Positions 1-64,000 of a stretch of DNA of 64,000 nt are shown here, piece by piece. The stretch comes from a virus (taxonomy: Duplodnaviria > Heunggongvirae > Uroviricota > Caudoviricetes): IMG/VR virus record IMGVR_UViG_3300018488_000300. One strand, written 5' to 3'. The translations under genes and the position numbers were made by a program. The notes under the pieces were generated by a model. That model did no database searches, was not told where the DNA came from, and saw only the letters and a list, made by a program, of their open reading frames with translations. How positions within the stretch are numbered: position 1 is the first letter of the stretch; every line of letters starts with the position of its first letter.

Positions 1-289
1 ATATTTTGTGGATTTTAACTTGTCTTTTATATCCTTAATCATTTTCTTTTTATCATCCATTGCACCAATTTTAAAAACCTTTGGAATCATTGGTAGGTCA
101 ATATCAGTCCATTTTGTATCCCATTCGCTGTATTCATCTGGTTTTAATAGTCTACATACATGGCCTGCTAATGCAACAAAATCAATCTCTCCGACAATCG
201 AATCAATTTCTTTTTTATTTTTTTTATATGTTTTTTCAACTTCCCTCATCAAAGAAGGTTTTTCTGCTATAAATAAATATTTTTTCATA
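1..289 (-). CDS. topB: DNA topoisomerase III, N-terminal Toprim part (partial, runs off left edge)
   Basis: Minus-strand translation from the ATG at 289 gives MKKYLFIAEKPSLMREVEKTYKK...FVALAGHVCRLLKPDEYSEWDTKW..DLPMIP. LFIAEKPS and GH..L..P..Y..W are the type IA topoisomerase Toprim signature. No ORF in the supplied track because it is truncated by the window edge. Confidence 0.7.
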
Positions 290-469
290 TCCAATCTCCT
301 TTGTTTAATAATATTATGATTTAAAAATTTCATTTGTTATCCCAAAATCGAAAATATCTTCATTCTTTTAATTAAAACCATTCACTTAACTGACCTATTA
401 AAAGTGAAAAATAAAATTACAAGCAAGTATCAATATCTTAAATGAAAGGTTTACAATAGCCTAGAAATA

Positions 470-600
470 CCAAGTACCGTAGGCATACGGGAATTTACGC
501 TTGTGGACACTGTGTAAGACAAGCCAACACTGTAAAGTGTTAGGAATGCAGTAGTGGTCGAAGCAAGAATCCCACGGCTTCAGCCGTGTGAAGTGTCAAT
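470..600 (+). ncRNA. Candidate structured intergenic RNA (unknown family)
   Basis: ~130 nt, GC-richer than surroundings, several local hairpins (acactgtaaagtgt; ccacggcttcagccgtg), no ORF. Strand unknown. Confidence 0.2.
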
Positions 601-617
601 CTATGCATATGAATATT

Positions 618-650
618 AAAAAAGCTGCCGAGGCAGCTTTTACTTTTCTT
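618..650. terminator. Hairpin gctgccgaggcagc flanked by A-run/T-run (bidirectional intrinsic terminator)
   Basis: Perfect 6-bp stem (622-641) with T-tract on both strands, just downstream of the 640..915 minus ORF. Confidence 0.5.
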
Positions 651-915
651 CACACGAATCGTATAGTTTTAAATTATCTCTTAGTAATTTATTTATGTAT
701 TTATAGGACTCCTTCTCTTCTTCTGTTTCTGGTGGATTATTTGTTTCTACAATCCACAATAGAAATGGAATATTTACATTGATTTCTTCACCCATTTTTT
801 CTTTTAATTCATCCGGAGTAGGCCACCAATCATCACAAGAATATTTATTTTCATGAAGTCGGTCCACTAATTCATCATATTCTGTAAATGTCATTTTTTT
901 CATTTCTTTTACCAC
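640..915 (-). CDS. Hypothetical small acidic protein (91 aa)
   Basis: ORF with a terminator immediately downstream. No recognisable motif. Confidence 0.35.
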   Translation of the reverse strand: MVKEMKKMTFTEYDELVDRLHENKYSCDDWWPTPDELKEKMGEEINVNIPFLLWIVETNNPPETEEEKESYKYINKLLRDNLKLYDSCEEK

Positions 916-1582
916 CTTTGATTTTTTCTAATTTATGTTTTGATTGTAATTCATAGATTGGTTGTAATTCCGGACTAATATATGGCTTTAGCATTAGATA
1001 ATCATCGTTTGTAAAATTATCATTTACAAACATTATATAATACAATGCTAAATTTCCTTTCTCATCTTCCGAATTTACATTCGAGTGAAACATCCTAATC
1101 GTTTCAAATATTGATTGACATATATAATTAGGATAGTCCATCTTATATTTTCTCCCATTGATGAAATAAACTCTATATAATTGAAGATACATTACTATAT
1201 CTTCTGCAGTTTTACAGCCTATATTTTTATATTCTTTTTTTGTTATTGGCAAGTTTTTTATTAATTTTACTTCATAACAATTTTTCTTTATAACTAAATA
1301 AATCTTTTGTATAATATTTTTTAATACAAAACAAATACAAATTCCTATATAAATAAGACCATTGTAAAATCCAATTTTAAAAAAACTCTCATGATATCCA
1401 TTCAAATATATAATAATTGACAATAATCCATAAGTAATATCCAAAAATAAAAATAATTCACTACAGACTACTATAACAACACTCGTTGAGAGAAATAATA
1501 CTTCTATTAAAGGTTTAACCTTCATTTTCCACCATATATATAAATATTTACGTTTATCAAAACTCAACATATATCTTAACAA
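875..1582 (-). CDS. Hypothetical membrane protein (235 aa)
   Basis: Several hydrophobic segments in the N-terminal half. No motif recognised. Confidence 0.4.
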   Translation of the reverse strand: MLRYMLSFDKRKYLYIWWKMKVKPLIEVLFLSTSVVIVVCSELFLFLDITYGLLSIIIYLNGYHESFFKIGFYNGLIYIGICICFVLKNIIQKIYLVIKKNCYEVKLIKNLPITKKEYKNIGCKTAEDIVMYLQLYRVYFINGRKYKMDYPNYICQSIFETIRMFHSNVNSEDEKGNLALYYIMFVNDNFTNDDYLMLKPYISPELQPIYELQSKHKLEKIKGGKRNEKNDIYRI

Positions 1583-1616
1583 TTCTCCTTTTCATTTTTT
1601 GTGCTTTAAACATTTC

Positions 1617-2021
1617 TTATTTTCCATCTGTCATTTTCAGTTCTTCATTAATTTGTTGCTTTACTGTTATTAAGCGGCTAATTACACTATATTGCATCTT
1701 TACGGCTTCCACCAGGTTATTGATTGCTTCTTTCCTGTCAATTGCATCTTCTTCGTCCTCTTTCTTTTTTTCTTTTGAACGCTTCGTCTGTCGGACTTTT
1801 ATTTTTGCTACAGATGACAGATATGTTAAGTAAGAATATGCATTACCGGTCTGCACAAGCATTTTTTGGATTACAGCCATATCACTTAATGAAATAGTTT
1901 CTTCATTAAATGGAATTTGAAAATTATATTCACTCCATAATAAATCTGTTAATTCTTTTGGCTGGAGCAAGAATAATTCTTCTGCATTATAGTCAGATAG
2001 TCTTTTTTTTGTTATTTCCAT
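1617..2021 (-). CDS. Hypothetical protein (134 aa)
   Basis: ORF only. Lysine/glutamate-rich centre. Confidence 0.4.
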   Translation of the reverse strand: MEITKKRLSDYNAEELFLLQPKELTDLLWSEYNFQIPFNEETISLSDMAVIQKMLVQTGNAYSYLTYLSSVAKIKVRQTKRSKEKKKEDEEDAIDRKEAINNLVEAVKMQYSVISRLITVKQQINEELKMTDGK

Positions 2022-2083
2022 GCAGTCTCCTTTCTTTTACACCCTATTAATATTATGACTGTATTTTTTATTTTTGTTAACAT

Positions 2084-2112
2084 GACAAAAAAAGAGCTAT
2101 GTAAAATGCTCT
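2084..2112 (-). terminator. Intrinsic terminator downstream of the kinase-phosphatase gene
   Basis: Minus-strand hairpin agagcattttacatagctct followed by a T7 run. Confidence 0.6.
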
Positions 2113-2188
2113 TTTTTTATAGTTAACGTTTGTTTCAACTCACACATACCAAAGATGATGTAATTTCTTATTTATGTCAGCGATCATT

Positions 2189-3394
2189 TCAACAAGCACT
2201 TTCCATCCTTACAAAGGAAGTATTTTCATACTCTTTCTCATGAAAACCGTTGGTGTCAAGTGTCAACCATCGCAGTGTGCCACCATTATCAACACCATTC
2301 TCAAGGAAATAAACACGATTGCCTGAATTCATTGCTAATCTGCCAGGATTTCTGTGGCCAAAAACTTCGTACCAGTTTGGTGGCATTGAATCTGCAAAAG
2401 TTTTTGAGATACATGGAAGATCAATATACAGTCCTACTCCATGGATCATCTGGTGTCCAGAAATATAATCAATATGTTCTGGTATGGTCGCAAGACCTCC
2501 ATGTGTGTTAAGCACATTTTTTCCGTTGTGGCTATAAATAAAACATTCTTTTAGTTTCTGCCTATACAGCTTTCTAATTTCCTTTTTATTTAAACCATTA
2601 AGCTGTGGAAGCGTGTTTGTCAAGAACTCTTCTGAATATTCCTCTATTCCATTGCTCCAATTCCATATCCAATGCTCATGGTTTCCTTCACAAAGGACTA
2701 CATTCGGTTTGTTCTTGATTGATAGTAAGAATTTAAGAATCCTATCATTATGAGGTCCTTTATCTGTGTAGTCACCAAGGAAGATATAAAATTCATCTTT
2801 GCGTAAGTTCCCATTATCATTCAGTGCCCTTTTTAATACTTCATCACACCCATGGATATCTCCAATATGATGGATTTTCTTGTATCCTGATAAATCCACA
2901 GTTTTTTCATATATTAAGTTTAACTCGTCCGGCTTGATTACTTTTATTTTATCTGGCAGTGCTTCCTCTTTGAATTCATTGTAAGCATTTTCGACAACGC
3001 TGTCTGGAACCCTTTTTCTTGCAGAACGGTGAATATTTCTGAATTTTGCAATGCCGATTGGAACTGTTGTAAAATCAATAACATACAATTCATATCGGTA
3101 TTTCAAGGCTAAATCCTGATACTTCTGAATTTGTGATTTCTTGCTGTTCACACAATCAATCACAGTAAATTCTCCGTTCTTCATACGCTCTTCCAATATA
3201 CTGAATAGAGTATCATAAGCCTGTGCATTCGCCTTTTGACCAGTAGATTCTCGTCCATAGATTGTCTGTATCGGGCTTTGATATAACATCCTGATATTGT
3301 CAAATGATAAGGTGTATGGAACCAGTTTCTTGTCTTTAATCCATGTTGTTTTTCCTGCGCCAGGAGCTCCTCTTAAAACTAATACTTTACGCAT
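2189..3394 (-). CDS. Polynucleotide kinase-phosphatase-like protein: P-loop kinase fused to calcineurin-type metallophosphoesterase
   Basis: N-terminal Walker A VLVLRGAPGAGKTTW. C-terminal half has GDIHG, GDYTDKG and GNHE metallophosphoesterase motifs. Stop codon is TGA (2189-2191). Confidence 0.6.
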   Translation of the reverse strand: MRKVLVLRGAPGAGKTTWIKDKKLVPYTLSFDNIRMLYQSPIQTIYGRESTGQKANAQAYDTLFSILEERMKNGEFTVIDCVNSKKSQIQKYQDLALKYRYELYVIDFTTVPIGIAKFRNIHRSARKRVPDSVVENAYNEFKEEALPDKIKVIKPDELNLIYEKTVDLSGYKKIHHIGDIHGCDEVLKRALNDNGNLRKDEFYIFLGDYTDKGPHNDRILKFLLSIKNKPNVVLCEGNHEHWIWNWSNGIEEYSEEFLTNTLPQLNGLNKKEIRKLYRQKLKECFIYSHNGKNVLNTHGGLATIPEHIDYISGHQMIHGVGLYIDLPCISKTFADSMPPNWYEVFGHRNPGRLAMNSGNRVYFLENGVDNGGTLRWLTLDTNGFHEKEYENTSFVRMESAC

Positions 3395-3610
3395 ACGTTT
3401 ACCTCCACTCCTGCATATTTTCTATATTTGAAACAGGCCTCTCCTGTATTCAGTTTGCTGTTTGTGTATTGTGGCCGTTTTGGCCATAAGGTGATATTTC
3501 TGTTTATATTCATTCTTGTACCCTCCATTTTTCCCTTATATGCTTTAATATGGAATTTTAATCATATAAATAAAAAGAGATGTAACTTTGTAATTACACC
3601 TCTTAATAAC

Positions 3611-5266
3611 TTATTCATTTGGAACTTCGTCCGTATCATCCTGTGGTATGTTTTGGTTTTCTTGAACATCCATCGGATCTTCATCCGTATTCTCCATAGA
3701 GGATTGTTCTCCAGTTGTTGATTCAACTGGCTGTGTATCTGTTACACTTTCGAATTTAAACCATACACGCCCGAGTTCTTCACCTTTTATGGTCAGTGTC
3801 CATTCTCCTGGTTCCACAGCGGATAATGGAAGTGTTAGATTTCCATAAGTAGATGCGAATGTTCCATCATCACTACTTCTAACATACTTATATTCTGTCC
3901 CTGATGGAGATGTTATTTTAGATTCTTCTACTGCATGTTCAGATTTTTCCCAATTGATAATCGCATTGGCAGATCCGCTTATTCCATCTGTATGAATGGT
4001 AAGTTTCCCTTCTCCCTTTCCGCTATGTATAAAACTATCGGCGTTACCACTTTCGATTGACTGGACATAACTTAAAGCATAATTTTCTAGATTATATAAA
4101 TTAACTGTCCATGTTCCAGATTTCATACCATTTATGGAAATAGAAAGATGTTCTCTTTTGTCTTTTGTGAAGGTATCGAACTTTGTTGACTGTCCATCTG
4201 GTGAAACAATCTCTGCATAGGGTTCTCTATAACTTAGACTGTCCTTATTTTCCTTTCCTGTTAATTCATATGAAATATCTAATGAATAAGTTTTTTGAGT
4301 TGCATCAATCGATATTTCAAATATATTGGAAGGTTCTTCTTTTTCATTATCCGTAATCTTTCCTTTTAATTTATCATACTCTTCTTTTGTAATTTTCTTT
4401 CCATTTTGGTTCTCATAAAAATATGGTACAGAAAAATCTACGCCTGCTACACCATCAGCTTTTTCATTTGCAACATATCTGAATACTCCAATACCATTTA
4501 TGTAATAATATCCGCTTAAAAGATAGTCAGGGATTGTAATCTCAGCATATCCTTCCGGGTTTAATGCATACTCGTTCAGTTCATATAATTCCATAGATGA
4601 CAGGACATGTGTATCTACTGTCGCTGGCAGTTCATAATGCTTTGTACCAATATATAGATCTATGTTCGCAATACTGCCTGTTTTCAATCCGTTTATGGTA
4701 CCACATTCCGAAAGGTCTTCTATCGTAATCTGTTTACCAGCAATCCGGTCTACAATTATCAGTGCAGATTCATCACTGATTGATAAGGTTGGCAGGCTTT
4801 CATTTAGGGAAGAAGAATGATCATATGACGACTTTCCAATTACATATTTTACTTTGTTGGATTCATCTTCCTGTAAGTTATAAAAACCGACAGACCATCC
4901 TAAATCCTTAAACCGTTCCAATGTAATTCCAGAAATGCCGCTTGTTGTTGAATATACCAGCTTATCATCCTTATACAGTGTTGGAATCATTACATCATTT
5001 TTTGTGAAACTTATGATACGGGATGGTTCGGATTCTTTTGCAATCCTGTTTTTTTCATCTAAATTCGATTGGCCTATGGCAACCGGATAAAACACATCAT
5101 CTGTCTTGACATAGAACATCCCATTCTTTAGATCCTCTTTTGGAGTCGCGGTCAATTCATATGTAGTTTCCTTTGTTTCTGCTTTTTTGTTTCCAAACGG
5201 TAAATTGCATCCCGAAAGCAGCATGGCTGATGCCAATACTACGAGAATAATCTTATAGAATTTCAT
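3611..5266 (-). CDS. Lipoprotein (551 aa) with acidic C-terminal tail
   Basis: Signal peptide MKFYKIILVVLASAMLLSGC with lipobox LSGC. No catalytic motif recognised. Confidence 0.55.
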   Translation of the reverse strand: MKFYKIILVVLASAMLLSGCNLPFGNKKAETKETTYELTATPKEDLKNGMFYVKTDDVFYPVAIGQSNLDEKNRIAKESEPSRIISFTKNDVMIPTLYKDDKLVYSTTSGISGITLERFKDLGWSVGFYNLQEDESNKVKYVIGKSSYDHSSSLNESLPTLSISDESALIIVDRIAGKQITIEDLSECGTINGLKTGSIANIDLYIGTKHYELPATVDTHVLSSMELYELNEYALNPEGYAEITIPDYLLSGYYYINGIGVFRYVANEKADGVAGVDFSVPYFYENQNGKKITKEEYDKLKGKITDNEKEEPSNIFEISIDATQKTYSLDISYELTGKENKDSLSYREPYAEIVSPDGQSTKFDTFTKDKREHLSISINGMKSGTWTVNLYNLENYALSYVQSIESGNADSFIHSGKGEGKLTIHTDGISGSANAIINWEKSEHAVEESKITSPSGTEYKYVRSSDDGTFASTYGNLTLPLSAVEPGEWTLTIKGEELGRVWFKFESVTDTQPVESTTGEQSSMENTDEDPMDVQENQNIPQDDTDEVPNE

Positions 5267-5346
5267 TGTTTCCCTCCTGTTTTGAATATTCTTATAATAA
5301 GTATGACTGAAATAATAAGGCTAATATAGCAGGCCTTATTCCTTAT

Positions 5347-5913
5347 TTAGTTAAAAGTCTTAAAACCCTTCCAATATTGGAACATTACTTTTGCTATGAT
5401 TTTGTCTTCGTATACAAAATGATTATCCCAGTATCTCGAATCGAGAGAGTTGTTCCGGTTATCACCCATACAGAAATATGCTCCTTCAGGGACCTCAAAT
5501 TTCATATATTTAGTTGCCATCATAGGATCATTTAAATAGTCTTCATATATTGGATGTCCATTCACATACACATGCCCAGTTGACATGTTTAATTTTGATG
5601 TTTCTGCATCCATGTCCACATCCGGAATGATTTCAATTGTATCTCCTGGTGTCCCTATGATACGTTTTACATAGTAGACGGATTCATTATCAGGATATTT
5701 AAATATAACAATATCGCCTCGCTCAGGCATCGTTCCAAATTTATATGCCAAACGGTTTCCAATCAAGCGGCTCCCTGTCATGATAGTTGATTCCATTGAG
5801 CCAGTCGGTACGATTGCATTTGCAATTAAGAAATGCGTTATAAACCATGCTAATAAGATAGCTGGAATCACTGTTTTTATAAAATCAAAAAAATCTTGTT
5901 TAAATGAATTCAT
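5347..5913 (-). CDS. lepB: Signal peptidase I (S26 family)
   Basis: N-terminal membrane anchor, catalytic Ser box VPTGSME, box E GDNRNNSLDSRYW. Overlaps the upstream helicase gene by 1 nt, suggesting an operon. Confidence 0.8.
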   Translation of the reverse strand: MNSFKQDFFDFIKTVIPAILLAWFITHFLIANAIVPTGSMESTIMTGSRLIGNRLAYKFGTMPERGDIVIFKYPDNESVYYVKRIIGTPGDTIEIIPDVDMDAETSKLNMSTGHVYVNGHPIYEDYLNDPMMATKYMKFEVPEGAYFCMGDNRNNSLDSRYWDNHFVYEDKIIAKVMFQYWKGFKTFN

Positions 5914-8168
5914 TATGCTGTCATTACCTTCCTTATTTTATCTACTAAACCTGTATACCGTTTATCTACAACTATAGTATGTACGGAATCACTCAAAGCG
6001 GAATTCATATAGACAATTAATACCCTTCTTTTTGCTCTAGTTACAGCTGTAAATAGCAGGTTCCGATTCAACATATTCTTGTAGGTGTCTGGTAACATGA
6101 TAATAATGTCCTCAAACTCGCTACCCTGGCTTTTATGCATTGTAATCGAATATGCAAGAGTCACATCCTTTAACGCATCGCCTGTAACTTTCTTGATTTC
6201 TTCTCCTACCTCTACTTCAATTCCATTTTTTATGATATTTGTGACATATCCTATATCTCCATTATAGTAATCTTTATCGTAATTATTTTTATGAAAAATA
6301 ACCTTATCACCAACTGTATAAGAATTCTTTCCAAAGTAATAAACAGGAGTGCCTGTTGGAACCTCTTTCCGTATTATTTTTGCTATTACTGTATTTATTT
6401 GGGTTGTTCCACACTCTCCACCTTTTATTGGTGTTAATATCTGTATCTTTTTCAAGTCTTCTTTTGCATACCATTCATTGAATTTATCAACAATACAATC
6501 AATCGCTTCTTTTTCTGTTTCAGCATGTTTGATTTCGAATTTATCATTTTTAATAAAATCCATCTTACCATTCAGTATCTTATATGCATTATCAATGATT
6601 GTATTATCTCCCTTTTGCCGGTATACTTTTGTAAGTTGATATACTTCAAACATCTTACATTTGAGTAAATCATAAAGAATGTTTCCTGGAGATACACTTT
6701 GTAACTGGTCCTTGTCGCCAATCAGTAGGACCGTTGTTCCGGTTCTTATTGCCTGCAAAAGCAGATAAAATAATTCCGTGTCTACCATGGACATTTCATC
6801 GACTACAATCAAATCTGCATCAATTGGATTTTCCTTATCTTTTGTTGCTCCAGAATTATCATCACCTGCAGAAAATGGCTTAAAATCAAGCAGTTTATGG
6901 ATGGTTCTTGCTTCTATCATTGTTATGTCCCACATTCTTTGTGCGGCTCTTCCGGTTGGTGCTGCTAATGCAATTTTTTTATCAGGGAACAAATCCATAT
7001 ATGAATTGATAAGTCCATTGATGGTCGTTGTCTTTCCGACACCTGGTCCTCCTGTTATTATTTTTATTCCTGGAGTTTTTATGGATTGGAAGGATTCTTT
7101 TTGTTCGTCCGAATACTCCATTTTAAATTCCAGCTCACGCTTTTTTATCATAGCCTCTATCTGTTCATTTGTTATTTGCTGTTTTCGATCCTTATTCAAC
7201 CGTTTTAAATTGTAAGCTATGGAGTATTCCCAGTCATAATAATCCTTTCGATAAATTCTGACTCCGTTTGTTACGATTTCTGTCTTGATTCCACTTATTT
7301 TTCCAAGCAGGATACCAACATAAGCAAATGGAATCATGGTGTCTGGATAAGATGACTTCTTTGCCACTTTTTCTATTTGTTTTTTTAACATGGACTGGAT
7401 AATATAAGTGGAACCATATTGTTCAAGTAATGTATTTAGTGCTTCATAAATGACTGCGATTACACGTTCTTTGTTTAATGGATCAAACTTACGATGTTTC
7501 CCTATTTTATCCATAGCATAGAAATCCAGTCCGATTGAGTGTCCTATTTTATATGGATGGGCTTTTAAACGACGCAGGGCTGTTGTACTATACATCTTTA
7601 TCAGTTTATTGCATGCAGCCATACTACAGCCGAAATGTGACACATAATCGATAATTGAATAGCTTTCATTAACAGACAACAACGATTCGTATATTTTTTC
7701 GATTTTCCAGTCTTCTGCCTTAATATTTGCTTTCAAAACATCCAGGCTGTCGGTTTTCTTTATATAATCTAATATATCAGGGCCAGAAATTTCTAATATT
7801 TTATTTATGATTCTTGGTCCAACTTTAAAATCTGCATTTTCTTCCTTTAGGTTTTTTATAACTTGTTTAATTAGTTTCTTACTCAAATCCTCGGTTGCTG
7901 TATATGGTTTTGCAGTTTCAATCAGGAATCTTGAACCTTCCTCATTCCATTCGCCATTCACAATAATCTGTAGCTCTTCTGGCCATTCTGGTATGATTCC
8001 TTCACATTCTACTTCTCCATTTCTGTTTCTCTTCACATCAATCTCATCTGTTTCTACTCCAAATATGGTGTCTCCTGTATAGCTGTTTCTTTTATATATC
8101 CGTTTAAATACACCTTTGAAATGATTCACCATAATATTCACCTCCAAGTATAGTATCTGTTTTTTCAC
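5913..8168 (-). CDS. recD2: RecD2-like SF1 DNA helicase (AAA_30 + UvrD_C type)
   Basis: Walker A GGPGVGKTT, LAAPTGRAAQRM, Walker B VVDEMSMVD, LIGDKDQLQSVSPG and a C-terminal ...SITMHKSQGSEFEDIII...TAVTRAKRRV block, typical of RecD/TraA-like helicases. Confidence 0.75.
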   Translation of the reverse strand: MKKQILYLEVNIMVNHFKGVFKRIYKRNSYTGDTIFGVETDEIDVKRNRNGEVECEGIIPEWPEELQIIVNGEWNEEGSRFLIETAKPYTATEDLSKKLIKQVIKNLKEENADFKVGPRIINKILEISGPDILDYIKKTDSLDVLKANIKAEDWKIEKIYESLLSVNESYSIIDYVSHFGCSMAACNKLIKMYSTTALRRLKAHPYKIGHSIGLDFYAMDKIGKHRKFDPLNKERVIAVIYEALNTLLEQYGSTYIIQSMLKKQIEKVAKKSSYPDTMIPFAYVGILLGKISGIKTEIVTNGVRIYRKDYYDWEYSIAYNLKRLNKDRKQQITNEQIEAMIKKRELEFKMEYSDEQKESFQSIKTPGIKIITGGPGVGKTTTINGLINSYMDLFPDKKIALAAPTGRAAQRMWDITMIEARTIHKLLDFKPFSAGDDNSGATKDKENPIDADLIVVDEMSMVDTELFYLLLQAIRTGTTVLLIGDKDQLQSVSPGNILYDLLKCKMFEVYQLTKVYRQKGDNTIIDNAYKILNGKMDFIKNDKFEIKHAETEKEAIDCIVDKFNEWYAKEDLKKIQILTPIKGGECGTTQINTVIAKIIRKEVPTGTPVYYFGKNSYTVGDKVIFHKNNYDKDYYNGDIGYVTNIIKNGIEVEVGEEIKKVTGDALKDVTLAYSITMHKSQGSEFEDIIIMLPDTYKNMLNRNLLFTAVTRAKRRVLIVYMNSALSDSVHTIVVDKRYTGLVDKIRKVMTA

Positions 8169-8283
8169 GGATTTGGATTAAAAAAAGCAAAATTGTTTGG
8201 CTTAAATATTTGACATATTAAAAGCAAACATGAAAAAAGGAGGAAAATTAAAGTCAGATGAATTTTAAGAAGCAAAATGCAAA

Positions 8284-9174
8284 TTGGGTTTTATTAGAAA
8301 TCCTATCTCTACAAACCAATTTTACAAAGTTAATAGTAGGTCTAAAAAAAATGGCTTTAATAAACAGAACATGAATCATGACATTAAAGAAGATATGTCC
8401 AAAAACTGTATATTGGGACATGATGAAAATAATCGTTTAGCTGTGTTGGCTAAACAAGGCGACAATGAGGCCAAAGAAAAACTATTATCTCACAATTATA
8501 AATTAATTAGCAAATTAGCTAATCTATATAAGACAGCCAATTATTCTGAAGATGATTTATTTCAGGATGGAATTGTTGGAATGATAAATGCCCTAGCCAC
8601 ATATGACGAAACAAAAGCCTCATTTACAACGCATGCATTTAGTTGGATACGAGCCGAAATGAAAGATAAGACGTCTAAGAACAGTTCGGATTTTCACTAC
8701 AATTCAACTTTTTATGATAAGCTAAGAAAATATGAAAGATTGGTCAAGGCTACGAAACGTACCACCTTTACAGCAGATGAATTAGCACAATTTAATCTAA
8801 CCGAAAAGGATGTAGAAAAAGTTCAGAAGTATAAAAGGGATGCCTGCTATTCATTGGATTCCCTTACTGAAAACGGAGTTCCCATATCTCATGATGAAAA
8901 CAGTGATTTAGTGTCGAATGAATCAATTGAAAACATCATCATCAATAAGGAATTGAAAGCATTAATAAATAATGAAATTGAAAATCGCTTGAAGCCACTA
9001 GAACAATATGTCATCATCAATACATTTGGGATTAATGGCCATGTGCGAAAATTATCAGATCTTGCAGCTGAACTTGGTGTTTCCCGCCAATATGTTTACA
9101 AGATAAAAGCCAATGCAATTCGAAAACTAAAGGAAAGCGAAGATTTGAATCATTTTTTTGATGCTAATGACTAA
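8284..9174 (+). CDS. Sigma-70 family RNA polymerase sigma factor (true start probably internal, near 8371 or 8395)
   Basis: Region 2 DDLFQDGIVGMINALATYDE...FSWIRAEMKD and region 4 HTH LSDLAAELGVSRQYVYKIKANAIRKLK. Terminator immediately downstream. Confidence 0.7.
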   Translation: MGFIRNPISTNQFYKVNSRSKKNGFNKQNMNHDIKEDMSKNCILGHDENNRLAVLAKQGDNEAKEKLLSHNYKLISKLANLYKTANYSEDDLFQDGIVGMINALATYDETKASFTTHAFSWIRAEMKDKTSKNSSDFHYNSTFYDKLRKYERLVKATKRTTFTADELAQFNLTEKDVEKVQKYKRDACYSLDSLTENGVPISHDENSDLVSNESIENIIINKELKALINNEIENRLKPLEQYVIINTFGINGHVRKLSDLAAELGVSRQYVYKIKANAIRKLKESEDLNHFFDAND

Positions 9175-9200
9175 CGGCAGAAATGCCGTTTTTATTTTAT
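9175..9200 (+). terminator. Intrinsic terminator after the sigma factor gene
   Basis: cggcagaaatgccg hairpin followed by tttttatttta. Confidence 0.6.
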
Positions 9201-9249
9201 TCCTTTATATCGCATTATATTTATATCTTGACTAAGAAGGAGGAAATGT

Positions 9250-10089
9250 ATGTATGATATTGATCTGATTGTTGAAGAAGCGTCTCCTATCGGAATTGTA
9301 AAATATCTTAATATTCCATATAAAGAGTCTGGAAAAACAATATTCATAGAATGTCCTGTCCACGAACGTGAAACTGGTTCCAGGGACCGTCATATAAATA
9401 ACTGTGTGTTGGGTAAAACTTTTAGAAAAGCGTTCTACTGCCATAGTTGTCATGGCTCTGGAAACGGATTTGAATTAATAGCTGGCTACTTACACCTGGA
9501 CATTAAGAAAGATTTTGTTCAAATTCTAAAGATTGCAGCGGAATCCTGTGGTGGTGAAGAACTCTTTATCATTTCAAACTCCGAATATTCCCAACGCAAA
9601 AAGAAAAAAGAAGCACTTGAGGAATTTGGAATCTTTGTTGATGAGTTAAATGAACTCGGATTGGAGTCCAATCTCTTTACGCAAATATATATTGCAAGCT
9701 ACGATGAGTCTCAGCTCTCTGATACATATGGACTGAAGCGAGATGCGAATTTTGATGTGTATACACCCAATCAGCTAAATAAGGTTTCCTATTTGGATGT
9801 ACAGACACAAGGCAGGCTTTTTAGTTCATTACCTCGTGATATATACTTTGACATTATTAAAAGTAAGGCCAAAGAAAAAATGGAACTTTATAAAAAAATG
9901 GTTACTGAGCGTAGTTTATTTGAACATCCACTCATGTCTTCCGTGGATCCAGAGCAAAGGGAAAGCCTTGCTGAAGAATTAAAAAATGAGTTTAGACTGA
10001 GATACATATCAATTGAAAATATTTATTGTAAAGTTGCATCCGAAGATGAAATTTCCGAACTAAATAACAACTGGTTATATGACATATAG
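9250..10089 (+). CDS. CHC2 zinc-finger (primase-type) domain protein
   Basis: Strong RBS AAGGAGG-N6-ATG. N-terminus ECPVHERETGS...C..C matches the CHC2 zinc finger of DnaG/TraC-type primases. No Toprim catalytic domain recognised. Confidence 0.5.
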   Translation: MYDIDLIVEEASPIGIVKYLNIPYKESGKTIFIECPVHERETGSRDRHINNCVLGKTFRKAFYCHSCHGSGNGFELIAGYLHLDIKKDFVQILKIAAESCGGEELFIISNSEYSQRKKKKEALEEFGIFVDELNELGLESNLFTQIYIASYDESQLSDTYGLKRDANFDVYTPNQLNKVSYLDVQTQGRLFSSLPRDIYFDIIKSKAKEKMELYKKMVTERSLFEHPLMSSVDPEQRESLAEELKNEFRLRYISIENIYCKVASEDEISELNNNWLYDI

Positions 10090-10102
10090 AATAAAAGCCT
10101 GA

Positions 10103-11026
10103 TCATCGTTTCAGGCTTTTGTTTTTAAAATCACGTATAGGCATATTGTTTTCATCTGGCTTTCCATCTAAAACGGATGGTAACTTTAATATTTTCTGTA
10201 CTAAGCAGTATTCCTCATTATCTTCCAGGGTTGTGTCCTCATCTACATCCATCAATAAAAGTTTTCCTACAGGATTCTGCTTGGTTGGTGATATATATTC
10301 CATGGCTGCTCCATTTTTGAATATAATGAAAATGGTAGTATTTCCTGAAAATTCGATTAACTTTGCTTCAATATTCCGCGTTTTATTTAGTCGCTCCACA
10401 ATGGTCTCATTAACCATAAACGTTTTTACAATATCAGTAAATGGTGTCTGCTCTGGTATCTTAAATTCTCCAGCATCAAAAAATAGTGGCAACTGTTCTT
10501 TGATATCATTTATGATTCGGATAAGCATATTATTTTTATTTAGTACCTCTTTTGTTTTGTCATAAACAAGTTTTTTGGTTTTCCCATCTATATGTATGGA
10601 TGTAAAAGGACATGATCCTGGTTCTGATAACGACAAAGTAAGGTCTCCTTTTTGTGACAACGTAAATACTATGGTTATTATATTTTTAGGAAGGGCCTTA
10701 TTTATAAAATCATATATTAGCATCAGCTTTTCATAATCCGGATCGTATAATAAGACCTCCATTTCATTATCCAACCGATTCTGCTTATCGAGTGTTTCCT
10801 CTACTTCCTTTTCAGATACATTTTTTCCATTAAGCTTGTATTTATCACCATCTTTTATTATTATATACTTCTCTTCATCAAATGTGTTAAGATAAGTCAT
10901 TTTATATCCAGTATCGGTTTCTGATAAGGAATAAATAATTCCTTTATCATCCAATCTCTCTAATAAATCTTTTTCTGAGACTTCCTCTTTTCCCTTTTTC
11001 TTTAACAATTTATCCAAGAAACCCAT
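10103..11026 (-). CDS. Hypothetical protein (about 307 aa from the RBS-preceded start MGFLDK)
   Basis: ORF. RBS AAGGAGG 8 nt before the ATG at 11026. Listed ORF start at 11062 is probably too long. Stop is TGA. Confidence 0.45.
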   Translation of the reverse strand: MGFLDKLLKKKGKEEVSEKDLLERLDDKGIIYSLSETDTGYKMTYLNTFDEEKYIIIKDGDKYKLNGKNVSEKEVEETLDKQNRLDNEMEVLLYDPDYEKLMLIYDFINKALPKNIITIVFTLSQKGDLTLSLSEPGSCPFTSIHIDGKTKKLVYDKTKEVLNKNNMLIRIINDIKEQLPLFFDAGEFKIPEQTPFTDIVKTFMVNETIVERLNKTRNIEAKLIEFSGNTTIFIIFKNGAAMEYISPTKQNPVGKLLLMDVDEDTTLEDNEEYCLVQKILKLPSVLDGKPDENNMPIRDFKNKSLKR

Positions 11027-11237
11027 TTTACATCCTCCTTTAAATTTAGTATGACAGAACAATTTACCATCATCCTTATTTAATTTAGTGATACCTTTTT
11101 ATGGATTCAACTATGTAAGGAATCACTTTTCTGTCCATTAACCTATTTTATCCAGTTATCTCAAATTTTTTATTTACATTATTATTATTGTTAATGAAAT
11201 GTGGAGAAATAACATGAAAGGAGCCATAGTCTAAATA

Positions 11238-11582
11238 ATGTTAATCGACATCGAAAAAATTGAAGAGGTAATGAAAAATAGGACAGTCAATGATATGTAT
11301 TTAAGACTGTTCAACGAAAAATTTAATACTTTACGCTCCAACGATTTAGTAACTATTAAGTCTATGTTCAATGAAATAACAGAGCTTGTATGGAAAGCAG
11401 GATCATGGTATTCCAGTAGACTTACTGAATACCACGCTCAATTAGCTGAATCCATCAAAACCATGTACCTTACGATTACAAACATTTTAGGATACGATTT
11501 TCAGGCAAATTATCTCACCCAAAAGTTTGCTGTTTGTATATCCTTCTATGCCTTCATCCAAATGAAAGAAAAAGCGGTTTAA
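11238..11582 (+). CDS. Hypothetical protein (114 aa)
   Basis: ORF followed by a bidirectional terminator. Confidence 0.4.
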   Translation: MLIDIEKIEEVMKNRTVNDMYLRLFNEKFNTLRSNDLVTIKSMFNEITELVWKAGSWYSSRLTEYHAQLAESIKTMYLTITNILGYDFQANYLTQKFAVCISFYAFIQMKEKAV

Positions 11583-11598
11583 TCACCGCTTTTTATTT
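11572..11598. terminator. Bidirectional intrinsic terminator
   Basis: agcggtttaatcaccgct hairpin with T-runs on both strands, between convergent genes. Confidence 0.6.
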
Positions 11599-13935
11599 TG
11601 CCATCAATTTCAGCCTGAATTCTTCATTATCCCATTTTCCAATTAGATTGTACTTATAACGTTCACCCTTGATTTTCATTTCCACATCATGATTCGTATA
11701 CACTGTCTCACAATCCTGGTCAATTCCATAATCCCTTACAATGACCGCAATAAAATCAACATAATCTCCTTCATATAGATTATTAGTTTCTTCTCTTGGT
11801 ATGATATGAACCGTGGTTATGTGGTCAATATAGAGTACGTTATGTCCAATACCGACCTCCATTAGATTCTCTGGCCGAATCTCATCCTTCGTAATTTCTG
11901 CTTTTACATTTGTTCCAACACCAATTACGGAAATGGCAGTATAAAATTTTCCATTTTCCCAAGAACCTCTTACAAAAACAGCATACTCCTCTGATTTAAT
12001 TGCAACCGTTGTTTTTCCTCCAGGTGATACTGCTGCTATATGTGATTCACCATCTGCTTCCAAATATGCACAAATATCTGTTACAAGTGAATTGCCTGAC
12101 TCAGGTATCTTTAATGGGAATATGATTAATTCTGCTTCTTCTGCCTTGATGAATTCATCTGCATCATTATATATGTTAATTGTAAATTTATACTTATCGT
12201 ATAAGAAATCAGAGCGTTTCCTCTTATAATCGGATTCTGTTTGTATTGCATATCGTTTTGATGTCCCAGCTGATGTCAAATCAAGTTCCAGCTTTTTGTC
12301 AGCTAATGTGTCTTTTTTAGATGTACTAATTACTCCATCTGCAATCTCGCCAACTTTATTTGCTTCTCTTTCTACATCAATCTCTCCTACTTGTTTTCTT
12401 CCCGTTGACATGTCAAAAACAGTTCCGCTTGAAATATCTTTATTTGTTTCACTTAATATCTGCTGTTCAATTTCCGCCTGTTCCCGGCTTGATTTTGTAT
12501 CCTTTAATTTTTTAAGGATATCTTCAGGGTCCATATCTATTGTCTCTGAACTGAAAATTGGATCCGTACTCATATCCTCTTCAATGACTTCTTCTGTATT
12601 ATCCATCAGTCTGTCGAATCGGAACTGTTCCGTATTTTCCTTCTTTTCATCTGTTTTATCACTTATTTTTGGTTTGTCCTCCAGAATGTGTTCTGGCTTG
12701 GATGGCTGCGAAGGCATAACTGGTGATACCGCTTTGGGTACATTTTGATTCGTATGAAGATGTGCTATTTCTTCTTGTCTAGGCGCTGTTTCCTCTTCTT
12801 TTTCTTCCAAACCAAAATCATCCTCATCATCCCATTTTAATGGTTCCTCTTTGCCAAATAATACATCATTTTCTTTATCCTCTAAAGGATAATCCGTATG
12901 TAATTCCTCTTTAACAGGTGTCTTCTCATTCCTTACCAGGCTAATATTAATATCCTGTATTTCTTCCTTCTTTTCTTTATTCGTTGTTGATGGTTTATGA
13001 CTTGTAAAATTTGTATCCACATCCTTTGAGAACCCAAAAAAGTCTTCGTCAATATCCCAAAATGGCTCGTCGTAAATTTCTGTATCTGAAAGAATCGGGT
13101 CATTTTTCTCTTGTAAAGGCTGCTTTGTTTTATTGACACTTGAATCAGCATAGGTTTTGTTTGTGAGTGGTTCTAATGGTGTTTCTATAACGGGTTTTGA
13201 TGCAGGTAATGGATTTTCAGCAACCCGTGTTTCAATTGGTGTTACATTCTCTTTCACCACTTCTTTTTTAATCGTTGGCTTTACGGTTAGCTTGCTATCG
13301 CTTTTTTCAGATTTATCTTCCCAAAATAAAGCATCTTCACCGTGATTTATAGTTTCTTTTTCTTCCTTACGATTAATATCTGTTATGCTTTCGGATTTAA
13401 TGTTTTCCCTTAAGTTGATTGGTCTTGCACTCTCCGATGGCTTTCTATCTGTCTGTTTAGGCTCAGACGATATCCCTTTGTGGGATTCCTCTGACTTAAT
13501 AGGGCTTTCTGTAACAGATCCAGAATCAGTTGAATTAACAACATTTACTTGATTTGATATTTCCAAATGGATTATATTAGGATTTTCTGTACGGTTTTTT
13601 TCAAAAATCTTATCAAAATCGCCTTGTAGGATATTTTTAATTGTAGGTATTGAAAATTCGCAAACTCTATCATCAATATATAAATATAGTTTTGTGTTAT
13701 CTTCGGATACCGAACAGGTACAGTTGTTCCTCAACAACAGTGCTGCCGCATTATTTCTGATGCGGTAGACTGATGTCAAATTTTTTTTGTAATACTGCGC
13801 CAGGAGCTCTTCTTCTCCATCAAAGCGAATATTTTTTAAGGATTCATCTCTTTCCTCCTCCATACTACACATCATAATATCTGATTCCTTTAGAGTTAGT
13901 GCAAGTTTTTGAATTTTGTCTTTTTTTGAAATCAT
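11593..13935 (-). CDS. Large acidic low-complexity protein (780 aa), function unknown
   Basis: Long ORF. Central ~400 aa rich in E/D/K/P/S/T. Globular N- and C-terminal regions with no recognisable motif. Start overlaps the upstream ATPase gene by 4 nt (ATGA), suggesting translational coupling. Confidence 0.5.
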   Translation of the reverse strand: MISKKDKIQKLALTLKESDIMMCSMEEERDESLKNIRFDGEEELLAQYYKKNLTSVYRIRNNAAALLLRNNCTCSVSEDNTKLYLYIDDRVCEFSIPTIKNILQGDFDKIFEKNRTENPNIIHLEISNQVNVVNSTDSGSVTESPIKSEESHKGISSEPKQTDRKPSESARPINLRENIKSESITDINRKEEKETINHGEDALFWEDKSEKSDSKLTVKPTIKKEVVKENVTPIETRVAENPLPASKPVIETPLEPLTNKTYADSSVNKTKQPLQEKNDPILSDTEIYDEPFWDIDEDFFGFSKDVDTNFTSHKPSTTNKEKKEEIQDINISLVRNEKTPVKEELHTDYPLEDKENDVLFGKEEPLKWDDEDDFGLEEKEEETAPRQEEIAHLHTNQNVPKAVSPVMPSQPSKPEHILEDKPKISDKTDEKKENTEQFRFDRLMDNTEEVIEEDMSTDPIFSSETIDMDPEDILKKLKDTKSSREQAEIEQQILSETNKDISSGTVFDMSTGRKQVGEIDVEREANKVGEIADGVISTSKKDTLADKKLELDLTSAGTSKRYAIQTESDYKRKRSDFLYDKYKFTINIYNDADEFIKAEEAELIIFPLKIPESGNSLVTDICAYLEADGESHIAAVSPGGKTTVAIKSEEYAVFVRGSWENGKFYTAISVIGVGTNVKAEITKDEIRPENLMEVGIGHNVLYIDHITTVHIIPREETNNLYEGDYVDFIAVIVRDYGIDQDCETVYTNHDVEMKIKGERYKYNLIGKWDNEEFRLKLMAK

Positions 13936-15437
13936 CGTTGATTATCCTCCCTCTTATTTTTTTTCGTCTTAGGTGGTTTTGGTTGTTTCGGTTCTTTCTT
14001 CTCCTTTTTAGAAAAAAGCCCAAAGAAACCTACGCTCTTTTTTACTGGAGCTGAAGGCACATCCTTATCTATTTTCCATATCATGTCCGCTAAATGGAGT
14101 AATTTCTTTTTAGCGTCCAATGTATATGTAACACTATCTTCATCGAGCACCAAAGGCGTGCCATCATATACTCGGTTTAAGAAAATTGTTTTTGAGATAG
14201 CAGGAATCTTAGCAACAAAATTCATCCTATATTTTGTTTCAAGGTCTTCTGCAGTAAAATGGAGCTTTTCAACGTCAATTCCCTGTTCCTTAAATTTCTT
14301 ATTATTCTCTATGTTTTCATTCAATATCCAATTAATTTTATCCGTCAGGTTCAGCTTCTTCAATACACCTAAATATCTTAAATTATTTCGTACATTATTA
14401 ATATCCAAGTTCATAATATAAAAGCATCGTTCTGCCTTCTGCAATAACGGATAGGTAGTTATGTGCATCATGGATGAATTTGTATCAATTATCACAATAT
14501 CATATTCCTTTTTTAATACCTCAAGAAGATAAATATAATATTCAGATGAAACCTTTAATGAATCAATCTCTTCTGGTGTTAATGTGGACCCGGCAAGCAC
14601 ATGTAAATTATCTAGCCCATCATATGGGACCATGCAATCCTTAATTAGTTTATTGACAAGCATAATGGAAGAATCATCACCTACAAGATTACCTTTATCA
14701 AAGATAGTGCTGATTGCTTCCATTGCCGTTTTCATGTTTTTCTTTTTATCTTCTTTAATATTTAATATTGTGCCGATTGATAAGGTTTGTAAATCCGCTT
14801 CCAATAATGCAATCCTTGGTTTGTCTCCATTCTCCTTCAATACTCCATATTTTGCTATTGCACATGCTGTATTAACTGATAAGAAAGATTTTCCTGTACC
14901 TGGCTTAACAGAAGTAAACACATAAACATTGTCAATACTTCCCTTTCCAACATTCTTTGCCTGAGCCAAGCCAGAAATCGGGACATCAAACTGTTCCATT
15001 GTTTCTGTATTGTTAAGAATATTTTTTGCTAAATAGGATACTGATTCTTCTGTCTTTGGATTCTTAATCAGATTCTCTAAAAGTTCCAGGTTTAGAACTT
15101 TTGCAATACATATATCATAAATCCCATTTAATACCAATTTACCCAGTTCATCAATTCTTTCCTGATCCCTGGGATTAAGCTGGCCTGCCAGATAAATAAA
15201 CCGGGTATAATGGAACTCCCTCTTTAATGTTGGTAACATTCCTGATAAAATACCTTCTCCCTCCAATAAATCAGAAACAATAACAACCTGTGGTTTATGA
15301 TTATGAATATCTACATACAAATCTTCTTTTGTTTTTGATATGCCTACGACTTCACAGTCCGTTAGTTTTGCCACACTGGAATCTAGGTCTTTGATTCCAG
15401 TAGCCATAAGTACTCTATATACTCTATCCTCATTCAT
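13932..15437 (-). CDS. CpaE/TadZ-like ATPase (receiver-like N-domain + MinD/ParA-type ATPase)
   Basis: Deviant Walker A VYVFTSVKPGTGKSFLSVNTA of the MinD/ParA superfamily, preceded by ~130 aa of receiver-like fold. No other tad/flp genes seen nearby. Confidence 0.55.
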   Translation of the reverse strand: MNEDRVYRVLMATGIKDLDSSVAKLTDCEVVGISKTKEDLYVDIHNHKPQVVIVSDLLEGEGILSGMLPTLKREFHYTRFIYLAGQLNPRDQERIDELGKLVLNGIYDICIAKVLNLELLENLIKNPKTEESVSYLAKNILNNTETMEQFDVPISGLAQAKNVGKGSIDNVYVFTSVKPGTGKSFLSVNTACAIAKYGVLKENGDKPRIALLEADLQTLSIGTILNIKEDKKKNMKTAMEAISTIFDKGNLVGDDSSIMLVNKLIKDCMVPYDGLDNLHVLAGSTLTPEEIDSLKVSSEYYIYLLEVLKKEYDIVIIDTNSSMMHITTYPLLQKAERCFYIMNLDINNVRNNLRYLGVLKKLNLTDKINWILNENIENNKKFKEQGIDVEKLHFTAEDLETKYRMNFVAKIPAISKTIFLNRVYDGTPLVLDEDSVTYTLDAKKKLLHLADMIWKIDKDVPSAPVKKSVGFFGLFSKKEKKEPKQPKPPKTKKNKREDNQR

Positions 15438-15632
15438 ATATAAGATCCTTTCATTATTTTTTTTTTTCTTATAACTATTCCAATATTATTATGCAAACAT
15501 TTTCTCAAAAGAGTTGATTTTTCTTTTTAAAAAAAAGATTCAACTTAATTAATCTTAGAATTCATTAAAAATGTTTGTTCCAAATAAATAGTATGCTATA
15601 TATAATTTGTTTGAATTAAATATATTTCTAAC

Positions 15633-15656
15633 AAAAAAAGATGTCAAATGACATCT
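15633..15656 (-). terminator. Intrinsic terminator
   Basis: agatgtcaaatgacatct hairpin with A/T runs on both sides. Confidence 0.5.
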
Positions 15657-15875
15657 TTATATAACCCGGTATCTCTGTTCTTCAATACATCTTGACCCTT
15701 TCTTGGTTTCGACATATCGATAGGTTTTGAATACTTTTTTCTTATTTCTTGTTTTTTTAATTTTAAAGACAGGAAGATTGATTGTAAATTTCTTGTTCCT
15801 TAAGTTCCATGCTTCCATAATCCACAGTACCACAACCACAATAAATAAGATAGCGTTCATATTTTCCCTCCACAT
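15657..15875 (-). CDS. Small membrane protein (72 aa)
   Basis: One hydrophobic segment. ORF only. Confidence 0.3.
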   Translation of the reverse strand: MWRENMNAILFIVVVVLWIMEAWNLRNKKFTINLPVFKIKKTRNKKKVFKTYRYVETKKGSRCIEEQRYRVI

Positions 15876-15925
15876 ATTCGTTTATAAGGGTAATATGTAA
15901 TAAAAGTTATGCCTATAAATATATT

Positions 15926-16594
15926 TTAACATGCCAGAGCGGCATCCTTGATTCTTAACACTTTCCTTGAGTACGAAGTCGAAGAAATGCCATTTTTACC
16001 TGTATTATAGGCAACAAGTGCCATACTCTCATTAAAACCATTTTTCTTTAGGTTTTCTGACATCATATAGACTCCACATCTGATTGATTGGTACGGATCC
16101 ATAAAATCTGTGATTCCAAGTGTTTTTCTTAGCCAGCTATGATTACTGGAATTAATCTGTGCAATTCCATAATCTACTGTTCCATTTTTATTCCTATGTT
16201 TTACATTTGGATTAAAACCGGATTCACAGTATAATTTTGAAATTATTAATTTTTCATATCCAGGTATTCCGTATTCTGCGCACATCTGATATACCCAATC
16301 CTGTAAATCTTCTGACAGATAAGCCTGATAGCCGTTGTCATTAATGGTATAATATATGATTCCATTCATTACTACACCATCTTTTTGATAATCCGGGTCA
16401 TTTATAGCAATTGCATCTTCAACCATGTTTATTTCTTCTTCTGATAGCTCATTAACCACAATATAATCTTCTGTATTTGATACCTGTGCTGTAGTATCTG
16501 CGAATACAGGAATTACATTCATCGATGTAATTAATCCTATGGTTAAACCACACCTTAAAAAGTTTTTATTAAATTGTTTTAGATATTTATTCAT
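15926..16594 (-). CDS. Secreted lytic transglycosylase (SLT domain, VirB1-like)
   Basis: Signal peptide, then the catalytic motif CESGFNPNV...DYGIAQIN (ES..N...G..Q type). Confidence 0.7.
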   Translation of the reverse strand: MNKYLKQFNKNFLRCGLTIGLITSMNVIPVFADTTAQVSNTEDYIVVNELSEEEINMVEDAIAINDPDYQKDGVVMNGIIYYTINDNGYQAYLSEDLQDWVYQMCAEYGIPGYEKLIISKLYCESGFNPNVKHRNKNGTVDYGIAQINSSNHSWLRKTLGITDFMDPYQSIRCGVYMMSENLKKNGFNESMALVAYNTGKNGISSTSYSRKVLRIKDAALAC

Positions 16595-16743
16595 GTACGT
16601 TTTTATGATATGAGTACTATTTCTTAATAATACTATATCAATCTCTCCTTTTTATTTTTAGTATTTCTCACACTTAGTTAGTATGAAAGAACACTTCTAA
16701 AATGTTACGAATTGTTACAAAAGTATTTTAAAAATAATACATC

Positions 16744-17133
16744 CTAAAGTACTCTTGCCATCGGAGAGTCTTCTAAATAAAGCTTATAAACCTTATTTCC
16801 CGGTTCATTTTCAAAGATTTCAAATTTTTCTGATGACATAAACTCAATATTTCCTCTCACTTTTACAGTTGAACAGATATTTCTGCAATATCCATTCACC
16901 TCCACATTCGTATCTTGTGTAATGGTCTTTCCATTAATGGAATAGTTAATATTCACATCAATTGGAGCCAGTTCACTTTCAACTTCTTTTCCTTCCTCTG
17001 CCAGATATTCAATTACTAATGCAAGAATTTCATCAGAGTTAAGTTCACACCTTCCATTTTCACGATATGGACATCGTGCCCAACAACTACCTCCAATTTT
17101 TAAATTTGGACAAATTGTTTTAGTTCCATAATC
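16744..17133 (-). CDS. Cys-rich small protein; reading frame open upstream of the listed start with no ATG
   Basis: Listed ORF 16744..16956 continues in frame to ~17133 (...ICPNLKIGGSCWARCPYRENGRCELNSDEILALVIEYLAEEG...) with no in-frame ATG. A GGAGG box sits inside. Possible non-ATG start or a damaged gene. Confidence 0.3.
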   Translation of the reverse strand, partial: DYGTKTICPNLKIGGSCWARCPYRENGRCELNSDEILALVIEYLAEEGKEVESELAPIDVNINYSINGKTITQDTNVEVNGYCRNICSTVKVRGNIEFMSSEKFEIFENEPGNKVYKLYLEDSPMARVL

Positions 17134-17277
17134 TGATTTTTCGTAAGTTTATGTTTTATATCATTCTCCTTTTTTCATATTTTTAATAGTATGTTAATTT
17201 TTTTTAGTAAAAAAAAGTCAGCTATTCTTTTGCTTCAAACATACTATTAATGACAATTTAAAAACAGGAGGATTACT

Positions 17278-17484
17278 ATGAATTTAAAAAAAGAAGCTAT
17301 GAAGCAAAAATCACGTGTTATGAAGCAGATGGCAAAACAGGACATGGTACGGAGGCTACATACAGCAGATAATATGATCCGGAAAATGGACCAGCAGATT
17401 CATCTCATTAAAGACCATAATCAGAAAAATCCCAATGACTTACAGCTTGTTCCATGCGGAAAAATTCATAAGATTATGGTTTGA
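17278..17484 (+). CDS. Small basic protein (68 aa)
   Basis: Strong RBS AGGAGG-N7-ATG. ORF only. Confidence 0.4.
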   Translation: MNLKKEAMKQKSRVMKQMAKQDMVRRLHTADNMIRKMDQQIHLIKDHNQKNPNDLQLVPCGKIHKIMV

Positions 17485-17584
17485 TAAACAAGTAAAGACC
17501 TATACCTTCGTAAGATGTATGGGTCTTTTTCATTAAGAATGTATGGATTTTAACATTTATATAATTAGAAATGGCAGATATTTT

Positions 17585-17616
17585 AAACAAAAAAATCAAG
17601 GGCACTAAGGCCCTTG
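17585..17616 (-). terminator. Intrinsic terminator
   Basis: caagggcactaaggcccttg hairpin followed on the minus strand by a T7 run. Confidence 0.55.
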
Positions 17617-17752
17617 GATAACCATGAATTTACAATAACTGAATATCAATAAATTCACGCTGCTAACGCAGATCTATATAAACATGAGACTGCACCTAAT
17701 CGAAGTAATAACTTTTGATCAGGCAGTTCACTTTATAATAGTATGTAAGACT

Positions 17753-18919
17753 TTATGAAATTTTATTAAAAAAATGAATGGCATCATCTAGATTTTCACA
17801 ACCTGCAATATGGCCTGATGGATGAATAAAAAACAAACCTTTACTAAAGGTTTCCAATTCCTCCCTATCTTTACCTCTTAATTCCTCTGGGAAGTACATC
17901 CTTCTGCATCCTTTTTTAGGATCAATTCGGTTTTTAATTTTCTCTCTCTCGCTCATCTCCAATAATAATACATTAATTCCTCTTTCTGATGGAAATATAA
18001 TCCCTTTGACATCATCATGATTCGATGATAATGAAGCGTTAGGTATATAGCGGTCAAACACTAACAGGTCTTTCCGTAAGGATTCCTGATAAATACGTTC
18101 ACATTCCACTCTTGCTGGGACAAGTGAGTTGATACTGTTAATGCGCTCTATAATGATATGCTCCAGAAGTTCAATTCTTTTTCTTCTTTTTAATACTGAT
18201 AATCCCAATATGAATGGTGATGTTTTATATTTCCCATATGTTTTATTTACCTGCGAAGTAAATGTATTTACAAATATATCATTATCTTCATCCATAAATA
18301 TTTCCTTGTAGTATAAATTCCATGCATTATTGACACTATCATAATGTATCCTGTTTTCGTTATGGTAATATTTTCTGTTTATATTTTCTAATGCGATTAA
18401 TATATCTACATTCATTGTTTTGCAGAATCTTGGAACAAATGTTGAATTACTAAAATGTTCAATTAATGCTTTTAAAACAGGATAAAATGTACTGACTGCT
18501 TTTGAAAAAGCCTCATCGGATGAAACTTCAGAATTCCAATTTGGGTTACAATATTCAATTGATGAGGTTAGCATATTTGTATTTGATGATGTATCACATT
18601 TATCTATCTCAGAAACAAATACATCGTCAAACAAATCGGCATTGCTTTTATTCATAAAAACAGTGCCATAATCATTCCACAATAGTCCAAACGCTGCATA
18701 AGTTTTCCCGTTGCTTCTTTTCTTTATTTCTCCATGGTGGTCATATGCTCCACCTCCAATATCATATACAATTCCTGTATATTTCTCTGGAACAACATTT
18801 AAGCGTTCATATGTAAACTTTGGATTTAACAACAATAGTAGACATGTAGATAAAACATCATCTGCATGGAAAGTTCCATTATGTGTAATTCCTTTATCGT
18901 ATATTTTAATATGGATCAT
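17753..18919 (-). CDS. MYG1/UPF0160 family metal-dependent hydrolase-like protein
   Basis: N-terminus ITHNGTFHADDVLSTCLLLLL...DIGGGAYDHHGE matches the MYG1 (GTFHCDE...YDHH) signature. Has a C-terminal extension. Confidence 0.5.
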   Translation of the reverse strand: MIHIKIYDKGITHNGTFHADDVLSTCLLLLLNPKFTYERLNVVPEKYTGIVYDIGGGAYDHHGEIKKRSNGKTYAAFGLLWNDYGTVFMNKSNADLFDDVFVSEIDKCDTSSNTNMLTSSIEYCNPNWNSEVSSDEAFSKAVSTFYPVLKALIEHFSNSTFVPRFCKTMNVDILIALENINRKYYHNENRIHYDSVNNAWNLYYKEIFMDEDNDIFVNTFTSQVNKTYGKYKTSPFILGLSVLKRRKRIELLEHIIIERINSINSLVPARVECERIYQESLRKDLLVFDRYIPNASLSSNHDDVKGIIFPSERGINVLLLEMSEREKIKNRIDPKKGCRRMYFPEELRGKDREELETFSKGLFFIHPSGHIAGCENLDDAIHFFNKIS

Positions 18920-19028
18920 GCTTATATCTATATCCTCCTAATATTTTGATATAGATATAATGCGAGATTTATTATCCTTTTTTGTTTCTATCATACTAAA
19001 ACAGAAAAAACAAAAAGGAGATTATCTA

Positions 19029-19190
19029 TGAAAAAAAAATATCACTTTTAACTATTCTATGCCTTTCATCCATTCCTTCTTATGCAGCCTCTCCTGTTGG
19101 ATAAGGAACAAGAATTATTGAAATTAACCATTTGACGGACGAAGAAATTCAATATATAGATGTGAATCCTTTTCCATTTAAGTAGTCTGC
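19029..19190 (+). pseudogene. Remnant of a secreted-protein N-terminus (signal peptide) broken by an A9 run and an in-frame TAA
   Basis: RBS aggagattatctATG. After a +1 shift in the A9 run the frame reads MKKKISLLTILCLSSIPSYAASPVG*GTRIIEINHLTDEEIQYIDVNP, resembling the N-terminal region of the 15926..16594 transglycosylase (VNELSEEEIN). Confidence 0.3.
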
Positions 19191-19670
19191 ACGAAAATCA
19201 AACAATACATATTTCTTATCCTCAATCTCAATATATTCACAATATAAACTTAGTTTTGCCTGTACAACATCGCTTGGGTTTCTATTACTGGTAATTAAAA
19301 GAAAATCCAATGTTTGAGTCGGGTACTTCTGAACCAAGTAAATATTTAATGACATTTTCAGTTAATGCGATATTATATGGTTTATTGTTTTTTATACCTT
19401 CACATATAAAAATTTTTTGATCCAGCTTCTTTTCTTCCTTAATGGTGTACTGATATGGAATATCTTTTTTCTGTCTTTACTAAGATATTCTCATGCCAGG
19501 CTTCAGGCAGATAAATACTATCTCCAAGCTTAACCTTATTCCCATCAATTTTTATCATTTCAAAATTTCTCTCTTTCATCTTTACATTTCCTGTACCAAT
19601 AGTATGTCTTATTTTGTTATGGACTGGATTGTTTAAAAAGAAGGCAATTGCCTTCTTTTCTTTAGTCCTT
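19149..19670 (-). pseudogene. Frameshifted hypothetical gene (three frames: MKERNFEMIKIDGNKVKLGDSIYLPEAWHEN... then ...NKPYNIALTENV... then listed ORF 19149..19355)
   Basis: Contiguous coding-like segments in three frames. One shift lies at a T6/A6 run near 19470. Confidence 0.3.
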
Positions 19671-20069
19671 TTATATAGAAATCCACTCCTTTAAAAGACG
19701 CTTATATTCCACTTTTTCAAGTTCCTCCTCATTATAATATCCACTCATTACCGCCCATGTTTTTAAATTAACATTACTTGGTTTTTCCCTAAATACCCAG
19801 GCCGACTGGTTGATATACCCATCACTTACTAATTGATTATAAAAATCCTCTTCTTTTGGAAAACATTTCATACATCCATGGTGATATGATGAACTATTAC
19901 TCATTGGTGCAGATAACGGAACTGCTACTTCCCACATAGGTTCAAATTTCACTTCATCTCCACAGCAATAGCAGCTTCTTGAAAAGATTGGAACCATCTT
20001 TCTTGGTTTTGTCCGTCTTTCATATTCTTCATTATATTTTCTGCACATTTCTTCCACTGTCTTTCTCAT
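19671..20069 (-). CDS. Hypothetical Cys/His-rich protein (132 aa)
   Basis: ORF. CYCCGD...HHGCMKC motif suggests metal binding. Confidence 0.4.
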   Translation of the reverse strand: MRKTVEEMCRKYNEEYERRTKPRKMVPIFSRSCYCCGDEVKFEPMWEVAVPLSAPMSNSSSYHHGCMKCFPKEEDFYNQLVSDGYINQSAWVFREKPSNVNLKTWAVMSGYYNEEELEKVEYKRLLKEWISI

Positions 20070-20134
20070 TATATAATCCTCCTTAACGCTATGTAGTCAT
20101 TTTGATTGGATCTCTCTCCAGACCCTTAAATTTT

Positions 20135-20791
20135 TCATTTTACTGCTTTAACCCAGAAAACAACATTATGATATACATCCTGTCCCATTCCAATTACTTT
20201 ATAATAGGCTCCTGTACTTTTATTTACTAAGACCGGAGACTGAAAGGCATTGTTTTCATCTATTTCTTTGAAATAGATATCAAGAAGTCCTTTTATGGTA
20301 AGCGCTCGATTTGACATATCATCACTGCTTAAACCTTTTAAAAAGAAATAAGTTTTATCTAAATCCAGTCCTTTTCTTTTTTTTCGGCTGAAAGCTGCAT
20401 CCACAATCTTAATTTCAAGGTCCGTTCCGGAATCATCAAAAACACGGATTTTCCCACTTATATTGGGTACATCAACAAACTGAATCAGGAGTGCGATAAA
20501 CTTCATGTTTCCATCTACTTCTTTCGCAAAATCATACATATCATCTTCATATTTATAGTGGCTCCAGTCATATTCCTTACATTCTTCATTATCATATATC
20601 AATTCATCTGACCATATCTCTTGGCAGCTGACTTTATAGCATTCATCACACAACTGTATTTTAGTTGAACAACAGTCAAATGCAGAACCATAACCCAACG
20701 GTCCAAATTCTATTTTATGAATATTATCTTTCTCCTGTAAACATTTCCAACATAATTTTTCGGTTGATTTGATTGCTTTAATTTTCTCCAT
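20135..20791 (-). CDS. Hypothetical zinc-ribbon protein (218 aa)
   Basis: N-terminal CWKC...(22)...CC...C..C Cys cluster. Confidence 0.4.
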   Translation of the reverse strand: MEKIKAIKSTEKLCWKCLQEKDNIHKIEFGPLGYGSAFDCCSTKIQLCDECYKVSCQEIWSDELIYDNEECKEYDWSHYKYEDDMYDFAKEVDGNMKFIALLIQFVDVPNISGKIRVFDDSGTDLEIKIVDAAFSRKKRKGLDLDKTYFFLKGLSSDDMSNRALTIKGLLDIYFKEIDENNAFQSPVLVNKSTGAYYKVIGMGQDVYHNVVFWVKAVK

Positions 20792-20876
20792 GATTTACTC
20801 CTTCAATATTTGATAAAAATAGTATGTAATAAAAAAGAAACCAATAGGAAACTGGTTTCTTATCCTGATTATATTG

Positions 20877-21302
20877 TTATTTCATTCTGTAAAAATTAAT
20901 GGTATCATCTACTATATCAAAATATTGGATTGACTCTGCTCCATCGTACTCTGAAATAATCCATGGTTTGCTAATATCCACTGTTACGATTGACATCGTT
21001 TTAATGTGATGATATGGATTAAATTCAGACGGTATATAAAAATAGCAATCTAACTTTTCACAATGAACGATATTGTGTTCCTTTATCATTTCAGCTATGG
21101 AAGTTTCATCCATTCCGTCCAAGTTCTCTATTTTATATGCCATCTCACGTATTTTATCAATCACTCTTTCAGTTCTTTCTTGTAATGGCCCTGCCGGATT
21201 TTCATTTATTGCAGATCTAATACAAGATGGTACCGTATTAAGTCCAAAACTTGTATAAATAAGGACTTCCATTGTTTTCTTATCTTCTTTTTTATCATTC
21301 AT
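20877..21302 (-). CDS. Hypothetical protein (141 aa)
   Basis: ORF only. Confidence 0.4.
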   Translation of the reverse strand: MNDKKEDKKTMEVLIYTSFGLNTVPSCIRSAINENPAGPLQERTERVIDKIREMAYKIENLDGMDETSIAEMIKEHNIVHCEKLDCYFYIPSEFNPYHHIKTMSIVTVDISKPWIISEYDGAESIQYFDIVDDTINFYRMK

Positions 21303-21378
21303 ATATTTCTCTCCTTTTCCTTTCTAAGAATAGTATGAAAAAAAGAAACCATTGTAATCTGGTTTCTTCTTATGTAAC

Positions 21379-21561
21379 TTAGCAAAAATAATGATGGCCG
21401 ATACCTGAACGCATTTCCTCATATCGCCAATCCGGGTCACCATCATTGGGACCATGCTGATATCTCATGCCATTCAGATAGTCAGAGTTGATTTCCTGCT
21501 CTACAGCAAGTTCTTCAAAACCCATGTCGTCAATTCTTAATTCCAAGCATTCGTTACACAT
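21379..21561 (-). CDS. Small hypothetical protein (60 aa)
   Basis: ORF only. Confidence 0.25.
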   Translation of the reverse strand: MCNECLELRIDDMGFEELAVEQEINSDYLNGMRYQHGPNDGDPDWRYEEMRSGIGHHYFC

Positions 21562-21752
21562 AATGAAATCCTCCTTCTGTGGAGATTCGTGTCTCCATTC
21601 ATCAATTATTCATAGTTATTATGTGTGTTTTGGAATAAAATAATGGATTTTTTGAAATTTCTAATTTATTGCTTTCTTCTTCATTAACAGATGCAAGACC
21701 AACAATTAAGAATGGTAAAGAAAAAGGCCATAAGGCCTTTTAAATTATCTGT

Positions 21753-22334
21753 TTAAGTTGTAACGTCTATGAATCCACGTGATTTCATTCGTCTCATTTC
21801 ATCATTTGCATTTGCTTCTGTACCATAAGTTATATAAACCCAATTTTCTCCTTTTATATCTACTAATGATAGCTCTCTTTTATCATAATTCACCCAGAAA
21901 CCATGATCTACAAAATGTAAGTCCTTATCCATAAGCAGTTCGATGATTTCATTCATCTTGGATTCTAAATATTCAGGTTCGTCAATTGCCTGTTTCCATG
22001 AGAAACTTTCGTGTCTTTTTGGGTCCTGTTTACTTAAAAATTCATTAATACTTTCGATATCATCGCCATAAACACCATCATAAAGGTTCCCGCCACCATT
22101 ATTGTATATTTCATAATATATTTTAGATATGGAGATGAATACATTCATATATTCATTGTCAGTTTTGTTATAGGTGGGCATTGTTTCACTAACCTTATCT
22201 GCCCAACTTTGATATTTGCCAGCACCATCCCAATAAGTATTATTTTCTATCGGCATATTAATCTCTCCTCCACTTTCCCTGTGACATTGTTCCTGCCATA
22301 AGATACTCTGCCTCGTTTTCGATGATAGAGTCAA
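21753..22334 (-). CDS. Hypothetical protein (193 aa)
   Basis: ORF only. An overlapping 67-aa ORF (22258..22461) may be its upstream partner. Confidence 0.4.
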   Translation of the reverse strand: MTLSSKTRQSILWQEQCHRESGGEINMPIENNTYWDGAGKYQSWADKVSETMPTYNKTDNEYMNVFISISKIYYEIYNNGGGNLYDGVYGDDIESINEFLSKQDPKRHESFSWKQAIDEPEYLESKMNEIIELLMDKDLHFVDHGFWVNYDKRELSLVDIKGENWVYITYGTEANANDEMRRMKSRGFIDVTT

Positions 22335-22485
22335 AAATATCTCCTAATGCATTGTTATAAGAAATTTCAGTCTCATTTTTTGGTGCTACAATTCTCAATC
22401 CTGCACATGTACTTAAAATATTTTCATAGGCTCTTCCGTATGCCATTTTTATTTCATTCATTTTTTCTCTCGTCCTTTCTTGATT

Positions 22486-22929
22486 TTATAGAACAAATAT
22501 GCCTATAACTACTAGTCCGATGCTAAAACTAAATAAAATCAGTCCAATAATCATAAAAGTCATCTTTAATATAAGCATCTGGTCCATAGGATTATAAAAT
22601 TCTTTCGGGTTATTAGGATTAATAAAAAGTTCCACCTCTTGTCCTATCTGAAATGACTTCCTAGTTCCTCCAACATGTGAGCACCTTTGTATTCTTTGAT
22701 TGTCTACCCAATATTCATATATAGGATACCAAGACGAATTCTGATTGTAATTAACCAATGTGTCTGTTCTATTCCTTGTCATGTTAATCACTTTGGCATT
22801 TACCTTTTGGTTACAGACTCGTTTTTTGTGTTTCATAACTTTTGATAAACCAATCGATATTCCAAAAAAAATGATTCCAACAAGTAAACATATAATTGCA
22901 ATAGGGTATAGTATATATTGTGTTTCCAT
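22486..22929 (-). CDS. Membrane protein (147 aa), DUF3592-like topology
   Basis: Transmembrane segments at both ends around a soluble core. Confidence 0.4.
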   Translation of the reverse strand: METQYILYPIAIICLLVGIIFFGISIGLSKVMKHKKRVCNQKVNAKVINMTRNRTDTLVNYNQNSSWYPIYEYWVDNQRIQRCSHVGGTRKSFQIGQEVELFINPNNPKEFYNPMDQMLILKMTFMIIGLILFSFSIGLVVIGIFVL

Positions 22930-22943
22930 ATCATTCCTTTCCT

Positions 22944-23738
22944 TTAAATGGATTCTGAATTTTTAATACATTCATCCAGATATTCAGCAATAGCATTATT
23001 TAATGTCAATAAATCTTTTTCTCCCATTTCCAGGATGTAAGCTTTCTGAGCTCCATAATTAAGGTATGGAATAATCGTATAGAACCATCTGTCTATCTTT
23101 CCATTTTCTTCTCCTTCTGGATCTCTGAAATATGATTTGCGTGCTCTTTTTATTTTCCATTCGGCTCCATCACCTAATGTTATTAGTGTTACATCATCTT
23201 TTACAGTCTTACAATCCCTCAGCGTTACACAGGTCAGTCTTGCTTCGTCTTTATAACTGGTATCCTGTAGCCATAAATACAAATAACAATTTAGATTTAA
23301 TAAACTACTACATTCATCACAACTGCACTCGAATACCATTTCAGGAGCTCTATTTTCTTCTCGCATAAACTCGTTTTGATATAAAATAGCAAATGATAAA
23401 TATTCTTTGTAATAATTATCCCAGCTTTTAGGACATCGATAATCAAATCCATGAACAGATGACTGCCTGGGATAAAACCTAACGGTTTCATCTCCTAATT
23501 TTGCATCGATATGGTGCTTTTTATGTCTGTACCAATATTTCAACCGTTGTTCCCATATGGATAGAATATCTCCATCTCTTTCTAAAGCCAATCTTCGGAA
23601 CATTGTTTCTTTTGATGCAGCTAAATTCAAAGCAACCGTAATCCTTACTTCTTTATTTGAAAAATCAGCATACTCATCCAATCGTTCTGGATCTGTTGTA
23701 AGTTCTAATTTTTCTAATAATTCATCTAGTTCTAACAT
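22944..23738 (-). CDS. Hypothetical protein (264 aa)
   Basis: ORF only. Cys pairs CSCDEC. Confidence 0.4.
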   Translation of the reverse strand: MLELDELLEKLELTTDPERLDEYADFSNKEVRITVALNLAASKETMFRRLALERDGDILSIWEQRLKYWYRHKKHHIDAKLGDETVRFYPRQSSVHGFDYRCPKSWDNYYKEYLSFAILYQNEFMREENRAPEMVFECSCDECSSLLNLNCYLYLWLQDTSYKDEARLTCVTLRDCKTVKDDVTLITLGDGAEWKIKRARKSYFRDPEGEENGKIDRWFYTIIPYLNYGAQKAYILEMGEKDLLTLNNAIAEYLDECIKNSESI

Positions 23739-23798
23739 AAGTTCTCCTTTCGAAAAAACGCTGCTCTAACCTTTAAGATTAAGCCGCGTTTCTATTCA

Positions 23799-24173
23799 CT
23801 ATTTTGCAAACTGTTTTTTCATAACAAGTTCAAAAAGTTTCAAAGCTGATTTCGCCTGTCCTTTAATTAAAACATTCAATTTTTTGATTGCAACTTTCTT
23901 TCCTTCTTTTTCATCAGGAGTATCATCTTCGTGGCAGATAGCTGTTGCAACCAGCTTATCATGAACAAGATAGCGTTTTTTTGAAAGGAGCCATTCCGGA
24001 TCTACAAAAGGATATCGTTTCAAAATAAGATTGATTCCATCTAGCTCATGTCCTTCTTCAATTGCAGTTGTTTTTCTTCCATCACTTGATACGTAAAAAC
24101 GCAAAGTTTTTACTTCTTCTTTCATACTTTTCTCAATTCCTAAATCAAAAATTGTTTCAAGTCCAATTCCCAT
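23799..24173 (-). CDS. Hypothetical protein (124 aa)
   Basis: ORF only. Confidence 0.4.
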   Translation of the reverse strand: MGIGLETIFDLGIEKSMKEEVKTLRFYVSSDGRKTTAIEEGHELDGINLILKRYPFVDPEWLLSKKRYLVHDKLVATAICHEDDTPDEKEGKKVAIKKLNVLIKGQAKSALKLFELVMKKQFAK

Positions 24174-24242
24174 TTTAATTTTCTCCTTTAATGTTTATTA
24201 TCATTACTATTATGTATTGAATGTTAGCCAAACAATAATTAT

Positions 24243-24630
24243 GTTTCTTCGAGAATATCCTTCACAAACTCGATAATGTCTTTTAGTTCACCTAACACTT
24301 CCATGATGCCATATGCATGACTTGTACTATATGCCCGATCCCAAATTTTTTTGCAGCTTTTTCGCTAATCTCATAACCTACCATCTCCTGGATTTTTTTA
24401 TAGATATCCTTATTAATGGTATCCCGTACCTTATTCTTTTCACGATTTAACCTGGCTACTTCCTCCTGATATTTTTGATGATTAATCTCAACTTGTTCCC
24501 GGTTCCATTTAACACTTCTATCTTCATCCGTGATATAATCTTTAGGGAGTTTCCTGAAACTAGGTTTGGTTGGCATTTTTTGCATTAATTCAAAATCTAA
24601 TTGAATATTTTCCCAACTTTTAGTCGCCAT
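24243..24630 (-). CDS. Hypothetical protein; likely A7/A8 homopolymer frameshift near 24345 (listed ORF 24292..24630)
   Basis: After gct gca aaa aaa the +1 frame continues as ...KKIWDRAYSTSHAYGIMEVLGELKDIIEFVKDILEET*, a more protein-like tail than the listed ...FGIGHIVQVMHMASWKC*. Confidence 0.35.
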
Positions 24631-24679
24631 ATTAATATTCTCCTTTTTATCTATTTTCTTTAATATGCACTAAAACGTA

Positions 24680-24706
24680 ATAAAATAAAAAGAGGATGAA
24701 TCCTCT
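24680..24706 (-). terminator. Intrinsic terminator
   Basis: agaggatgaatcctct hairpin with a T-run on the minus strand. Confidence 0.55.
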
Positions 24707-24744
24707 TTTTAAATGAGTTAAAATTGATTTTGGATATTTATCTG

Positions 24745-25338
24745 TTAGTTACATGACTGTTCCACATCTTCATAAAATTTCATCCATTTAAATCGGTCAG
24801 CCTCTGAGTTTCCAAAGAAGTATGGAAACAGTTCATTTGTTGTTGTAAAATAATAATTATGATATTCACCATCCTTTAAAAACATCACACCATCTTTATG
24901 TATTTCATCTTTTAGTTCTTTGAAATATTTATATGCTTTTTTATTGCCAAACATTTGTCGGAATGTAATCTGCTTAATCCCTATTTCTTTTAGTTCGTGT
25001 ATGTAATCAAGACACTGTTCTTTTGTTATTTTGCTATCAACAACTTGGATAACTCTAATTTGAACAATATCCCGTATCTCCGGATATTGTTTCTTTAAGT
25101 GATCCATTGCTTCTTTATCATAATACTCAACAGATAAAGCTATTTTCCGAAAAAATTTTAGAATATCTTTATTGTCTGGCAAGATCCTTGTATGGATATC
25201 CATCTTTTTCCCGTATTTGGAAGCAATGTCATGTACTTTCATATAAAAATCTTTTTGGTTCTCCCAATTAAAAAACGGATCTCCTCCACCAGATAAATTC
25301 ACAGTTGGCGCAACTGATGTTGAAATACAATCTTCCAA
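24745..25338 (-). CDS. Radical-SAM-like fragment lacking the CxxxCxxC cluster (possibly N-terminally truncated)
   Basis: Begins ...VNLSGGGDPFFNW (radical SAM GGE-type SAM-binding motif) but has no upstream Cys triad. Stop codons lie just upstream in frame. Confidence 0.3.
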   Translation of the reverse strand: MEDCISTSVAPTVNLSGGGDPFFNWENQKDFYMKVHDIASKYGKKMDIHTRILPDNKDILKFFRKIALSVEYYDKEAMDHLKKQYPEIRDIVQIRVIQVVDSKITKEQCLDYIHELKEIGIKQITFRQMFGNKKAYKYFKELKDEIHKDGVMFLKDGEYHNYYFTTTNELFPYFFGNSEADRFKWMKFYEDVEQSCN

Positions 25339-25375
25339 ATAGAATGATTTCTATGCTTAGTTATGCTGTATTCCA

Positions 25376-25399
25376 ATAAAAAAGAGTCATTAAGACTCT
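25376..25399 (-). terminator. Intrinsic terminator
   Basis: agagtcattaagactct hairpin with a T-run. Confidence 0.55.
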
Positions 25400-25401
25400 C
25401 T

Positions 25402-26613
25402 TTATTCCAAAGCACATAATGCTTCATCAAATATTCTCTCTGGTTTATATTCATTCACTTTATCTAATACCATTTCAGGAACTCCATAATACGCACCAGC
25501 AATACTTCCGGCAATCGCGCCTATTGTGTCTGTATCACCTTTAAATGAAAGAACATTATTGATTGTTGATTCATATGAATCAGAATTATAAAAACATATA
25601 ACAGCGGCAGGTATAGAAAATTGGCATGTCGCATCCGATTTCATAGGAGTAATAGGATTTTTTATTTCATCTAAAGAAAATTCCGAAAAACCATAGACTC
25701 CTCTATAATGTTTCATCATATATTTGTAAATCTGTTCTTTACTGTATCCTTTTCTTGCCATCCAAATAGAGACTGCTGTAATAACAGCTCCCTTAATCCC
25801 TTCTGGGTGGTTGTGTGTAGCTGCTGCGCTAGCAACCGCATATAAAATTACATCTTTTATATCATCGAACCAGGCACCTATTGGTGACACACGCATTCCT
25901 GAACCATTTCCATAGCTGCCATATGGTGTATCATAATTATAAATAGCCCAATGATAAAAACCTGGTCCATATCCTTGCCCTGGAAATTCCAATGTATATT
26001 TCCTGTAGGCTTCTACAAATGGATTTTTAATGAACGGATATGTAGATTCCTGCTTATAATCATTTAAATTGAATTTTCTCTGTTCAAGCTCCAGAACAGA
26101 CTGTCTGATTACGGATGCCGTGGCACATGTTAGGACTGTATCATCTGTAAACATACTTCCTTCAATGACGCAATTATCGATTGTAAGATTTTCACGTTCA
26201 TCCGTGTTAAGTGTGAATTCATATTGGCTTCCAGCAATATCTCCAAATACTGTTCCGTATAAGATTTCTTTTACATATGGCTTTGCTGATTCTTCTGGAC
26301 ATCCATATGGAATATATTTAGAAATAAGAAATTTCATATCAATAATGTAAATTGAATTTTCCAATATTTTTTCAATATCACATTCTTTGATATTTCCTTT
26401 CAAGGATTCATCAATCACTAATTTTACACTGTCTGGTGATGCGCCTGAAATCAAAGCGTTTCTTGCTGCTTCCATTTCATATGGTTTAATTTGCGGATAA
26501 GCATAAGAGGTTGTATCGATTCCTAAATCCTTTCCTTTTTGTATTTCATCTAACTGCCAACCATTAAATTGCTTGTTGGAACATTTTTTCCTTTTAAATA
26601 TATCTAAGAACAT
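25402..26613 (-). CDS. ADP-ribosylglycohydrolase family protein (DraG/ARH-like) with N-terminal extension
   Basis: GTVFGDIAGSQYEF (GDxxG) early and C-terminal KGDTDTIGAIAGSIAGAYYG, the ARH signature. Confidence 0.6.
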   Translation of the reverse strand: MFLDIFKRKKCSNKQFNGWQLDEIQKGKDLGIDTTSYAYPQIKPYEMEAARNALISGASPDSVKLVIDESLKGNIKECDIEKILENSIYIIDMKFLISKYIPYGCPEESAKPYVKEILYGTVFGDIAGSQYEFTLNTDERENLTIDNCVIEGSMFTDDTVLTCATASVIRQSVLELEQRKFNLNDYKQESTYPFIKNPFVEAYRKYTLEFPGQGYGPGFYHWAIYNYDTPYGSYGNGSGMRVSPIGAWFDDIKDVILYAVASAAATHNHPEGIKGAVITAVSIWMARKGYSKEQIYKYMMKHYRGVYGFSEFSLDEIKNPITPMKSDATCQFSIPAAVICFYNSDSYESTINNVLSFKGDTDTIGAIAGSIAGAYYGVPEMVLDKVNEYKPERIFDEALCALE

Positions 26614-26695
26614 AAACTACTCCTTTTTATTTTTAGTATGCTATTTTACAAAAAAAACTGATTATTAGTCAGCTCTTTGTAAACGTAATAGTTAC

Positions 26696-27156
26696 TCACC
26701 CAATATATTTCTCAAACCGCACTTTTGCTTTCTCATAATCCCAGTTGCCATCAAAGTATGGATTCCATGACCAGTAATCGAAATGTGAATCAAGCCAATC
26801 TTCATCCATGTTATGGATGGCTTCTCCGCCCACGGTGTAATCGATAATAATGTTTGTGGCAACAATCACACCTAACCTTCTTAAGTCCTGGGCAAAGTCT
26901 ATATACTCAAGCGTTCCTTTGATATCTCGATTCATTGCAGACAACACATTGGTATCATTACTCTGGATTGGACAATGTAAGATTTTAAGAAGACCCTTTT
27001 TCGCAATGTGTATAAGATCATTCCTACACGCATTTGCGATTTGAGGTTCCACATTTCTAAGAGATATTGTTTTATCATATCTATCCGCAAGATGACACCA
27101 ATCATGTATTTGTTTTACTGTTGGACTATCACTGATTAAGACAATATTGTCATGCG
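26696..27156 (-). pseudogene. C-terminal fragment of a radical-SAM methylthiotransferase (MiaB/RimO family) interrupted by an IS element
   Basis: Frame open from the IS boundary: THDNIVLISDSPTVKQIHDWCHLADRYDKTISLRNVEPQIANACRNDLIHIAKKGLLKILHCPIQSNDTNVLSAMNRDIKGTLEYIDFAQDLRRLGVIVATNIIIDY... (MTTase LH.P.QSGSD..L..M.R block). Abuts the IS right end at ~27157. Confidence 0.5.
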
Positions 27157-28700
27157 TGAAGTCTCACACGACTGAAGGCGCGTGCTTCTGTAAGCCTTTA
27201 GGACTTACTACATTATCCTGAATATAGCCTGAACTTAGTACTTAAAGAGCTAACTCTTTTAGTACCACATTTAGGTTAATTAGCGAGGATAAAGTACAGG
27301 TACTTCTCTTACTTAATTGAGGAACTTTTGCCTCAATCAGTAACCTATCCCTTTCGGGTAAGGATTTTATAATTTCTCGTATATAATATCGGGCTCCGAT
27401 ATTATAGGCGGCATTTAGGTCGGTATGATACTCTTTTCCTGTCTGGAATGTACAAAGGCTATAGTTGTTCTTATGCCTTTGTACAAATCCGGAGCCATCG
27501 AAGGCCAACACACTGGTATATTTCGGATTTACCCTTGAAATTCGGATTCCTTCTCTATGAGCCTTATGTGTTACCATAGCCTGAACGGCCTGCTTCCTCC
27601 ATAAATGAAGCCGCTGTCTCTTAGAACCTTGCTTCTTACCAACGAAGTGAAAAGCTTTAGATTTTCCCTTCATATCCAGATGTTCAAATATAATTACATC
27701 CACATGGTATTCCAAAGCACATTCTATAATTGCATTTGCTGTCATCTCTGAGATATGTCTGTTTGTATGATTTGTAAATATCCAGGTTTTCCTAGCCTTG
27801 TAATTTCCATGCTGCTGCTGTTTCTTGATACGGTTAATCTGATGATTCAGCCGGTCTTTTTCTATCGGATAGGATAAGACCCTCCTTCCAATGACAGTTC
27901 CGTCTGATAACATCGCTGTACAAGCTGCAGCATTGTTAATTCCAAGGTCTACTGACAGGATGATCCTGGTTTCAATTGGTTCCTCCGACAAAGTAACAGA
28001 TTCTTCATAAGAGAATCGTAAAGAAGTGGATTTACCTTTCAGCTCTAGCGCTGGAGAGCCTTCTTTTAATCCATTACAGTGATGTTTGATATAGTCTATA
28101 TCACTTTTTCTGAATGTTACTGGCAGCCACACCCAATCTTTTTGATGATAAATTTTTATTTCGGCAGAATAATCATTCAACCGGTTATAGGTGTTCTTTT
28201 TATAGAACACAGGCATGAGGTTTCGATTGAGCGTTAGTTTTGGTTTCTTTGTGGATTGATCCGACTTCTCCCAGTTGTTTAAAGCTGACTGATAAGAAGA
28301 GTACGATCCAATTGCAGATTGGATAACAGCTCTTCTTAAATAACTTGGAAACTTATAAAACGCAGAGTCAAAGTCATATTTAGGACTGGGATTTAGAATT
28401 GTCTTGTGGGTAAGTTTTTCTAATGCACCATTCTTCTGCTTCCCTGACAAAGAAACAAGATTCTCCCATTCAGAATCGAGGACCTGTATGAAGAACGTAA
28501 CTGCCTGTTGATATATCTTTACTGTATCGTTAAAAATCTGGTTGTAGTTTTTAATCTTAACTGCATAGGATGAAATGATCTTCATGCAGATCCTCCTTTC
28601 CCTACTAAATATTATAATGCAATTTTTGAATTTGTTAACCAGCTAACTCATCACTAAAGTAACGAGTATGCGCTGGTCTATTAATCAAAAATTCATCTAT
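27157..28700 (-). mobile_element. IS200/IS605-family tnpB-only element, copy A (inserted in the MTTase gene)
   Basis: Ends defined by alignment with the degraded copy at 51614..53125. Subterminal hairpin motif near the right end. No tnpA. Confidence 0.6.
27242..28585 (-). CDS. tnpB: TnpB/OrfB-like protein (RuvC-like nuclease), zinc-finger cysteines absent
   Basis: RuvC triad context ILSVDLGINNAA, FEHLDMKG, HTDLNAAYNIGARYY. The usual CxxC...CxxC segment is replaced by TSVLAFDGSG...SLCTFQTGKEYH. Confidence 0.7.
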   Translation of the reverse strand: MKIISSYAVKIKNYNQIFNDTVKIYQQAVTFFIQVLDSEWENLVSLSGKQKNGALEKLTHKTILNPSPKYDFDSAFYKFPSYLRRAVIQSAIGSYSSYQSALNNWEKSDQSTKKPKLTLNRNLMPVFYKKNTYNRLNDYSAEIKIYHQKDWVWLPVTFRKSDIDYIKHHCNGLKEGSPALELKGKSTSLRFSYEESVTLSEEPIETRIILSVDLGINNAAACTAMLSDGTVIGRRVLSYPIEKDRLNHQINRIKKQQQHGNYKARKTWIFTNHTNRHISEMTANAIIECALEYHVDVIIFEHLDMKGKSKAFHFVGKKQGSKRQRLHLWRKQAVQAMVTHKAHREGIRISRVNPKYTSVLAFDGSGFVQRHKNNYSLCTFQTGKEYHTDLNAAYNIGARYYIREIIKSLPERDRLLIEAKVPQLSKRSTCTLSSLINLNVVLKELAL

Positions 28701-29066
28701 TTGCAGATAAGCGTCCGTTTCATAGGTTTCACCTCTTGTATCTCTTATCGTACAGTATTTACATTTTCCATGACATCCTGCTCCAATCTTTAGCGGATAC
28801 ATATGACGGAATAAATTTCCCGTAGCAAGTTCATCCTTTTCGTCACCTTTTAAGTCCTCATTCCAAAACGGCTTTTTATAATCGATAAATCCATTGACAT
28901 ATTTTGAGTCTTCATATTCCTTTCTTATAACATCAAGCCTTCTTATATATTCCGGAAGTTCAATATCAAACCTTTGAGCTAAACACCCTCCCATATAAAT
29001 AGGAATATTTGGGTATCTTTCATGCAATTCTTCTGCTGTTTTTAAATCATTTTGAACTACTCCCAC
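28635..29066 (-). pseudogene. N-terminal/middle fragment of the radical-SAM MTTase (contains CxxxCxxC); last ~20 codons read into the IS left end
   Basis: IPIYMGGCLAQR (MTTase N-domain third Cys) and KIGAGCHGKCKYCTIRDTRG (radical SAM Cys triad). The frame ends inside IS-derived sequence shared with copy C. Confidence 0.55.
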
Positions 29067-30367
29067 TTATAGAAGTGAGAGATTCCTATTTCATCGAGTC
29101 TGCTTTGTAACAGCTGAATTAGTCACAAAGTCTTACAGGCTCTCTATGGGCAATCTGGGTCGTCCCAACCCTTCTTTTATTAAATAGTTACCAATCTTAA
29201 TCCTTCGGCTAAGATATTTATTGCGCTATTCTTGTCTCTGTTATGTCTGGTTCCACATTCAGGGCAAGTCCAGTTTCTAATACTTAAATCCTTAAGTTTC
29301 GGATTCTTATATACACAACTACTGCAGATCTGGCTGGACGAAAAGAAACGGCCCACCTTTACAATTTGCTTTCCATACCATTCGGCTTTATATGTAAGTT
29401 GTCTTACAAACTCAGACCAGGATACATCCGCTATGTTTCTGGATAATTTATGATTTTTCATCATACCGGAGACATTTAAGTCCTCGATGCAGATAATATC
29501 ATAATCTCTAATCATCTGAGTACTAAGCTTATGTAGGAAATCCTTTCGCTTATTCGATATCTTCTCCTGCTGCCTGGCTACTTTAATCCTGGCCTTGTGA
29601 TAACGGCTGCTGCCAATTGTTTTTCTTGACAGAGATCGTTGTAGTCTGGCCAGTTTCTTTAAGTCCTGCTGCAGATATTTCGGATTTTTGATAGATTCAG
29701 TTTCATCTGAAAAAATCAAAAAATCCTTTATCCCTAGATCACAGCCAACCGATTTGCCTGTTTTGGGTATGGATGTCACTTCTGCTTCTGTACAGCACAC
29801 AGATACATAATATTTACCGGAGGCTGTCTGACTTACAGTCGCTGACAAGATTCGGCCAGTAATTGGTCTGGATACTTTCGTCCTTACGTTGCCTAACTTT
29901 GGCAGTTTAATATGCTTTTCCAGAAGAGAAATATTCCCATTCGTGTATTTTGAGGTATAGGAATGCTGGTGCGTCTTCCTCGATTTAAACTTAGGAAATC
30001 CAGCTTTCGGCTGTTCAAAGAAATTCTTGAAGGCAGTATCCAGATTCTTTAAGGAGCTTTGAAGAGTTGTGGAGTCCACATCATTTAGCCACTCATATCC
30101 AGGCTGTTTCTTAAGCTTTGTTAAGTCAGCGCTGCATTTCGTATAGCTCAGTGTAGTTTTATCTTCCTCATAGGTTTTAATACGCTTATCCAGGTAATGA
30201 TTATATACAAATCGGACACATCCGAAAGTTTGAGTCAATATCTGCTTCTGTGATTTATTCGGATAGATGCGGTATTTATAGGACTTTTCCATAGCTGCTC
30301 CTTTCCTAGATTTTACATAGATATTATGGTCCGATTTTTATGATTTGACAACTAAATCGGTTAATTT
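29067..30367 (-). mobile_element. Second, unrelated IS200/IS605-family tnpB-only element (copy B) also inside the MTTase locus
   Basis: tnpB 29180..30292 is flanked by a stop-bounded MTTase fragment on one side and a possible MTTase N-terminal remnant (30368..30475, ...VVLGCQVTDLAIYLKN...) on the other. Boundaries approximate. Confidence 0.45.
29180..30292 (-). CDS. tnpB: TnpB (IS605 OrfB) RNA-guided-nuclease-family protein with intact zinc finger
   Basis: N-terminal OrfB_IS605 region [15 protein letters not shown]..., RuvC motifs GCDLGIKDF and [10 protein letters not shown]-terminal CSSCVYKN...[20 protein letters not shown]. Confidence 0.8.
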
Positions 30368-30749
30368 ATCAATTCATCTCACTGGTTATAGAACCAGGAG
30401 TATTCTTGATATTCTTAAGATAAATTGCAAGATCTGTTACTTGGCAACCTAACACTACTATTGTATCTGTATCATTAAGGTAGTGCTACTTCTTTACTTT
30501 GGTCTTTATATTTGGCAAAACGTTTAAAACTTCCTTTCCCTTTTTCTAATTCTGAATTAGCAAAACTTAAAAAATCAGACCAGACACTCATACATGCTGT
30601 GCAAACACAGTAGATACCATTTTCTAAATCAGTTTCATCATATAGAATTCCTGTTCCAAATCAGTTTGTAATTGTTTTCATTTATCTTCTCCTTTTTTAT
30701 TTTAAAATATTATGGGTGATATAAAACTATAATACAAATAAAATTCAAA

Positions 30750-31124
30750 TCAGTGTTTTTTCTTACCATTTAGGTTTCGCCTTTTTTCCCTTTGCTTTTT
30801 ACATTGATGGAACCTTCTTGCATAATCGGATTTAGATTCATTTAAACTACCATTTTTGCTACAATAAAAAACGGTAAATCCATCACCATGTGGCGTAAAG
30901 TAGTATCCTTTTTGTCTTGTAAAACTTATGCATGAATGATACCGTCCACGTTCGTTCATGTATTCTCTTGTAAATTCGTCTCTGACGAATTCAAACTCCA
31001 GCAGAGCTGGATTTGCTTCTTTTCTTGCTTCTTTTAATCTTCCCTTCATTTTAATCTCCTTTATTTTAGTCATATAAACTTTTATATTAAGTATGTATGA
31101 ATGTATCATATTTGCAGGTATCAC
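30750..31124 (-). CDS. Hypothetical basic protein (124 aa; start probably internal)
   Basis: ORF only. Confidence 0.35.
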   Translation of the reverse strand: MIPANMIHSYILNIKVYMTKIKEIKMKGRLKEARKEANPALLEFEFVRDEFTREYMNERGRYHSCISFTRQKGYYFTPHGDGFTVFYCSKNGSLNESKSDYARRFHQCKKQREKRRNLNGKKKH

Positions 31125-31171
31125 CTAAAGTTGATATTAACACAACTGCTAAATTATTGACTGTTTTTTGT

Positions 31172-31198
31172 ACAAAAAAAAGAGAGCCGGAGCTCTCT
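31172..31198 (-). terminator. Intrinsic terminator downstream of flotillin gene
   Basis: agagagccggagctctct hairpin with a T8 run on the minus strand. Confidence 0.6.
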
Positions 31199-31220
31199 TT
31201 TATTTACTATTACGGTTGAA

Positions 31221-32765
31221 TTAGTCTTCCTTACTAGCTTCAACTACTTCTTTCGCTACCATTGCATTTGAAACTTCATCAGATTCAGCATTCTCAGGAA
31301 GACCAGAAATATTTACGTTCCTGGTTACCTTAGCATCATACGTATTGGCTTTCATAATTTCCGTGATATCCAATCCGGTTGTCTCCTTTACAGATTCAAT
31401 CGTCTTGGCTAACACACCAGGGACATAGGAACCCATGGAAGATACACCCGCTTCGCCATTACCACTGTCGATGATTGTTACCTTATCAATAGTAGACAAT
31501 GGTTCTGCGATCGCTTTTGCCATTTCGGGTAATGCCTGTACAATCATTTCCATCATAGCAGCCTGGCCATACTTCTTCATTGCTTCTGCTTTCTTTTCCA
31601 TGGCCTCAGCTTCGGCAAGGCCTTTCGCCTGAATAGCTGCTGCTTCTGCTTCACCCTTTGCTTTAATACCGGCAGCGCTCTGCTCCATTGCATAACGCTC
31701 CGCTTCCGCCTGTGCTTTCTTGGCAACTGCTTCCTGCTCCTGTTCATAACGCTTCGCTTCCGCCTCCTTCTGACGCTTAGTCAGGTTAGCAGCAGCGGCC
31801 TGCTCGATGGCGTAACGGTCGGCGTCTGCCCTTTTGTTGATTTCCGCTTCCAGTTTCTGCTGCTCAACCTCCACCTGCTGTCGGTTCAATTCTGCATCAC
31901 GTTCTGCTTTTGCGATCTGGGCATTGACGGTACGGATCTGAATTTCTTTATTCTGCTCCTGCTCCTGGATTTTATAGGCCGCGTCTGCTTCTGCTTTTTT
32001 AATGTCCGCCTGTTTCTTCAGTTCTGCCTGTTTGATAAACAAATCGGTATTTTTCTGAGCGATCGCTGTTTCTGCGGCAACACGGGCATCGTTTGCAGCT
32101 TGCTTAGCTTCTGATTCTGCGATTGCCACATCACGATCTGCCTGTGCCTTTGCGATAGAAGCATCTTTTTGAATCTTGGACATATTATCCTGACCTAATG
32201 CCGGGATCAATCCTCTTTCATCTTCAATTTTCTGGATGTTGCAGGAAATAATTTCAATACCCAAATTGTTCATGTCAATCTGAGCTTTCGCCTGAACTTC
32301 ATCACCGAATTTTTTTCGGTCGGTACATAAATCTCTCAGATTTTGTGTACCAATAATTTCACGCATATTGCCCTGAAGCGAATCGGTTAAGGCCATGCAA
32401 ATGTTTTCCTCATTCATATTCAGGAAGTTTTTCATTGCCAACTTAATACCCTCTTCATCGGTACGAATACGCACTTTTGCTACTGCGTCAATATCTACAC
32501 CGATGAAATCCTGGGTTGGGACGAACCCATTGGTTTTGATATCAATGGAGATCTGTTTCAGCAGAATCTCATCCTTGCGTTCCAGGTAAGGAATTTTGAT
32601 GCCTGCACATCCAATCAGGATTCTTGGTTTTCTTTTCAAACCAGAAATAATAAAAGCCTTGTCCGTCGGTGCTTTTACATACCCACTCGCTAAAATCCCA
32701 AGTAATACAATTACAACTAAAACAATCGGTAATATCTGTAAAATCGGTAAAATCAAATCTAACAT
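31221..32765 (-). CDS. floT: Flotillin-like protein (SPFH/band-7 domain, FloT/YuaG type)
   Basis: N-terminal TM segment, SPFH core, then a long Ala/Glu/Gln/Lys-rich coiled-coil (EA repeats) and a C-terminal tail, the same layout as Bacillus FloT (about 510 aa). Confidence 0.75.
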   Translation of the reverse strand: MLDLILPILQILPIVLVVIVLLGILASGYVKAPTDKAFIISGLKRKPRILIGCAGIKIPYLERKDEILLKQISIDIKTNGFVPTQDFIGVDIDAVAKVRIRTDEEGIKLAMKNFLNMNEENICMALTDSLQGNMREIIGTQNLRDLCTDRKKFGDEVQAKAQIDMNNLGIEIISCNIQKIEDERGLIPALGQDNMSKIQKDASIAKAQADRDVAIAESEAKQAANDARVAAETAIAQKNTDLFIKQAELKKQADIKKAEADAAYKIQEQEQNKEIQIRTVNAQIAKAERDAELNRQQVEVEQQKLEAEINKRADADRYAIEQAAAANLTKRQKEAEAKRYEQEQEAVAKKAQAEAERYAMEQSAAGIKAKGEAEAAAIQAKGLAEAEAMEKKAEAMKKYGQAAMMEMIVQALPEMAKAIAEPLSTIDKVTIIDSGNGEAGVSSMGSYVPGVLAKTIESVKETTGLDITEIMKANTYDAKVTRNVNISGLPENAESDEVSNAMVAKEVVEASKED

Positions 32766-32847
32766 AATAAATCTCCTTTATTTTCTTTATTTTTTTACAG
32801 TTTTAATATGGTGATAAAAATTTGTAAATAACTAGTATTCAATCATA

Positions 32848-33195
32848 TTATTCTGTTTTTGTTTTTGTATTTACGACTTTAAATACCACTAATATAGGTA
32901 TTGCCATGAACATCTGCATTAAATAACACTTCACTATATTCTTTATTTCAATTGAAAGTGAATAGGTTGAAAGTGTTTTAATCATTAAAATAATTAAAGA
33001 ACACCCAAAAAGAAAACCAACTATCATCTCCTGTATTCGTATATCTATATATCGATATTTATCATTTGTATTCAAATCATTAATAATTGTATAGAATATC
33101 ACTAATAGTGGTATGTCGAAAATCAACAAATGAAGTAGACGAGCAATCACAAATGTAAGATACAAAGTTGAAATAAAAAGATATATAACAATCAA
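32848..33195 (-). CDS. Small polytopic membrane protein upstream of flotillin (possible NfeD-like partner)
   Basis: 3-4 hydrophobic helices. Position equals yuaF relative to floT. No sequence motif verified. Confidence 0.35.
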   Translation of the reverse strand: MIVIYLFISTLYLTFVIARLLHLLIFDIPLLVIFYTIINDLNTNDKYRYIDIRIQEMIVGFLFGCSLIILMIKTLSTYSLSIEIKNIVKCYLMQMFMAIPILVVFKVVNTKTKTE

Positions 33196-33744
33196 CCATA
33201 TATTATTCTTTTTTATTCATATATAATGTCTTACTATCTTCCCATGGATATCCTCCTTTCGTATTCTAAAAGTAATATGTCTGAATTTCCTTATATGGAG
33301 CAAAAAATTTAAATATCATATATGTTGGTAATATTTTACTATATGGAGAGTTTTATAGTATCCATAAGATTCTTATTATGCCTATGTGGTAATCCCATCT
33401 TTTCAAATACTAAAACCAAACATTAATACAAATCACATATAAACTTGCAAGAAGTAGAGGATAACAGTTAATAGGTATTCTTTATTTTGTAAGTTAAATC
33501 ATTCATAGCATCAAGATTTGTGTTCTGGCTCTTTAAAAGATTTAAAAGGTTTTCTTTTTTATTTTCCTATATATTTTCTGTCACCGAAAATAAGAAAAGG
33601 GTAAAAGAAATTGCTGAGCAATTTAAAAGAAAAAATAGAGAAAAAAGGATTGAAATCTATATCTTTATTGGCCTAATAAAAGTTTTGAATATTTTTCAGT
33701 TTTTTCTTTTCGTTATTACTTATTACGCAATTTTAACAATATTC

Positions 33745-33770
33745 GTATTAAAAAAGGAGCTTACGCTCCT
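33745..33770 (-). terminator. Intrinsic terminator
   Basis: aggagcttacgctcct hairpin with a T-run on the minus strand. Confidence 0.5.
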
Positions 33771-33792
33771 CTATGTCGGTATTTTATTCCTA

Positions 33793-34245
33793 TTACATCC
33801 ATTCCCTATGTGAGTTTCCTGCAAAATTATTGTTGGGTATGTAGGAGGATTCCTGTTCGGATTCAACATCTTCTTCCTTCAAATCTTCCTCTTTTGTCTC
33901 CTCTGCCACCTGTTTAGGCCTAACAGTTTCCGTATCTTTTTTCTTCTTCATAGAGATTATTTCATTTTCATTTTCATCAAGCTTGATGCTGAAATTTTTG
34001 GATTTGTCCTGTATTTCTTTTACCAATCGCTTCCGATAATCTTTTAATTGTGAAGAAATCATTAAGAATGGAATCGGAATTTGTTCATTAATCTGGCCGC
34101 ATTTAGTGGTTCCATTTACTCTTATTTTGCACTCAGACACATCTTCATCGTCTAAAATTTCATTCAATGCAGAGACAATTTTTAGTGAATCTACGATTTC
34201 TTTTAACGCTTGCTCCTGTGAGTTTGTTTTAAAAATTTTTGCCAT
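33793..34245 (-). CDS. Hypothetical protein (150 aa), acidic C-terminus
   Basis: ORF only. Confidence 0.4.
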   Translation of the reverse strand: MAKIFKTNSQEQALKEIVDSLKIVSALNEILDDEDVSECKIRVNGTTKCGQINEQIPIPFLMISSQLKDYRKRLVKEIQDKSKNFSIKLDENENEIISMKKKKDTETVRPKQVAEETKEEDLKEEDVESEQESSYIPNNNFAGNSHREWM

Positions 34246-34389
34246 TTTGATAATAGCCTCCTATCCTTTTTATTGTCTTTTTTATTATGTAAGATTTATA
34301 TTCTTATTATCTTTTGTTTGAATATGTTTTATTTAACAAATCAGTACCACATACTAATTATATATGAATAACAAAAGGAGTGTATTATT

Positions 34390-35166
34390 ATGGCGAATCG
34401 TACAAGAGATTATTATAGAAAAATGAGAAAAAAAGCAATCAATAGAAAAATGAAAATCATTAATTCATATAGACAGGATAATCCACCTGCATTCTATAAT
34501 GAGAATGAGGCTGATAATGAATTGAGAAATTCTTATGGTGATATTTCTTCTTATTGGTATGTAAAGCACAAAGGAGTGCTCTCTAAAGGAAAAATCCATT
34601 GCTCCTGTGACTTGTGTTCATTTCATGGAACCACAATGCAGGATCGGCGTAAGTTAGCTTCTATGGAATCAAAATTAAATGATTACTACGATGAGGATGA
34701 TTCAATCTATGTTCCTGGCTTGCCAGTATTAAAGAACAAGCTTAAGAAAGAAATTAATGGAGTTTATCATCCTAGCAATTCATGTTTTCCCGGCACAACT
34801 GTAGATCATCACAGTCCATTTGATTACAATGCGTTTGAAAAAGAAACAAAAAGAACTTCCCTGGTTGATGAATTATTTAGGTTTATGTATTCTTTGGAGT
34901 TATATAAAAGAAGCCACAACAGTTATAAAGGAAGTACATATTATTATAAAATTCCTGCCGATTCATGTAGATATATGTGTCATACAATTTCAAAATTTTT
35001 AATTGTTGAAGATCTTTTTATTGAAAGTCTCTCTGAATTAAGTTCAGTACTCAATGACTATATTACCGAGGATAGACGTTTAAAATGTCTTGCATTTGAC
35101 TCCAAGGTATATATCAATATTGAATCCATCTATCAGGTAGCGTCTATTTTAAAAAAATATTTATAA
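34390..35166 (+). CDS. Hypothetical protein (258 aa)
   Basis: RBS aaaaggag upstream. Cys/His-rich centre (HCSCDLCSFH). Confidence 0.45.
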   Translation: MANRTRDYYRKMRKKAINRKMKIINSYRQDNPPAFYNENEADNELRNSYGDISSYWYVKHKGVLSKGKIHCSCDLCSFHGTTMQDRRKLASMESKLNDYYDEDDSIYVPGLPVLKNKLKKEINGVYHPSNSCFPGTTVDHHSPFDYNAFEKETKRTSLVDELFRFMYSLELYKRSHNSYKGSTYYYKIPADSCRYMCHTISKFLIVEDLFIESLSELSSVLNDYITEDRRLKCLAFDSKVYINIESIYQVASILKKYL

Positions 35167-35191
35167 AGACCTTCGGGTCTTTTTTATCTTT

Positions 35192-35374
35192 ATGTATATA
35201 AAGAATTTTGGAAAAAATAAAAAAGGAGACATTAAGAGTTTTCAGATAGTATTGAGTACATATGCAATCTCCTATGGAATGTCTGTTGATAATGAAAGGG
35301 TCAAACAGCTGGTTAATGAAACCATATCTAAATATAAAATTCTTTCATACTATGTAAAACAAGAAAGAAGGTAA
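35192..35374 (+). CDS. Small hypothetical protein (60 aa)
   Basis: ORF only. Confidence 0.25.
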   Translation: MYIKNFGKNKKGDIKSFQIVLSTYAISYGMSVDNERVKQLVNETISKYKILSYYVKQERR

Positions 35375-35378
35375 CAGA

Positions 35379-36431
35379 ATGAATGTAGAATTAACAAATA
35401 GAATAATTAAAAAAATGGCGGTTCTAAAACAAAATATAGCAGATTCTATGAGTATATCTATATTGGAACCACATATTGATGGTAGTAAGATTCAAAGTGG
35501 AAATATAATTACAAACGAAGAGGCTAGAGAACTTTTAAAAACATATTCGGTTAATAACCATACCATCAATCCATATGTTTTTGATCAATGTATTCCTAAT
35601 ATTGATACTATTCATGCTATTGATTTACTACAGAATCCTTACTTGAAAAACATTGTATTAAAGCCACTATCGATTGGTGACTTAAAATTAGAGACAGCAT
35701 TTTATGCCAAAAACGAACTGGCCATTATAAATGAGCCTCTACAAACAGATGACCTTTTAAGGAAATTTCCGATTGGAATTTTTGACGATACCGCCTTTAC
35801 CTATGTACTAAAAAATAAAGATTTTGTATGGATGAGTATATGCCCAATGGAAATCAATACAATGTACAAACACATAAAATCAGCAAAAGGAAAAGTTTTA
35901 GTCTTTGGCGGAGGCTTGGCATATTTTCCATACATGATATCATTAAAAGAAAATGTATCTGAAATCACAATTATCGAATCGGATGAACGAATTTTTCATA
36001 TCATCAAGGATATTATTTTGCCTCAGTTTAAAAATCATAAGACCCAGATTATTTTGTGTGAGGCTGAGCAATATATTAAAAATAATAGTCTTTCGCACTA
36101 CGATACAGTCTTTTTTGATATCTGGGAAAATAATATATCCGGAGCTGAATACATGAAAAAATTTGCTAAATATGAACTTAAATATCCAGAAATGCAGTTC
36201 CAATATTGGCTTGAAGATTCTATTCTGGACTCGTTCATCATTAATATTGCAGAGTATTTTAGTGCTAAATTAGGTACCGATGAATACCAGGAGTTTTTTT
36301 GTAGGGTGGCACCAGACATATGGGACTATATGGAATCCATAGGAGATACAATCAAAAGACCTAGTCAGCTTGACTACTATCTGACAAGAGATTTTGCAAA
36401 AAAATATGTTTTAGGAGTCATTGATACATAA
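35379..36431 (+). CDS. Spermidine-synthase-like / class I SAM-dependent methyltransferase-fold protein
   Basis: GKVLVFGGGLAYFPYMISLKENVSEITIIESDERIF resembles the PABS/MTase motif I-II block (GxVLxxGGGxG...E..xxE.D). Confidence 0.4.
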   Translation: MNVELTNRIIKKMAVLKQNIADSMSISILEPHIDGSKIQSGNIITNEEARELLKTYSVNNHTINPYVFDQCIPNIDTIHAIDLLQNPYLKNIVLKPLSIGDLKLETAFYAKNELAIINEPLQTDDLLRKFPIGIFDDTAFTYVLKNKDFVWMSICPMEINTMYKHIKSAKGKVLVFGGGLAYFPYMISLKENVSEITIIESDERIFHIIKDIILPQFKNHKTQIILCEAEQYIKNNSLSHYDTVFFDIWENNISGAEYMKKFAKYELKYPEMQFQYWLEDSILDSFIINIAEYFSAKLGTDEYQEFFCRVAPDIWDYMESIGDTIKRPSQLDYYLTRDFAKKYVLGVIDT

Positions 36432-36466
36432 TATATTTATACTAAAGAACCAAGGAGGATAAGTAA

Positions 36467-36532
36467 TGCAAGAAAATAAAATCAATGTAAGCAGAAAGAA
36501 ATTATGTTTTTCTGGTGTCCCTGTAGTCTGAC
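36467..36532 (+). CDS. RBS-preceded 21-codon ORF ending at a TGA inside a perfect hairpin; frame stays open a further ~107 codons
   Basis: AAGGAGG-N7-ATG, then MQENKINVSRKKLCFSGVPVV-TGA. The TGA lies in the 8-bp stem gtctgaca-tgat-tgtcagac. Downstream in frame: HDCQTELYKDNYEKCTVCGAYLCPQCKQTH... (a CxxC...CxxC zinc ribbon). Speculative. Confidence 0.2.
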
Positions 36533-36653
36533 ATGATTGTCAGACAGAATTATATAAGGACAACTATGAAAAATGTACAGTCTGTGGAGCTTATCTATGT
36601 CCACAGTGTAAACAGACACATGCATTAAAAAGAGCCATTCAAGGCTCTTTTTA

Positions 36654-37210
36654 TTATAAAACTTTCCATTGTAGAGGTTCTTTTGTGAGTGGATCTTTTC
36701 CAGCAAACTTATACTCACCTCTGAAATATCTCCGAAAAGAACTGCTTTTTTCATTTAACCCACACCATCGTGCTGCAGCCGCTAAAGATGGAAAGGTATC
36801 TCCCGTATTTAAGCATGTTATGGGTTTAGCGAATAAACATAATCCGTTTTCATGAGCATGTCTTGTCTTATCTCCTGATGTAACCCATTCCAAATTAGTA
36901 TATTTGTTATTTATTTTATTTCCATCCTATGATTTACGATCAAACCATTCTTATACCCGTCCACAAAATTTTCGGCTACTGCTTGATGAATCTTAATGAG
37001 TAATCTTTTTCCATAATAACTGGCTGAAATTTGAATATATCCCTTTCTATTAACAAATCCCTTTAGACTATGTTTACAATATGAGCTGTAAATATTCCCA
37101 TGATTTGAAATGTAAAACTGGTCTGAATAATCCACGCCCTTATAAATCAATTGTTCCCATACTTCTTTCATTATTATCACCTTTGGATAATATGATAGAA
37201 GTGGAATCAT
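36654..37210 (-). pseudogene. NUMOD4/HNH homing endonuclease with a 1-nt frameshift
   Basis: ORF 36911..37210: KEVWEQLIYKGVDYSDQFYISNHGNIYS (NUMOD4) + ...GLIVNHR (HNH). ORF 36654..36893: LEWVTSGDKTRHAHENGL...TGDTFPSLAAAARWCGL... (C-terminal HTH typical of this family). The frames meet at ~36895-36910 (expected VNH.DGNK.NN) and need one inserted base. Confidence 0.55.
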
Positions 37211-37342
37211 GGAACAATCATATTCGTTATTTTATATTTATTAGTTGCTGATATGATTTAGGCAAATTTTTATTGATAAAATCACACTGTTTACATCTAA
37301 AACTTAAAACATTATTAAAATAAAAAACGAATAAATTCGTTT

Positions 37343-37849
37343 TTATTTGCTGATTCTATCTGCAATTGAGCTTGCTGTATATGAATCTGGCTTAACGACA
37401 CATTCAAAACCACATGCTTTTATCCAACCCACTATCTCAGGAATAATTTCCTTTGTTTTTCCTTTTGGATTATTTCCTGCATCTACATGTATTGCAAAAT
37501 TAGAATTTAAGTACAGCTCTTCATAATCTTGATTGTATTCCAATATATCCATGATAGAATTCGCCATATCCAAACTTAGGCTGGTCTCAAAATTAAGTTT
37601 CTGTTTTACATTTTGAATCTTATCCACATGGCTAATTTCATAAAAGTAAATTCCTCCATGACCAATGCAACGCATTGCTATAACAACTACAACTTTTGTA
37701 TCTGAAAAATTTTGACTGTCTGTTCCGATTGTTAAGCTAAATTCAGATCCATAATGTTTGTTGTTTTGGTAATAAGAATTTAAAATATCAGCCATTTGTT
37801 TAATCGACACATTTCCATATGTAGGACTAATCATTCTATTGACCTCCAT
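37343..37849 (-). CDS. YkuK/DUF458-family RNase-H-like protein
   Basis: LTIGTDSQNF...VVVVIAMRCIGHGGIYFY resembles the YkuK signature (GTDSQ...GKGG.YFY). Confidence 0.45.
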   Translation of the reverse strand: MEVNRMISPTYGNVSIKQMADILNSYYQNNKHYGSEFSLTIGTDSQNFSDTKVVVVIAMRCIGHGGIYFYEISHVDKIQNVKQKLNFETSLSLDMANSIMDILEYNQDYEELYLNSNFAIHVDAGNNPKGKTKEIIPEIVGWIKACGFECVVKPDSYTASSIADRISK

Positions 37850-38106
37850 TTAATTTTTTATAATAGATATATATATTATGATGTGTTTTATTTTTTTGTC
37901 ATCTAACAATCCCATTAAAAAACGAATCTGTTTGACAGATTCGTTTCCCTAGTTCGCTTAATCACAATCTGTTTTTATCAGTCTTTCTTACTTCATACAT
38001 TTGTCTTCCTCCTCTAATGGTCTATAATCTTTCCAGTATTTAAGACCTTCTCTTCTAATTTCTTTTCGTGTTACATATCTTGTATTTTGAATAAACCACT
38101 CCTTGC

Positions 38107-38331
38107 TCATCCGATACTTTTTTTATCTCCAGGAATATAAACACATGTATGGCGTTCATCATGTACGGTGCAGTAGTATTCTCTTGGTTTCGTCTTTCCG
38201 TTTTCAGTTATTTTCTTTTTACACCGATAATATCTTATACGGTTAAAGAAATCTGTTTTTCTAAACGGATATCCTATCACCCAAAGAAACAATAATGGAA
38301 TTCCGCATAAGATAATCTTGAATGTTGCCAT
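38107..38331 (-). CDS. Small membrane protein (74 aa)
   Basis: One TM helix, basic tail. ORF only. Confidence 0.3.
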   Translation of the reverse strand: MATFKIILCGIPLLFLWVIGYPFRKTDFFNRIRYYRCKKKITENGKTKPREYYCTVHDERHTCVYIPGDKKSIG

Positions 38332-38860
38332 ATTAAAATTCCGATAATGATATCAATCAAAGTTTTCATTTATTTTTCTCCTTTTTTCTTATTAAAAATA
38401 GTATGTATTTCTTTGTGTATTGATAGGAAATAGAAAAACAGGGATAACCCTGTTTAATATTTAATATTTATATCCATTGTTTTTTCTGTTTTTCCAGCTC
38501 TCACAAGTTCGATATTTTTCTAGTTCCTCCTATAAAAAAAGTTTCACCTGTGTGAATATTATATCTGTAGTATAGCAATGACTTATTTTCAGTTTTGTAC
38601 ATATCCTACCTCTTTATGCTGCCTCAACAGTATTCTCCGATTTTTCCTCCCATATTAAGTTATCATCAGAATCTAAGAATTGATCATAAAAATTTTCAAT
38701 ACATTCACATTCATTTGGATCATGTTTAATTCCATTACATGTCTCGTAAAGAGAACATCTTTCACAAACATTCTTCATACATTCTCATCCTTTCAATTTT
38801 ATAACTATATAATGTGTATTTCCTTTAAATGATAAAAAGTATCCGAAGATACTCTTTATA

Positions 38861-40027
38861 CTATTCTTTCACACTAGCTTTAAAATTATAAATTGGTCTA
38901 ATTACATTTATTATTTCTACTGTATCCCTTATGTTTTCTACAATCTCCTCCTTATTTTCTTTTGCTTGACTTCTTGACATCAAACGGCCTGCTCCATGTG
39001 GCGCAGAATAATTCCAATCCTCATTTCCTTTTCCCATACAAAGTAAAGAACCGTCTCGCATATTCATTGGAATTAAAATTTTTTCTCCTTTCCTTGCTGA
39101 TACGGCACCTTTTCTAAGAATCATACGCTCTGTGTCAATATAGTTGTGGACTGTCTCAAATTCTTCTACTGAGTGAAGTTTCATTTCCTTTAAAATTGTA
39201 TTTGCAATAGCTTTCCGATTCCAGAAGGCATATTCCTGCACAATTTCCATATCATGGATATAATCAGCTAACAACTCATTTTCACAGTATGCTAGTTCAT
39301 ATGGAACAGATGGTAATTTACTTAGATCAGGTCTTTCCCACTTCCATGCTGCTAATTGATTGCGAAGTTCTTTTTCCCTTCCACTTTTTTTCATTTCTTC
39401 GCTGAATTCCTGCCTAGCCTTCTTTTCAAGTTCTTTGTAATAGGTGCCAACACAATTTAATTCTTCATAGGCCCTATTTTGATAGTACTCAGCAACATCT
39501 TTACCAAGCCTACGGCTTCCAGTATGAACAACCAGATACAAGTTACCATCCTCATCTTTGTCTACTTCAATGAAATGATTTCCTCCTCCAAGTGTTCCAA
39601 TACTGCAAGCAGCAATGTCTTCACTTACTTTGCAATTATTTTTTCCTACGCAGCGAAGGCGTTCAATATCAAATCGTCTTGCATATTGAAGTTGATTGAA
39701 TTTGTCATGTATACTTCCACCTGAAGGAATGTTCTTACGAATTATGCTATCTAATTTTGGTAATTCAATCCATTTTTCTTTGAGTCTCACTGTACGCATA
39801 CCACAACCTATATCAACGCCAACTAAATTGGGAATAACTTTATCTGTAATGGTCATTGTTGTACCTATCACACATCCAGCTCCAGCATGCGCATCCGGCA
39901 TAATCCTTATTATTGAGTCTTGTAAACTCTCTTGATTTAGCAGCGAAATTAATTGCCTTATACAATCCTCATCTACATCGTCCGCAAAGATTTTGCACTT
40001 ATTATATTTTCCTTTTAACTCGAACAC
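38861..40027 (-). CDS. rtcB: RNA ligase RtcB (3'-phosphate/5'-OH RNA ligase)
   Basis: MPDAHAGAGCVIG, GGGNHFIE, HTGSRRLG and SAPHGAGR are the RtcB metal/GTP-binding signature blocks. 388 aa. Confidence 0.85.
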   Translation of the reverse strand: MFELKGKYNKCKIFADDVDEDCIRQLISLLNQESLQDSIIRIMPDAHAGAGCVIGTTMTITDKVIPNLVGVDIGCGMRTVRLKEKWIELPKLDSIIRKNIPSGGSIHDKFNQLQYARRFDIERLRCVGKNNCKVSEDIAACSIGTLGGGNHFIEVDKDEDGNLYLVVHTGSRRLGKDVAEYYQNRAYEELNCVGTYYKELEKKARQEFSEEMKKSGREKELRNQLAAWKWERPDLSKLPSVPYELAYCENELLADYIHDMEIVQEYAFWNRKAIANTILKEMKLHSVEEFETVHNYIDTERMILRKGAVSARKGEKILIPMNMRDGSLLCMGKGNEDWNYSAPHGAGRLMSRSQAKENKEEIVENIRDTVEIINVIRPIYNFKASVKE

Positions 40028-40055
40028 AGTTTTTCTCCTCTATTAAATATTTTGC

Positions 40056-47655: not shown

Positions 47656-48069
47656 TCAGGTCAAGTATTCATGTGCATAACCTACATCAGTTGTATAGTA
47701 TATATTTTTGATTCCTAAATCTTTTATTACATTCATGCATGCCGCACATGGCCTTGCAATACCAAAAGGCTGGTCATTTCTAATTCTATAGATAAATAGC
47801 TTAACCTTTTTAAAATCAATATCTTGGTTTTTTATGCTACTGATGCACATGATTTCAGCATGAATCTTTGGCAACAGATTAGCTGATATCACATTATCAT
47901 TCTGCCGGTATCGGTTATAGTGATACTGCATTGGATGTGTCTTCTCTGAATTGAAACCTGAACCTATCATTCTGCCTTTATAAATGGCAATACATCCAAC
48001 ATGGACTCTGTTGAATTCAGAGTTCATGGCCACTCTCTTTGTCATCTCAAAATATTTCTCTATCATCAT
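47656..48069 (-). CDS. dCMP/cytidine deaminase family zinc enzyme
   Basis: Zinc-binding motifs HAEIMCI and PCAACMNVI (H-A-E ... P-C-x-x-C). Confidence 0.7.
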   Translation of the reverse strand: MMIEKYFEMTKRVAMNSEFNRVHVGCIAIYKGRMIGSGFNSEKTHPMQYHYNRYRQNDNVISANLLPKIHAEIMCISSIKNQDIDFKKVKLFIYRIRNDQPFGIARPCAACMNVIKDLGIKNIYYTTDVGYAHEYLT

Positions 48070-48119
48070 AATTTTATCTCCAATTTTTCATCTTTGAGAT
48101 AATATGTATGATAATTCCT

Positions 48120-48147
48120 CAAAACAAAAAGAGAGGTTTCCCTCTCT
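48120..48147 (-). terminator. Intrinsic terminator after hpf
   Basis: agagaggtttccctctct hairpin with a T-rich tract. Confidence 0.5.
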
Positions 48148-48665
48148 TACATATTTGCTGCAAGCAGCCCGTATCCAGCCTCTTTCCTCCTATATACGAC
48201 ACCTACCCTACCATCCATCACATTCATAAATAAATGAAAGTCATGATCTAAAGCCTCCAGTTCCTCAACCGCCTCTTCAGGAGTCATCATCTGTAAATCA
48301 AACTGTTTTTCTTTCATAATAAGCGGTTTGATTTCTGCTTCTGGCTCTGTTTCTAAAAGCATAACTGGCATACGTTTCTTATCTAATTTCTTTTCTTTCT
48401 GTTTTCTAAGCTGTCTGTTGAGAACTTCTTCTACCAAATCAATTGCTTCATAAAGATCCTTACTTCTGCGTTCTGCTCGGATTTCCTTATTCTTTCCAGT
48501 TGGAATGGCTACCTCAATGATTTGATCATCTTTTACAGTTCGGACAACTACCCTTACCGGCGTGTTTTCCTTTAAATATTTATCACATTTAGAAAGCTTT
48601 TCGGTAATAGCCTCCCTCATACCATCCGTAATTGTAACAGTTTTTCCAATAATAGTAAGTTTCAT
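48147..48665 (-). CDS. hpf: Ribosome hibernation promoting factor, long form (RaiA/YfiA family)
   Basis: MKLTIIGKTVTITDGMREAITEKLSKCDKYL matches the HPF N-terminal consensus. 172 aa with the C-terminal dimerisation extension typical of Firmicutes. Confidence 0.8.
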   Translation of the reverse strand: MKLTIIGKTVTITDGMREAITEKLSKCDKYLKENTPVRVVVRTVKDDQIIEVAIPTGKNKEIRAERRSKDLYEAIDLVEEVLNRQLRKQKEKKLDKKRMPVMLLETEPEAEIKPLIMKEKQFDLQMMTPEEAVEELEALDHDFHLFMNVMDGRVGVVYRRKEAGYGLLAANM

Positions 48666-48888
48666 ATTGAAATTCTCCTTTTGTTTTAATACAGAAATAT
48701 AAAAACATTAAATATGCTCCATCTATTTCTGTTGATGCATATATAATGTCATTTTAACTTCCGATATAATTCGTAATTATCGATGGTCACAAACCGTAAT
48801 ACGCACAGAATACAATTTAGTAGTTATATGATCCTTTTTTTTAACATTATAAACATGTAAAATTTATAGAATAAAAGGAGATATAATT

Positions 48889-49485
48889 ATGGGATATACG
48901 AATATGACTACAATGCCATATGTAATAGAAAGAACAGCTGCTGGAGAAAGATCATATGATATTTTTTCAAGATTACTTAATGACAGAATCATCATGTTAA
49001 CTGGAGAAGTTTGTGATGAAATGGCCGCATCCATCACTTCTCAGCTTCTATTTTTGGATTCTGTTGATCCTGGTAAAGATATTTATTTATACATTAACAG
49101 TCCAGGTGGGTCTGTAACTGCTGGGTTGGCTATTTATGATACAATGAAATATATCAAAAGTGATGTTTCCACAATCTGTATGGGAATGGCTGCTAGCATG
49201 GGAGCATTCCTGCTTGCTGGTGGTACAAAAGGCAAACGTATGATTATGCCGAATGCGGAGGTAATGATTCATCAGCCAAGTGGAGGTGCAAAGGGCCAGG
49301 CAACCGAAATCTTAATCGTCGCTGACCAGATTAAAAAAACCAAAGAACGTTTAAACAGAATTTTATCTGAGAATACCGGGAAGCCCTATGCCACAGTATG
49401 TGAAGATACAGAAAGAGACAACTATCTGACTGCTGATGAAGCATTAGCATATGGTATTGTAGATACAATCGTATCAACAAAATAA
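48889..49485 (+). CDS. clpP: ATP-dependent Clp protease proteolytic subunit ClpP
   Basis: [19 protein letters not shown]..., catalytic Ser context [26 protein letters not shown] block, 198 aa. RBS ggagatataattATG. Confidence 0.9.
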
Positions 49486-49515
49486 AGAAGGCTTGCGCCT
49501 TCTTTTTATTTTATA
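49486..49515 (+). terminator. Intrinsic terminator after clpP
   Basis: aagaaggcttgcgccttctt hairpin followed by tttattttat. Confidence 0.6.
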
Positions 49516-49652
49516 TTATCATCTGATATATTCCTGCAATAAGTGTGTCAATACCGAACACAAATCCAGACAATATTAAAATAGACAAGCTTACCATTAC
49601 CATTGTTTTAATTACTTTAATCTTATCTGGTATATACATTTGGTGAATGCGA

Positions 49653-50975
49653 TTAAACATTATAGACTCCTTTCATCTGGAATAATGACTTTTTGCTATT
49701 CTTTTTCTTATAGTAACTCTGAACCCTTACACTTTGGGCAGCTGTTTTAATTTTTTTGTATGTTTCTATGATTACATTAACGCAGATTAGGATAGATGTA
49801 CCGCCAATACTCAAAACACCTATTCCAAAGATATTACACACCAAAGATGCTCCCAGAACAATGCACAACATCAAACCAGTCCCTAGCACCATCATTTCAA
49901 ACGCATTTGTATGTAAAAATTCTGATGTTGCTTTTCCTGGCCTGATTCCTGGAATTGTAGCACCTTGAGCTTTCAATCTTTGTGCAATTTCAGTGGCATT
50001 AAATGCTATGTCTAAATAAAAATTTGCAAAGAAGTAGGCAAGCAGTATATATACAATGCAACCTAATGTATATTTCAGACTACCTGTTATAAACCAATTA
50101 TTGGGTGATAGGTATTTTGAAATTGTCAATAGTGTTTGATTGGAGCTGAAAGTTGCTGCAATGTTAACCATGCTTATAATACTTCCAGTAAAAATGACCG
50201 GCATCACATTACAGATATTCAATGATATGGGCAAATCTTTTCCTTGCTCATTATTTATGCTCTTTCTCGAAAATCTTATCTGTATTCTTTTTTCAGATAA
50301 ATTCAAATAGATACATCCAGCCAGGAAAGTCATGAATACCATTATTGCTAATGTTAATTTAAAAACAACTGTAACTGGTTTACTATTATACGAAAAACGT
50401 TCATAAATAACAAATAAATCGTTTGGGAATGTTGATAGTATATTAAAGAGCAGAATATAGGATATTCCATTACCCAGTTCCAGTTTTGTTATCTTCTCTC
50501 CCATAATAATCAAAATCGATGCTCCTAATGTCCATATAGAAGTTGCAATAAGGACCATCCACCACGTATATGGGTTCAGCAACCCTCTTGAGCCAAAGCC
50601 TATGGCCATAAAAAGTGATTGAATGAAACTAATTATGATACCCGTTATATTTGTTATTTTTTGAATCTTTTCTTGTCCTGTTTTTCCGTCTTTGCTTAAA
50701 TCTTCTAGCTTTGGGATTATGACTGTCATTAACTGGACGATGATAGAGGCAGTGATATATGGGCTTATGCTTAGTGCAAAAAGTGACATCTTAGAAAATG
50801 AATTACCAGTAATCATATTTAGGAATTGGAATCCAGAGCCAGAAATAATCGATTTCATATAATCGCCATTAATACCTGGTATCGGTATCAGGCTACCGAT
50901 ACGAACAAATATGATGAACCCTAAAATCAACAACAGCTTATTCCTTGTCTCTTTATTTTTCATTAATATAATCAT
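49653..50975 (-). CDS. secY: SecY-family preprotein translocase subunit (divergent, stand-alone paralog)
   Basis: RIGSLIPIPGIN (TM1), ALSISPYITASIIVQLM (TM2 plug region), GATIPGIRPGKATSEF (C4 loop). Ten predicted TM segments. Not embedded in a ribosomal protein operon. Confidence 0.7.
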   Translation of the reverse strand: MIILMKNKETRNKLLLILGFIIFVRIGSLIPIPGINGDYMKSIISGSGFQFLNMITGNSFSKMSLFALSISPYITASIIVQLMTVIIPKLEDLSKDGKTGQEKIQKITNITGIIISFIQSLFMAIGFGSRGLLNPYTWWMVLIATSIWTLGASILIIMGEKITKLELGNGISYILLFNILSTFPNDLFVIYERFSYNSKPVTVVFKLTLAIMVFMTFLAGCIYLNLSEKRIQIRFSRKSINNEQGKDLPISLNICNVMPVIFTGSIISMVNIAATFSSNQTLLTISKYLSPNNWFITGSLKYTLGCIVYILLAYFFANFYLDIAFNATEIAQRLKAQGATIPGIRPGKATSEFLHTNAFEMMVLGTGLMLCIVLGASLVCNIFGIGVLSIGGTSILICVNVIIETYKKIKTAAQSVRVQSYYKKKNSKKSLFQMKGVYNV

Positions 50976-51039
50976 AATTTATTACACCTTTCTTTTATTT
51001 CATAGTTAGTATGATAGGATTACGCAAAAATGCTCGACC

Positions 51040-51076
51040 AAAAAAAAAAAAAATAAAAGGCCAAAAGGCCTTTTTA
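51040..51076. terminator. Bidirectional intrinsic terminator
   Basis: aaggccaaaaggcctt hairpin flanked by A14 and T5. Confidence 0.55.
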
Positions 51077-51083
51077 TAAGTTT

Positions 51084-51569
51084 TCAGTTTGGTTTACCCA
51101 AAAGAAAACCTTGTAAATAGTTAACTTTATCTTTTAGATAAAATAATTCTTCATCTGTTTCTATGCCTTCAGCAATTATAAGACAAGAATATCCATCTGC
51201 AATATCCAAGATATTTTTTAACTGTTTTTGTTTTTCTTCATCATCATGTATTCCAGAAATAACACTTCTATCTATCTTTAGGTAATTAGGAGAAATTGAT
51301 AGCAAATTCTCAAATGTGTTAACTCCATAATCATCGAATGCAAACAGCACTTCATAGCTTTTACATCATTTTTCTTCTGCTGTACCAATTCCTGATCCAA
51401 ATCAGGATATTCAAGTATTTCAATAAAAATCGGAATATGATTTGCAATCATTAATTACCTTCACAATCGTCGCATCAGTAAATCTCATTAATCCTTCATA
51501 TGCAAATATTTGCATTGTTCCATCAAAAATCGGTTGAAAAACCATTCTCACATGTTCCGCCATATTTCA
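51084..51569 (-). pseudogene. EAL-domain (c-di-GMP phosphodiesterase-type) gene broken into three frames
   Basis: Frame a: MAEHVRMVFQPIFDGTMQIFAYEGLMRF... Frame b: ...HIPIFIEILEYPDLD... Frame c (listed 51084..51350): LFAFDDYGVNTFENLLSISPNYLKIDRSV...AEGIETDEELFYLKD..LQGFLLGKP. Together these give the EAL consensus in order. Confidence 0.55.
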
Positions 51570-51613
51570 CCTCCACACATTGATACATCTTAAGTATGTC
51601 AGTTAGGCCAATA

Positions 51614-53125
51614 TGAAGTCTCACATGACTAAAAGTCACGTGTTTCTGTAAACCTTTAGAGCTTACTGCATTATCCTGAATACAGCCTGAACTTAGCACT
51701 TAAAGAGCTAACTCTTTTAATACCACATTCAGGTTAATTAACGAGGATAAAGTACAGGTACTTCTCCTAGATAATTCAGGTACTTTTGCCTGAATTTCTA
51801 ACCTATCCCTCTCGGGTAAGGATTTTATAATTTCTCTGATATAATATCGCGCTCCGATATTATAAGCAGCATTTAGGTCTGTATGATATTCTTTTCCAGT
51901 CTGGAACGTGCAAAGGCTATAATTATTTTTACATCTTTGCACAAATCCGGAACCATCGAAGGCCAACACACTTGTATACTTCGGATTTACCCTAGATATC
52001 CGGATTCCTTCTCTATGAGCCTTATGTGTTACCATACCTGGATGGCCTGCTTCCTCCATAAATGAAGCCGATGTCTCTTAGAACCTTGCTTCTTACCTTT
52101 CATATCCAGATGTTCAAATACAATTACATATACATGGTATTCCAAAGCACATTCTATAATTGCATTTGCTGTCATCTCTGAGATATGTCTGTTTGTATGA
52201 TTTGTAAATATCCAGGCTTTCCTGGCCTTATAATTACCATGCTGCTGTTGCTTTTTGATACGGTTAATCTGATGATTCAGCCGGTCTTTTTCTGTTGGAT
52301 AGGAAATAATTGTCCTTCCGATGACAGTTCCGTCTGATAATATCGCCGTACATGCTGCTGCATTATTAATTCCAAGGTCAACTGACAGGATGATTCTGGT
52401 TTCAATTGGTTCCTCCGACAAAATTACTGATTTTTCATAAGAGAACCGTAAAGATGCTGACTTACCCTTTATTTCAAGGACCGGAGAGCCTTCTTTTAAG
52501 TTTGAGCAGTGACGTTTAATATAATCTACATCACTTTTTCTCAACGTTACAGAAATCCATACCCAATCCTTTCAATGAAAGATTTTTATTTCAGCGGAAT
52601 AATCACTCAACCGGTTATAGGCGTTCTTTTTATAGAACACCGGCATGACGTTACGGTTAATCGATAGTCTGGGTTTCTTTGTGGATTGATCCGACTTCTC
52701 CCAGTTACTTAAGGCCGACTGATAGGAAGAATACGCTCCAATTGCTGACTGGATAGCAGCTCTTCTTAAGTAACTTGGAAACTTATAAAATACAGAATCA
52801 AAATCATATTGAGGACTGGGATTTAGAATTGTTCTGTGTGTGAGTTTCTCCAATACACCATTCTTCTGCTTTCCAGGCAAAGAAACAAGATTCTCCCATT
52901 CAGAATCGAGGACCTGTATGAAGAATGTAACTGCCTGTTGATATAGTTTGATCGTATCGTTAAAAATGTGGTTGTAGTGTTTAATCTTAACTTCATAGGA
53001 TGAAATGATCTTCATACAGTCCTCCTTTCTCTACTGAATATTATAATGTAATTTTTTTGATTTGTTAACCAGCTAACTCATCACTAAAGTAACGAGTATG
53101 CGCTGATTTTTTAATCAAAAAGTAC
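51614..53125 (-). mobile_element. Degraded third copy of the copy-A-type IS200/IS605 tnpB-only element
   Basis: Both ends align with 27157..28700 (the shared right-end block gaagtctcaca...cctgaatatagcctgaacttag and the left-end block ...ttgttaaccagctaactcatcactaaagtaacgagtatgcgctg...ttaatcaaaaa). Confidence 0.6.
51700..53015 (-). pseudogene. tnpB: tnpB pseudogene (split into ORFs 51700..52059, 52029..52544, 52572..53015)
   Basis: The three ORFs are collinear with, and about 90% identical in protein to, the intact copy-A TnpB, with a deletion removing the segment around the Glu motif. Confidence 0.65.
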
Positions 53126-53153
53126 GAATCAGATATTACTTTCCCTAATATAA

Positions 53154-54467
53154 TTACTCTTCAGCTATTAAATCCTGATTATCTTCCTGCTGTATATTTT
53201 CAAATCCCGGTCCATAATTTTCATTCGAAGTTTCTTCTGGTATATAAATTGGTGTACCTGGTCCTATCTCCACTTCTTCATATGGTTCCGATTCCACCAT
53301 ATTCTGTGTATCTGTTTCTGTAGATTGTGATGTTTCTGATTCTATTGTCGATTGTACATCTATCGTTTCAGGAACACTATTTGATTCAATTACTTCTGTT
53401 TCCTTTGGAATCGCTTTATTTGATTGTTTTGTATCTCCACCTAAGCGTTTATTGTCAATTTTCTTACTAATGGAAGACACTTGCCCAGAAGGAACATAAC
53501 CTTCGGTACCATATAAAAATTCATGTAATTTGGAGACGTTTGTTTCAAAATTGTCTGGGAAAACAAAATCCTGTTTATACACATTTTTCTCAATTACATC
53601 AAATGGAAAACCACCTGTTTTTATCAATTTATATTTCGTGATATTCATTGCTGCTGCAAGCACATTATTTGTATCAATTGAGGATGAGGTCATTGGGAAA
53701 ACCGTAACAATGATATTATTCAGTGTCGCCCAATCCGAGTGTTTTGCTTTTTCTAATACTGCTGCAAGAACAGTTCTCTGTCTCTCTGTCCGCTTATAAT
53801 CATTTCCTACCGTATACCGGATTCTGGAATACGCAACTGCTTGAATTCCATCCAAATGCTGCATCCCTGTTTCATGTATCTGATAGGATCCTATTCCTGT
53901 GCTATTCACTGTTTCTGTTATATATCCATTGATATATTTCAATTCGTCTTTTGTGATTTCAATATCAACGCCGCCTAAAATATTAATTGCTGTTGCAACA
54001 GCTTTCCAATTTACAGCTACATAGTCATCAATTTCCAAATCAAGGTTTTCATTTAGTACCTCTACGGCCTTCTTAGGTCCGCCAATTGCATATGCTTCAT
54101 TTACTTTTCGGTATCGATTATCACCAGTTTTTAAGCATGTATCCCTATATACAGAAATCAAATTAATATCACCAGTTTTATTGTTAATAGATGCAAGGAT
54201 AATGACATCTGAATTTGCACCAGACAATCCGTCTGTATCTCTTGTATCCAGTCCGAATAAAGCAACTGTCCAATTATCCTTTAATGTTGATATAACATCA
54301 TTTGATATATTGGGATTTGTCATTTCCTTAACTTCTTCCTTATCAGTTCTTTGCATCAATCCCATTGTCTGGTCTACTTTTTTATATCCTATAAACACAA
54401 CAAGTACTAAAATTGTTATCAATGCTAAAATTACAGCGGCACTTATTTCCTCAATTTTTTTCTTCAT
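53154..54467 (-). CDS. LytR-CpsA-Psr (LCP) family cell-envelope protein
   Basis: N-terminal TM anchor, then WTVALFGLDTRDTDGLSGANSDVIILASINNKTGDINLISVYRDT (LCP core, RSD..ILA....LLSIPRDT) and an acidic S/T/E-rich tail. Confidence 0.75.
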   Translation of the reverse strand: MKKKIEEISAAVILALITILVLVVFIGYKKVDQTMGLMQRTDKEEVKEMTNPNISNDVISTLKDNWTVALFGLDTRDTDGLSGANSDVIILASINNKTGDINLISVYRDTCLKTGDNRYRKVNEAYAIGGPKKAVEVLNENLDLEIDDYVAVNWKAVATAINILGGVDIEITKDELKYINGYITETVNSTGIGSYQIHETGMQHLDGIQAVAYSRIRYTVGNDYKRTERQRTVLAAVLEKAKHSDWATLNNIIVTVFPMTSSSIDTNNVLAAAMNITKYKLIKTGGFPFDVIEKNVYKQDFVFPDNFETNVSKLHEFLYGTEGYVPSGQVSSISKKIDNKRLGGDTKQSNKAIPKETEVIESNSVPETIDVQSTIESETSQSTETDTQNMVESEPYEEVEIGPGTPIYIPEETSNENYGPGFENIQQEDNQDLIAEE

Positions 54468-54524
54468 ATTTTATCTCCTTATGTCAGTTATGTAATTCAT
54501 TTATAGTATGTCAAGATTTGGAGA

Positions 54525-54554
54525 TAAAAAATAAAAAGGCATGGCTGCCTTTTT
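54525..54554 (-). terminator. Intrinsic terminator
   Basis: aggcatggctgcct hairpin with T-rich flanks. Confidence 0.5.
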
Positions 54555-54569
54555 AAATTAATCTATATA

Positions 54570-55787
54570 CTATTTATTAGTCAGTTCTCCTTTTGATTTT
54601 CCCATCATTTCTAACCTTAAATTTTCAGATGATTCAATACTATCTACAATCTTCTGTCCTTGCGTCACAAGCGTATCAAATTCTGCTAAAGTCTGCTTCA
54701 TTTGCGGTAATGCTTTCTGCTTGTAGGTATTAATAGACTCAAACGCTTCTAATGCATCACTGATAGCCAATTTAAGTGTATCCATATCAATATTAGTTTC
54801 AATTGCTTGTTTTTGTATTTCAGTGCCTTGAGTCTTCAACATTTTTGATGTCGTAGCAATCATATCGTTTGTTGTATTATTAACTATATTGATTTTGGAC
54901 ATAACAAGATTTTGGTTATATAAAGATCCTGCAACAATAACGGCCGTTCTTAATGCAGACACAGTTACAAACTTAGCTCTTTCAACGGAACGAATCAGTT
55001 CATAATTATTTCTTTTTGTTGTCTCCATTGCAATGATACCCTGTTGATTCACTGCCAGCTTCTGACTAAAATCAATCATCCTTTGTCTTAATGAAAAAAG
55101 GATTTCTTCTTCAATAAATTTAATCTTTTCATTATCGCCATTCTGCGCACGCATATTGTTTATCTGCATGGTTAAATAGTCATCCAATTCCTGACCAAGT
55201 TTTCTTTTCTCGATTAACTGTTTTGAGATATTTCTCATTGATGTTGTCTCAATTTCAAGTGTTGTGTTATCATCCTTAAGAATGGTTGATCCCTCTTCCA
55301 ATGCTTTGATTATGTTTCCGATTACAATATCTGCTGTTTCATATTTTTTGAAATATTTCTTTATGGGATTTAAAAAATTTCCCAAAAATCCCTTTTTTGT
55401 GAAATCTATCCCAGCCGGATTTAATTCAGCCACTTCTGTTGATAGTTTATCAAGGCCATTTGCTACAGCCTGGCTATCTCCACCCATCCGATTTAATTCA
55501 CTGATCCGCTTTCCCAAAATCGCATTTTTTTCTTCTGACTGTTCCATTAAGTCTGATCCAAATGTCTCAATTGCTTTAATTAATTGCTGACGATTAGAAA
55601 AATCATATGCATCAACCTGAAGAATCTGGTCTGCTTTTTCTCTTGCCACATCAGAAATCACAATTTCTCTTTCGTCTGATAGTTTTAACTCTTTTTCCAA
55701 ATTTTCTTTTATATCCTCTACCTTTGGTAAATCCAGGCTAAAGTTTTCCATTTCATATTCTCCTTTTCCTTTACTAACTAAAATCAC
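54570..55787 (-). CDS. TelA-like (toxic anion resistance) all-alpha protein, tentative
   Basis: About 400-aa helical protein whose length and composition resemble the TelA/KlaA family. No diagnostic motif confirmed. Confidence 0.35.
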   Translation of the reverse strand: MILVSKGKGEYEMENFSLDLPKVEDIKENLEKELKLSDEREIVISDVAREKADQILQVDAYDFSNRQQLIKAIETFGSDLMEQSEEKNAILGKRISELNRMGGDSQAVANGLDKLSTEVAELNPAGIDFTKKGFLGNFLNPIKKYFKKYETADIVIGNIIKALEEGSTILKDDNTTLEIETTSMRNISKQLIEKRKLGQELDDYLTMQINNMRAQNGDNEKIKFIEEEILFSLRQRMIDFSQKLAVNQQGIIAMETTKRNNYELIRSVERAKFVTVSALRTAVIVAGSLYNQNLVMSKINIVNNTTNDMIATTSKMLKTQGTEIQKQAIETNIDMDTLKLAISDALEAFESINTYKQKALPQMKQTLAEFDTLVTQGQKIVDSIESSENLRLEMMGKSKGELTNK

Positions 55788-55836
55788 AATATTATCTCCT
55801 GACTTCAGTTGTTGCTAGTAGTATGTAAAATACATT

Positions 55837-56358
55837 TTATTGCTTATAGAATTTTAGTTGTTCCACTAGTTCTTCTATTTTTTTGCTTGACTCTGACATT
55901 TCTTCAGTCCTATCATTTAGTTCGATTATTTCATGAATAATGCCTTCAATTTGAATAATTAGCTTTTCATTTTCCGTTATGCAATCTCTGATTTTATCAA
56001 TTGTGTCCTCATACATTTCCAATTTTTGATACTGGAGTTCCTTTGGAATAGATAAATGAAATGCCTGTAATCTTTTATATTCATTATCGTCAAAAGTATC
56101 CATAATTTTTTTAATATAAGCATAATTGTTGATTAGGTTCTCCGAAACTTCTGCTATCATCCCATCAAACCTATTATATGTGAAACTTTTTTGTTTAAAG
56201 CGATTTTCTAACGCTTCTTCTAACTGTACCAGTATTGAGTAAAATCTATTTCTTTGTTCCTCAATGGATTTTATACTATTTTTAAAAACCGTCTTATCAC
56301 TTGTAATTGAATGATTACATAGCTCATTTTTTATTTCACTTATACTATAGTATTTCAT
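55837..56358 (-). CDS. Hypothetical coiled-coil protein (173 aa)
   Basis: ORF only. Confidence 0.4.
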   Translation of the reverse strand: MKYYSISEIKNELCNHSITSDKTVFKNSIKSIEEQRNRFYSILVQLEEALENRFKQKSFTYNRFDGMIAEVSENLINNYAYIKKIMDTFDDNEYKRLQAFHLSIPKELQYQKLEMYEDTIDKIRDCITENEKLIIQIEGIIHEIIELNDRTEEMSESSKKIEELVEQLKFYKQ

Positions 56359-56730
56359 ATATATTTCTCTCTTTCTTTTCTTTTATCACATATAGTATGA
56401 TTGGATTTTTATGTTTGAAACAAGAGGATTCTTGTTTTTTTAATATTTTTTAATACATATTAATAATATAAGAATTTTGAAAGGGAGATGAATTATGGGA
56501 TGTATCAATTGTCCTTATATTAAAGATGAATTGGAACTTTATATGAATCGGTTTGGGTACGCTGAAATGGAGGATCATCCAGGCTTTGAAAAAGATGTGA
56601 TCGAAATGATAGCTGAAACTTGTTGGTGTGATAAAATAGGCCACCGCATTGGATTATATGATCAATGTACATAATATAAGATATTATTCCTGGTATGGAA
56701 AATTCTGATGGTTGAACTCAATTTCATATA

Positions 56731-56755
56731 TAATAAAAAGAGGCATTTGCCTCTT
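56731..56755 (-). terminator. Intrinsic terminator
   Basis: agaggcatttgcctct hairpin with a T-run. Confidence 0.6.
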
Positions 56756-56785
56756 TTATGTTATAAATGGTATTATAACTGATAC

Positions 56786-57544
56786 TCATAACAATATAAA
56801 TGCAATTATTATCATCAAAAAAATACTTACTCCTGATACACCTTCTATATTTCCATTTAGAATTCCAATTATAATCCGAATCAATCCAATTACTAAATTA
56901 AAGAATGCAATGAATTTTAAGATTGGAAGAATTTTGCCTAATAACAACATCATTTCATTATCAACTATATTTGAAATTGTAGCTTTTTCTCCTGATTCAA
57001 AAACATCAGCAGACTGTTGTGATTCCGTAGTATCTATAGTATCTAGATTCTTGGATTTTTTTTCTATGTGCTTACCATCTATTGGTTCAACTACATCCAT
57101 TTCCTTCTTCTCTTTATCACCAATATCAACTTTTCCTGCTATGTTTTCAGATATGCTTGACTCAACACTATTAACTGGATTAACTGTACTATTATCATCC
57201 TGCTTAGGATATAAAACCATTAGTATATAGCCTCCAATTATTATAGCTATGATTATAGCAAAAATCCATTTCAAAATTACTGCACTTCCATTGGTGTCTT
57301 TAATTTCTTCTGTCTTTATTCCTTTTTTTCCGGATTCTTTAAATTTTAACTCAGCATGTTTTTTTTCTTCTAATAATTGCTCCTTGTTGTCGATTGTTTT
57401 TATTACATCATAGTTCATACCACAAAATGGACATGTTGATGTTATTTTATTTGTATCTATTTGTAATTCATGTTTGCAGTTAATACAAATCCCTTCACGA
57501 AATCTCATTATCTTACTTCCTCTATATCTCATGTTTTGGCTCAT
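56786..57544 (-). CDS. Zinc-ribbon / single-pass membrane protein (252 aa)
   Basis: N-terminal CINCKH...CPFCG zinc ribbon, one TM segment, then an extracytoplasmic S/D/E-rich region and a C-terminal hydrophobic helix. Confidence 0.45.
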   Translation of the reverse strand: MSQNMRYRGSKIMRFREGICINCKHELQIDTNKITSTCPFCGMNYDVIKTIDNKEQLLEEKKHAELKFKESGKKGIKTEEIKDTNGSAVILKWIFAIIIAIIIGGYILMVLYPKQDDNSTVNPVNSVESSISENIAGKVDIGDKEKKEMDVVEPIDGKHIEKKSKNLDTIDTTESQQSADVFESGEKATISNIVDNEMMLLLGKILPILKFIAFFNLVIGLIRIIIGILNGNIEGVSGVSIFLMIIIAFILL

Positions 57545-57789
57545 TCATTATCTGAATTTTCAATTACAATTAATATGAGAGATTGCAATGAGATTGAAAA
57601 ATATAAGGATTATTTTTTATATTATTGTGTTATCTTATTTGTACAACCAGTTATCTTCATTATAATTCTGGATTTGATTAATAATCCTATTAAGATATGC
57701 ATCATTGTACGCTTTATCATCCGTTGCATACCATACCTCAGATTGTCCAAATCCAAAATGTTGGCCTTTATTTCTAGGTGCCATCCATA

Positions 57790-59325
57790 ATGGCCTATTC
57801 GACACACGTGTAGAATGAGGAGTAAGACCACATCATTACACCGTGCCAAAATATTGTAGACTCTAGAATCATTATCGTGTGAACTACTCGTGACTAAAGT
57901 CATAAGCTTCTAAGCCACTGCAGGTACAGTTACCTTAGACTGGGTTCATGCCAGCAATACTGCTACTTTCGTTACACAGTTACTTTTATCGGACTTCCTA
58001 GGTTTTGATGAGAAATCTGTTTGCCTCGACCTATCTGTTTAAAGTATAGTCTCATGATATTATAAGCGCCTACCGCATCGGCATTCCATATATGTCCGGC
58101 TTCTTTATATAAGCCTCTTTTTATTCGATTCGACTTATTTGCATATCGTTTACTAACTTCTTTTGATAATGGACTACATTGACTGGAATAGGATTCTTTT
58201 ATCCTTGTTAAGCGAATCCCATGCTGCTTTAATTTATATTCCAACATCAAATATATTTCACGAAATGGCCAGGCATGAAACACCTGATTTGTTTTAGAAC
58301 CCAAACTATTGTTGTCCCTGATATGTTTTATATCACTGATAATTACTGTATAGATATGATGTTCCAAACAATAATCAACAATATATTTTGTTGATTTGTG
58401 GAGGACATCTTTAATACTGTTGTGCTTCTTTTTATAGAGCTTCAGAACGCGTTTGGAAGATTTTGGATACTTAGTTCCTTTTGACACTTGCTGACTGTCT
58501 GATATGGACTGATAGTGTGCAATTTTTTTGTTAAAGTAATGCGAAACTTCCAAGTAGCTATTTCCAACAATAAAACTGTTACCCAAACTATCATAGCAGG
58601 TCATCAGGTTCTTGATTCCTAAGTCAATGGACAGATAATGGCTATTATCCGGAAGCCAGCCAACCTCTGGAATCTCATAGATAACAATCATCAGTAGTTC
58701 TCCATTTACAGGTGGATATAGCTTGATCTGTTTGATGTTTTCCATGTCCTGGAAAACTTTATTTTCCAGGAATAGATAGTTATCATGGACATCAAACCGT
58801 TCTGCCATATGTACCTTTAAATTCTTTGGAATACTTAGCCGGATCTGTGCAGATTTCTTATTATGTACAATCCCATTCTGCATATAAGTAATTGGAATCC
58901 CTTCCTGCTTGAATTTAGGTGGTTTTGGAGACTTGATTCCACCTGTTTTTAATAGCTTATAGTAGCTTTTAAAAGCCTGATCAATCTGGTTGCAGATTTC
59001 CTGAGCTGTTTGGGATGGAAGCGACTTAAACCAGATATTATCCTTTAGCCTTGATTTCTGATTGTACCAATTTGGATATGGAATGCCCAAAGTCTTATAA
59101 TTTCGTTTCTCATAATTGCATACATTCCATAACTTACTGGCTGCATAATTCATATGGTTCAAAATATTTGCTTGGTGTTCAGATACGTGGATCGTTGTTC
59201 TTTTTGATAATAGCATATTTCACCTCCATATATATGATGATGAAAAAGATGATGTTGTCAACCAAATATCTATAATTAATACATAACGAATTCATCTCAT
59301 GACTTAAGTCACGAGGATTCTTCGT
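57790..59325 (-). mobile_element. Third distinct IS200/IS605-family tnpB-only element (copy D)
   Basis: tnpB is flanked by subterminal hairpins carrying the motif catgact-N-agtca(c/t)g (59290-59310 and 57860-57890) that also occurs at the right ends of copies A and C. Boundaries approximate. Confidence 0.45.
57972..59216 (-). CDS. tnpB: TnpB/OrfB-like protein, zinc-finger cysteines absent
   Basis: RuvC motifs LSIDLGIKNL, VIISDIK and GHIWNADAVGAYNI. Only one Cys (SSQCSP) where the CxxC pairs are expected. Confidence 0.7.
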   Translation of the reverse strand: MLLSKRTTIHVSEHQANILNHMNYAASKLWNVCNYEKRNYKTLGIPYPNWYNQKSRLKDNIWFKSLPSQTAQEICNQIDQAFKSYYKLLKTGGIKSPKPPKFKQEGIPITYMQNGIVHNKKSAQIRLSIPKNLKVHMAERFDVHDNYLFLENKVFQDMENIKQIKLYPPVNGELLMIVIYEIPEVGWLPDNSHYLSIDLGIKNLMTCYDSLGNSFIVGNSYLEVSHYFNKKIAHYQSISDSQQVSKGTKYPKSSKRVLKLYKKKHNSIKDVLHKSTKYIVDYCLEHHIYTVIISDIKHIRDNNSLGSKTNQVFHAWPFREIYLMLEYKLKQHGIRLTRIKESYSSQCSPLSKEVSKRYANKSNRIKRGLYKEAGHIWNADAVGAYNIMRLYFKQIGRGKQISHQNLGSPIKVTV

Positions 59326-59637
59326 CTATTGTCTAAAAGATGCTAATGCACAAAATATAACCAACACATCATCTACAGAATCCGCATCTACTAAATGTCT
59401 GCATCCATCTATATTATCTATATGTAATTGATTTTTATCTTTTCTATTTGTACTTTTGGTTTCAACAAAGCCAAAACAATATTCATTCCCATCCTCCATT
59501 TCAATCGGACAGAAATTAAGGTCTTCATTTGCCATTCCTGTTTTAGTAACAAAAGATCCTCCATTAATTGGTTTATCCTTCTCCGTAATTCCTTTATAAT
59601 ACTCCATCCAACTTATGTTACAGAATAAAAGTTTCAT
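59326..59637 (-). CDS. Hypothetical protein (103 aa)
   Basis: ORF only. Confidence 0.35.
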   Translation of the reverse strand: MKLLFCNISWMEYYKGITEKDKPINGGSFVTKTGMANEDLNFCPIEMEDGNEYCFGFVETKSTNRKDKNQLHIDNIDGCRHLVDADSVDDVLVIFCALASFRQ

Positions 59638-59689
59638 TGTTTCCTCCCAGACTATGATAGACCTATTTTATCATATTTACTTTAGATAT

Positions 59690-59715
59690 GCAAAAACCAG
59701 TCCATTACAGACTGG
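59690..59715 (-). terminator. Intrinsic terminator at the 3' end of tRNA array 2
   Basis: ccagtctgtaatggactgg hairpin with a T5 run on the minus strand, directly after tRNA-His. Confidence 0.6.
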
Positions 59716-59726
59716 TCTTCAATAAA

Positions 59727-59800
59727 GGTGACCGACGGGAGTTGAACCCGCAAAATGGCGGAGCCACAATCCGCTGCTGTACCAATTGAGCCACGGCCAC
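59727..59800 (-). tRNA. tRNA-His (anticodon GUG) with encoded G-1
   Basis: Anticodon arm GCGGA-TTGTGGC-TCCGC, 8-bp acceptor with an extra 5' G and C73, T-arm GCGGG-TTCAACT-CCCGT. Confidence 0.65.
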
Positions 59801-59802
59801 AG

Positions 59803-59874
59803 TTACGATGATGGGAATCGAACCCATATTGTAGGTTTAGGAAACCTATGTTCTATCCGTTGAACTACACCGTA
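59803..59874 (-). tRNA. tRNA-Arg (anticodon CCU)
   Basis: Acceptor TACGGTG/CATCGTA, D-arm GTTC-AACGGATA-GAAC, anticodon arm TAGGT-TTCCTAA-ACCTA, T-arm ATGGG-TTCGATT-CCCAT. Confidence 0.65.
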
Positions 59875-59875
59875 A

Positions 59876-59949
59876 TATCAGTAGCTGGAATCGAACCAGC
59901 GGCCTCCATGGTATGAGTCTGGCGCTCTTGCCTGCTGAGCTATACTGAC
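59876..59949 (-). tRNA. tRNA-Met-like (anticodon CAU) with weak anticodon stem
   Basis: Acceptor GTCAGTA/TACTGAT, D-arm GCTC-AGCAGGCAAG-AGC, loop CTCATAC but only 3 of 5 stem pairs, T-arm GCTGG-TTCGATT-CCAGC. Confidence 0.4.
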
Positions 59950-59960
59950 ATGAATGAATA

Positions 59961-60010
59961 AATTTAGCTCCGGTTATGGGCCGGATGCTCTAACCAACTA
60001 TATGGTTTAA
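59961..60010 (-). pseudogene. 5' half of a tRNA (acceptor-D-anticodon arms, anticodon CAU) with no T-arm
   Basis: Reverse complement reads ...ATAGTTGGTTAGAGC-A-TCCGG-CCCATAA-CCGGA-GCTAAATT, then runs directly into the 5' end of the next tRNA. No T-arm follows. Confidence 0.35.
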
Positions 60011-60081
60011 AGCAAATGAAGGGAATCGAACCCTCAACTCTGCTATGGCAAAGCAGCATTTTTCCGTTAAACTACATCTGC
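60011..60081 (-). tRNA. tRNA-Gly (anticodon GCC)
   Basis: Acceptor GCAGATG/CATTTGC with U73, anticodon arm CTGCT-TTGCCAT-AGCAG, T-arm GAGGG-TTCGATT-CCCTT. Confidence 0.6.
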
Positions 60082-60239
60082 ATGTGTTCCTGTCCGGCCT
60101 TTCACCAGTTCTCGCAAATCGCTCTCTACTTTTTATTCATGAAAAAGTGATGTATATAATCCTATGGTCATGACTCCATATTATTATTTCACATAGGAAC
60201 ATATTAATTTTCTAAAATAATAAAATTTATAATTCAGAA

Positions 60240-60313
60240 TAGTGGATACCAGGCTTGAACCGGTGACCTTTGGATTATCAGACCAACGCTCTAACCAACT
60301 GAGCTAATCCACT
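60240..60313 (-). tRNA. tRNA-Ile (anticodon GAU)
   Basis: Perfect acceptor AGTGGAT/ATCCACT, D-arm GCTC-AGTTGGTTAG-AGC, anticodon arm TTGGT-CTGATAA-TCCAA, T-arm ACCGG-TTCAAGC-CTGGT. Confidence 0.7.
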
Positions 60314-60547
60314 ATAGCCGGTAAAGCTCCGAAAAGAACCCGGATTGCTATATATTACCATCTTAACATGTACACACCTACTTCGTAGTTGACAGCGTTA
60401 TATAGACTTATGTTTGTTTGGTGTGTTTTACACGGAGCTTATATACACTAATGGTTTCACTTATCTTTTCCCAGCCTTCTGACTGCCAGTACTTGCACAG
60501 AGGTTCGTTTACTCCCAGCTCATTAGCTGCCATAGGCATTAGCGTAA

Positions 60548-60619
60548 TACCCGCTACAGGACTTGAACCTGTAGCTTCTTCCTTGTAAGGGAAGCACTCT
60601 CCCATTGAGTTAAGCGGGC
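60548..60619 (-). tRNA. tRNA-Val (anticodon UAC)
   Basis: Acceptor GCCCGCT/AGCGGGT, anticodon arm CTTCC-CTTACAA-GGAAG, T-arm ACAGG-TTCAAGT-CCTGT. Confidence 0.65.
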
Positions 60620-60670
60620 GTATTAGTATAATCCATATCATTGATACTTTGTTAATGATATGGGATTGAA

Positions 60671-60744
60671 TCGGAATGGTGAGATCTGAACTCACAACCT
60701 CTCGGTTCCAAGCCAATTGCTCTTCCAAATTGAGCACATCCTGC
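60671..60744 (-). tRNA. tRNA-Pro (anticodon UGG), acceptor has an A2.C71 mismatch
   Basis: D-arm GCTC-AATTTGGAAG-AGC, anticodon loop CTTGGAA, T-arm GTGAG-TTCAGAT-CTCAC. Confidence 0.5.
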
Positions 60745-60749
60745 ATTTC

Positions 60750-61454
60750 AAATTTAATGTCTTCTAAAATCTTTCAAATCACTTTGTGTATAAGGCAAAC
60801 CATATGATTTACACCATTTTCTTATAGCTGTATCGCTTAATTGAAACTCTTCTGCTATTTCTATAAAACTTTTTTGTTTCAGCAACACTTCCAGTTAACT
60901 TTTAATCGGTTTTTTTGATTTTCTTTTTAAATCGCATTCAACACATCGATTGGCCCGAATTGAAATATTCTTTCCACAATCGATGCATATTTTTTTGTAT
61001 TAGTCATATTATAATTTCTTTTCCTTATTGGATATGGTCTATTGTATTTTATATAACGTCCTGTATTTATTCCCTGTATCATTTCTTCGCTAATATCCCA
61101 TTTTTTTGCTATTCTTTTTTGCGTCATATTTGTCATTTCTAAATCGTTCACTATTCCAATAAATGTTTCTTTATTCAAATGTGATTGACCACCAAAACTC
61201 TCATTATAACCATAAAAAAAGAGTCAAAATAATCAATCCAATATATTTCTCTTTCATCTAATTGTTTTTCTTCACATTCCTCAATTATTTCAAATTTAAA
61301 CTTTTCAATTCCATACAATCGTAAATCTTTATATTATATTGATTTATAAGAATGATCTATCTTGCTTTTATATCTATTTTTATGTTTATTTATTCTATTG
61401 TTTATATTTATTGATTGTCCAATATAAGACTTTCCATTTTCGATATTTGTAATT
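60750..61454 (-). pseudogene. GIY-YIG homing endonuclease gene inside tRNA array 2, disrupted by an in-frame TAA and frameshifts (one at a T7 run)
   Basis: RBS AAAGGAGGG-N5-ATG, then MIGIYKITNIENGKSYIGQSININNRINKHKNRYKSKIDHSYKSI-TAA-YKDLRLYGIEKFKFEIIEECEEKQLDEREIYWIDYFDSFF. After a shift at tcttttttt come YGYNESFGGQSHLNKETFIGIV...NAI (listed ORF 60927..61178). A further frame holds a C-terminal HTH, SFIEIAEEFQLSDTAIRKWCKSYGLPY. Confidence 0.6.
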
Positions 61455-61579
61455 TTGTAAATACCTATCATATTCCCTCCTTTTTTTGTCTTTGAATAGC
61501 TATTACCAATTTAAACCATCTAAGCTAAATACCATATGTCTCTCTAACTGAGTTAATCCAACATATAATCTTCAAGCAG

Positions 61580-61653
61580 TGGAACCAGAGGGATTTGAAC
61601 CCTCAACCCTTTGCTTGCAAGGCAAATGCTCTCCCATTTAGAGCTATGATCCC
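61580..61653 (-). tRNA. tRNA-Ala (anticodon UGC)
   Basis: Acceptor GGGATCA/TGGTTCC with G3.U70, D-arm GCTC-TAAATGGGAG-AGC, anticodon arm TTTGC-CTTGCAA-GCAAA, T-arm GAGGG-TTCAAAT-CCCTC. Confidence 0.7.
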
Positions 61654-61657
61654 AAAA

Positions 61658-61744
61658 CAATCCAGGCCGGAATCGAACCGGCACTACTGACAGACAAGCC
61701 AGTGTACTTATATATTAAGTCGACTTCCATTATACTACTGGATT
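61658..61744 (-). tRNA. Atypical 86-nt tRNA-like gene (perfect acceptor and T-arm, unassignable D/anticodon region)
   Basis: Acceptor AATCCAG/CTGGATT and T-arm GCCGG-TTCGATT-CCGGC are perfect. The 55 nt between them (TAGTATAATGGAAGTCGACTTAATATATAAGTACACTGGCTTGTCTGTCAGTAGT) contain a D-loop-like TAATGG and a possible CTTAATA loop but no clean cloverleaf. Confidence 0.3.
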
Positions 61745-61746
61745 AG

Positions 61747-61820
61747 TCGGAGCAGTGAGATTCGAACTCACACGTTCTTCCTTCCAAGGGAAGCTGCCTA
61801 CCATTTAGCTGCACACTCCG
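61747..61820 (-). tRNA. tRNA-Pro-like (anticodon UGG), second copy, D-stem A.A mismatch
   Basis: Anticodon arm CTTCC-CTTGGAA-GGAAG, T-arm GTGAG-TTCGAAT-CTCAC, acceptor CGGAGTG/TGCTCCG. Confidence 0.5.
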
Positions 61821-61824
61821 TAAA

Positions 61825-61896
61825 TATCCACAAAGAGAATCGAACTCTTATCATCGATTTAGAAGACCGATGCTCTATCCATTGAGCTATGTGGAT
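61825..61896 (-). tRNA. tRNA-Arg (anticodon UCU)
   Basis: Fully canonical: ATCCACA-TA-GCTC-AATGGATA-GAGC-A-TCGGT-CTTCTAA-ATCGA...AAGAG-TTCGATT-CTCTT-TGTGGAT-A. Confidence 0.75.
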
Positions 61897-61900
61897 GTAA

Positions 61901-61972
61901 TGCTGGATGTTGGATTTGAACCAACGACTCCTGGTATATCAGACCAGTGCTCTACCACTGAACTAATCCAGC
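61901..61972 (-). tRNA. tRNA-Ile (anticodon GAU), second copy
   Basis: GCTGGAT-TA-GTTC-AGTGGTAG-AGC...CTGGT-CTGATAT-ACCAG...GTTGG-TTCAAAT-CCAAC-ATCCAGC-A. Confidence 0.7.
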
Positions 61973-61976
61973 AAAG

Positions 61977-62049
<73 letters not shown>

Positions 62050-62055
62050 ATAAAA

Positions 62056-62128
62056 CGACCTATATGGGATTCGAACCCATGTCTCATGCGTGACAGGCAT
62101 GTGATTTATCCAATTAATCTAATAAGCC
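62056..62128 (-). tRNA. tRNA-Asp (anticodon GUC)
   Basis: D-arm GATT-AATTGGATA-AATC, anticodon arm CATGC-CTGTCAC-GCATG, T-arm ATGGG-TTCGAAT-CCCAT, G73. Confidence 0.65.
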
Positions 62129-62132
62129 AAAG

Positions 62133-62209
62133 TGGGATGAGATGGAGTCGAACCATCACCATCTGGTTTTTCAGACCAGTGCTGCGGACCGCAAGTAAGC
62201 TATCATCCC
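62133..62209 (-). tRNA. tRNA-Phe-like (anticodon GAA) with enlarged 21-nt D region
   Basis: Perfect acceptor GGGATGA/TCATCCC, anticodon arm CTGGT-CTGAAAA-ACCAG, T-arm GATGG-TTCGACT-CCATC. D region GCTTACTTGCGGTCCGCAGCA can form an internal extra hairpin. Confidence 0.4.
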
Positions 62210-62213
62210 AAAA

Positions 62214-62285
62214 TATCTCCAGTTGGAATCGAACCAACAACCTTTACGATGTCAACGTAATGTTCTTCCACTGAACTATGGAGAT
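62214..62285 (-). tRNA. tRNA-Val (anticodon GAC)
   Basis: Canonical: ATCTCCA-TA-GTTC-AGTGGAAG-AAC-A-TTACG-TTGACAT-CGTAA...GTTGG-TTCGATT-CCAAC-TGGAGAT-A. Confidence 0.7.
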
Positions 62286-62289
62286 ATGG

Positions 62290-62363
62290 CTGGAAGAGTG
62301 GGACTTGAACCCACGACCCACCGCTTAACAGGCGGTTGCTCTAACCAACTGAGCTATCAACCA
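62290..62363 (-). tRNA. tRNA-Asn (anticodon GUU) with U4.U69 and U5.U68 acceptor mismatches
   Basis: Anticodon arm ACCGC-CTGTTAA-GCGGT, D-arm GCTC-AGTTGGTTAG-AGC, T-arm GTGGG-TTCAAGT-CCCAC. Acceptor TGGTTGA/TCTTCCA has two mismatches. Confidence 0.5.
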
Positions 62364-62384
62364 GTAACAATTATTTAAAGCAAA

Positions 62385-62458
62385 CGACTTAGATGGGATT
62401 CGAACCCACGATCTCTGCCGTGACAGGGCAGCGCTTTAAGCCTCTAAGCTACTAAGCC
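62385..62458 (-). tRNA. tRNA-Asp (anticodon GUC), second copy
   Basis: GGCTTAG-TA-GCTT-AGAGGCTTA-AAGC...CTGCC-CTGTCAC-GGCAG...GTGGG-TTCGAAT-CCCAT-CTAAGTC-G. Confidence 0.65.
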
Positions 62459-62463
62459 ATAAG

Positions 62464-62535
62464 CTCCAAGGACAGGACTCGAACCTGCAACATCCCGGTT
62501 AACAGCCGGACTCTCTACCATTGAGCTACCAAGGA
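62464..62535 (-). tRNA. tRNA-Asn (anticodon GUU), second copy, same U4.U69/U5.U68 mismatches
   Basis: TCCTTGG-TA-GCTC-AATGGTAG-AGAG...TCCGG-CTGTTAA-CCGGG...GCAGG-TTCGAGT-CCTGT-CCTTGGA-G. Positions 2, 3 and 7 differ from the other Asn gene with compensating changes, while positions 4-5 stay U.U. Confidence 0.5.
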
Positions 62536-62557
62536 ATACAACTTTCTTATTGAACTA

Positions 62558-62596
62558 TTTTGTGTAAAATAAAAATGGAGCCGCCGAAGCGACTCC
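62558..62596 (-). terminator. Hairpin plus T-run immediately upstream of tRNA array 2 (terminates read-through from the upstream small ORF)
   Basis: ggagtcgcttcggcggctcc hairpin followed on the minus strand by atttttatttta. A 44-codon ORF with an RBS lies just upstream (about 62640..62774, minus). Confidence 0.45.
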
Positions 62597-62948
62597 AATA
62601 TGTGTTAATTAATAACTATCTAATCAAGCCACTAATTCACATATAACTGGTCTTTCTTCGGACAAAACGAATGCTTAAATTATCCATGCCAAAAAATCTA
62701 TCCATAATATCATTATGCATAGCTACTGCCGGTACATTAATATGATTCATAACAGTTATTTTCTTTAACATGGTCGTTTATCCTTTCTGTTTTTTTTAGT
62801 TAGCTGTAAGCACATGAGCTAATACCTACCATCATATATGGCCGAGTCCATACCAACTTAATATAGAAGAAGGAAGCTTTATCTTACCCTTTAATGATTG
62901 CTAGGCTACAATCACGAGTCAAGAATGACATGGGAGAGACAATACATG

Positions 62949-63031
62949 TATGGACAGCTTTTGTAATTTTTTATTACATATATATTATGATGGATTTTTT
63001 CATTTTGTTAACCTTTTTTTTGAAAAAAAAA
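62949..63031. repeat. Copy 2 of the ~80-bp near-identical repeat
   Basis: Aligns with 45675..45753. Lies ~0.4 kb upstream of tRNA array 2. Confidence 0.7.
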
Positions 63032-63049
63032 TATAAATATTTATTTTTA

Positions 63050-63075
63050 TACAAAAAAGCTGAGTTTCCTCAGCT
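63050..63075 (-). terminator. Intrinsic terminator
   Basis: agctgaggaaactcagct hairpin with a T6 run on the minus strand. Confidence 0.55.
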
Positions 63076-63299
63076 TTCATCAATCAAATAAACCATCTTT
63101 GTTATTTCAAAAAGAAATCATTAAACAAATGAATTGTCCTTCTGGTAGATACACCACCAAATTTATATTTTTTTCCTAACTCTGGATTATGAAAAATTAT
63201 CGAATCGTCATCTTCCTCATATGTAGTCTTTACTTCTTCACATTTAATTTGTCATACATCTGGCCATGAATGAACGTTTTCTTTCCAAGTTCTCATTAC

Positions 63300-64000
63300 C
63301 TATCTCCATTCTCCATTCGCATCTACATAAAAACCGTCTGGTGTATTACAGTTAGCATACATTGCGCCTTCTGGTAATGGCCCATTTACTCCTTCCTGGA
63401 AGTAATACCATGGTCCACTTGGACCTGCACAGAACCATCCGGTTTTAGCTGCTCCTCTTGTACCATCCGATATTTGATTTAGATAATACCAGTATCCGTT
63501 AAGCTGTGCCCAGCCGGTTAACATGATTCCAAATTCATTACAATAAAACCACTGTCCGTTCTGATTCACCCAATTAGAAACAACTGCTCTGTTACCATTG
63601 TTTGGGTCAAAGTAGTACCAATTTCCATTAATCTGCTGCCAACCGGATACTTTTCCTTCTGAATCTTTGAATACCAGGTTTTCACCACTGCCAGAAAAAT
63701 TCCCATATGTTGTATTATCATCTGCAGATACGGAATTATTAAAATCTACCCAATTGGATGATTTCAGATATTTGGACTGGTCAGAATCCTTTGCAATTGC
63801 CCTTACTTTAAAACTGATATCATATTCATCGGTTGCGTAAGAAGACAAATCAATTTCCGGCTTTGTTACTTTTACTGTTTTATAAGATTTATAGTCACCA
63901 TTATCATTTTCCTTAAGAATCTGTACTTCGTACATCTTACAATATTCTACCTTATCCCATACTGCTAAATATTCATCTTCGAAATACAAGTTGGTGGGAT
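63300..64000 (-). CDS. Cell-wall-binding repeat (CW_binding_1 / choline-binding type) protein, partial: frame stays open to the window edge
   Basis: C-terminal tandem repeats GWQQINGNWYYFDPNNGNRAV / NWVNQNGQWFYCNEFGIMLTGW / AQLNGYWYYLNQISDGTRGAAKTGW. The listed M at 63989 is a TTG and the frame continues upstream. Confidence 0.6.
   Translation of the reverse strand, partial: PTNLYFEDEYLAVWDKVEYCKMYEVQILKENDNGDYKSYKTVKVTKPEIDLSSYATDEYDISFKVRAIAKDSDQSKYLKSSNWVDFNNSVSADDNTTYGNFSGSGENLVFKDSEGKVSGWQQINGNWYYFDPNNGNRAVVSNWVNQNGQWFYCNEFGIMLTGWAQLNGYWYYLNQISDGTRGAAKTGWFCAGPSGPWYYFQEGVNGPLPEGAMYANCNTPDGFYVDANGEWR

Follow-up and report, generated by a model that had tools for sequence, protein, structure and literature searches.

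A ligase-less kinase-phosphatase and a separately encoded RtcB ligase lie with tRNA arrays on a large Lachnospiraceae element catalogued as viral

Here we describe a 401-aa protein equivalent to the N-terminal two-thirds of PHROG 8238, a widespread family of phage proteins whose fused T4 Rnl1-type RNA ligase domain (PF09511) it lacks. The ligase domain is absent from all of the syntenic relatives as well, which come from Enterocloster, Lacrimispora and metagenomes. In our preferred explanation, to which we give as a whole a probability of about 55%, the protein would be a ligase-less two-domain end-healing enzyme, an RtcB ligase encoded on the same element would act independently of it, and both would form, with the tRNAs, parallel layers of RNA protection. 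The co-occurrence of these genes had been noted in a sequence-only reading, which took kinase-phosphatase and RtcB for a matched healing and sealing pair; the observation itself is confirmed and that interpretation is partly supported.

The window, by which we mean the whole 64,000-nt stretch of DNA analysed, is the reverse complement of positions 59,688-123,687 on the 235,748-bp contig ena:ERZ27272485:k141_5020. Together with two flanks that reach 7.8 kb past its low end and 5.6 kb past its high end (L004 and L089), it covers about 77 kb of the 235.7-kb contig, and the Pnkp-like ORF, the RtcB ORF and both tRNA arrays lie on one strand of this one contig. Gene order around the kinase-phosphatase gene is kept in L005, L092, L175, L178 and L189, and the ligase-less kinase-phosphatase is a conserved syntenic gene of a Lachnospiraceae element family of ~234-282 kb and ~33% GC, for which Enterocloster and Lacrimispora are the likely hosts. 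The elements, listed as viral, are probably jumbo phages. Since the ~77 kb covered showed no virion genes, their phage identity is based on the IMG/VR cataloguing, on PHROG matches and on two assemblies that are circularly permuted relative to each other. A megablast comparison of the window with phages and plasmids gave no match, and a promoter scan was uninformative, with 19 sites found and 19.0 expected. The features of the kinase-phosphatase locus are as follows.

2189..3394, minus strand: putative two-domain end-healing protein, 401 aa, ATG start; P-loop polynucleotide 5'-kinase and binuclear metallophosphoesterase, without a ligase domain
2966..3385, minus strand: kinase domain, residues 4-143, with P-loop G9-T16 (GAPGAGKT), D32, R35 and lid residues R119/R123/R126
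2291..2878, minus strand: metallophosphoesterase domain, residues 173-368, with D179 and H181 (GDIHG), D208 (GDYTDKG), N238 and H239 (GNHE), H298 and H347
2759..2761, minus strand: codon of Lys212 in GDYTDKG, the position of CthPnkp Arg237 and lambda-phosphatase Arg53
3575..3604, minus strand: terminator-like hairpin (13-bp stem and T run, from a consensus scan only) separating the kinase-phosphatase gene from the 551-aa gene upstream of it

In agreement with the earlier description of a P-loop kinase fused to a calcineurin-type phosphoesterase, Pfam placed AAA_33 on residues 4-143 (E 4.6e-13) and Metallophos on residues 173-368 (E 5.8e-16), both with scores above the gathering cutoff, and the AlphaFold model of the protein has a pLDDT of 92. 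Its assignment to the Pnkp type also held. The best NCBIfam match was the bacterial Pnkp model TIGR04075, which extends across both domains (protein residues 5-276 on profile positions 11-297 of 851, E 2.4e-19) at a score of 69 bits that is far under the family cutoff of 750, and PHROG 8238 matched residues 1-396 on profile positions 1-396 of 737 (E 6.1e-100). The kinase domain gave an end-to-end profile alignment with the CthPnkp kinase (PDB 4gp7/4jst, E 9e-13), and CthPnk (4gp6/4jt2) ranked first in Foldseek, with a TM score of 0.74-0.75 normalised to the target; by sequence profile and by fold, the kinase is CthPnkp-like. Motif positions and alignment located all of the residues known to be essential for the CthPnk kinase (PMC3902929) in the window protein, where D32 and R35 correspond to Asp38 and Arg41, R119, R123 and R126 correspond to Arg116, Arg120 and Arg123, and K15 and T16 are present at the P-loop (Lys21 and Ser22 in CthPnkp). 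In the phosphoesterase, seven metal- or phosphate-binding residues were placed by motif and are invariant across the family alignment; the CthPnkp reference residues are the metal ligands Asp187, His189, Asp233, Asn263, His323 and His376 and the phosphate-binding His264. Foldseek matched this domain to lambda phosphatase (1g5b, TM 0.72) and to the CthPnkp phosphatase (4j6o, TM 0.58-0.64). Identity to CthPnkp is ~22% over the kinase and ~18% over the phosphatase.

The fused relatives SPbetaL8, Brochothrix A9 gp147 and Staphylococcus SA11 gp182 are 721-760 aa long, and their extra domain is PF09511 (RNA_lig_T4_1, E 1e-43, whole profile covered). Among the best 80 of 387 matches to the ligase domain on viral contigs, 79 loci carry the kinase-phosphatase directly upstream of it; the sister contig of our element is not among these 80. 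The 20 homolog clusters closest to the window protein (52-88% identity) all consist of proteins of 388-430 aa. Rnl1 fusion in the homologs places the family in RNA repair rather than in protein phosphorylation. A ligase encoded nearby was likewise not found. A tblastn search with 12 ligase domains from relatives returned nothing at E≤0.01 in the window and no Rnl1-type ligase in L004 or L005, ligase-domain similarity was also absent from the flanks L092, L175 and L089, and the syntenic relatives L092, L175, L178 and L189 lack PF09511. Pfam, PHROG and NCBIfam scans of ~50 window ORFs detected no Rnl1, Rnl2, Hen1, Tpt1, archease or RtcA, and across the ~77 kb covered of the 235.7-kb contig we found no ATP-dependent RNA ligase, Hen1 or Tpt1.

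In addition, the family alignment revealed a lysine at the position of CthPnkp Arg237 only in ligase-less proteins, namely the window protein, P0001-P0008, P0037 and P0079. Arginine occupies this position in all 31 proteins of at least 600 aa and in 78 of the 79 ligase-linked viral copies from the best 80 of 387 matches. In CthPnkp, Arg237 contacts phosphate and is essential for phosphomonoesterase activity, and the R237K mutant no longer acts as a Mn-dependent monoesterase but is still a cyclic phosphodiesterase (PMC3675462, PMC2190708). By analogy, Lys212 may alter the outcome of the phosphatase step. A more far-reaching proposal, which we regard as tentative and on balance unlikely, is that the window clade (the window protein, P0001-P0008 and a few others) is a naturally reprogrammed end-healing enzyme that lost Rnl1 and then exchanged Arg for Lys. 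Its kinase would act on 5'-OH ends and cyclic phosphate would only be opened to a monoester (2'-phosphate if the enzyme is CthPnkp-like), giving 5'-phosphate and 3'-OH/2'-phosphate ends, which would either feed a 2'-phosphate-tolerant ligase with a Tpt1-like step or divert broken RNAs from RtcB- or Rnl-type sealing.

The RtcB gene belongs to a four-gene unit elsewhere in the window, just downstream of the first tRNA array.

42337..42360, minus strand: terminator-like hairpin at the upstream edge of the RtcB unit
41554..42261, minus strand: nucleoside-hydrolase-fold protein, 235 aa, first gene of the RtcB unit; model pLDDT 91, Foldseek match to plant nucleoside hydrolase 6zk1 (E 1.7e-6)
41059..41529, minus strand: histidine-phosphatase superfamily protein (branch 1), 156 aa, with a homolog near RtcB in L091 and L188
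40056..40955, minus strand: R2K-clade ATP-grasp protein, 29 bp upstream of RtcB (PF18299, E 2e-15; PHROG 7313)
38861..40027, minus strand: RtcB RNA ligase, 388 aa, with D72 and C75 (GVDIGCG), N150 and H151 (GGGNHF), H168 (HTGSR) and H344 (HGAGR, guanylylated His)
38436..38455, minus strand: terminator-like hairpin ~400 nt downstream of RtcB
43661..45066, minus strand: tRNA array 1, 13 genes (ARAGORN, Rfam), 3.6 kb upstream of RtcB on the same strand
59727..62535, minus strand: tRNA array 2, 17 genes by ARAGORN and 2 by Rfam only

The identification of this gene as RtcB proved sound. PF01139 matched at E 2.2e-53 with 182.5 bits against a cutoff of 27, PHROG 1075 matched at E 5e-118, and alignment with the P. 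horikoshii enzyme recovers D72, C75, N150, H151, H168 and H344; none of the best NCBIfam models for RtcB reached its cutoff. We also recovered the tRNA arrays reported on the same element: ARAGORN counted 30 tRNA genes in two minus-strand arrays, to which Rfam adds 60671..60743 and 62133..62209. Across 77 viral RtcB loci, tRNA genes lie near RtcB in 21 and arrays of 8 or more in 7. The relatives of the window RtcB occur on viral contigs and in phages, not in the chromosomal rtcBA operons that might have explained its presence otherwise. Neither the scanned window ORFs nor the loci of the relatives yielded RtcA or RtcR, and no archease was found near RtcB. The trio of RtcB, R2K ATP-grasp and His-phosphatase recurs in L188 and is absent in L093, and a viral-contig search gave no relatives of the R2K protein. 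The 235-aa protein adjoins RtcB in L093/L094. This conserved neighbour was considered as an RtcB cofactor or Hen1-like methylase and rejected on its nucleoside-hydrolase fold; a 350-aa neighbour (ORF 35379..36431), the only weak Rossmann-type candidate for Hen1, was set aside from the same roles, its signal being weak and aminopropyltransferase-like.

Several observations bear on whether the two enzymes are linked. Their genes lie 35 kb apart in different terminator-bounded units. The kinase-phosphatase gene lies in a stretch of replication genes (RecD2-like helicase, primase-like protein, topoisomerase), and its neighbours encode proteins of 134, 235 and 551 aa without methyltransferase matches. 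A peptide search did not detect RtcB on the sister contig, which carries a kinase-phosphatase of 91% identity; each of the 15 nearest RtcB clusters examined contains one or more of the peptides used. Clusters at 90% identity hold 44 members for the kinase-phosphatase and one for RtcB. The ligase-less form and RtcB are confirmed together on the 56-kb contig SRR5262939_85 and probably also on an 89.7-kb contig, and none of the 79 ligase-fused viral contigs (from the best 80 of 387 ligase-domain matches) is in the 77-contig RtcB list. This complementary pattern, ligase-less with RtcB and fused without it, could reflect a functional link.

The chemistry of RNA ends points away from a sequential pair. 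RtcB joins 3'-phosphate or 2',3'-cyclic phosphate directly to 5'-OH ends (Iyer et al. 2021, PMC7824862), whereas polynucleotide kinase and phosphoesterases make 5'-phosphate and 3'-OH ends for the ATP-dependent ligases Rnl1 and Rnl2 (PMC7824862), and the CthPnkp-type cyclic phosphodiesterase cuts the P-O3' bond to leave a 2'-phosphate (PMC2190708). Since RtcB needs 5'-OH together with 3'-phosphate or cyclic phosphate and healing gives 5'-phosphate with 3'-OH (or 2'-phosphate), healed ends are not RtcB substrates. The description of RtcB as the matching sealing ligase of the healing module is thus not supported by the chemistry, nor by the gene content and layout, with the usual Rnl1 partner missing here and the two genes separately placed. 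Separate units and incompatible end chemistry together argue for parallel layers. In the explanation we prefer, the ORF at 2189..3394 would encode a CthPnkp-type 5'-OH kinase and a lambda-phosphatase-type 2',3'-cyclic phosphoesterase, as a ligase-less form of the phage heal-and-seal protein, which would turn 5'-OH into 5'-phosphate and open 2',3'-cyclic phosphates. The resulting ends would suit an ATP-dependent ligase, encoded in the remaining two-thirds of the genome or supplied by the host. RtcB would independently carry out one-step sealing of cyclic-phosphate or 3'-phosphate ends to 5'-OH, and both enzymes and the tRNA genes, at least 30 in number, would keep the translation RNAs functional under nuclease attack.

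A single two-step pathway, in which broken tRNA ends would first be healed by the kinase-phosphatase and then joined by RtcB, equivalent to T4 Pnkp and Rnl1, would account for the presence of both genes and the tRNA arrays on one element, for the joint occurrence on the 56-kb relative and for the lack of ligase-fused relatives on RtcB-bearing contigs of the 77-contig list. We nevertheless consider it very improbable: the kinase and phosphatase strip exactly the groups that RtcB requires (PMC7824862), a 2'-phosphate from CthPnkp-type cleavage (PMC2190708) is no RtcB substrate either, and the distance between the units and the apparent lack of RtcB in the sister genome also speak against it. Processing of DNA ends by 3'-phosphatase and 5'-kinase, as in mammalian PNKP, for replication, recombination or repair of the element and unrelated to tRNA, seems to us rather unlikely. 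It would fit the conserved place of the gene in a replication-type neighbourhood (RecD2-like helicase, sigma factor, primase-like zinc-ribbon protein, topoisomerase), the position of the Brochothrix phage A9 homolog between DNA polymerase/NAD-salvage genes and SSB/UvsX, and the crystallisation of CthPnk with DNA oligonucleotide acceptors (PMC3902929). However, fusion of the module to an Rnl1-type RNA ligase in most relatives ties the family to RNA repair, and the window protein retains His239, the counterpart of CthPnkp His264, a determinant of 2',3'-cyclic nucleotide phosphodiesterase activity (PMC2190708); we infer RNA rather than DNA as the substrate.

Distinctly improbable, in our judgement, is that the ligase-less enzyme alters ends for purposes other than sealing, either by phosphorylating 5'-OH ends and so exposing RNA to 5'-phosphate-dependent decay or by destroying signalling or toxic nucleotides that end in a cyclic phosphate. 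Loss of the ligase with retention of the active sites across relatives of 52-100% identity is in keeping with such a role, as are the phosphodiesterase-only outcome predicted from Lys212 and the phage phosphodiesterases aimed at cyclic-phosphate species discussed by Iyer et al. (PMC7824862), but the kinase domain is of the polynucleotide kinase type and the relatives with a fused ligase argue for repair as the ancestral role. Least credible of all is that the protein joins an unrelated ATPase to a Ser/Thr protein phosphatase or Ap4A hydrolase (of the PrpE or ApaH type) and has no nucleic-acid substrate. Close homologs do carry the RefSeq/GenBank name 'serine/threonine protein phosphatase', and matches to PP1, PP2A, PP5 and lambda phosphatase rank equal to or above the match to the CthPnkp phosphatase. 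The latter is itself lambda-phosphatase-like (PMC3675462), so that such matches do not discriminate, and the fold search, which matched lambda phosphatase, PP5 and the CthPnkp phosphatase alike, cannot tell RNA-end phosphatases from protein phosphatases. Model scores fell far under the cutoffs for ApaH-type (39 against 176 bits), PrpE (26 against 340) and PrpA/B proteins (26-29 against ~330), and kinship with PrpE-type phosphatases is further opposed by homologs fused to an Rnl1-type ligase. Among the 60 PDB sequence matches listed, that to CthPnkp is the sole kinase, T4 Pnk is the only other kinase in the Foldseek list, and the phosphatase is joined to a domain of the polynucleotide kinase type.

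Comparison with known systems places the window protein closest to the PHROG 8238 kinase-metallophosphatase-Rnl1 fusions. They are homologous over all 401 aa, at 33-40% identity for cultured phages and 43-49% for metagenomic sequences, and have the same catalytic motifs, but the window protein stops after the phosphatase, lacks the ~300-aa PF09511 domain with its KxNG motif and has Lys instead of Arg in GDxxDRG. As far as the literature was searched, we found no biochemical characterisation of these fusions. Bacterial Pnkp (CthPnkp) has the same order of kinase and binuclear metallophosphoesterase, with matching kinase fold, essential residues and metal ligands, whereas the window protein lacks the C-terminal ligase (adenylyltransferase) domain and a Hen1 neighbour and has Arg237 replaced by Lys. 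With T4 Pnkp and Rnl1 acting against PrrC it would share the proposed logic, a phage 5'-kinase and 3'-end phosphatase restoring ligatable ends on cleaved tRNA. The T4 phosphatase is however a DxDxT (HAD) enzyme (PMC3592404) and that of the window protein a metallophosphoesterase, and T4 has an Rnl1 gene of its own, whereas none for any Rnl turned up in the ~77 kb covered here. The Capnocytophaga Pnkp1-Rnl-Hen1 complex (PMC4411300) sets a precedent, in that its kinase-phosphatase has no ligase domain and works with an RNA ligase from a separate gene; that gene lies in the same operon, and Hen1 is needed as well. We rejected it as an architectural match, since Pnkp1 is T4-like and its phosphatase belongs to a different superfamily (PMC4411300).

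The window RtcB has the full catalytic motif set of phage RtcB proteins (PHROG 1075; Bacillus phages Bcp1 and BM15, Clostridioides phage phiCD211), with 45-50% identity to RtcB of cultured Firmicute phages and 67-80% to metagenomic relatives. Unlike the E. coli RtcBA operon, it lies beside the nucleoside-hydrolase-fold protein, the His-phosphatase and the R2K ATP-grasp protein. Jumbo-phage repertoires combine tRNA arrays with RtcB and/or Rnl1/Rnl2, polynucleotide kinase and phosphoesterases, read as counter-defence against tRNA-cleaving effectors, and jumbo phages with any mix of RtcB, Rnl1 and Rnl2 have been described, a few with calcineurin-like phosphatases (PMC7824862). The different enzyme combination pointed out in the sequence-only reading is thus of a kind already known. 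In these phages, kinases and phosphoesterases are 'generally congruent' with ATP-grasp (Rnl) ligases (PMC7824862), whereas here a healing module occurs without a detectable Rnl in ~77 kb.

Taken together, phages are known to meet tRNA-cleaving defences with RNA repair genes placed beside tRNA arrays, and such sets have already been described for jumbo phages, so that the general picture is not new and the present case is a modestly interesting variant. Since the ends they act on are mutually exclusive, annotation of the kinase-phosphatase and RtcB as partners in heal-and-seal repair should be avoided. If the proposed reprogramming were true, the apparent exclusion between ligase fusion and RtcB on viral contigs would be a real division of labour. 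The natural Arg-to-Lys change, at a site where the same mutation makes CthPnkp diesterase-only, offers a direct and cheap biochemical test of rewired healing. The phage kinase-phosphatase-Rnl1 family is large and uncharacterised, its members being often named only 'RNA ligase', 'hypothetical' or 'Ser/Thr phosphatase', and a conserved ligase-less offshoot of it occurs in large elements of Enterocloster and Lacrimispora, Clostridia of the human gut.

The gene that the sequence-only reading took for a Pnkp-like kinase-phosphatase occupies the following position:

2189..3394, minus strand: kinase-phosphatase open reading frame, 401 aa, ATG start

Its product proved to be a P-loop kinase fused to a calcineurin-type phosphoesterase, as proposed, with both Pfam domains above their gathering scores (AAA_33, residues 4-143, E 4.6e-13; calcineurin-like Metallophos, residues 173-368, E 5.8e-16). 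The top NCBIfam model was TIGR04075, bacterial polynucleotide kinase-phosphatase, which aligned across both domains (profile positions 11-297 of 851, E 2.4e-19). The score of 69 bits lies far below the family cutoff of 750, since the 401-aa protein has nothing that corresponds to the model's C-terminal two-thirds. The top PHROG was 8238 ('RNA ligase', E 6e-100), matched over profile positions 1-396 of 737 only. When a profile built from 29 homologs was compared with PDB sequences, the entire kinase domain aligned to the kinase of Clostridium thermocellum Pnkp (CthPnkp; 4gp7/4jst, E about 1e-12), and no other kinase type appeared among the 60 PDB matches listed. For the AlphaFold model, which has a pLDDT of 92, Foldseek likewise ranked the CthPnkp kinase first (TM 0.74-0.75, normalised to the target). 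All of the residues reported as essential or important in the CthPnkp kinase domain, namely Lys21/Ser22, Asp38, Arg41 and lid Arg116/120/123 (PMC3902929), are kept in the window kinase as K15/T16, D32, R35 and R119/R123/R126.

In Foldseek, the phosphatase domain resembled lambda phosphatase (TM 0.72), the CthPnkp phosphatase 4j6o (TM 0.58-0.64) and PP5-type enzymes to a similar degree. This is expected, since CthPnkp's own phosphatase belongs to the lambda-phosphatase-like binuclear metallophosphoesterases (PMC3675462), and the fold alone therefore cannot show whether such a phosphatase acts on RNA ends or on proteins. The family alignment shows no variation at D179, H181, D208, N238, H239, H298 and H347, all of which the window protein has. 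We rejected membership of bacterial Pnkp proper: the score is sub-threshold, Lys212 stands in place of the Arg237 of CthPnkp, and the window protein lacks a ligase domain and has no Hen1 gene beside it. Instead, the protein belongs to the phage fusion family PHROG 8238, with an architecture cut down to kinase and phosphatase.

Homologs in cultured phages, including SPbetaL8, Brochothrix A9 gp147 and Staphylococcus SA11 gp182, are 721-760 aa long, and their additional C-terminal ~300 aa form a complete T4 Rnl1-type RNA ligase (PF09511, E 1e-43, whole profile, KxNG motif). When viral-contig loci were retrieved by the ligase domain alone, the kinase-phosphatase lay directly upstream in 79 of the best 80 of 387 matches, the sole exception lacking upstream sequence. 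PHROG 8238 is therefore ancestrally a three-activity heal-and-seal enzyme, and this ancestry provides the strongest argument that the window protein acts on RNA ends. The architecture is not reflected in public annotations, where the three-domain phage proteins are named 'RNA ligase', 'hypothetical protein', 'putative serine/threonine protein phosphatase', 'metallophosphoesterase' or 'nucleotide 2-deoxyribosyltransferase'. At three of the IMG/VR ligase-domain loci (L130, L133 and L139) the phosphatase part lies on the strand opposite to the adjoining ligase domain, which suggests that in that lineage a local stretch is inverted or misassembled.

The window protein ends directly after its phosphatase domain, and tblastn with 12 ligase domains found no trace of a ligase in the window or its flanks. 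We rejected a truncation artefact as the cause, because the short form and its gene order are conserved in relatives. All 20 closest homolog clusters (52-88% identity) are 388-430 aa long. The ligase-less gene lies in conserved order in a sister viral contig (91% identity), in Lacrimispora amygdalina (77%) and in Enterocloster aldenensis, and two metagenomic relatives share both gene and order down to 54% identity. In this order, genes for primase-like, sigma, RecD2-like helicase and signal peptidase proteins precede one for a ~550-aa protein, after which come the kinase-phosphatase, small ORFs and topoisomerase.

Read in reverse complement, the window corresponds to positions 59,688-123,687 of a 235,748-bp contig with a GC content of about 33%. 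A 233,248-bp IMG/VR contig is syntenic with the element but circularly permuted, consistent with a complete genome of about 234 kb that is either circular or terminally redundant. Assemblies of E. aldenensis and E. citroniae contain near-identical proteins, and L. amygdalina has them at 77% identity. The E. aldenensis contig QSGP01000005.1 (GCA_003467385.1; 472,371 bp, almost exactly 2 x 236 kb) carries the syntenic region, and could reflect an element integrated into a larger replicon, a concatemer in the assembly or relatives of larger size; further contigs with near-identical copies measure 311-562 kb. Sequenced phages and plasmids gave no match at the nucleotide level. No virion gene was seen in the ~77 kb read; IMG/VR cataloguing, circular permutation and PHROG matches point to a phage but do not prove one. 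Further genes of the element are:

49653..50975, minus strand: SecY
5347..5913, minus strand: signal peptidase I
48889..49485, plus strand: ClpP
48147..48665, minus strand: ribosome hibernation factor
27242..28585, 29180..30292, 57972..59216 and 51700..52544, all minus strand: TnpB/IS605 OrfB-type genes, three full-length plus fragments
25402..26613, minus strand: ADP-ribosylglycohydrolase (DraG/Tri1-like)
17753..18919, minus strand: MYG1-family protein
47656..48069, minus strand: dCMP/cytidine deaminase
31221..32765, minus strand: flotillin/Band-7 protein
54570..55787, minus strand: TelA

SecA is encoded just past the high end of the window (L089, the adjoining stretch, 370-2736), and a SecE-like 49-aa ORF adjoins SecY in a 282-kb relative (L093 1201-1350). 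A Sec translocon set looks unusual on a phage-like element. In tblastn against 50,697 phage records, the SecY matches were only ~30% identical; several came from records that are very short or lack annotation, and one from a genome record of Salmonella enterica. No TnpA was found among the ORFs scanned.

The RtcB gene and the large tRNA arrays reported on the same element were both borne out:

38861..40027, minus strand: RtcB (PF01139, E 2.2e-53; PHROG 1075, E 5e-118)
42360-42337 and 38455-38436: terminator-like hairpins bracketing the four-gene RtcB unit
41554..42261, minus strand: 235-aa nucleoside-hydrolase-fold protein (model pLDDT 91; Foldseek match 6zk1, E 1.7e-6)
43661..45066, minus strand: tRNA array 1 (ARAGORN)
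59727..62535, minus strand: tRNA array 2 (ARAGORN)
60671..60743 and 62133..62209: tRNAs called by Rfam only
44490..44571, 44818..44904 and 61657..61745: unusually long tRNA calls, Lys-TTT (82 nt), Gln-TTG (87 nt) and Ile-TAT (89 nt)

RtcB retains its metal-binding and GMP-accepting residues (D72, C75, N150, H151, H168, H344). Its unit lies 3.6 kb downstream of tRNA array 1. The compact nucleoside-hydrolase-fold protein, whose N-terminal LDxDVDD cluster is invariant, heads the unit, which also holds a His-phosphatase, an R2K ATP-grasp protein and RtcB itself. These neighbours vary among RtcB-bearing relatives: L188 has the trio, L093 the hydrolase-fold gene alone and L091 the His-phosphatase alone, and no kinase-phosphatase lies close to RtcB in these three loci. 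The hydrolase-fold gene is directly upstream of RtcB in L093 and L094, and the Band-7 gene and a 350-aa gene (35379..36431) stay near RtcB in L093. RtcB is widespread among cultured phages, with 677 records (Bacillus, Listeria, Mycobacterium, Clostridioides) and up to 50% identity to the window RtcB. The chromosomal rtcBA context named beforehand as counting against the counter-defence reading was not found, the relatives lying on phage-like contigs outside rtcBA operons.

ARAGORN placed 30 tRNA genes on the minus strand and none on the plus strand, and Rfam called two more; the programs disagree on five loci (two Rfam-only, three ARAGORN-only). In the window, ARAGORN called no tRNA for Ser, Thr or Tyr. 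Codon supply adequately explains the duplicated isoacceptors (Lys-TTT, Glu-TTC, Asp-GTC, Asn-GTT, Ile-GAT), since they match amino acids favoured by AT-rich coding. Among the matches listed, 21/77 viral loci have tRNA genes at most 10 kb from RtcB and 7/77 have arrays of 8 or more beside it, so the linkage recurs in a minority of loci. Small GIY-YIG and HNH_3/NUMOD4 ORFs of homing-endonuclease type, which are typical of large phages, are found close to tRNA arrays in the element (L089 8167-8304) and a relative (L188 19631-20055).

The proposal that RtcB is the matching sealing ligase is not supported by the end chemistry. RtcB joins 3'-P or 2',3'-cyclic-P ends to 5'-OH ends, whereas the ATP-dependent Rnl1 and Rnl2 need 5'-P and 3'-OH ends, which kinases and phosphoesterases prepare for them (Iyer et al. 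2021, PMC7824862). Healing would therefore destroy the substrates of RtcB, which is an alternative to the healing enzyme and not its partner; the two would represent parallel routes. Their genes lie 35 kb apart in different units, and evidence for co-occurrence is mixed. Two results speak against coupling. At 90% identity the kinase-phosphatase cluster has 44 members and the RtcB cluster one, and ten RtcB peptides did not recover the sister 233-kb viral contig, although at least one of the ten is found in every one of the 15 closest RtcB clusters that were checked. Two others favour some link. The 56-kb contig SRR5262939_85 carries both genes, 18 kb apart, and an 89.7-kb contig probably carries both as well. 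None of 79 ligase-fused viral contigs (from the best 80 of 387 ligase matches) was among the 77 RtcB contigs listed, a hint that the fused ligase and RtcB exclude each other on viral contigs. There is also a not negligible chance that RtcB took over sealing after loss of the ligase, the kinase-phosphatase being kept for another task. As for novelty, the enzyme combination does differ from T4 Pnk/Rnl, but jumbo phages are already described as freely combining RtcB, Rnl1, Rnl2, PNK and occasional calcineurin-like phosphatases, and as carrying tRNA arrays with RNA repair enzymes as counter-defence (PMC7824862).

Finally, the window protein reads GDYTDKG where the family consensus and CthPnkp have GDxxDRG. 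Lysine at the position of CthPnkp Arg237 is confined to ligase-less proteins, namely the window protein, the eight nearest homolog clusters (P0001-P0008, 59-88% identity), P0037 and P0079. Arginine is kept in 31/31 proteins of 600 aa or more, classed as three-domain, and in 78/79 ligase-linked viral copies, although these counts are not phylogenetically independent and perhaps represent three events. The R237K form of CthPnkp has a Km for 2',3'-cAMP of 100 mM instead of 18 mM and a kcat of 1570 instead of 536 per min, and has lost the Mn-dependent monoesterase, leaving a one-step reaction; the cyclic phosphodiesterase cuts the P-O3' bond, and the diesterase-only H189D enzyme converts cyclic nucleotides to 2'-NMP and leaves tRNA with a 3'-OH,2'-PO4 end (PMC3675462, PMC2190708). 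By analogy with a homolog only ~18-22% identical, this behaviour may carry over to the window protein. The CthPnkp authors noted that an altered healing outcome redirects sealing to ligases of other end specificities. Of the new leads, the conserved ligase-less clade bearing Lys212 is the main one.

Follow-up and report, generated by a model that had tools for sequence, protein, structure and literature searches.

Tandem U·U mismatches at acceptor pairs 4:69 and 5:68 in tRNA-Asn genes of phage-like tRNA arrays

Canonical bacterial tRNA-Asn(GUU), such as that of E. coli or B. subtilis, has Watson-Crick or G·U pairs at positions 4:69 and 5:68 of the acceptor stem, whereas two tRNA-Asn(GUU) genes in a 64,000-nucleotide stretch of viral DNA (the window hereafter, that is, the whole stretch analysed) have two consecutive U·U oppositions there. 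A preliminary description of the locus regarded the mismatches as selected, not as errors, and suggested an identity element or resistance to an Asn-specific tRNase as possible reasons. The questions are whether the oppositions are real, whether they are maintained, and what might maintain them.

The two tRNA-Asn genes and the element that carries them

The features of the window are as follows.
62290..62363, minus strand: tRNA-Asn(GUU) copy 1, 74 nt including G73; acceptor UGGUUGA/UCUUCCA with U4·U69 and U5·U68 (ARAGORN, Rfam RF00005)
62287..62289, minus strand: encoded 3' CCA of copy 1 (sequence)
62359..62360, minus strand: U5 (62359) and U4 (62360) of copy 1 (direct reading)
62294..62295, minus strand: U69 (62294) and U68 (62295) of copy 1 (direct reading)
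62464..62535, minus strand: tRNA-Asn(GUU) copy 2, 72 nt including G73; acceptor UCCUUGG/CCUUGGA with U4·U69 and U5·U68 (ARAGORN, Rfam)
62531..62532, minus strand: U5 (62531) and U4 (62532) of copy 2 (direct reading)
62468..62469, minus strand: U69 (62468) and U68 (62469) of copy 2 (direct reading)
59727..62535, minus strand: about 19 densely packed tRNA genes (His ... Asp-Val-Asn-Asp-Asn), both tRNA-Asn copies among them
43661-45066: second tRNA array
38861..40027, minus strand: RtcB-family RNA ligase (tRNA repair), context only (Pfam PF01139, E=2e-53)
2189..3394, minus strand: P-loop kinase and metallophosphoesterase, an RNA-end-healing architecture like that of polynucleotide kinase/phosphatase, context only (Pfam AAA_33 and Metallophos)

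The two U·U mismatches are real in both copies by direct reading, Infernal and ARAGORN: both acceptors are drawn as '(((..((' by ARAGORN, and precisely positions 4, 5, 68 and 69 of copy 1 are flagged as non-canonical ('vv') by Infernal. Nor are the oppositions an artefact of the register, there being no slipped alternative for copy 2 and the covariation fitting the canonical register. The copies are ~66% identical (49/74), and the co-variation of pairs 2, 3 and 7 pointed out earlier is borne out by double-sided differences at 2:71, 3:70 and 7:66, which are G-C, G-C and A-U in copy 1 and C-G, C-G and G-C in copy 2; pairs 1:72 (U-A) and 6:67 (G-C) are identical. Both copies have the tRNA-Asn identity set, namely the CUGUUAA loop (GUU anticodon, U33 and A37), G73 and U1-A72. 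Canonical tRNA-Asn has the same loop, G73 and U1-A72, and also the same type-I cloverleaf, 5-nt variable loop, UAGCUCA start of the D arm and GGUUCRAGUCC T arm. It usually starts with UCC, whereas copy 1 starts with UGG, and it is encoded in a chromosomal operon, whereas the window copies are part of a 19-gene array carried by a mobile element.

The bit scores against RF00005 are 63.9 for copy 1 and 54.2 for copy 2 (Infernal, model positions 1-71 of 71; gathering threshold, 29 bits). Both genes look like functional, diverged tRNA-Asn genes because these scores are within the range of the neighbours' scores, their stems (D, anticodon and T) are intact, covariation is seen at the Levitt pair, which is G15-C48 in copy 1 and A15-U48 in copy 2, and homologues with the same mismatch score 55-68 bits. 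Copy 1 is followed by its CCA, with the start of a tRNA-Val one base beyond, and copy 2 is without a genome-encoded CCA. In the D stem of copy 2 there is a G10·A25 mismatch that is private to the window, the close relatives (loci L533, L535 and L546) having G10-C25, and U27·G43 closes the anticodon stem of the same copy. Copy 1 of L533 and L535 has a stem mismatch, G49·A65. In the Rfam register, none of the other ~30 tRNAs of the window has a tandem acceptor mismatch; the single apparent exception, a tRNA-Pro, came from shifted ARAGORN coordinates.

The gene order of the array recurs in L533, L535 and L546. The window encodes an RNA-repair pair, RtcB and the kinase/phosphatase, together with genes of cellular type (SecY, HPF, TelA and LytR), a transglycosylase with phage-family matches and a RecD2-like helicase; no virion genes are found within the 64 kb by Pfam, PHROGs and tblastn. 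The window represents a large, uncultured, AT-rich, phage-like mobile element in a gut-type Firmicutes setting, and the element may be a phage or another kind of large element.

Recurrence, covariation and frequency of the tandem mismatch

U·U at exactly 4:69 and 5:68 (UU/UU) occurs in 29 distinct tRNA-Asn sequences at 58 loci, most of the sequences having been retrieved by patterns that require the U's, so that conservation at these four positions is by construction. Nearly all of the loci lie within dense tRNA arrays, the contigs being viral or phage-like and mostly from IMG/VR. At least four tRNAs are present in 55 of the 58 (median, 13), tmRNA or ROOL RNA lies within some of the arrays, rRNA adjoins none, and a normal tRNA-Asn is also present in just one. 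The four U's are kept in independent assemblies of the close relatives L533, L535 and L546 and in dozens of unrelated contigs. The acceptor flanks have four forms (UGG/CCA, UCC/GGA, GGG/CCC and GGU/ACC) with co-varying 6:67 and 7:66, and the features that specify Asn are kept, that is, the G34-U35-U36 anticodon, G73 and mostly U1-A72. The flanks of the loci are essentially unrelated, and no window protein is shared preferentially with the UU-type loci (tblastn of all window ORFs from 100 aa upwards, with the loci up to L531, which precede the metagenome loci, as targets).

The cellular collections were scanned for two flank classes only. The class-1 pattern gave 5 matches in 185,579 species genomes (one genome per species). 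Each lies in a dense tRNA array on a MAG contig; ROOL RNA is present in two of the arrays, and rRNA adjoins none. The class-2 pattern gave 17 matches among 241 million metagenome records, all within arrays. On these two scans, ordinary bacterial genome contexts are essentially free of UU/UU tRNA-Asn. In INPHARED the best matches to the commonest UU-type tRNA-Asn are at most 87% identical; three were inspected, of which two are paired at 4:69 and 5:68; in the third, from Gordonia phage Woes, there is just one U·U, U4·U69. Searches of the full-text literature brought up no report of a UU/UU tRNA-Asn in phages.

In an alignment of 24 UU-type sequences, 4:69 and 5:68 are the only pairs never formed, all other acceptor pairs being 100% standard with double-sided changes at five of them (2:71, 3:70, 6:67, 7:66 and 1:72). 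Over the whole cloverleaf 89.5% of cells are paired and 12 pairs have double-sided changes, a covariation that was reached by none of 500 shuffles. U1-A72 and G73 are retained together in 22 of the 24.

The frequency was estimated by acceptor-agnostic sampling, in which only the anticodon arm was fixed. A tandem mismatch was found in 4 of 87 unique tRNA-Asn, all four being UU/UU at 4-5, and the sample brought two new flank types, GGGUUCG/CGUUCCC and GGUUUGU/ACUUACC. When the acceptor-agnostic data were pooled, UU/UU was present in 6/240 unique viral tRNA-Asn vs 3/1342 other tRNAs (odds ratio 11, p=6e-4). Since the background of UU/UU at 4-5 is ~2.5% among unique viral tRNA-Asn, compared with ~0.2% among the remaining viral tRNAs, two copies in one array are far beyond chance. 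Tandem U·U outnumbers single U·U at positions 4/5 by 6 to 1 in tRNA-Asn, whereas the ratio is 3 to 7 in other tRNAs. Moreover, when 68/69 were left free in UGGUU...NNCCA-G tRNAs, the unique sequences included 12 of UU type and 22 with full pairing at both 4:69 and 5:68; a single sequence of the UGGUU class is mismatched at just one of the two, and its tandem U·U lies at 5-6.

The search of database tRNA-Asn that the preliminary description had proposed finds the same feature in dozens of phage tRNA clusters, but the feature is not strictly Asn-specific, UU/UU at 4-5 being present also in tRNA-His (4/62 unique) and singly in Cys, Trp and Thr. In other phage tRNAs tandem U·U is seen at 2-3, 5-6 and 6-7. 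Of the acceptor mismatches surveyed in phage tRNAs generally, U·U is the most frequent (102 of ~260 mismatched cells), and tandem G·A was never seen. In a phylogeny of the tRNA bodies, which are short and highly conserved, UU-type bodies are interspersed among paired-type bodies and form no clear clade, so that single and multiple origins are indistinguishable. In one case the state was repaired in one step, locus L369 having the body of L275 with U69 replaced by G.

These tRNAs are a recurrent class of mobile-element-restricted tRNA-Asn in which pairs 4 and 5 are replaced by tandem U·U/U·U and all else is canonical. Because UU/UU recurs in many diverged tRNA-Asn, is surrounded by covariation, is enriched in Asn and is confined to tRNA arrays of mobile elements, it looks maintained and not accidental, and the earlier claim that the mismatches are not errors is supported. 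In addition, the copies are not pseudogene-like, as their scores are in the range of their neighbours, their other stems are intact and the state is conserved in the 29 distinct sequences.

Possible reasons for the tandem mismatch

The preferred reading, to which a probability of about 40% is given, is that the tandem U·U is kept since it would block recognition by a host factor inspecting pairs 4 and 5. The tandem would change the shape of the mid-acceptor helix and its base-pair read-out, and a factor that selects tRNAs via these pairs would then fail to recognise the phage tRNA-Asn; its acceptance by AsnRS (or ND-AspRS/GatCAB), EF-Tu and the ribosome would be unaffected. Such a factor might be a defence-associated toxin that inactivates tRNAs (of the toxSAS, nucleotidyltransferase or acetyltransferase kind) or a nuclease acting on the acceptor end. 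No tRNA-Asn-specific toxin with a read-out of pairs 4 and 5 is known, and the present analysis turned up none. By analogy, escape from a host toxin that inspects the acceptor stem is plausible because the toxSAS FaRel2 of the gut Firmicute Coprobacillus chooses its tRNAs via acceptor pairs 1, 2, 4 and 5 (PMC11559606). A more far-reaching form of this reading, which is rather unlikely, would make UU/UU a dedicated escape signature, that is, large gut and rumen Firmicutes phages would carry a tRNA-Asn, and sometimes a tRNA-His, that is unreadable to a widespread, undescribed immunity effector that inspects the acceptor and inactivates tRNA. Points against escape are UU/UU in tRNA-His, Cys, Trp and Thr, the rank of U·U as the commonest mismatch, and the repair of L275 in L369.

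The main rival, itself somewhat on the unlikely side, is neutral tolerance of the mildest tandem mismatch: UU/UU would be a near-neutral variant with no dedicated function, the least damaging tandem, compatible with the helix and placed in the middle of a 7-bp stem that is stacked on the T stem. Phage tRNAs would be under relaxed constraint, so the state would arise repeatedly and linger, as a single repair brings almost no gain in stability. The energies of the Turner nearest-neighbour model agree with this in that UU/UU costs ~4.5 kcal/mol vs two Watson-Crick pairs, CC/CC, AA/AA and CU/UC are ~2 kcal/mol worse, and repair of one of the two U·U gains 0.3-1.0 kcal/mol and in one case loses 0.7; since the gain is 1 kcal/mol or less, part of the persistence could be purely a thermodynamic plateau. 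The prevalence of U·U, the UU/UU tandems at several stem positions and in several isotypes, the mixing of UU and paired bodies and the L369 repair also speak for neutrality, as do other tolerated stem mismatches such as G49·A65 in the relatives and G10·A25 in copy 2. However, neutrality does not readily account for the 11-fold enrichment in tRNA-Asn at exactly 4-5, for the excess of tandem over single U·U in tRNA-Asn and its reversal elsewhere, or for the bimodal UGGUU class with almost no intermediates. Furthermore, UU/UU persists despite double substitutions at each of 2:71, 3:70, 6:67 and 7:66, both independent copies of the window array carry it, a normal tRNA-Asn accompanies it at only one locus in 58, and tandem G·A, which is at least as stable in the Turner model, never appears.

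An aminoacylation signal is improbable. In this explanation UU/UU would be a determinant or anti-determinant for AsnRS, for ND-AspRS/GatCAB or for a phage synthetase, for example by blocking mischarging by AspRS or LysRS or by tuning the indirect Asn pathway. In its favour, class II synthetases approach the acceptor helix, tRNA-Asn is enriched for UU/UU, and the genes for tRNA-Asn are intermixed with those for tRNA-Asp in the window array and related arrays. In addition, the U1-A72 and G73 kept in 22 of 24 UU-type sequences matter for GatCAB and AsnRS (PMC9976931). However, ~270 normally paired viral tRNA-Asn show free variation at 4:69 and 5:68, with almost every combination represented, which argues that host enzymes do not read them, and published Asn identity lies elsewhere, in the anticodon and G73, plus U1-A72 for GatCAB (PMC9976931); the identity element of the preliminary description is unlikely on both counts. 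Moreover, G1-C72, a GatCAB anti-determinant, is present in two UU-type sequences, UU/UU extends to tRNA-His, Cys, Trp and Thr, and no synthetase gene is present among the window ORFs scanned.

Still less probable is a copied host feature, in which the tRNA-Asn of some bacterial lineage itself would have UU/UU and the gene would have been acquired by phages. Phage tRNAs are often of host origin, and only two flank classes were covered by the cellular scans, but the 5 class-1 and 17 class-2 matches were all in arrays, the former on MAG contigs and never beside rRNA, and the chromosomal gene of a common bacterium would give far more.

A conformational switch is very improbable. In the UGGUU...UUCCA-GCCA class, the 5' end could re-pair with A72-G73-C74-C75-A76, hiding the CCA, and this might regulate charging or mark the tRNA for quality control by the CCA enzyme. 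The minimum free energy structure predicted by RNAfold for copy 1 with CCA is indeed a slipped helix, UGGUUG/CAGCCA, at -26.3 kcal/mol (the cloverleaf, calculated without CCA, comes to -22.6), and that of the L242 type is likewise a slipped helix, of 5 bp. Such folding ignores tertiary contacts and modifications, however, and slippage is impossible for copy 2 and the UCC, GGG and GGU classes, all of which have UU/UU. The slipped 6-bp register of copy 1 was rejected as the biological one, since it buries the CCA end and the covariation of 6:67 and 7:66 in homologues backs the canonical register.

Decaying pseudogenes or sequencing and assembly errors, for which the lower score and the extra G10·A25 of copy 2 might be adduced, are hardly credible given the four U's shared by independent assemblies and dozens of unrelated contigs, scores far over the threshold and other stems that are intact and co-varying.

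Known systems and significance

Of the mismatches in tRNA stems, U·U is the one reported and tolerated most often, with examples in the acceptor stems of mitochondrial tRNAs, and the literature matches for U·U are all mitogenome papers. Some mismatches of mitochondrial tRNAs are corrected by editing. Mitochondrial U·U, however, is scattered over mutationally degraded tRNA sets, whereas UU/UU here is position-specific, isotype-enriched and set in otherwise perfect, co-varying stems.

Bypass of tRNA-targeting defences by phage-encoded tRNAs is documented, for example by tRNA-Tyr of T5 and SP15 against retron-Eco7 and phage tRNA-Lys against PrrC (PMC11555353), and PARIS is cited as another defence bypassed by tRNAs (PMC11559606). 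Like the window copies, these are extra isoacceptors in arrays, differing from the usual tRNA at a site that a protein could read, and the RNA-repair genes of the window (RtcB and kinase/phosphatase) are a further common point. In contrast, the known bypass is by over-supply or by changes of the anticodon loop or stem, and the change in the window copies is in the acceptor helix. FaRel2 and CdiA-CT EC869 show that proteins of gut Firmicutes and enterobacteria choose tRNAs by this part of the helix, a link by analogy only. FaRel2 targets tRNA-Gly and tRNA-Thr, not tRNA-Asn, and the acceptor-reading surface differs among toxSAS (PMC11559606). CdiA-CT EC869 cleaves the acceptor end of tRNA-Asn and tRNA-Gln, reading G73 and a weak 1:72 (PMC9071432); tRNA-Asn is thus a natural target of an acceptor-end nuclease, but these determinants are retained in the UU/UU tRNAs.

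The tRNA arrays of phages are increasingly viewed as a counter to tRNA-targeting immunity, with documented escapes by the anticodon loop or over-supply. A conserved, isotype-enriched distortion at acceptor pairs that toxins inspect would point to the acceptor stem as a battleground, and the escape reading would predict an undiscovered tRNA-Asn-directed effector in gut Firmicutes. Phages of this kind can be sought by the sequence signature N3-UU-N2 ... N2-UU-N3-G with a GUU anticodon. If UU/UU is neutral, it shows that translation tolerates irregularity of the acceptor stem, which is useful for orthogonal tRNA design; if it is an escape signature, remodelling of the acceptor stem would join changes of the anticodon loop as the second general route by which phage tRNAs counter host defences.

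Two tRNA-Asn genes with a tandem U·U in the acceptor stem

The window is AT-rich (31-38% GC) and carries nearly all of its genes on the minus strand. Its tRNA genes number at least 32 and fall into two arrays, one at 43.6-45.1 kb and the other at 59.7-62.5 kb. The final two tRNA-Asn genes of the second array are as follows.

62290-62363, minus strand: copy 1, tRNA-Asn, UGGUUGA-UA-GCUC-AGUUGGUUA-GAGC-A-ACCGC-CUGUUAA-GCGGU-GGGUC-GUGGG-UUCAAGU-CCCAC-UCUUCCA-G
62464-62535, minus strand: copy 2, tRNA-Asn, UCCUUGG-UA-GCUC-AAUGGUA-GAGA-G-UCCGG-CUGUUAA-CCGGG-AUGUU-GCAGG-UUCGAGU-CCUGU-CCUUGGA-G

Copy 1 is directly followed by an encoded CCA. Both genes align end to end with the covariance model (63.9 bits for copy 1 and 54.2 bits for copy 2; threshold, 29). 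The model flags 4, 5, 68 and 69 as the sole non-canonical positions of copy 1, and ARAGORN draws the same acceptor gap in both. The copies are identical at 49 of 74 positions and differ on both sides of pairs 2:71, 3:70 and 7:66. Covariation extends to the Levitt pair, which is G15-C48 in copy 1 and A15-U48 in copy 2. The preliminary description, namely that both copies keep U4·U69 and U5·U68 (hereafter UU/UU) while pairs 2, 3 and 7 co-vary, is correct as written, judged by Rfam, by ARAGORN and by the sequence itself. None of the other approximately 30 window tRNAs has a tandem acceptor mismatch in the Rfam register.

When copy 1 is folded with its CCA (62287-62363, minus strand), RNAfold favours a slipped 6-bp helix, U1-G6 with C71-A76, over the cloverleaf, and at least 5 bp of it are possible in all UGGUU...UUCCA-GCCA tRNAs. 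As a functional acceptor stem this helix was rejected: the CCA end is buried, five bases are left unpaired after the T stem, and there is no counterpart in copy 2 or in the tRNAs with other acceptor ends around the tandem. Since, in addition, homologues show covariation at 6:67 and 7:66 in the canonical register, the U·U oppositions are not a register artefact, and the slipped helix of the UGG-class tRNAs is a minor explanation.

The body of copy 1 (62301-62357, minus strand) is 93-95% identical to Microbacterium phage genes annotated as tRNA-Lys, and its T arm is identical to the one in the tRNA-Lys(UUU) that the window also encodes (44576-44649, minus strand), so a shift of anticodon between Lys and Asn tRNAs is suggested by sequence likeness. 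The arrays contain further unusual tRNAs.

Other unusual tRNAs of the window
62133-62209, minus strand: 77-nt tRNA with GAA (Phe) anticodon and aberrant D arm (Rfam, 58.4 bits; missed by ARAGORN)
60671-60743, minus strand: weak tRNA-like gene, mismatched at one acceptor pair, with UGG-like anticodon loop (Rfam, 40.8 bits; missed by ARAGORN)
61657-61745, minus strand: over-long tRNA-Ile(UAU), 89 nt
44818-44904, minus strand: over-long tRNA-Gln(UUG), 85-87 nt
44490-44571, minus strand: over-long tRNA-Lys(UUU), 82 nt
43893-43975, minus strand: tRNA-Leu with AAG (A34) anticodon

In each of the over-long tRNAs the surplus bases are inserted close to the anticodon arm or beyond it, as an intron-like segment or else as a long variable arm. 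The tRNA-Leu with A34 recurs in tRNA arrays at loci (numbered L) from the collections searched (L377, L378, L379, L205 and L538-L540); to our knowledge, A34 of the unmodified type is unusual in bacteria outside tRNA-Arg(ACG).

Distribution of UU/UU among tRNA-Asn and other isotypes

First viral scans, with the D arm and anticodon loop fixed and the acceptor unconstrained, gave 201 unique tRNA-Asn, 189 with a perfect acceptor stem and 2 with UU/UU at 4-5. Follow-up scans demanded UGGUU or UCCUU on the 5' strand and set positions 70-73, with 68/69 free to vary; the UGGUU class was bimodal, with 12 unique U68-U69 sequences versus 22 in which 4:69 and 5:68 are both paired, and the single sequence mismatched at just one of these pairs had its tandem U·U at 5-6. 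Another scan, in which the anticodon arm UCCGG/CCGGA was the sole fixed part, gave 87 unique tRNA-Asn; a tandem mismatch occurred in four, each UU/UU at 4-5, two of them with new flanks (GGGUUCG/CGUUCCC and GGUUUGU/ACUUACC).

Altogether, UU/UU tRNA-Asn amount to 29 distinct sequences at 58 loci. An alignment of 24 showed all remaining acceptor pairs to be standard in 24/24, with both-sided changes at five pairs: 1:72 is U-A or G-C, 2:71 and 3:70 alternate between G-C and C-G apart from a single U-A at 3:70, 6:67 is G-C, C-G or U-A, and 7:66 is G-C, A-U or U-A. Because most of the 29 sequences were fetched with the four-U pattern, invariance there is by construction, and the independent support for UU/UU is the surrounding covariation and the acceptor-blind samples.

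For isotype specificity the acceptor-blind samples were pooled and every tRNA in those loci was read by one method. UU/UU at 4-5 was found in 6 of 240 unique tRNA-Asn versus 3 of 1342 other tRNAs (odds ratio 11, p=6e-4), and tandem to single U·U at positions 4/5 was 6:1 in tRNA-Asn versus 3:7 in the others. UU/UU at 4-5 is not exclusive to Asn: 4 of 62 unique tRNA-His have it (L148, L248, L268, L343), of which L268 and L343 have an identical body with G1-C72 swapped to C1-G72, as does one gene each of Cys (L130), Trp (L266) and Thr (L480). Other isotypes also have tandem U·U elsewhere in the stem, and U·U is the most frequent acceptor mismatch overall in the viral tRNAs sampled.

Genomic setting and nature of the element

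In a set of 185,579 species, each represented by a single genome, the UGGUU...UUCCA-G form has five matches, all in metagenome-assembled contigs with arrays of 2-19 tRNAs, and the UCCUU...UUGGA-G form has 17 matches in 241 million metagenome records, all within arrays of 4-27 tRNAs. A chromosomal tRNA-Asn of any common bacterium would give far more, so UU/UU is taken to belong to the tRNA arrays of mobile elements of the phage type. Of the arrays with UU/UU tRNA-Asn, the 13 checked have no adjacent rRNA, and some arrays contain tmRNA and ROOL RNA.

RNAs in arrays carrying UU/UU tRNA-Asn
L378 1769-2386, plus strand, and L379 2423-3012, minus strand: ROOL RNA (246-257 bits)
L242 1129-1533, plus strand, and L132 493-908, minus strand: tmRNA

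Three metagenome contigs (L533, L535 and L546, the last from a source contig of 271,782 bp) have the window's gene order and both UU/UU copies. Their copy 2 has a normal G10-C25, G10·A25 being private to the window, and in L533 and L535 a G49·A65 mismatch is present in copy 1; the four U's are unchanged in these copies despite the extra stem mismatches. Proteins flanking the other UU/UU loci compared (up to L531) are essentially unrelated to those of the window, so UU/UU spans unrelated elements. A normally paired tRNA-Asn stands alongside in 1 of 58 loci.

Genes of the window
38861-40027, minus strand: RtcB RNA ligase
2189-3394, minus strand: P-loop kinase and metallophosphoesterase protein
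27242-28585, 29180-30292 and 57972-59216, minus strand: TnpB/OrfB_IS605-like ORFs (Cas12f-like TNB domain)
49653-50975, minus strand: SecY, cellular-type
48147-48665, minus strand: ribosome hibernation factor (S30AE), cellular-type
54570-55787, minus strand: TelA, cellular-type
53154-54467, minus strand: LytR-CpsA-Psr protein, cellular-type
31221-32765, minus strand: SPFH/flotillin-like protein, cellular-type

RtcB and the kinase-phosphoesterase make up a pair for healing and sealing RNA ends, which suggests repair of cleaved tRNAs by the element. The window also encodes a RecD2-like helicase, a sigma factor, a DNA methylase, an ADP-ribosylglycohydrolase, and a transglycosylase that has phage-family matches, and one TnpB/OrfB_IS605-like ORF directly adjoins a tRNA array. 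The five cellular-type genes are an unusual set for a phage-like element. No virion genes were seen within the 64-kb window, and several large ORFs have no match. We call the element large and phage-like, its identity as a phage being an inference. A choline-binding-repeat protein and the binning of related contigs with Lachnospiraceae, Ruminococcus and Fimenecus point to gut Firmicutes as its setting.

Possible roles of the tandem U·U

TilS discriminates tRNAs also via pairs 4:69 and 5:68. The toxSAS enzyme FaRel2 of a gut Firmicute selects tRNAs via acceptor pairs 1, 2, 4 and 5, and the acceptor-reading surface is variable in this family (PMC11559606). CdiA-CT EC869 cleaves tRNA-Asn and tRNA-Gln at 71/72 (PMC9071432), and phage tRNAs bypass tRNA-directed defences (PMC11555353). 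By analogy, the best reading, at a probability of roughly 0.4, is that the tandem U·U would remove the base-pair read-out used by a host effector that inspects the acceptor stem, while translation with the tRNA-Asn would stay intact.

Neutral tolerance ranks next, at a somewhat lower probability. By nearest-neighbour energies, two pairs are more stable than UU/UU by about 4.5 kcal/mol, repair of a single pair gains at most 1 kcal/mol, and tandems of other pyrimidines or of A·A cost about 2 kcal/mol more than UU/UU. This accounts for U·U being the tandem that is tolerated, and UU/UU would sit on a neutral stability plateau. Three observations stay unexplained by it: that UU/UU is enriched in tRNA-Asn at one position, that tandem U·U exceeds single U·U at 4/5, and that the UGGUU class is bimodal. 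An identity element, also proposed in the preliminary description, is unlikely, because the known asparagine determinants (the anticodon, G73 and, for GatCAB, U1-A72; PMC9976931) are all kept in both copies and nearly every combination of bases occurs at 4:69 and 5:68 elsewhere among viral tRNA-Asn.

No description of the motif was found in the literature searched. The best matches among cultured phages (INPHARED) are at most 87% identical, and the tandem is absent in the three inspected; one of these, the tRNA-Asn of Gordonia phage Woes (L531; KU998240.1 20495-20567), has a single U4·U69 (UGGUCCG/CGGUCCA), and the search returned an identical match for about 25 records of related Gordonia phages. 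The UU/UU tRNA-Asn are rated as a new variant of an already known kind, the phage-encoded tRNAs. They can be tested cheaply and might bring to light tRNA-directed immunity of a new class.
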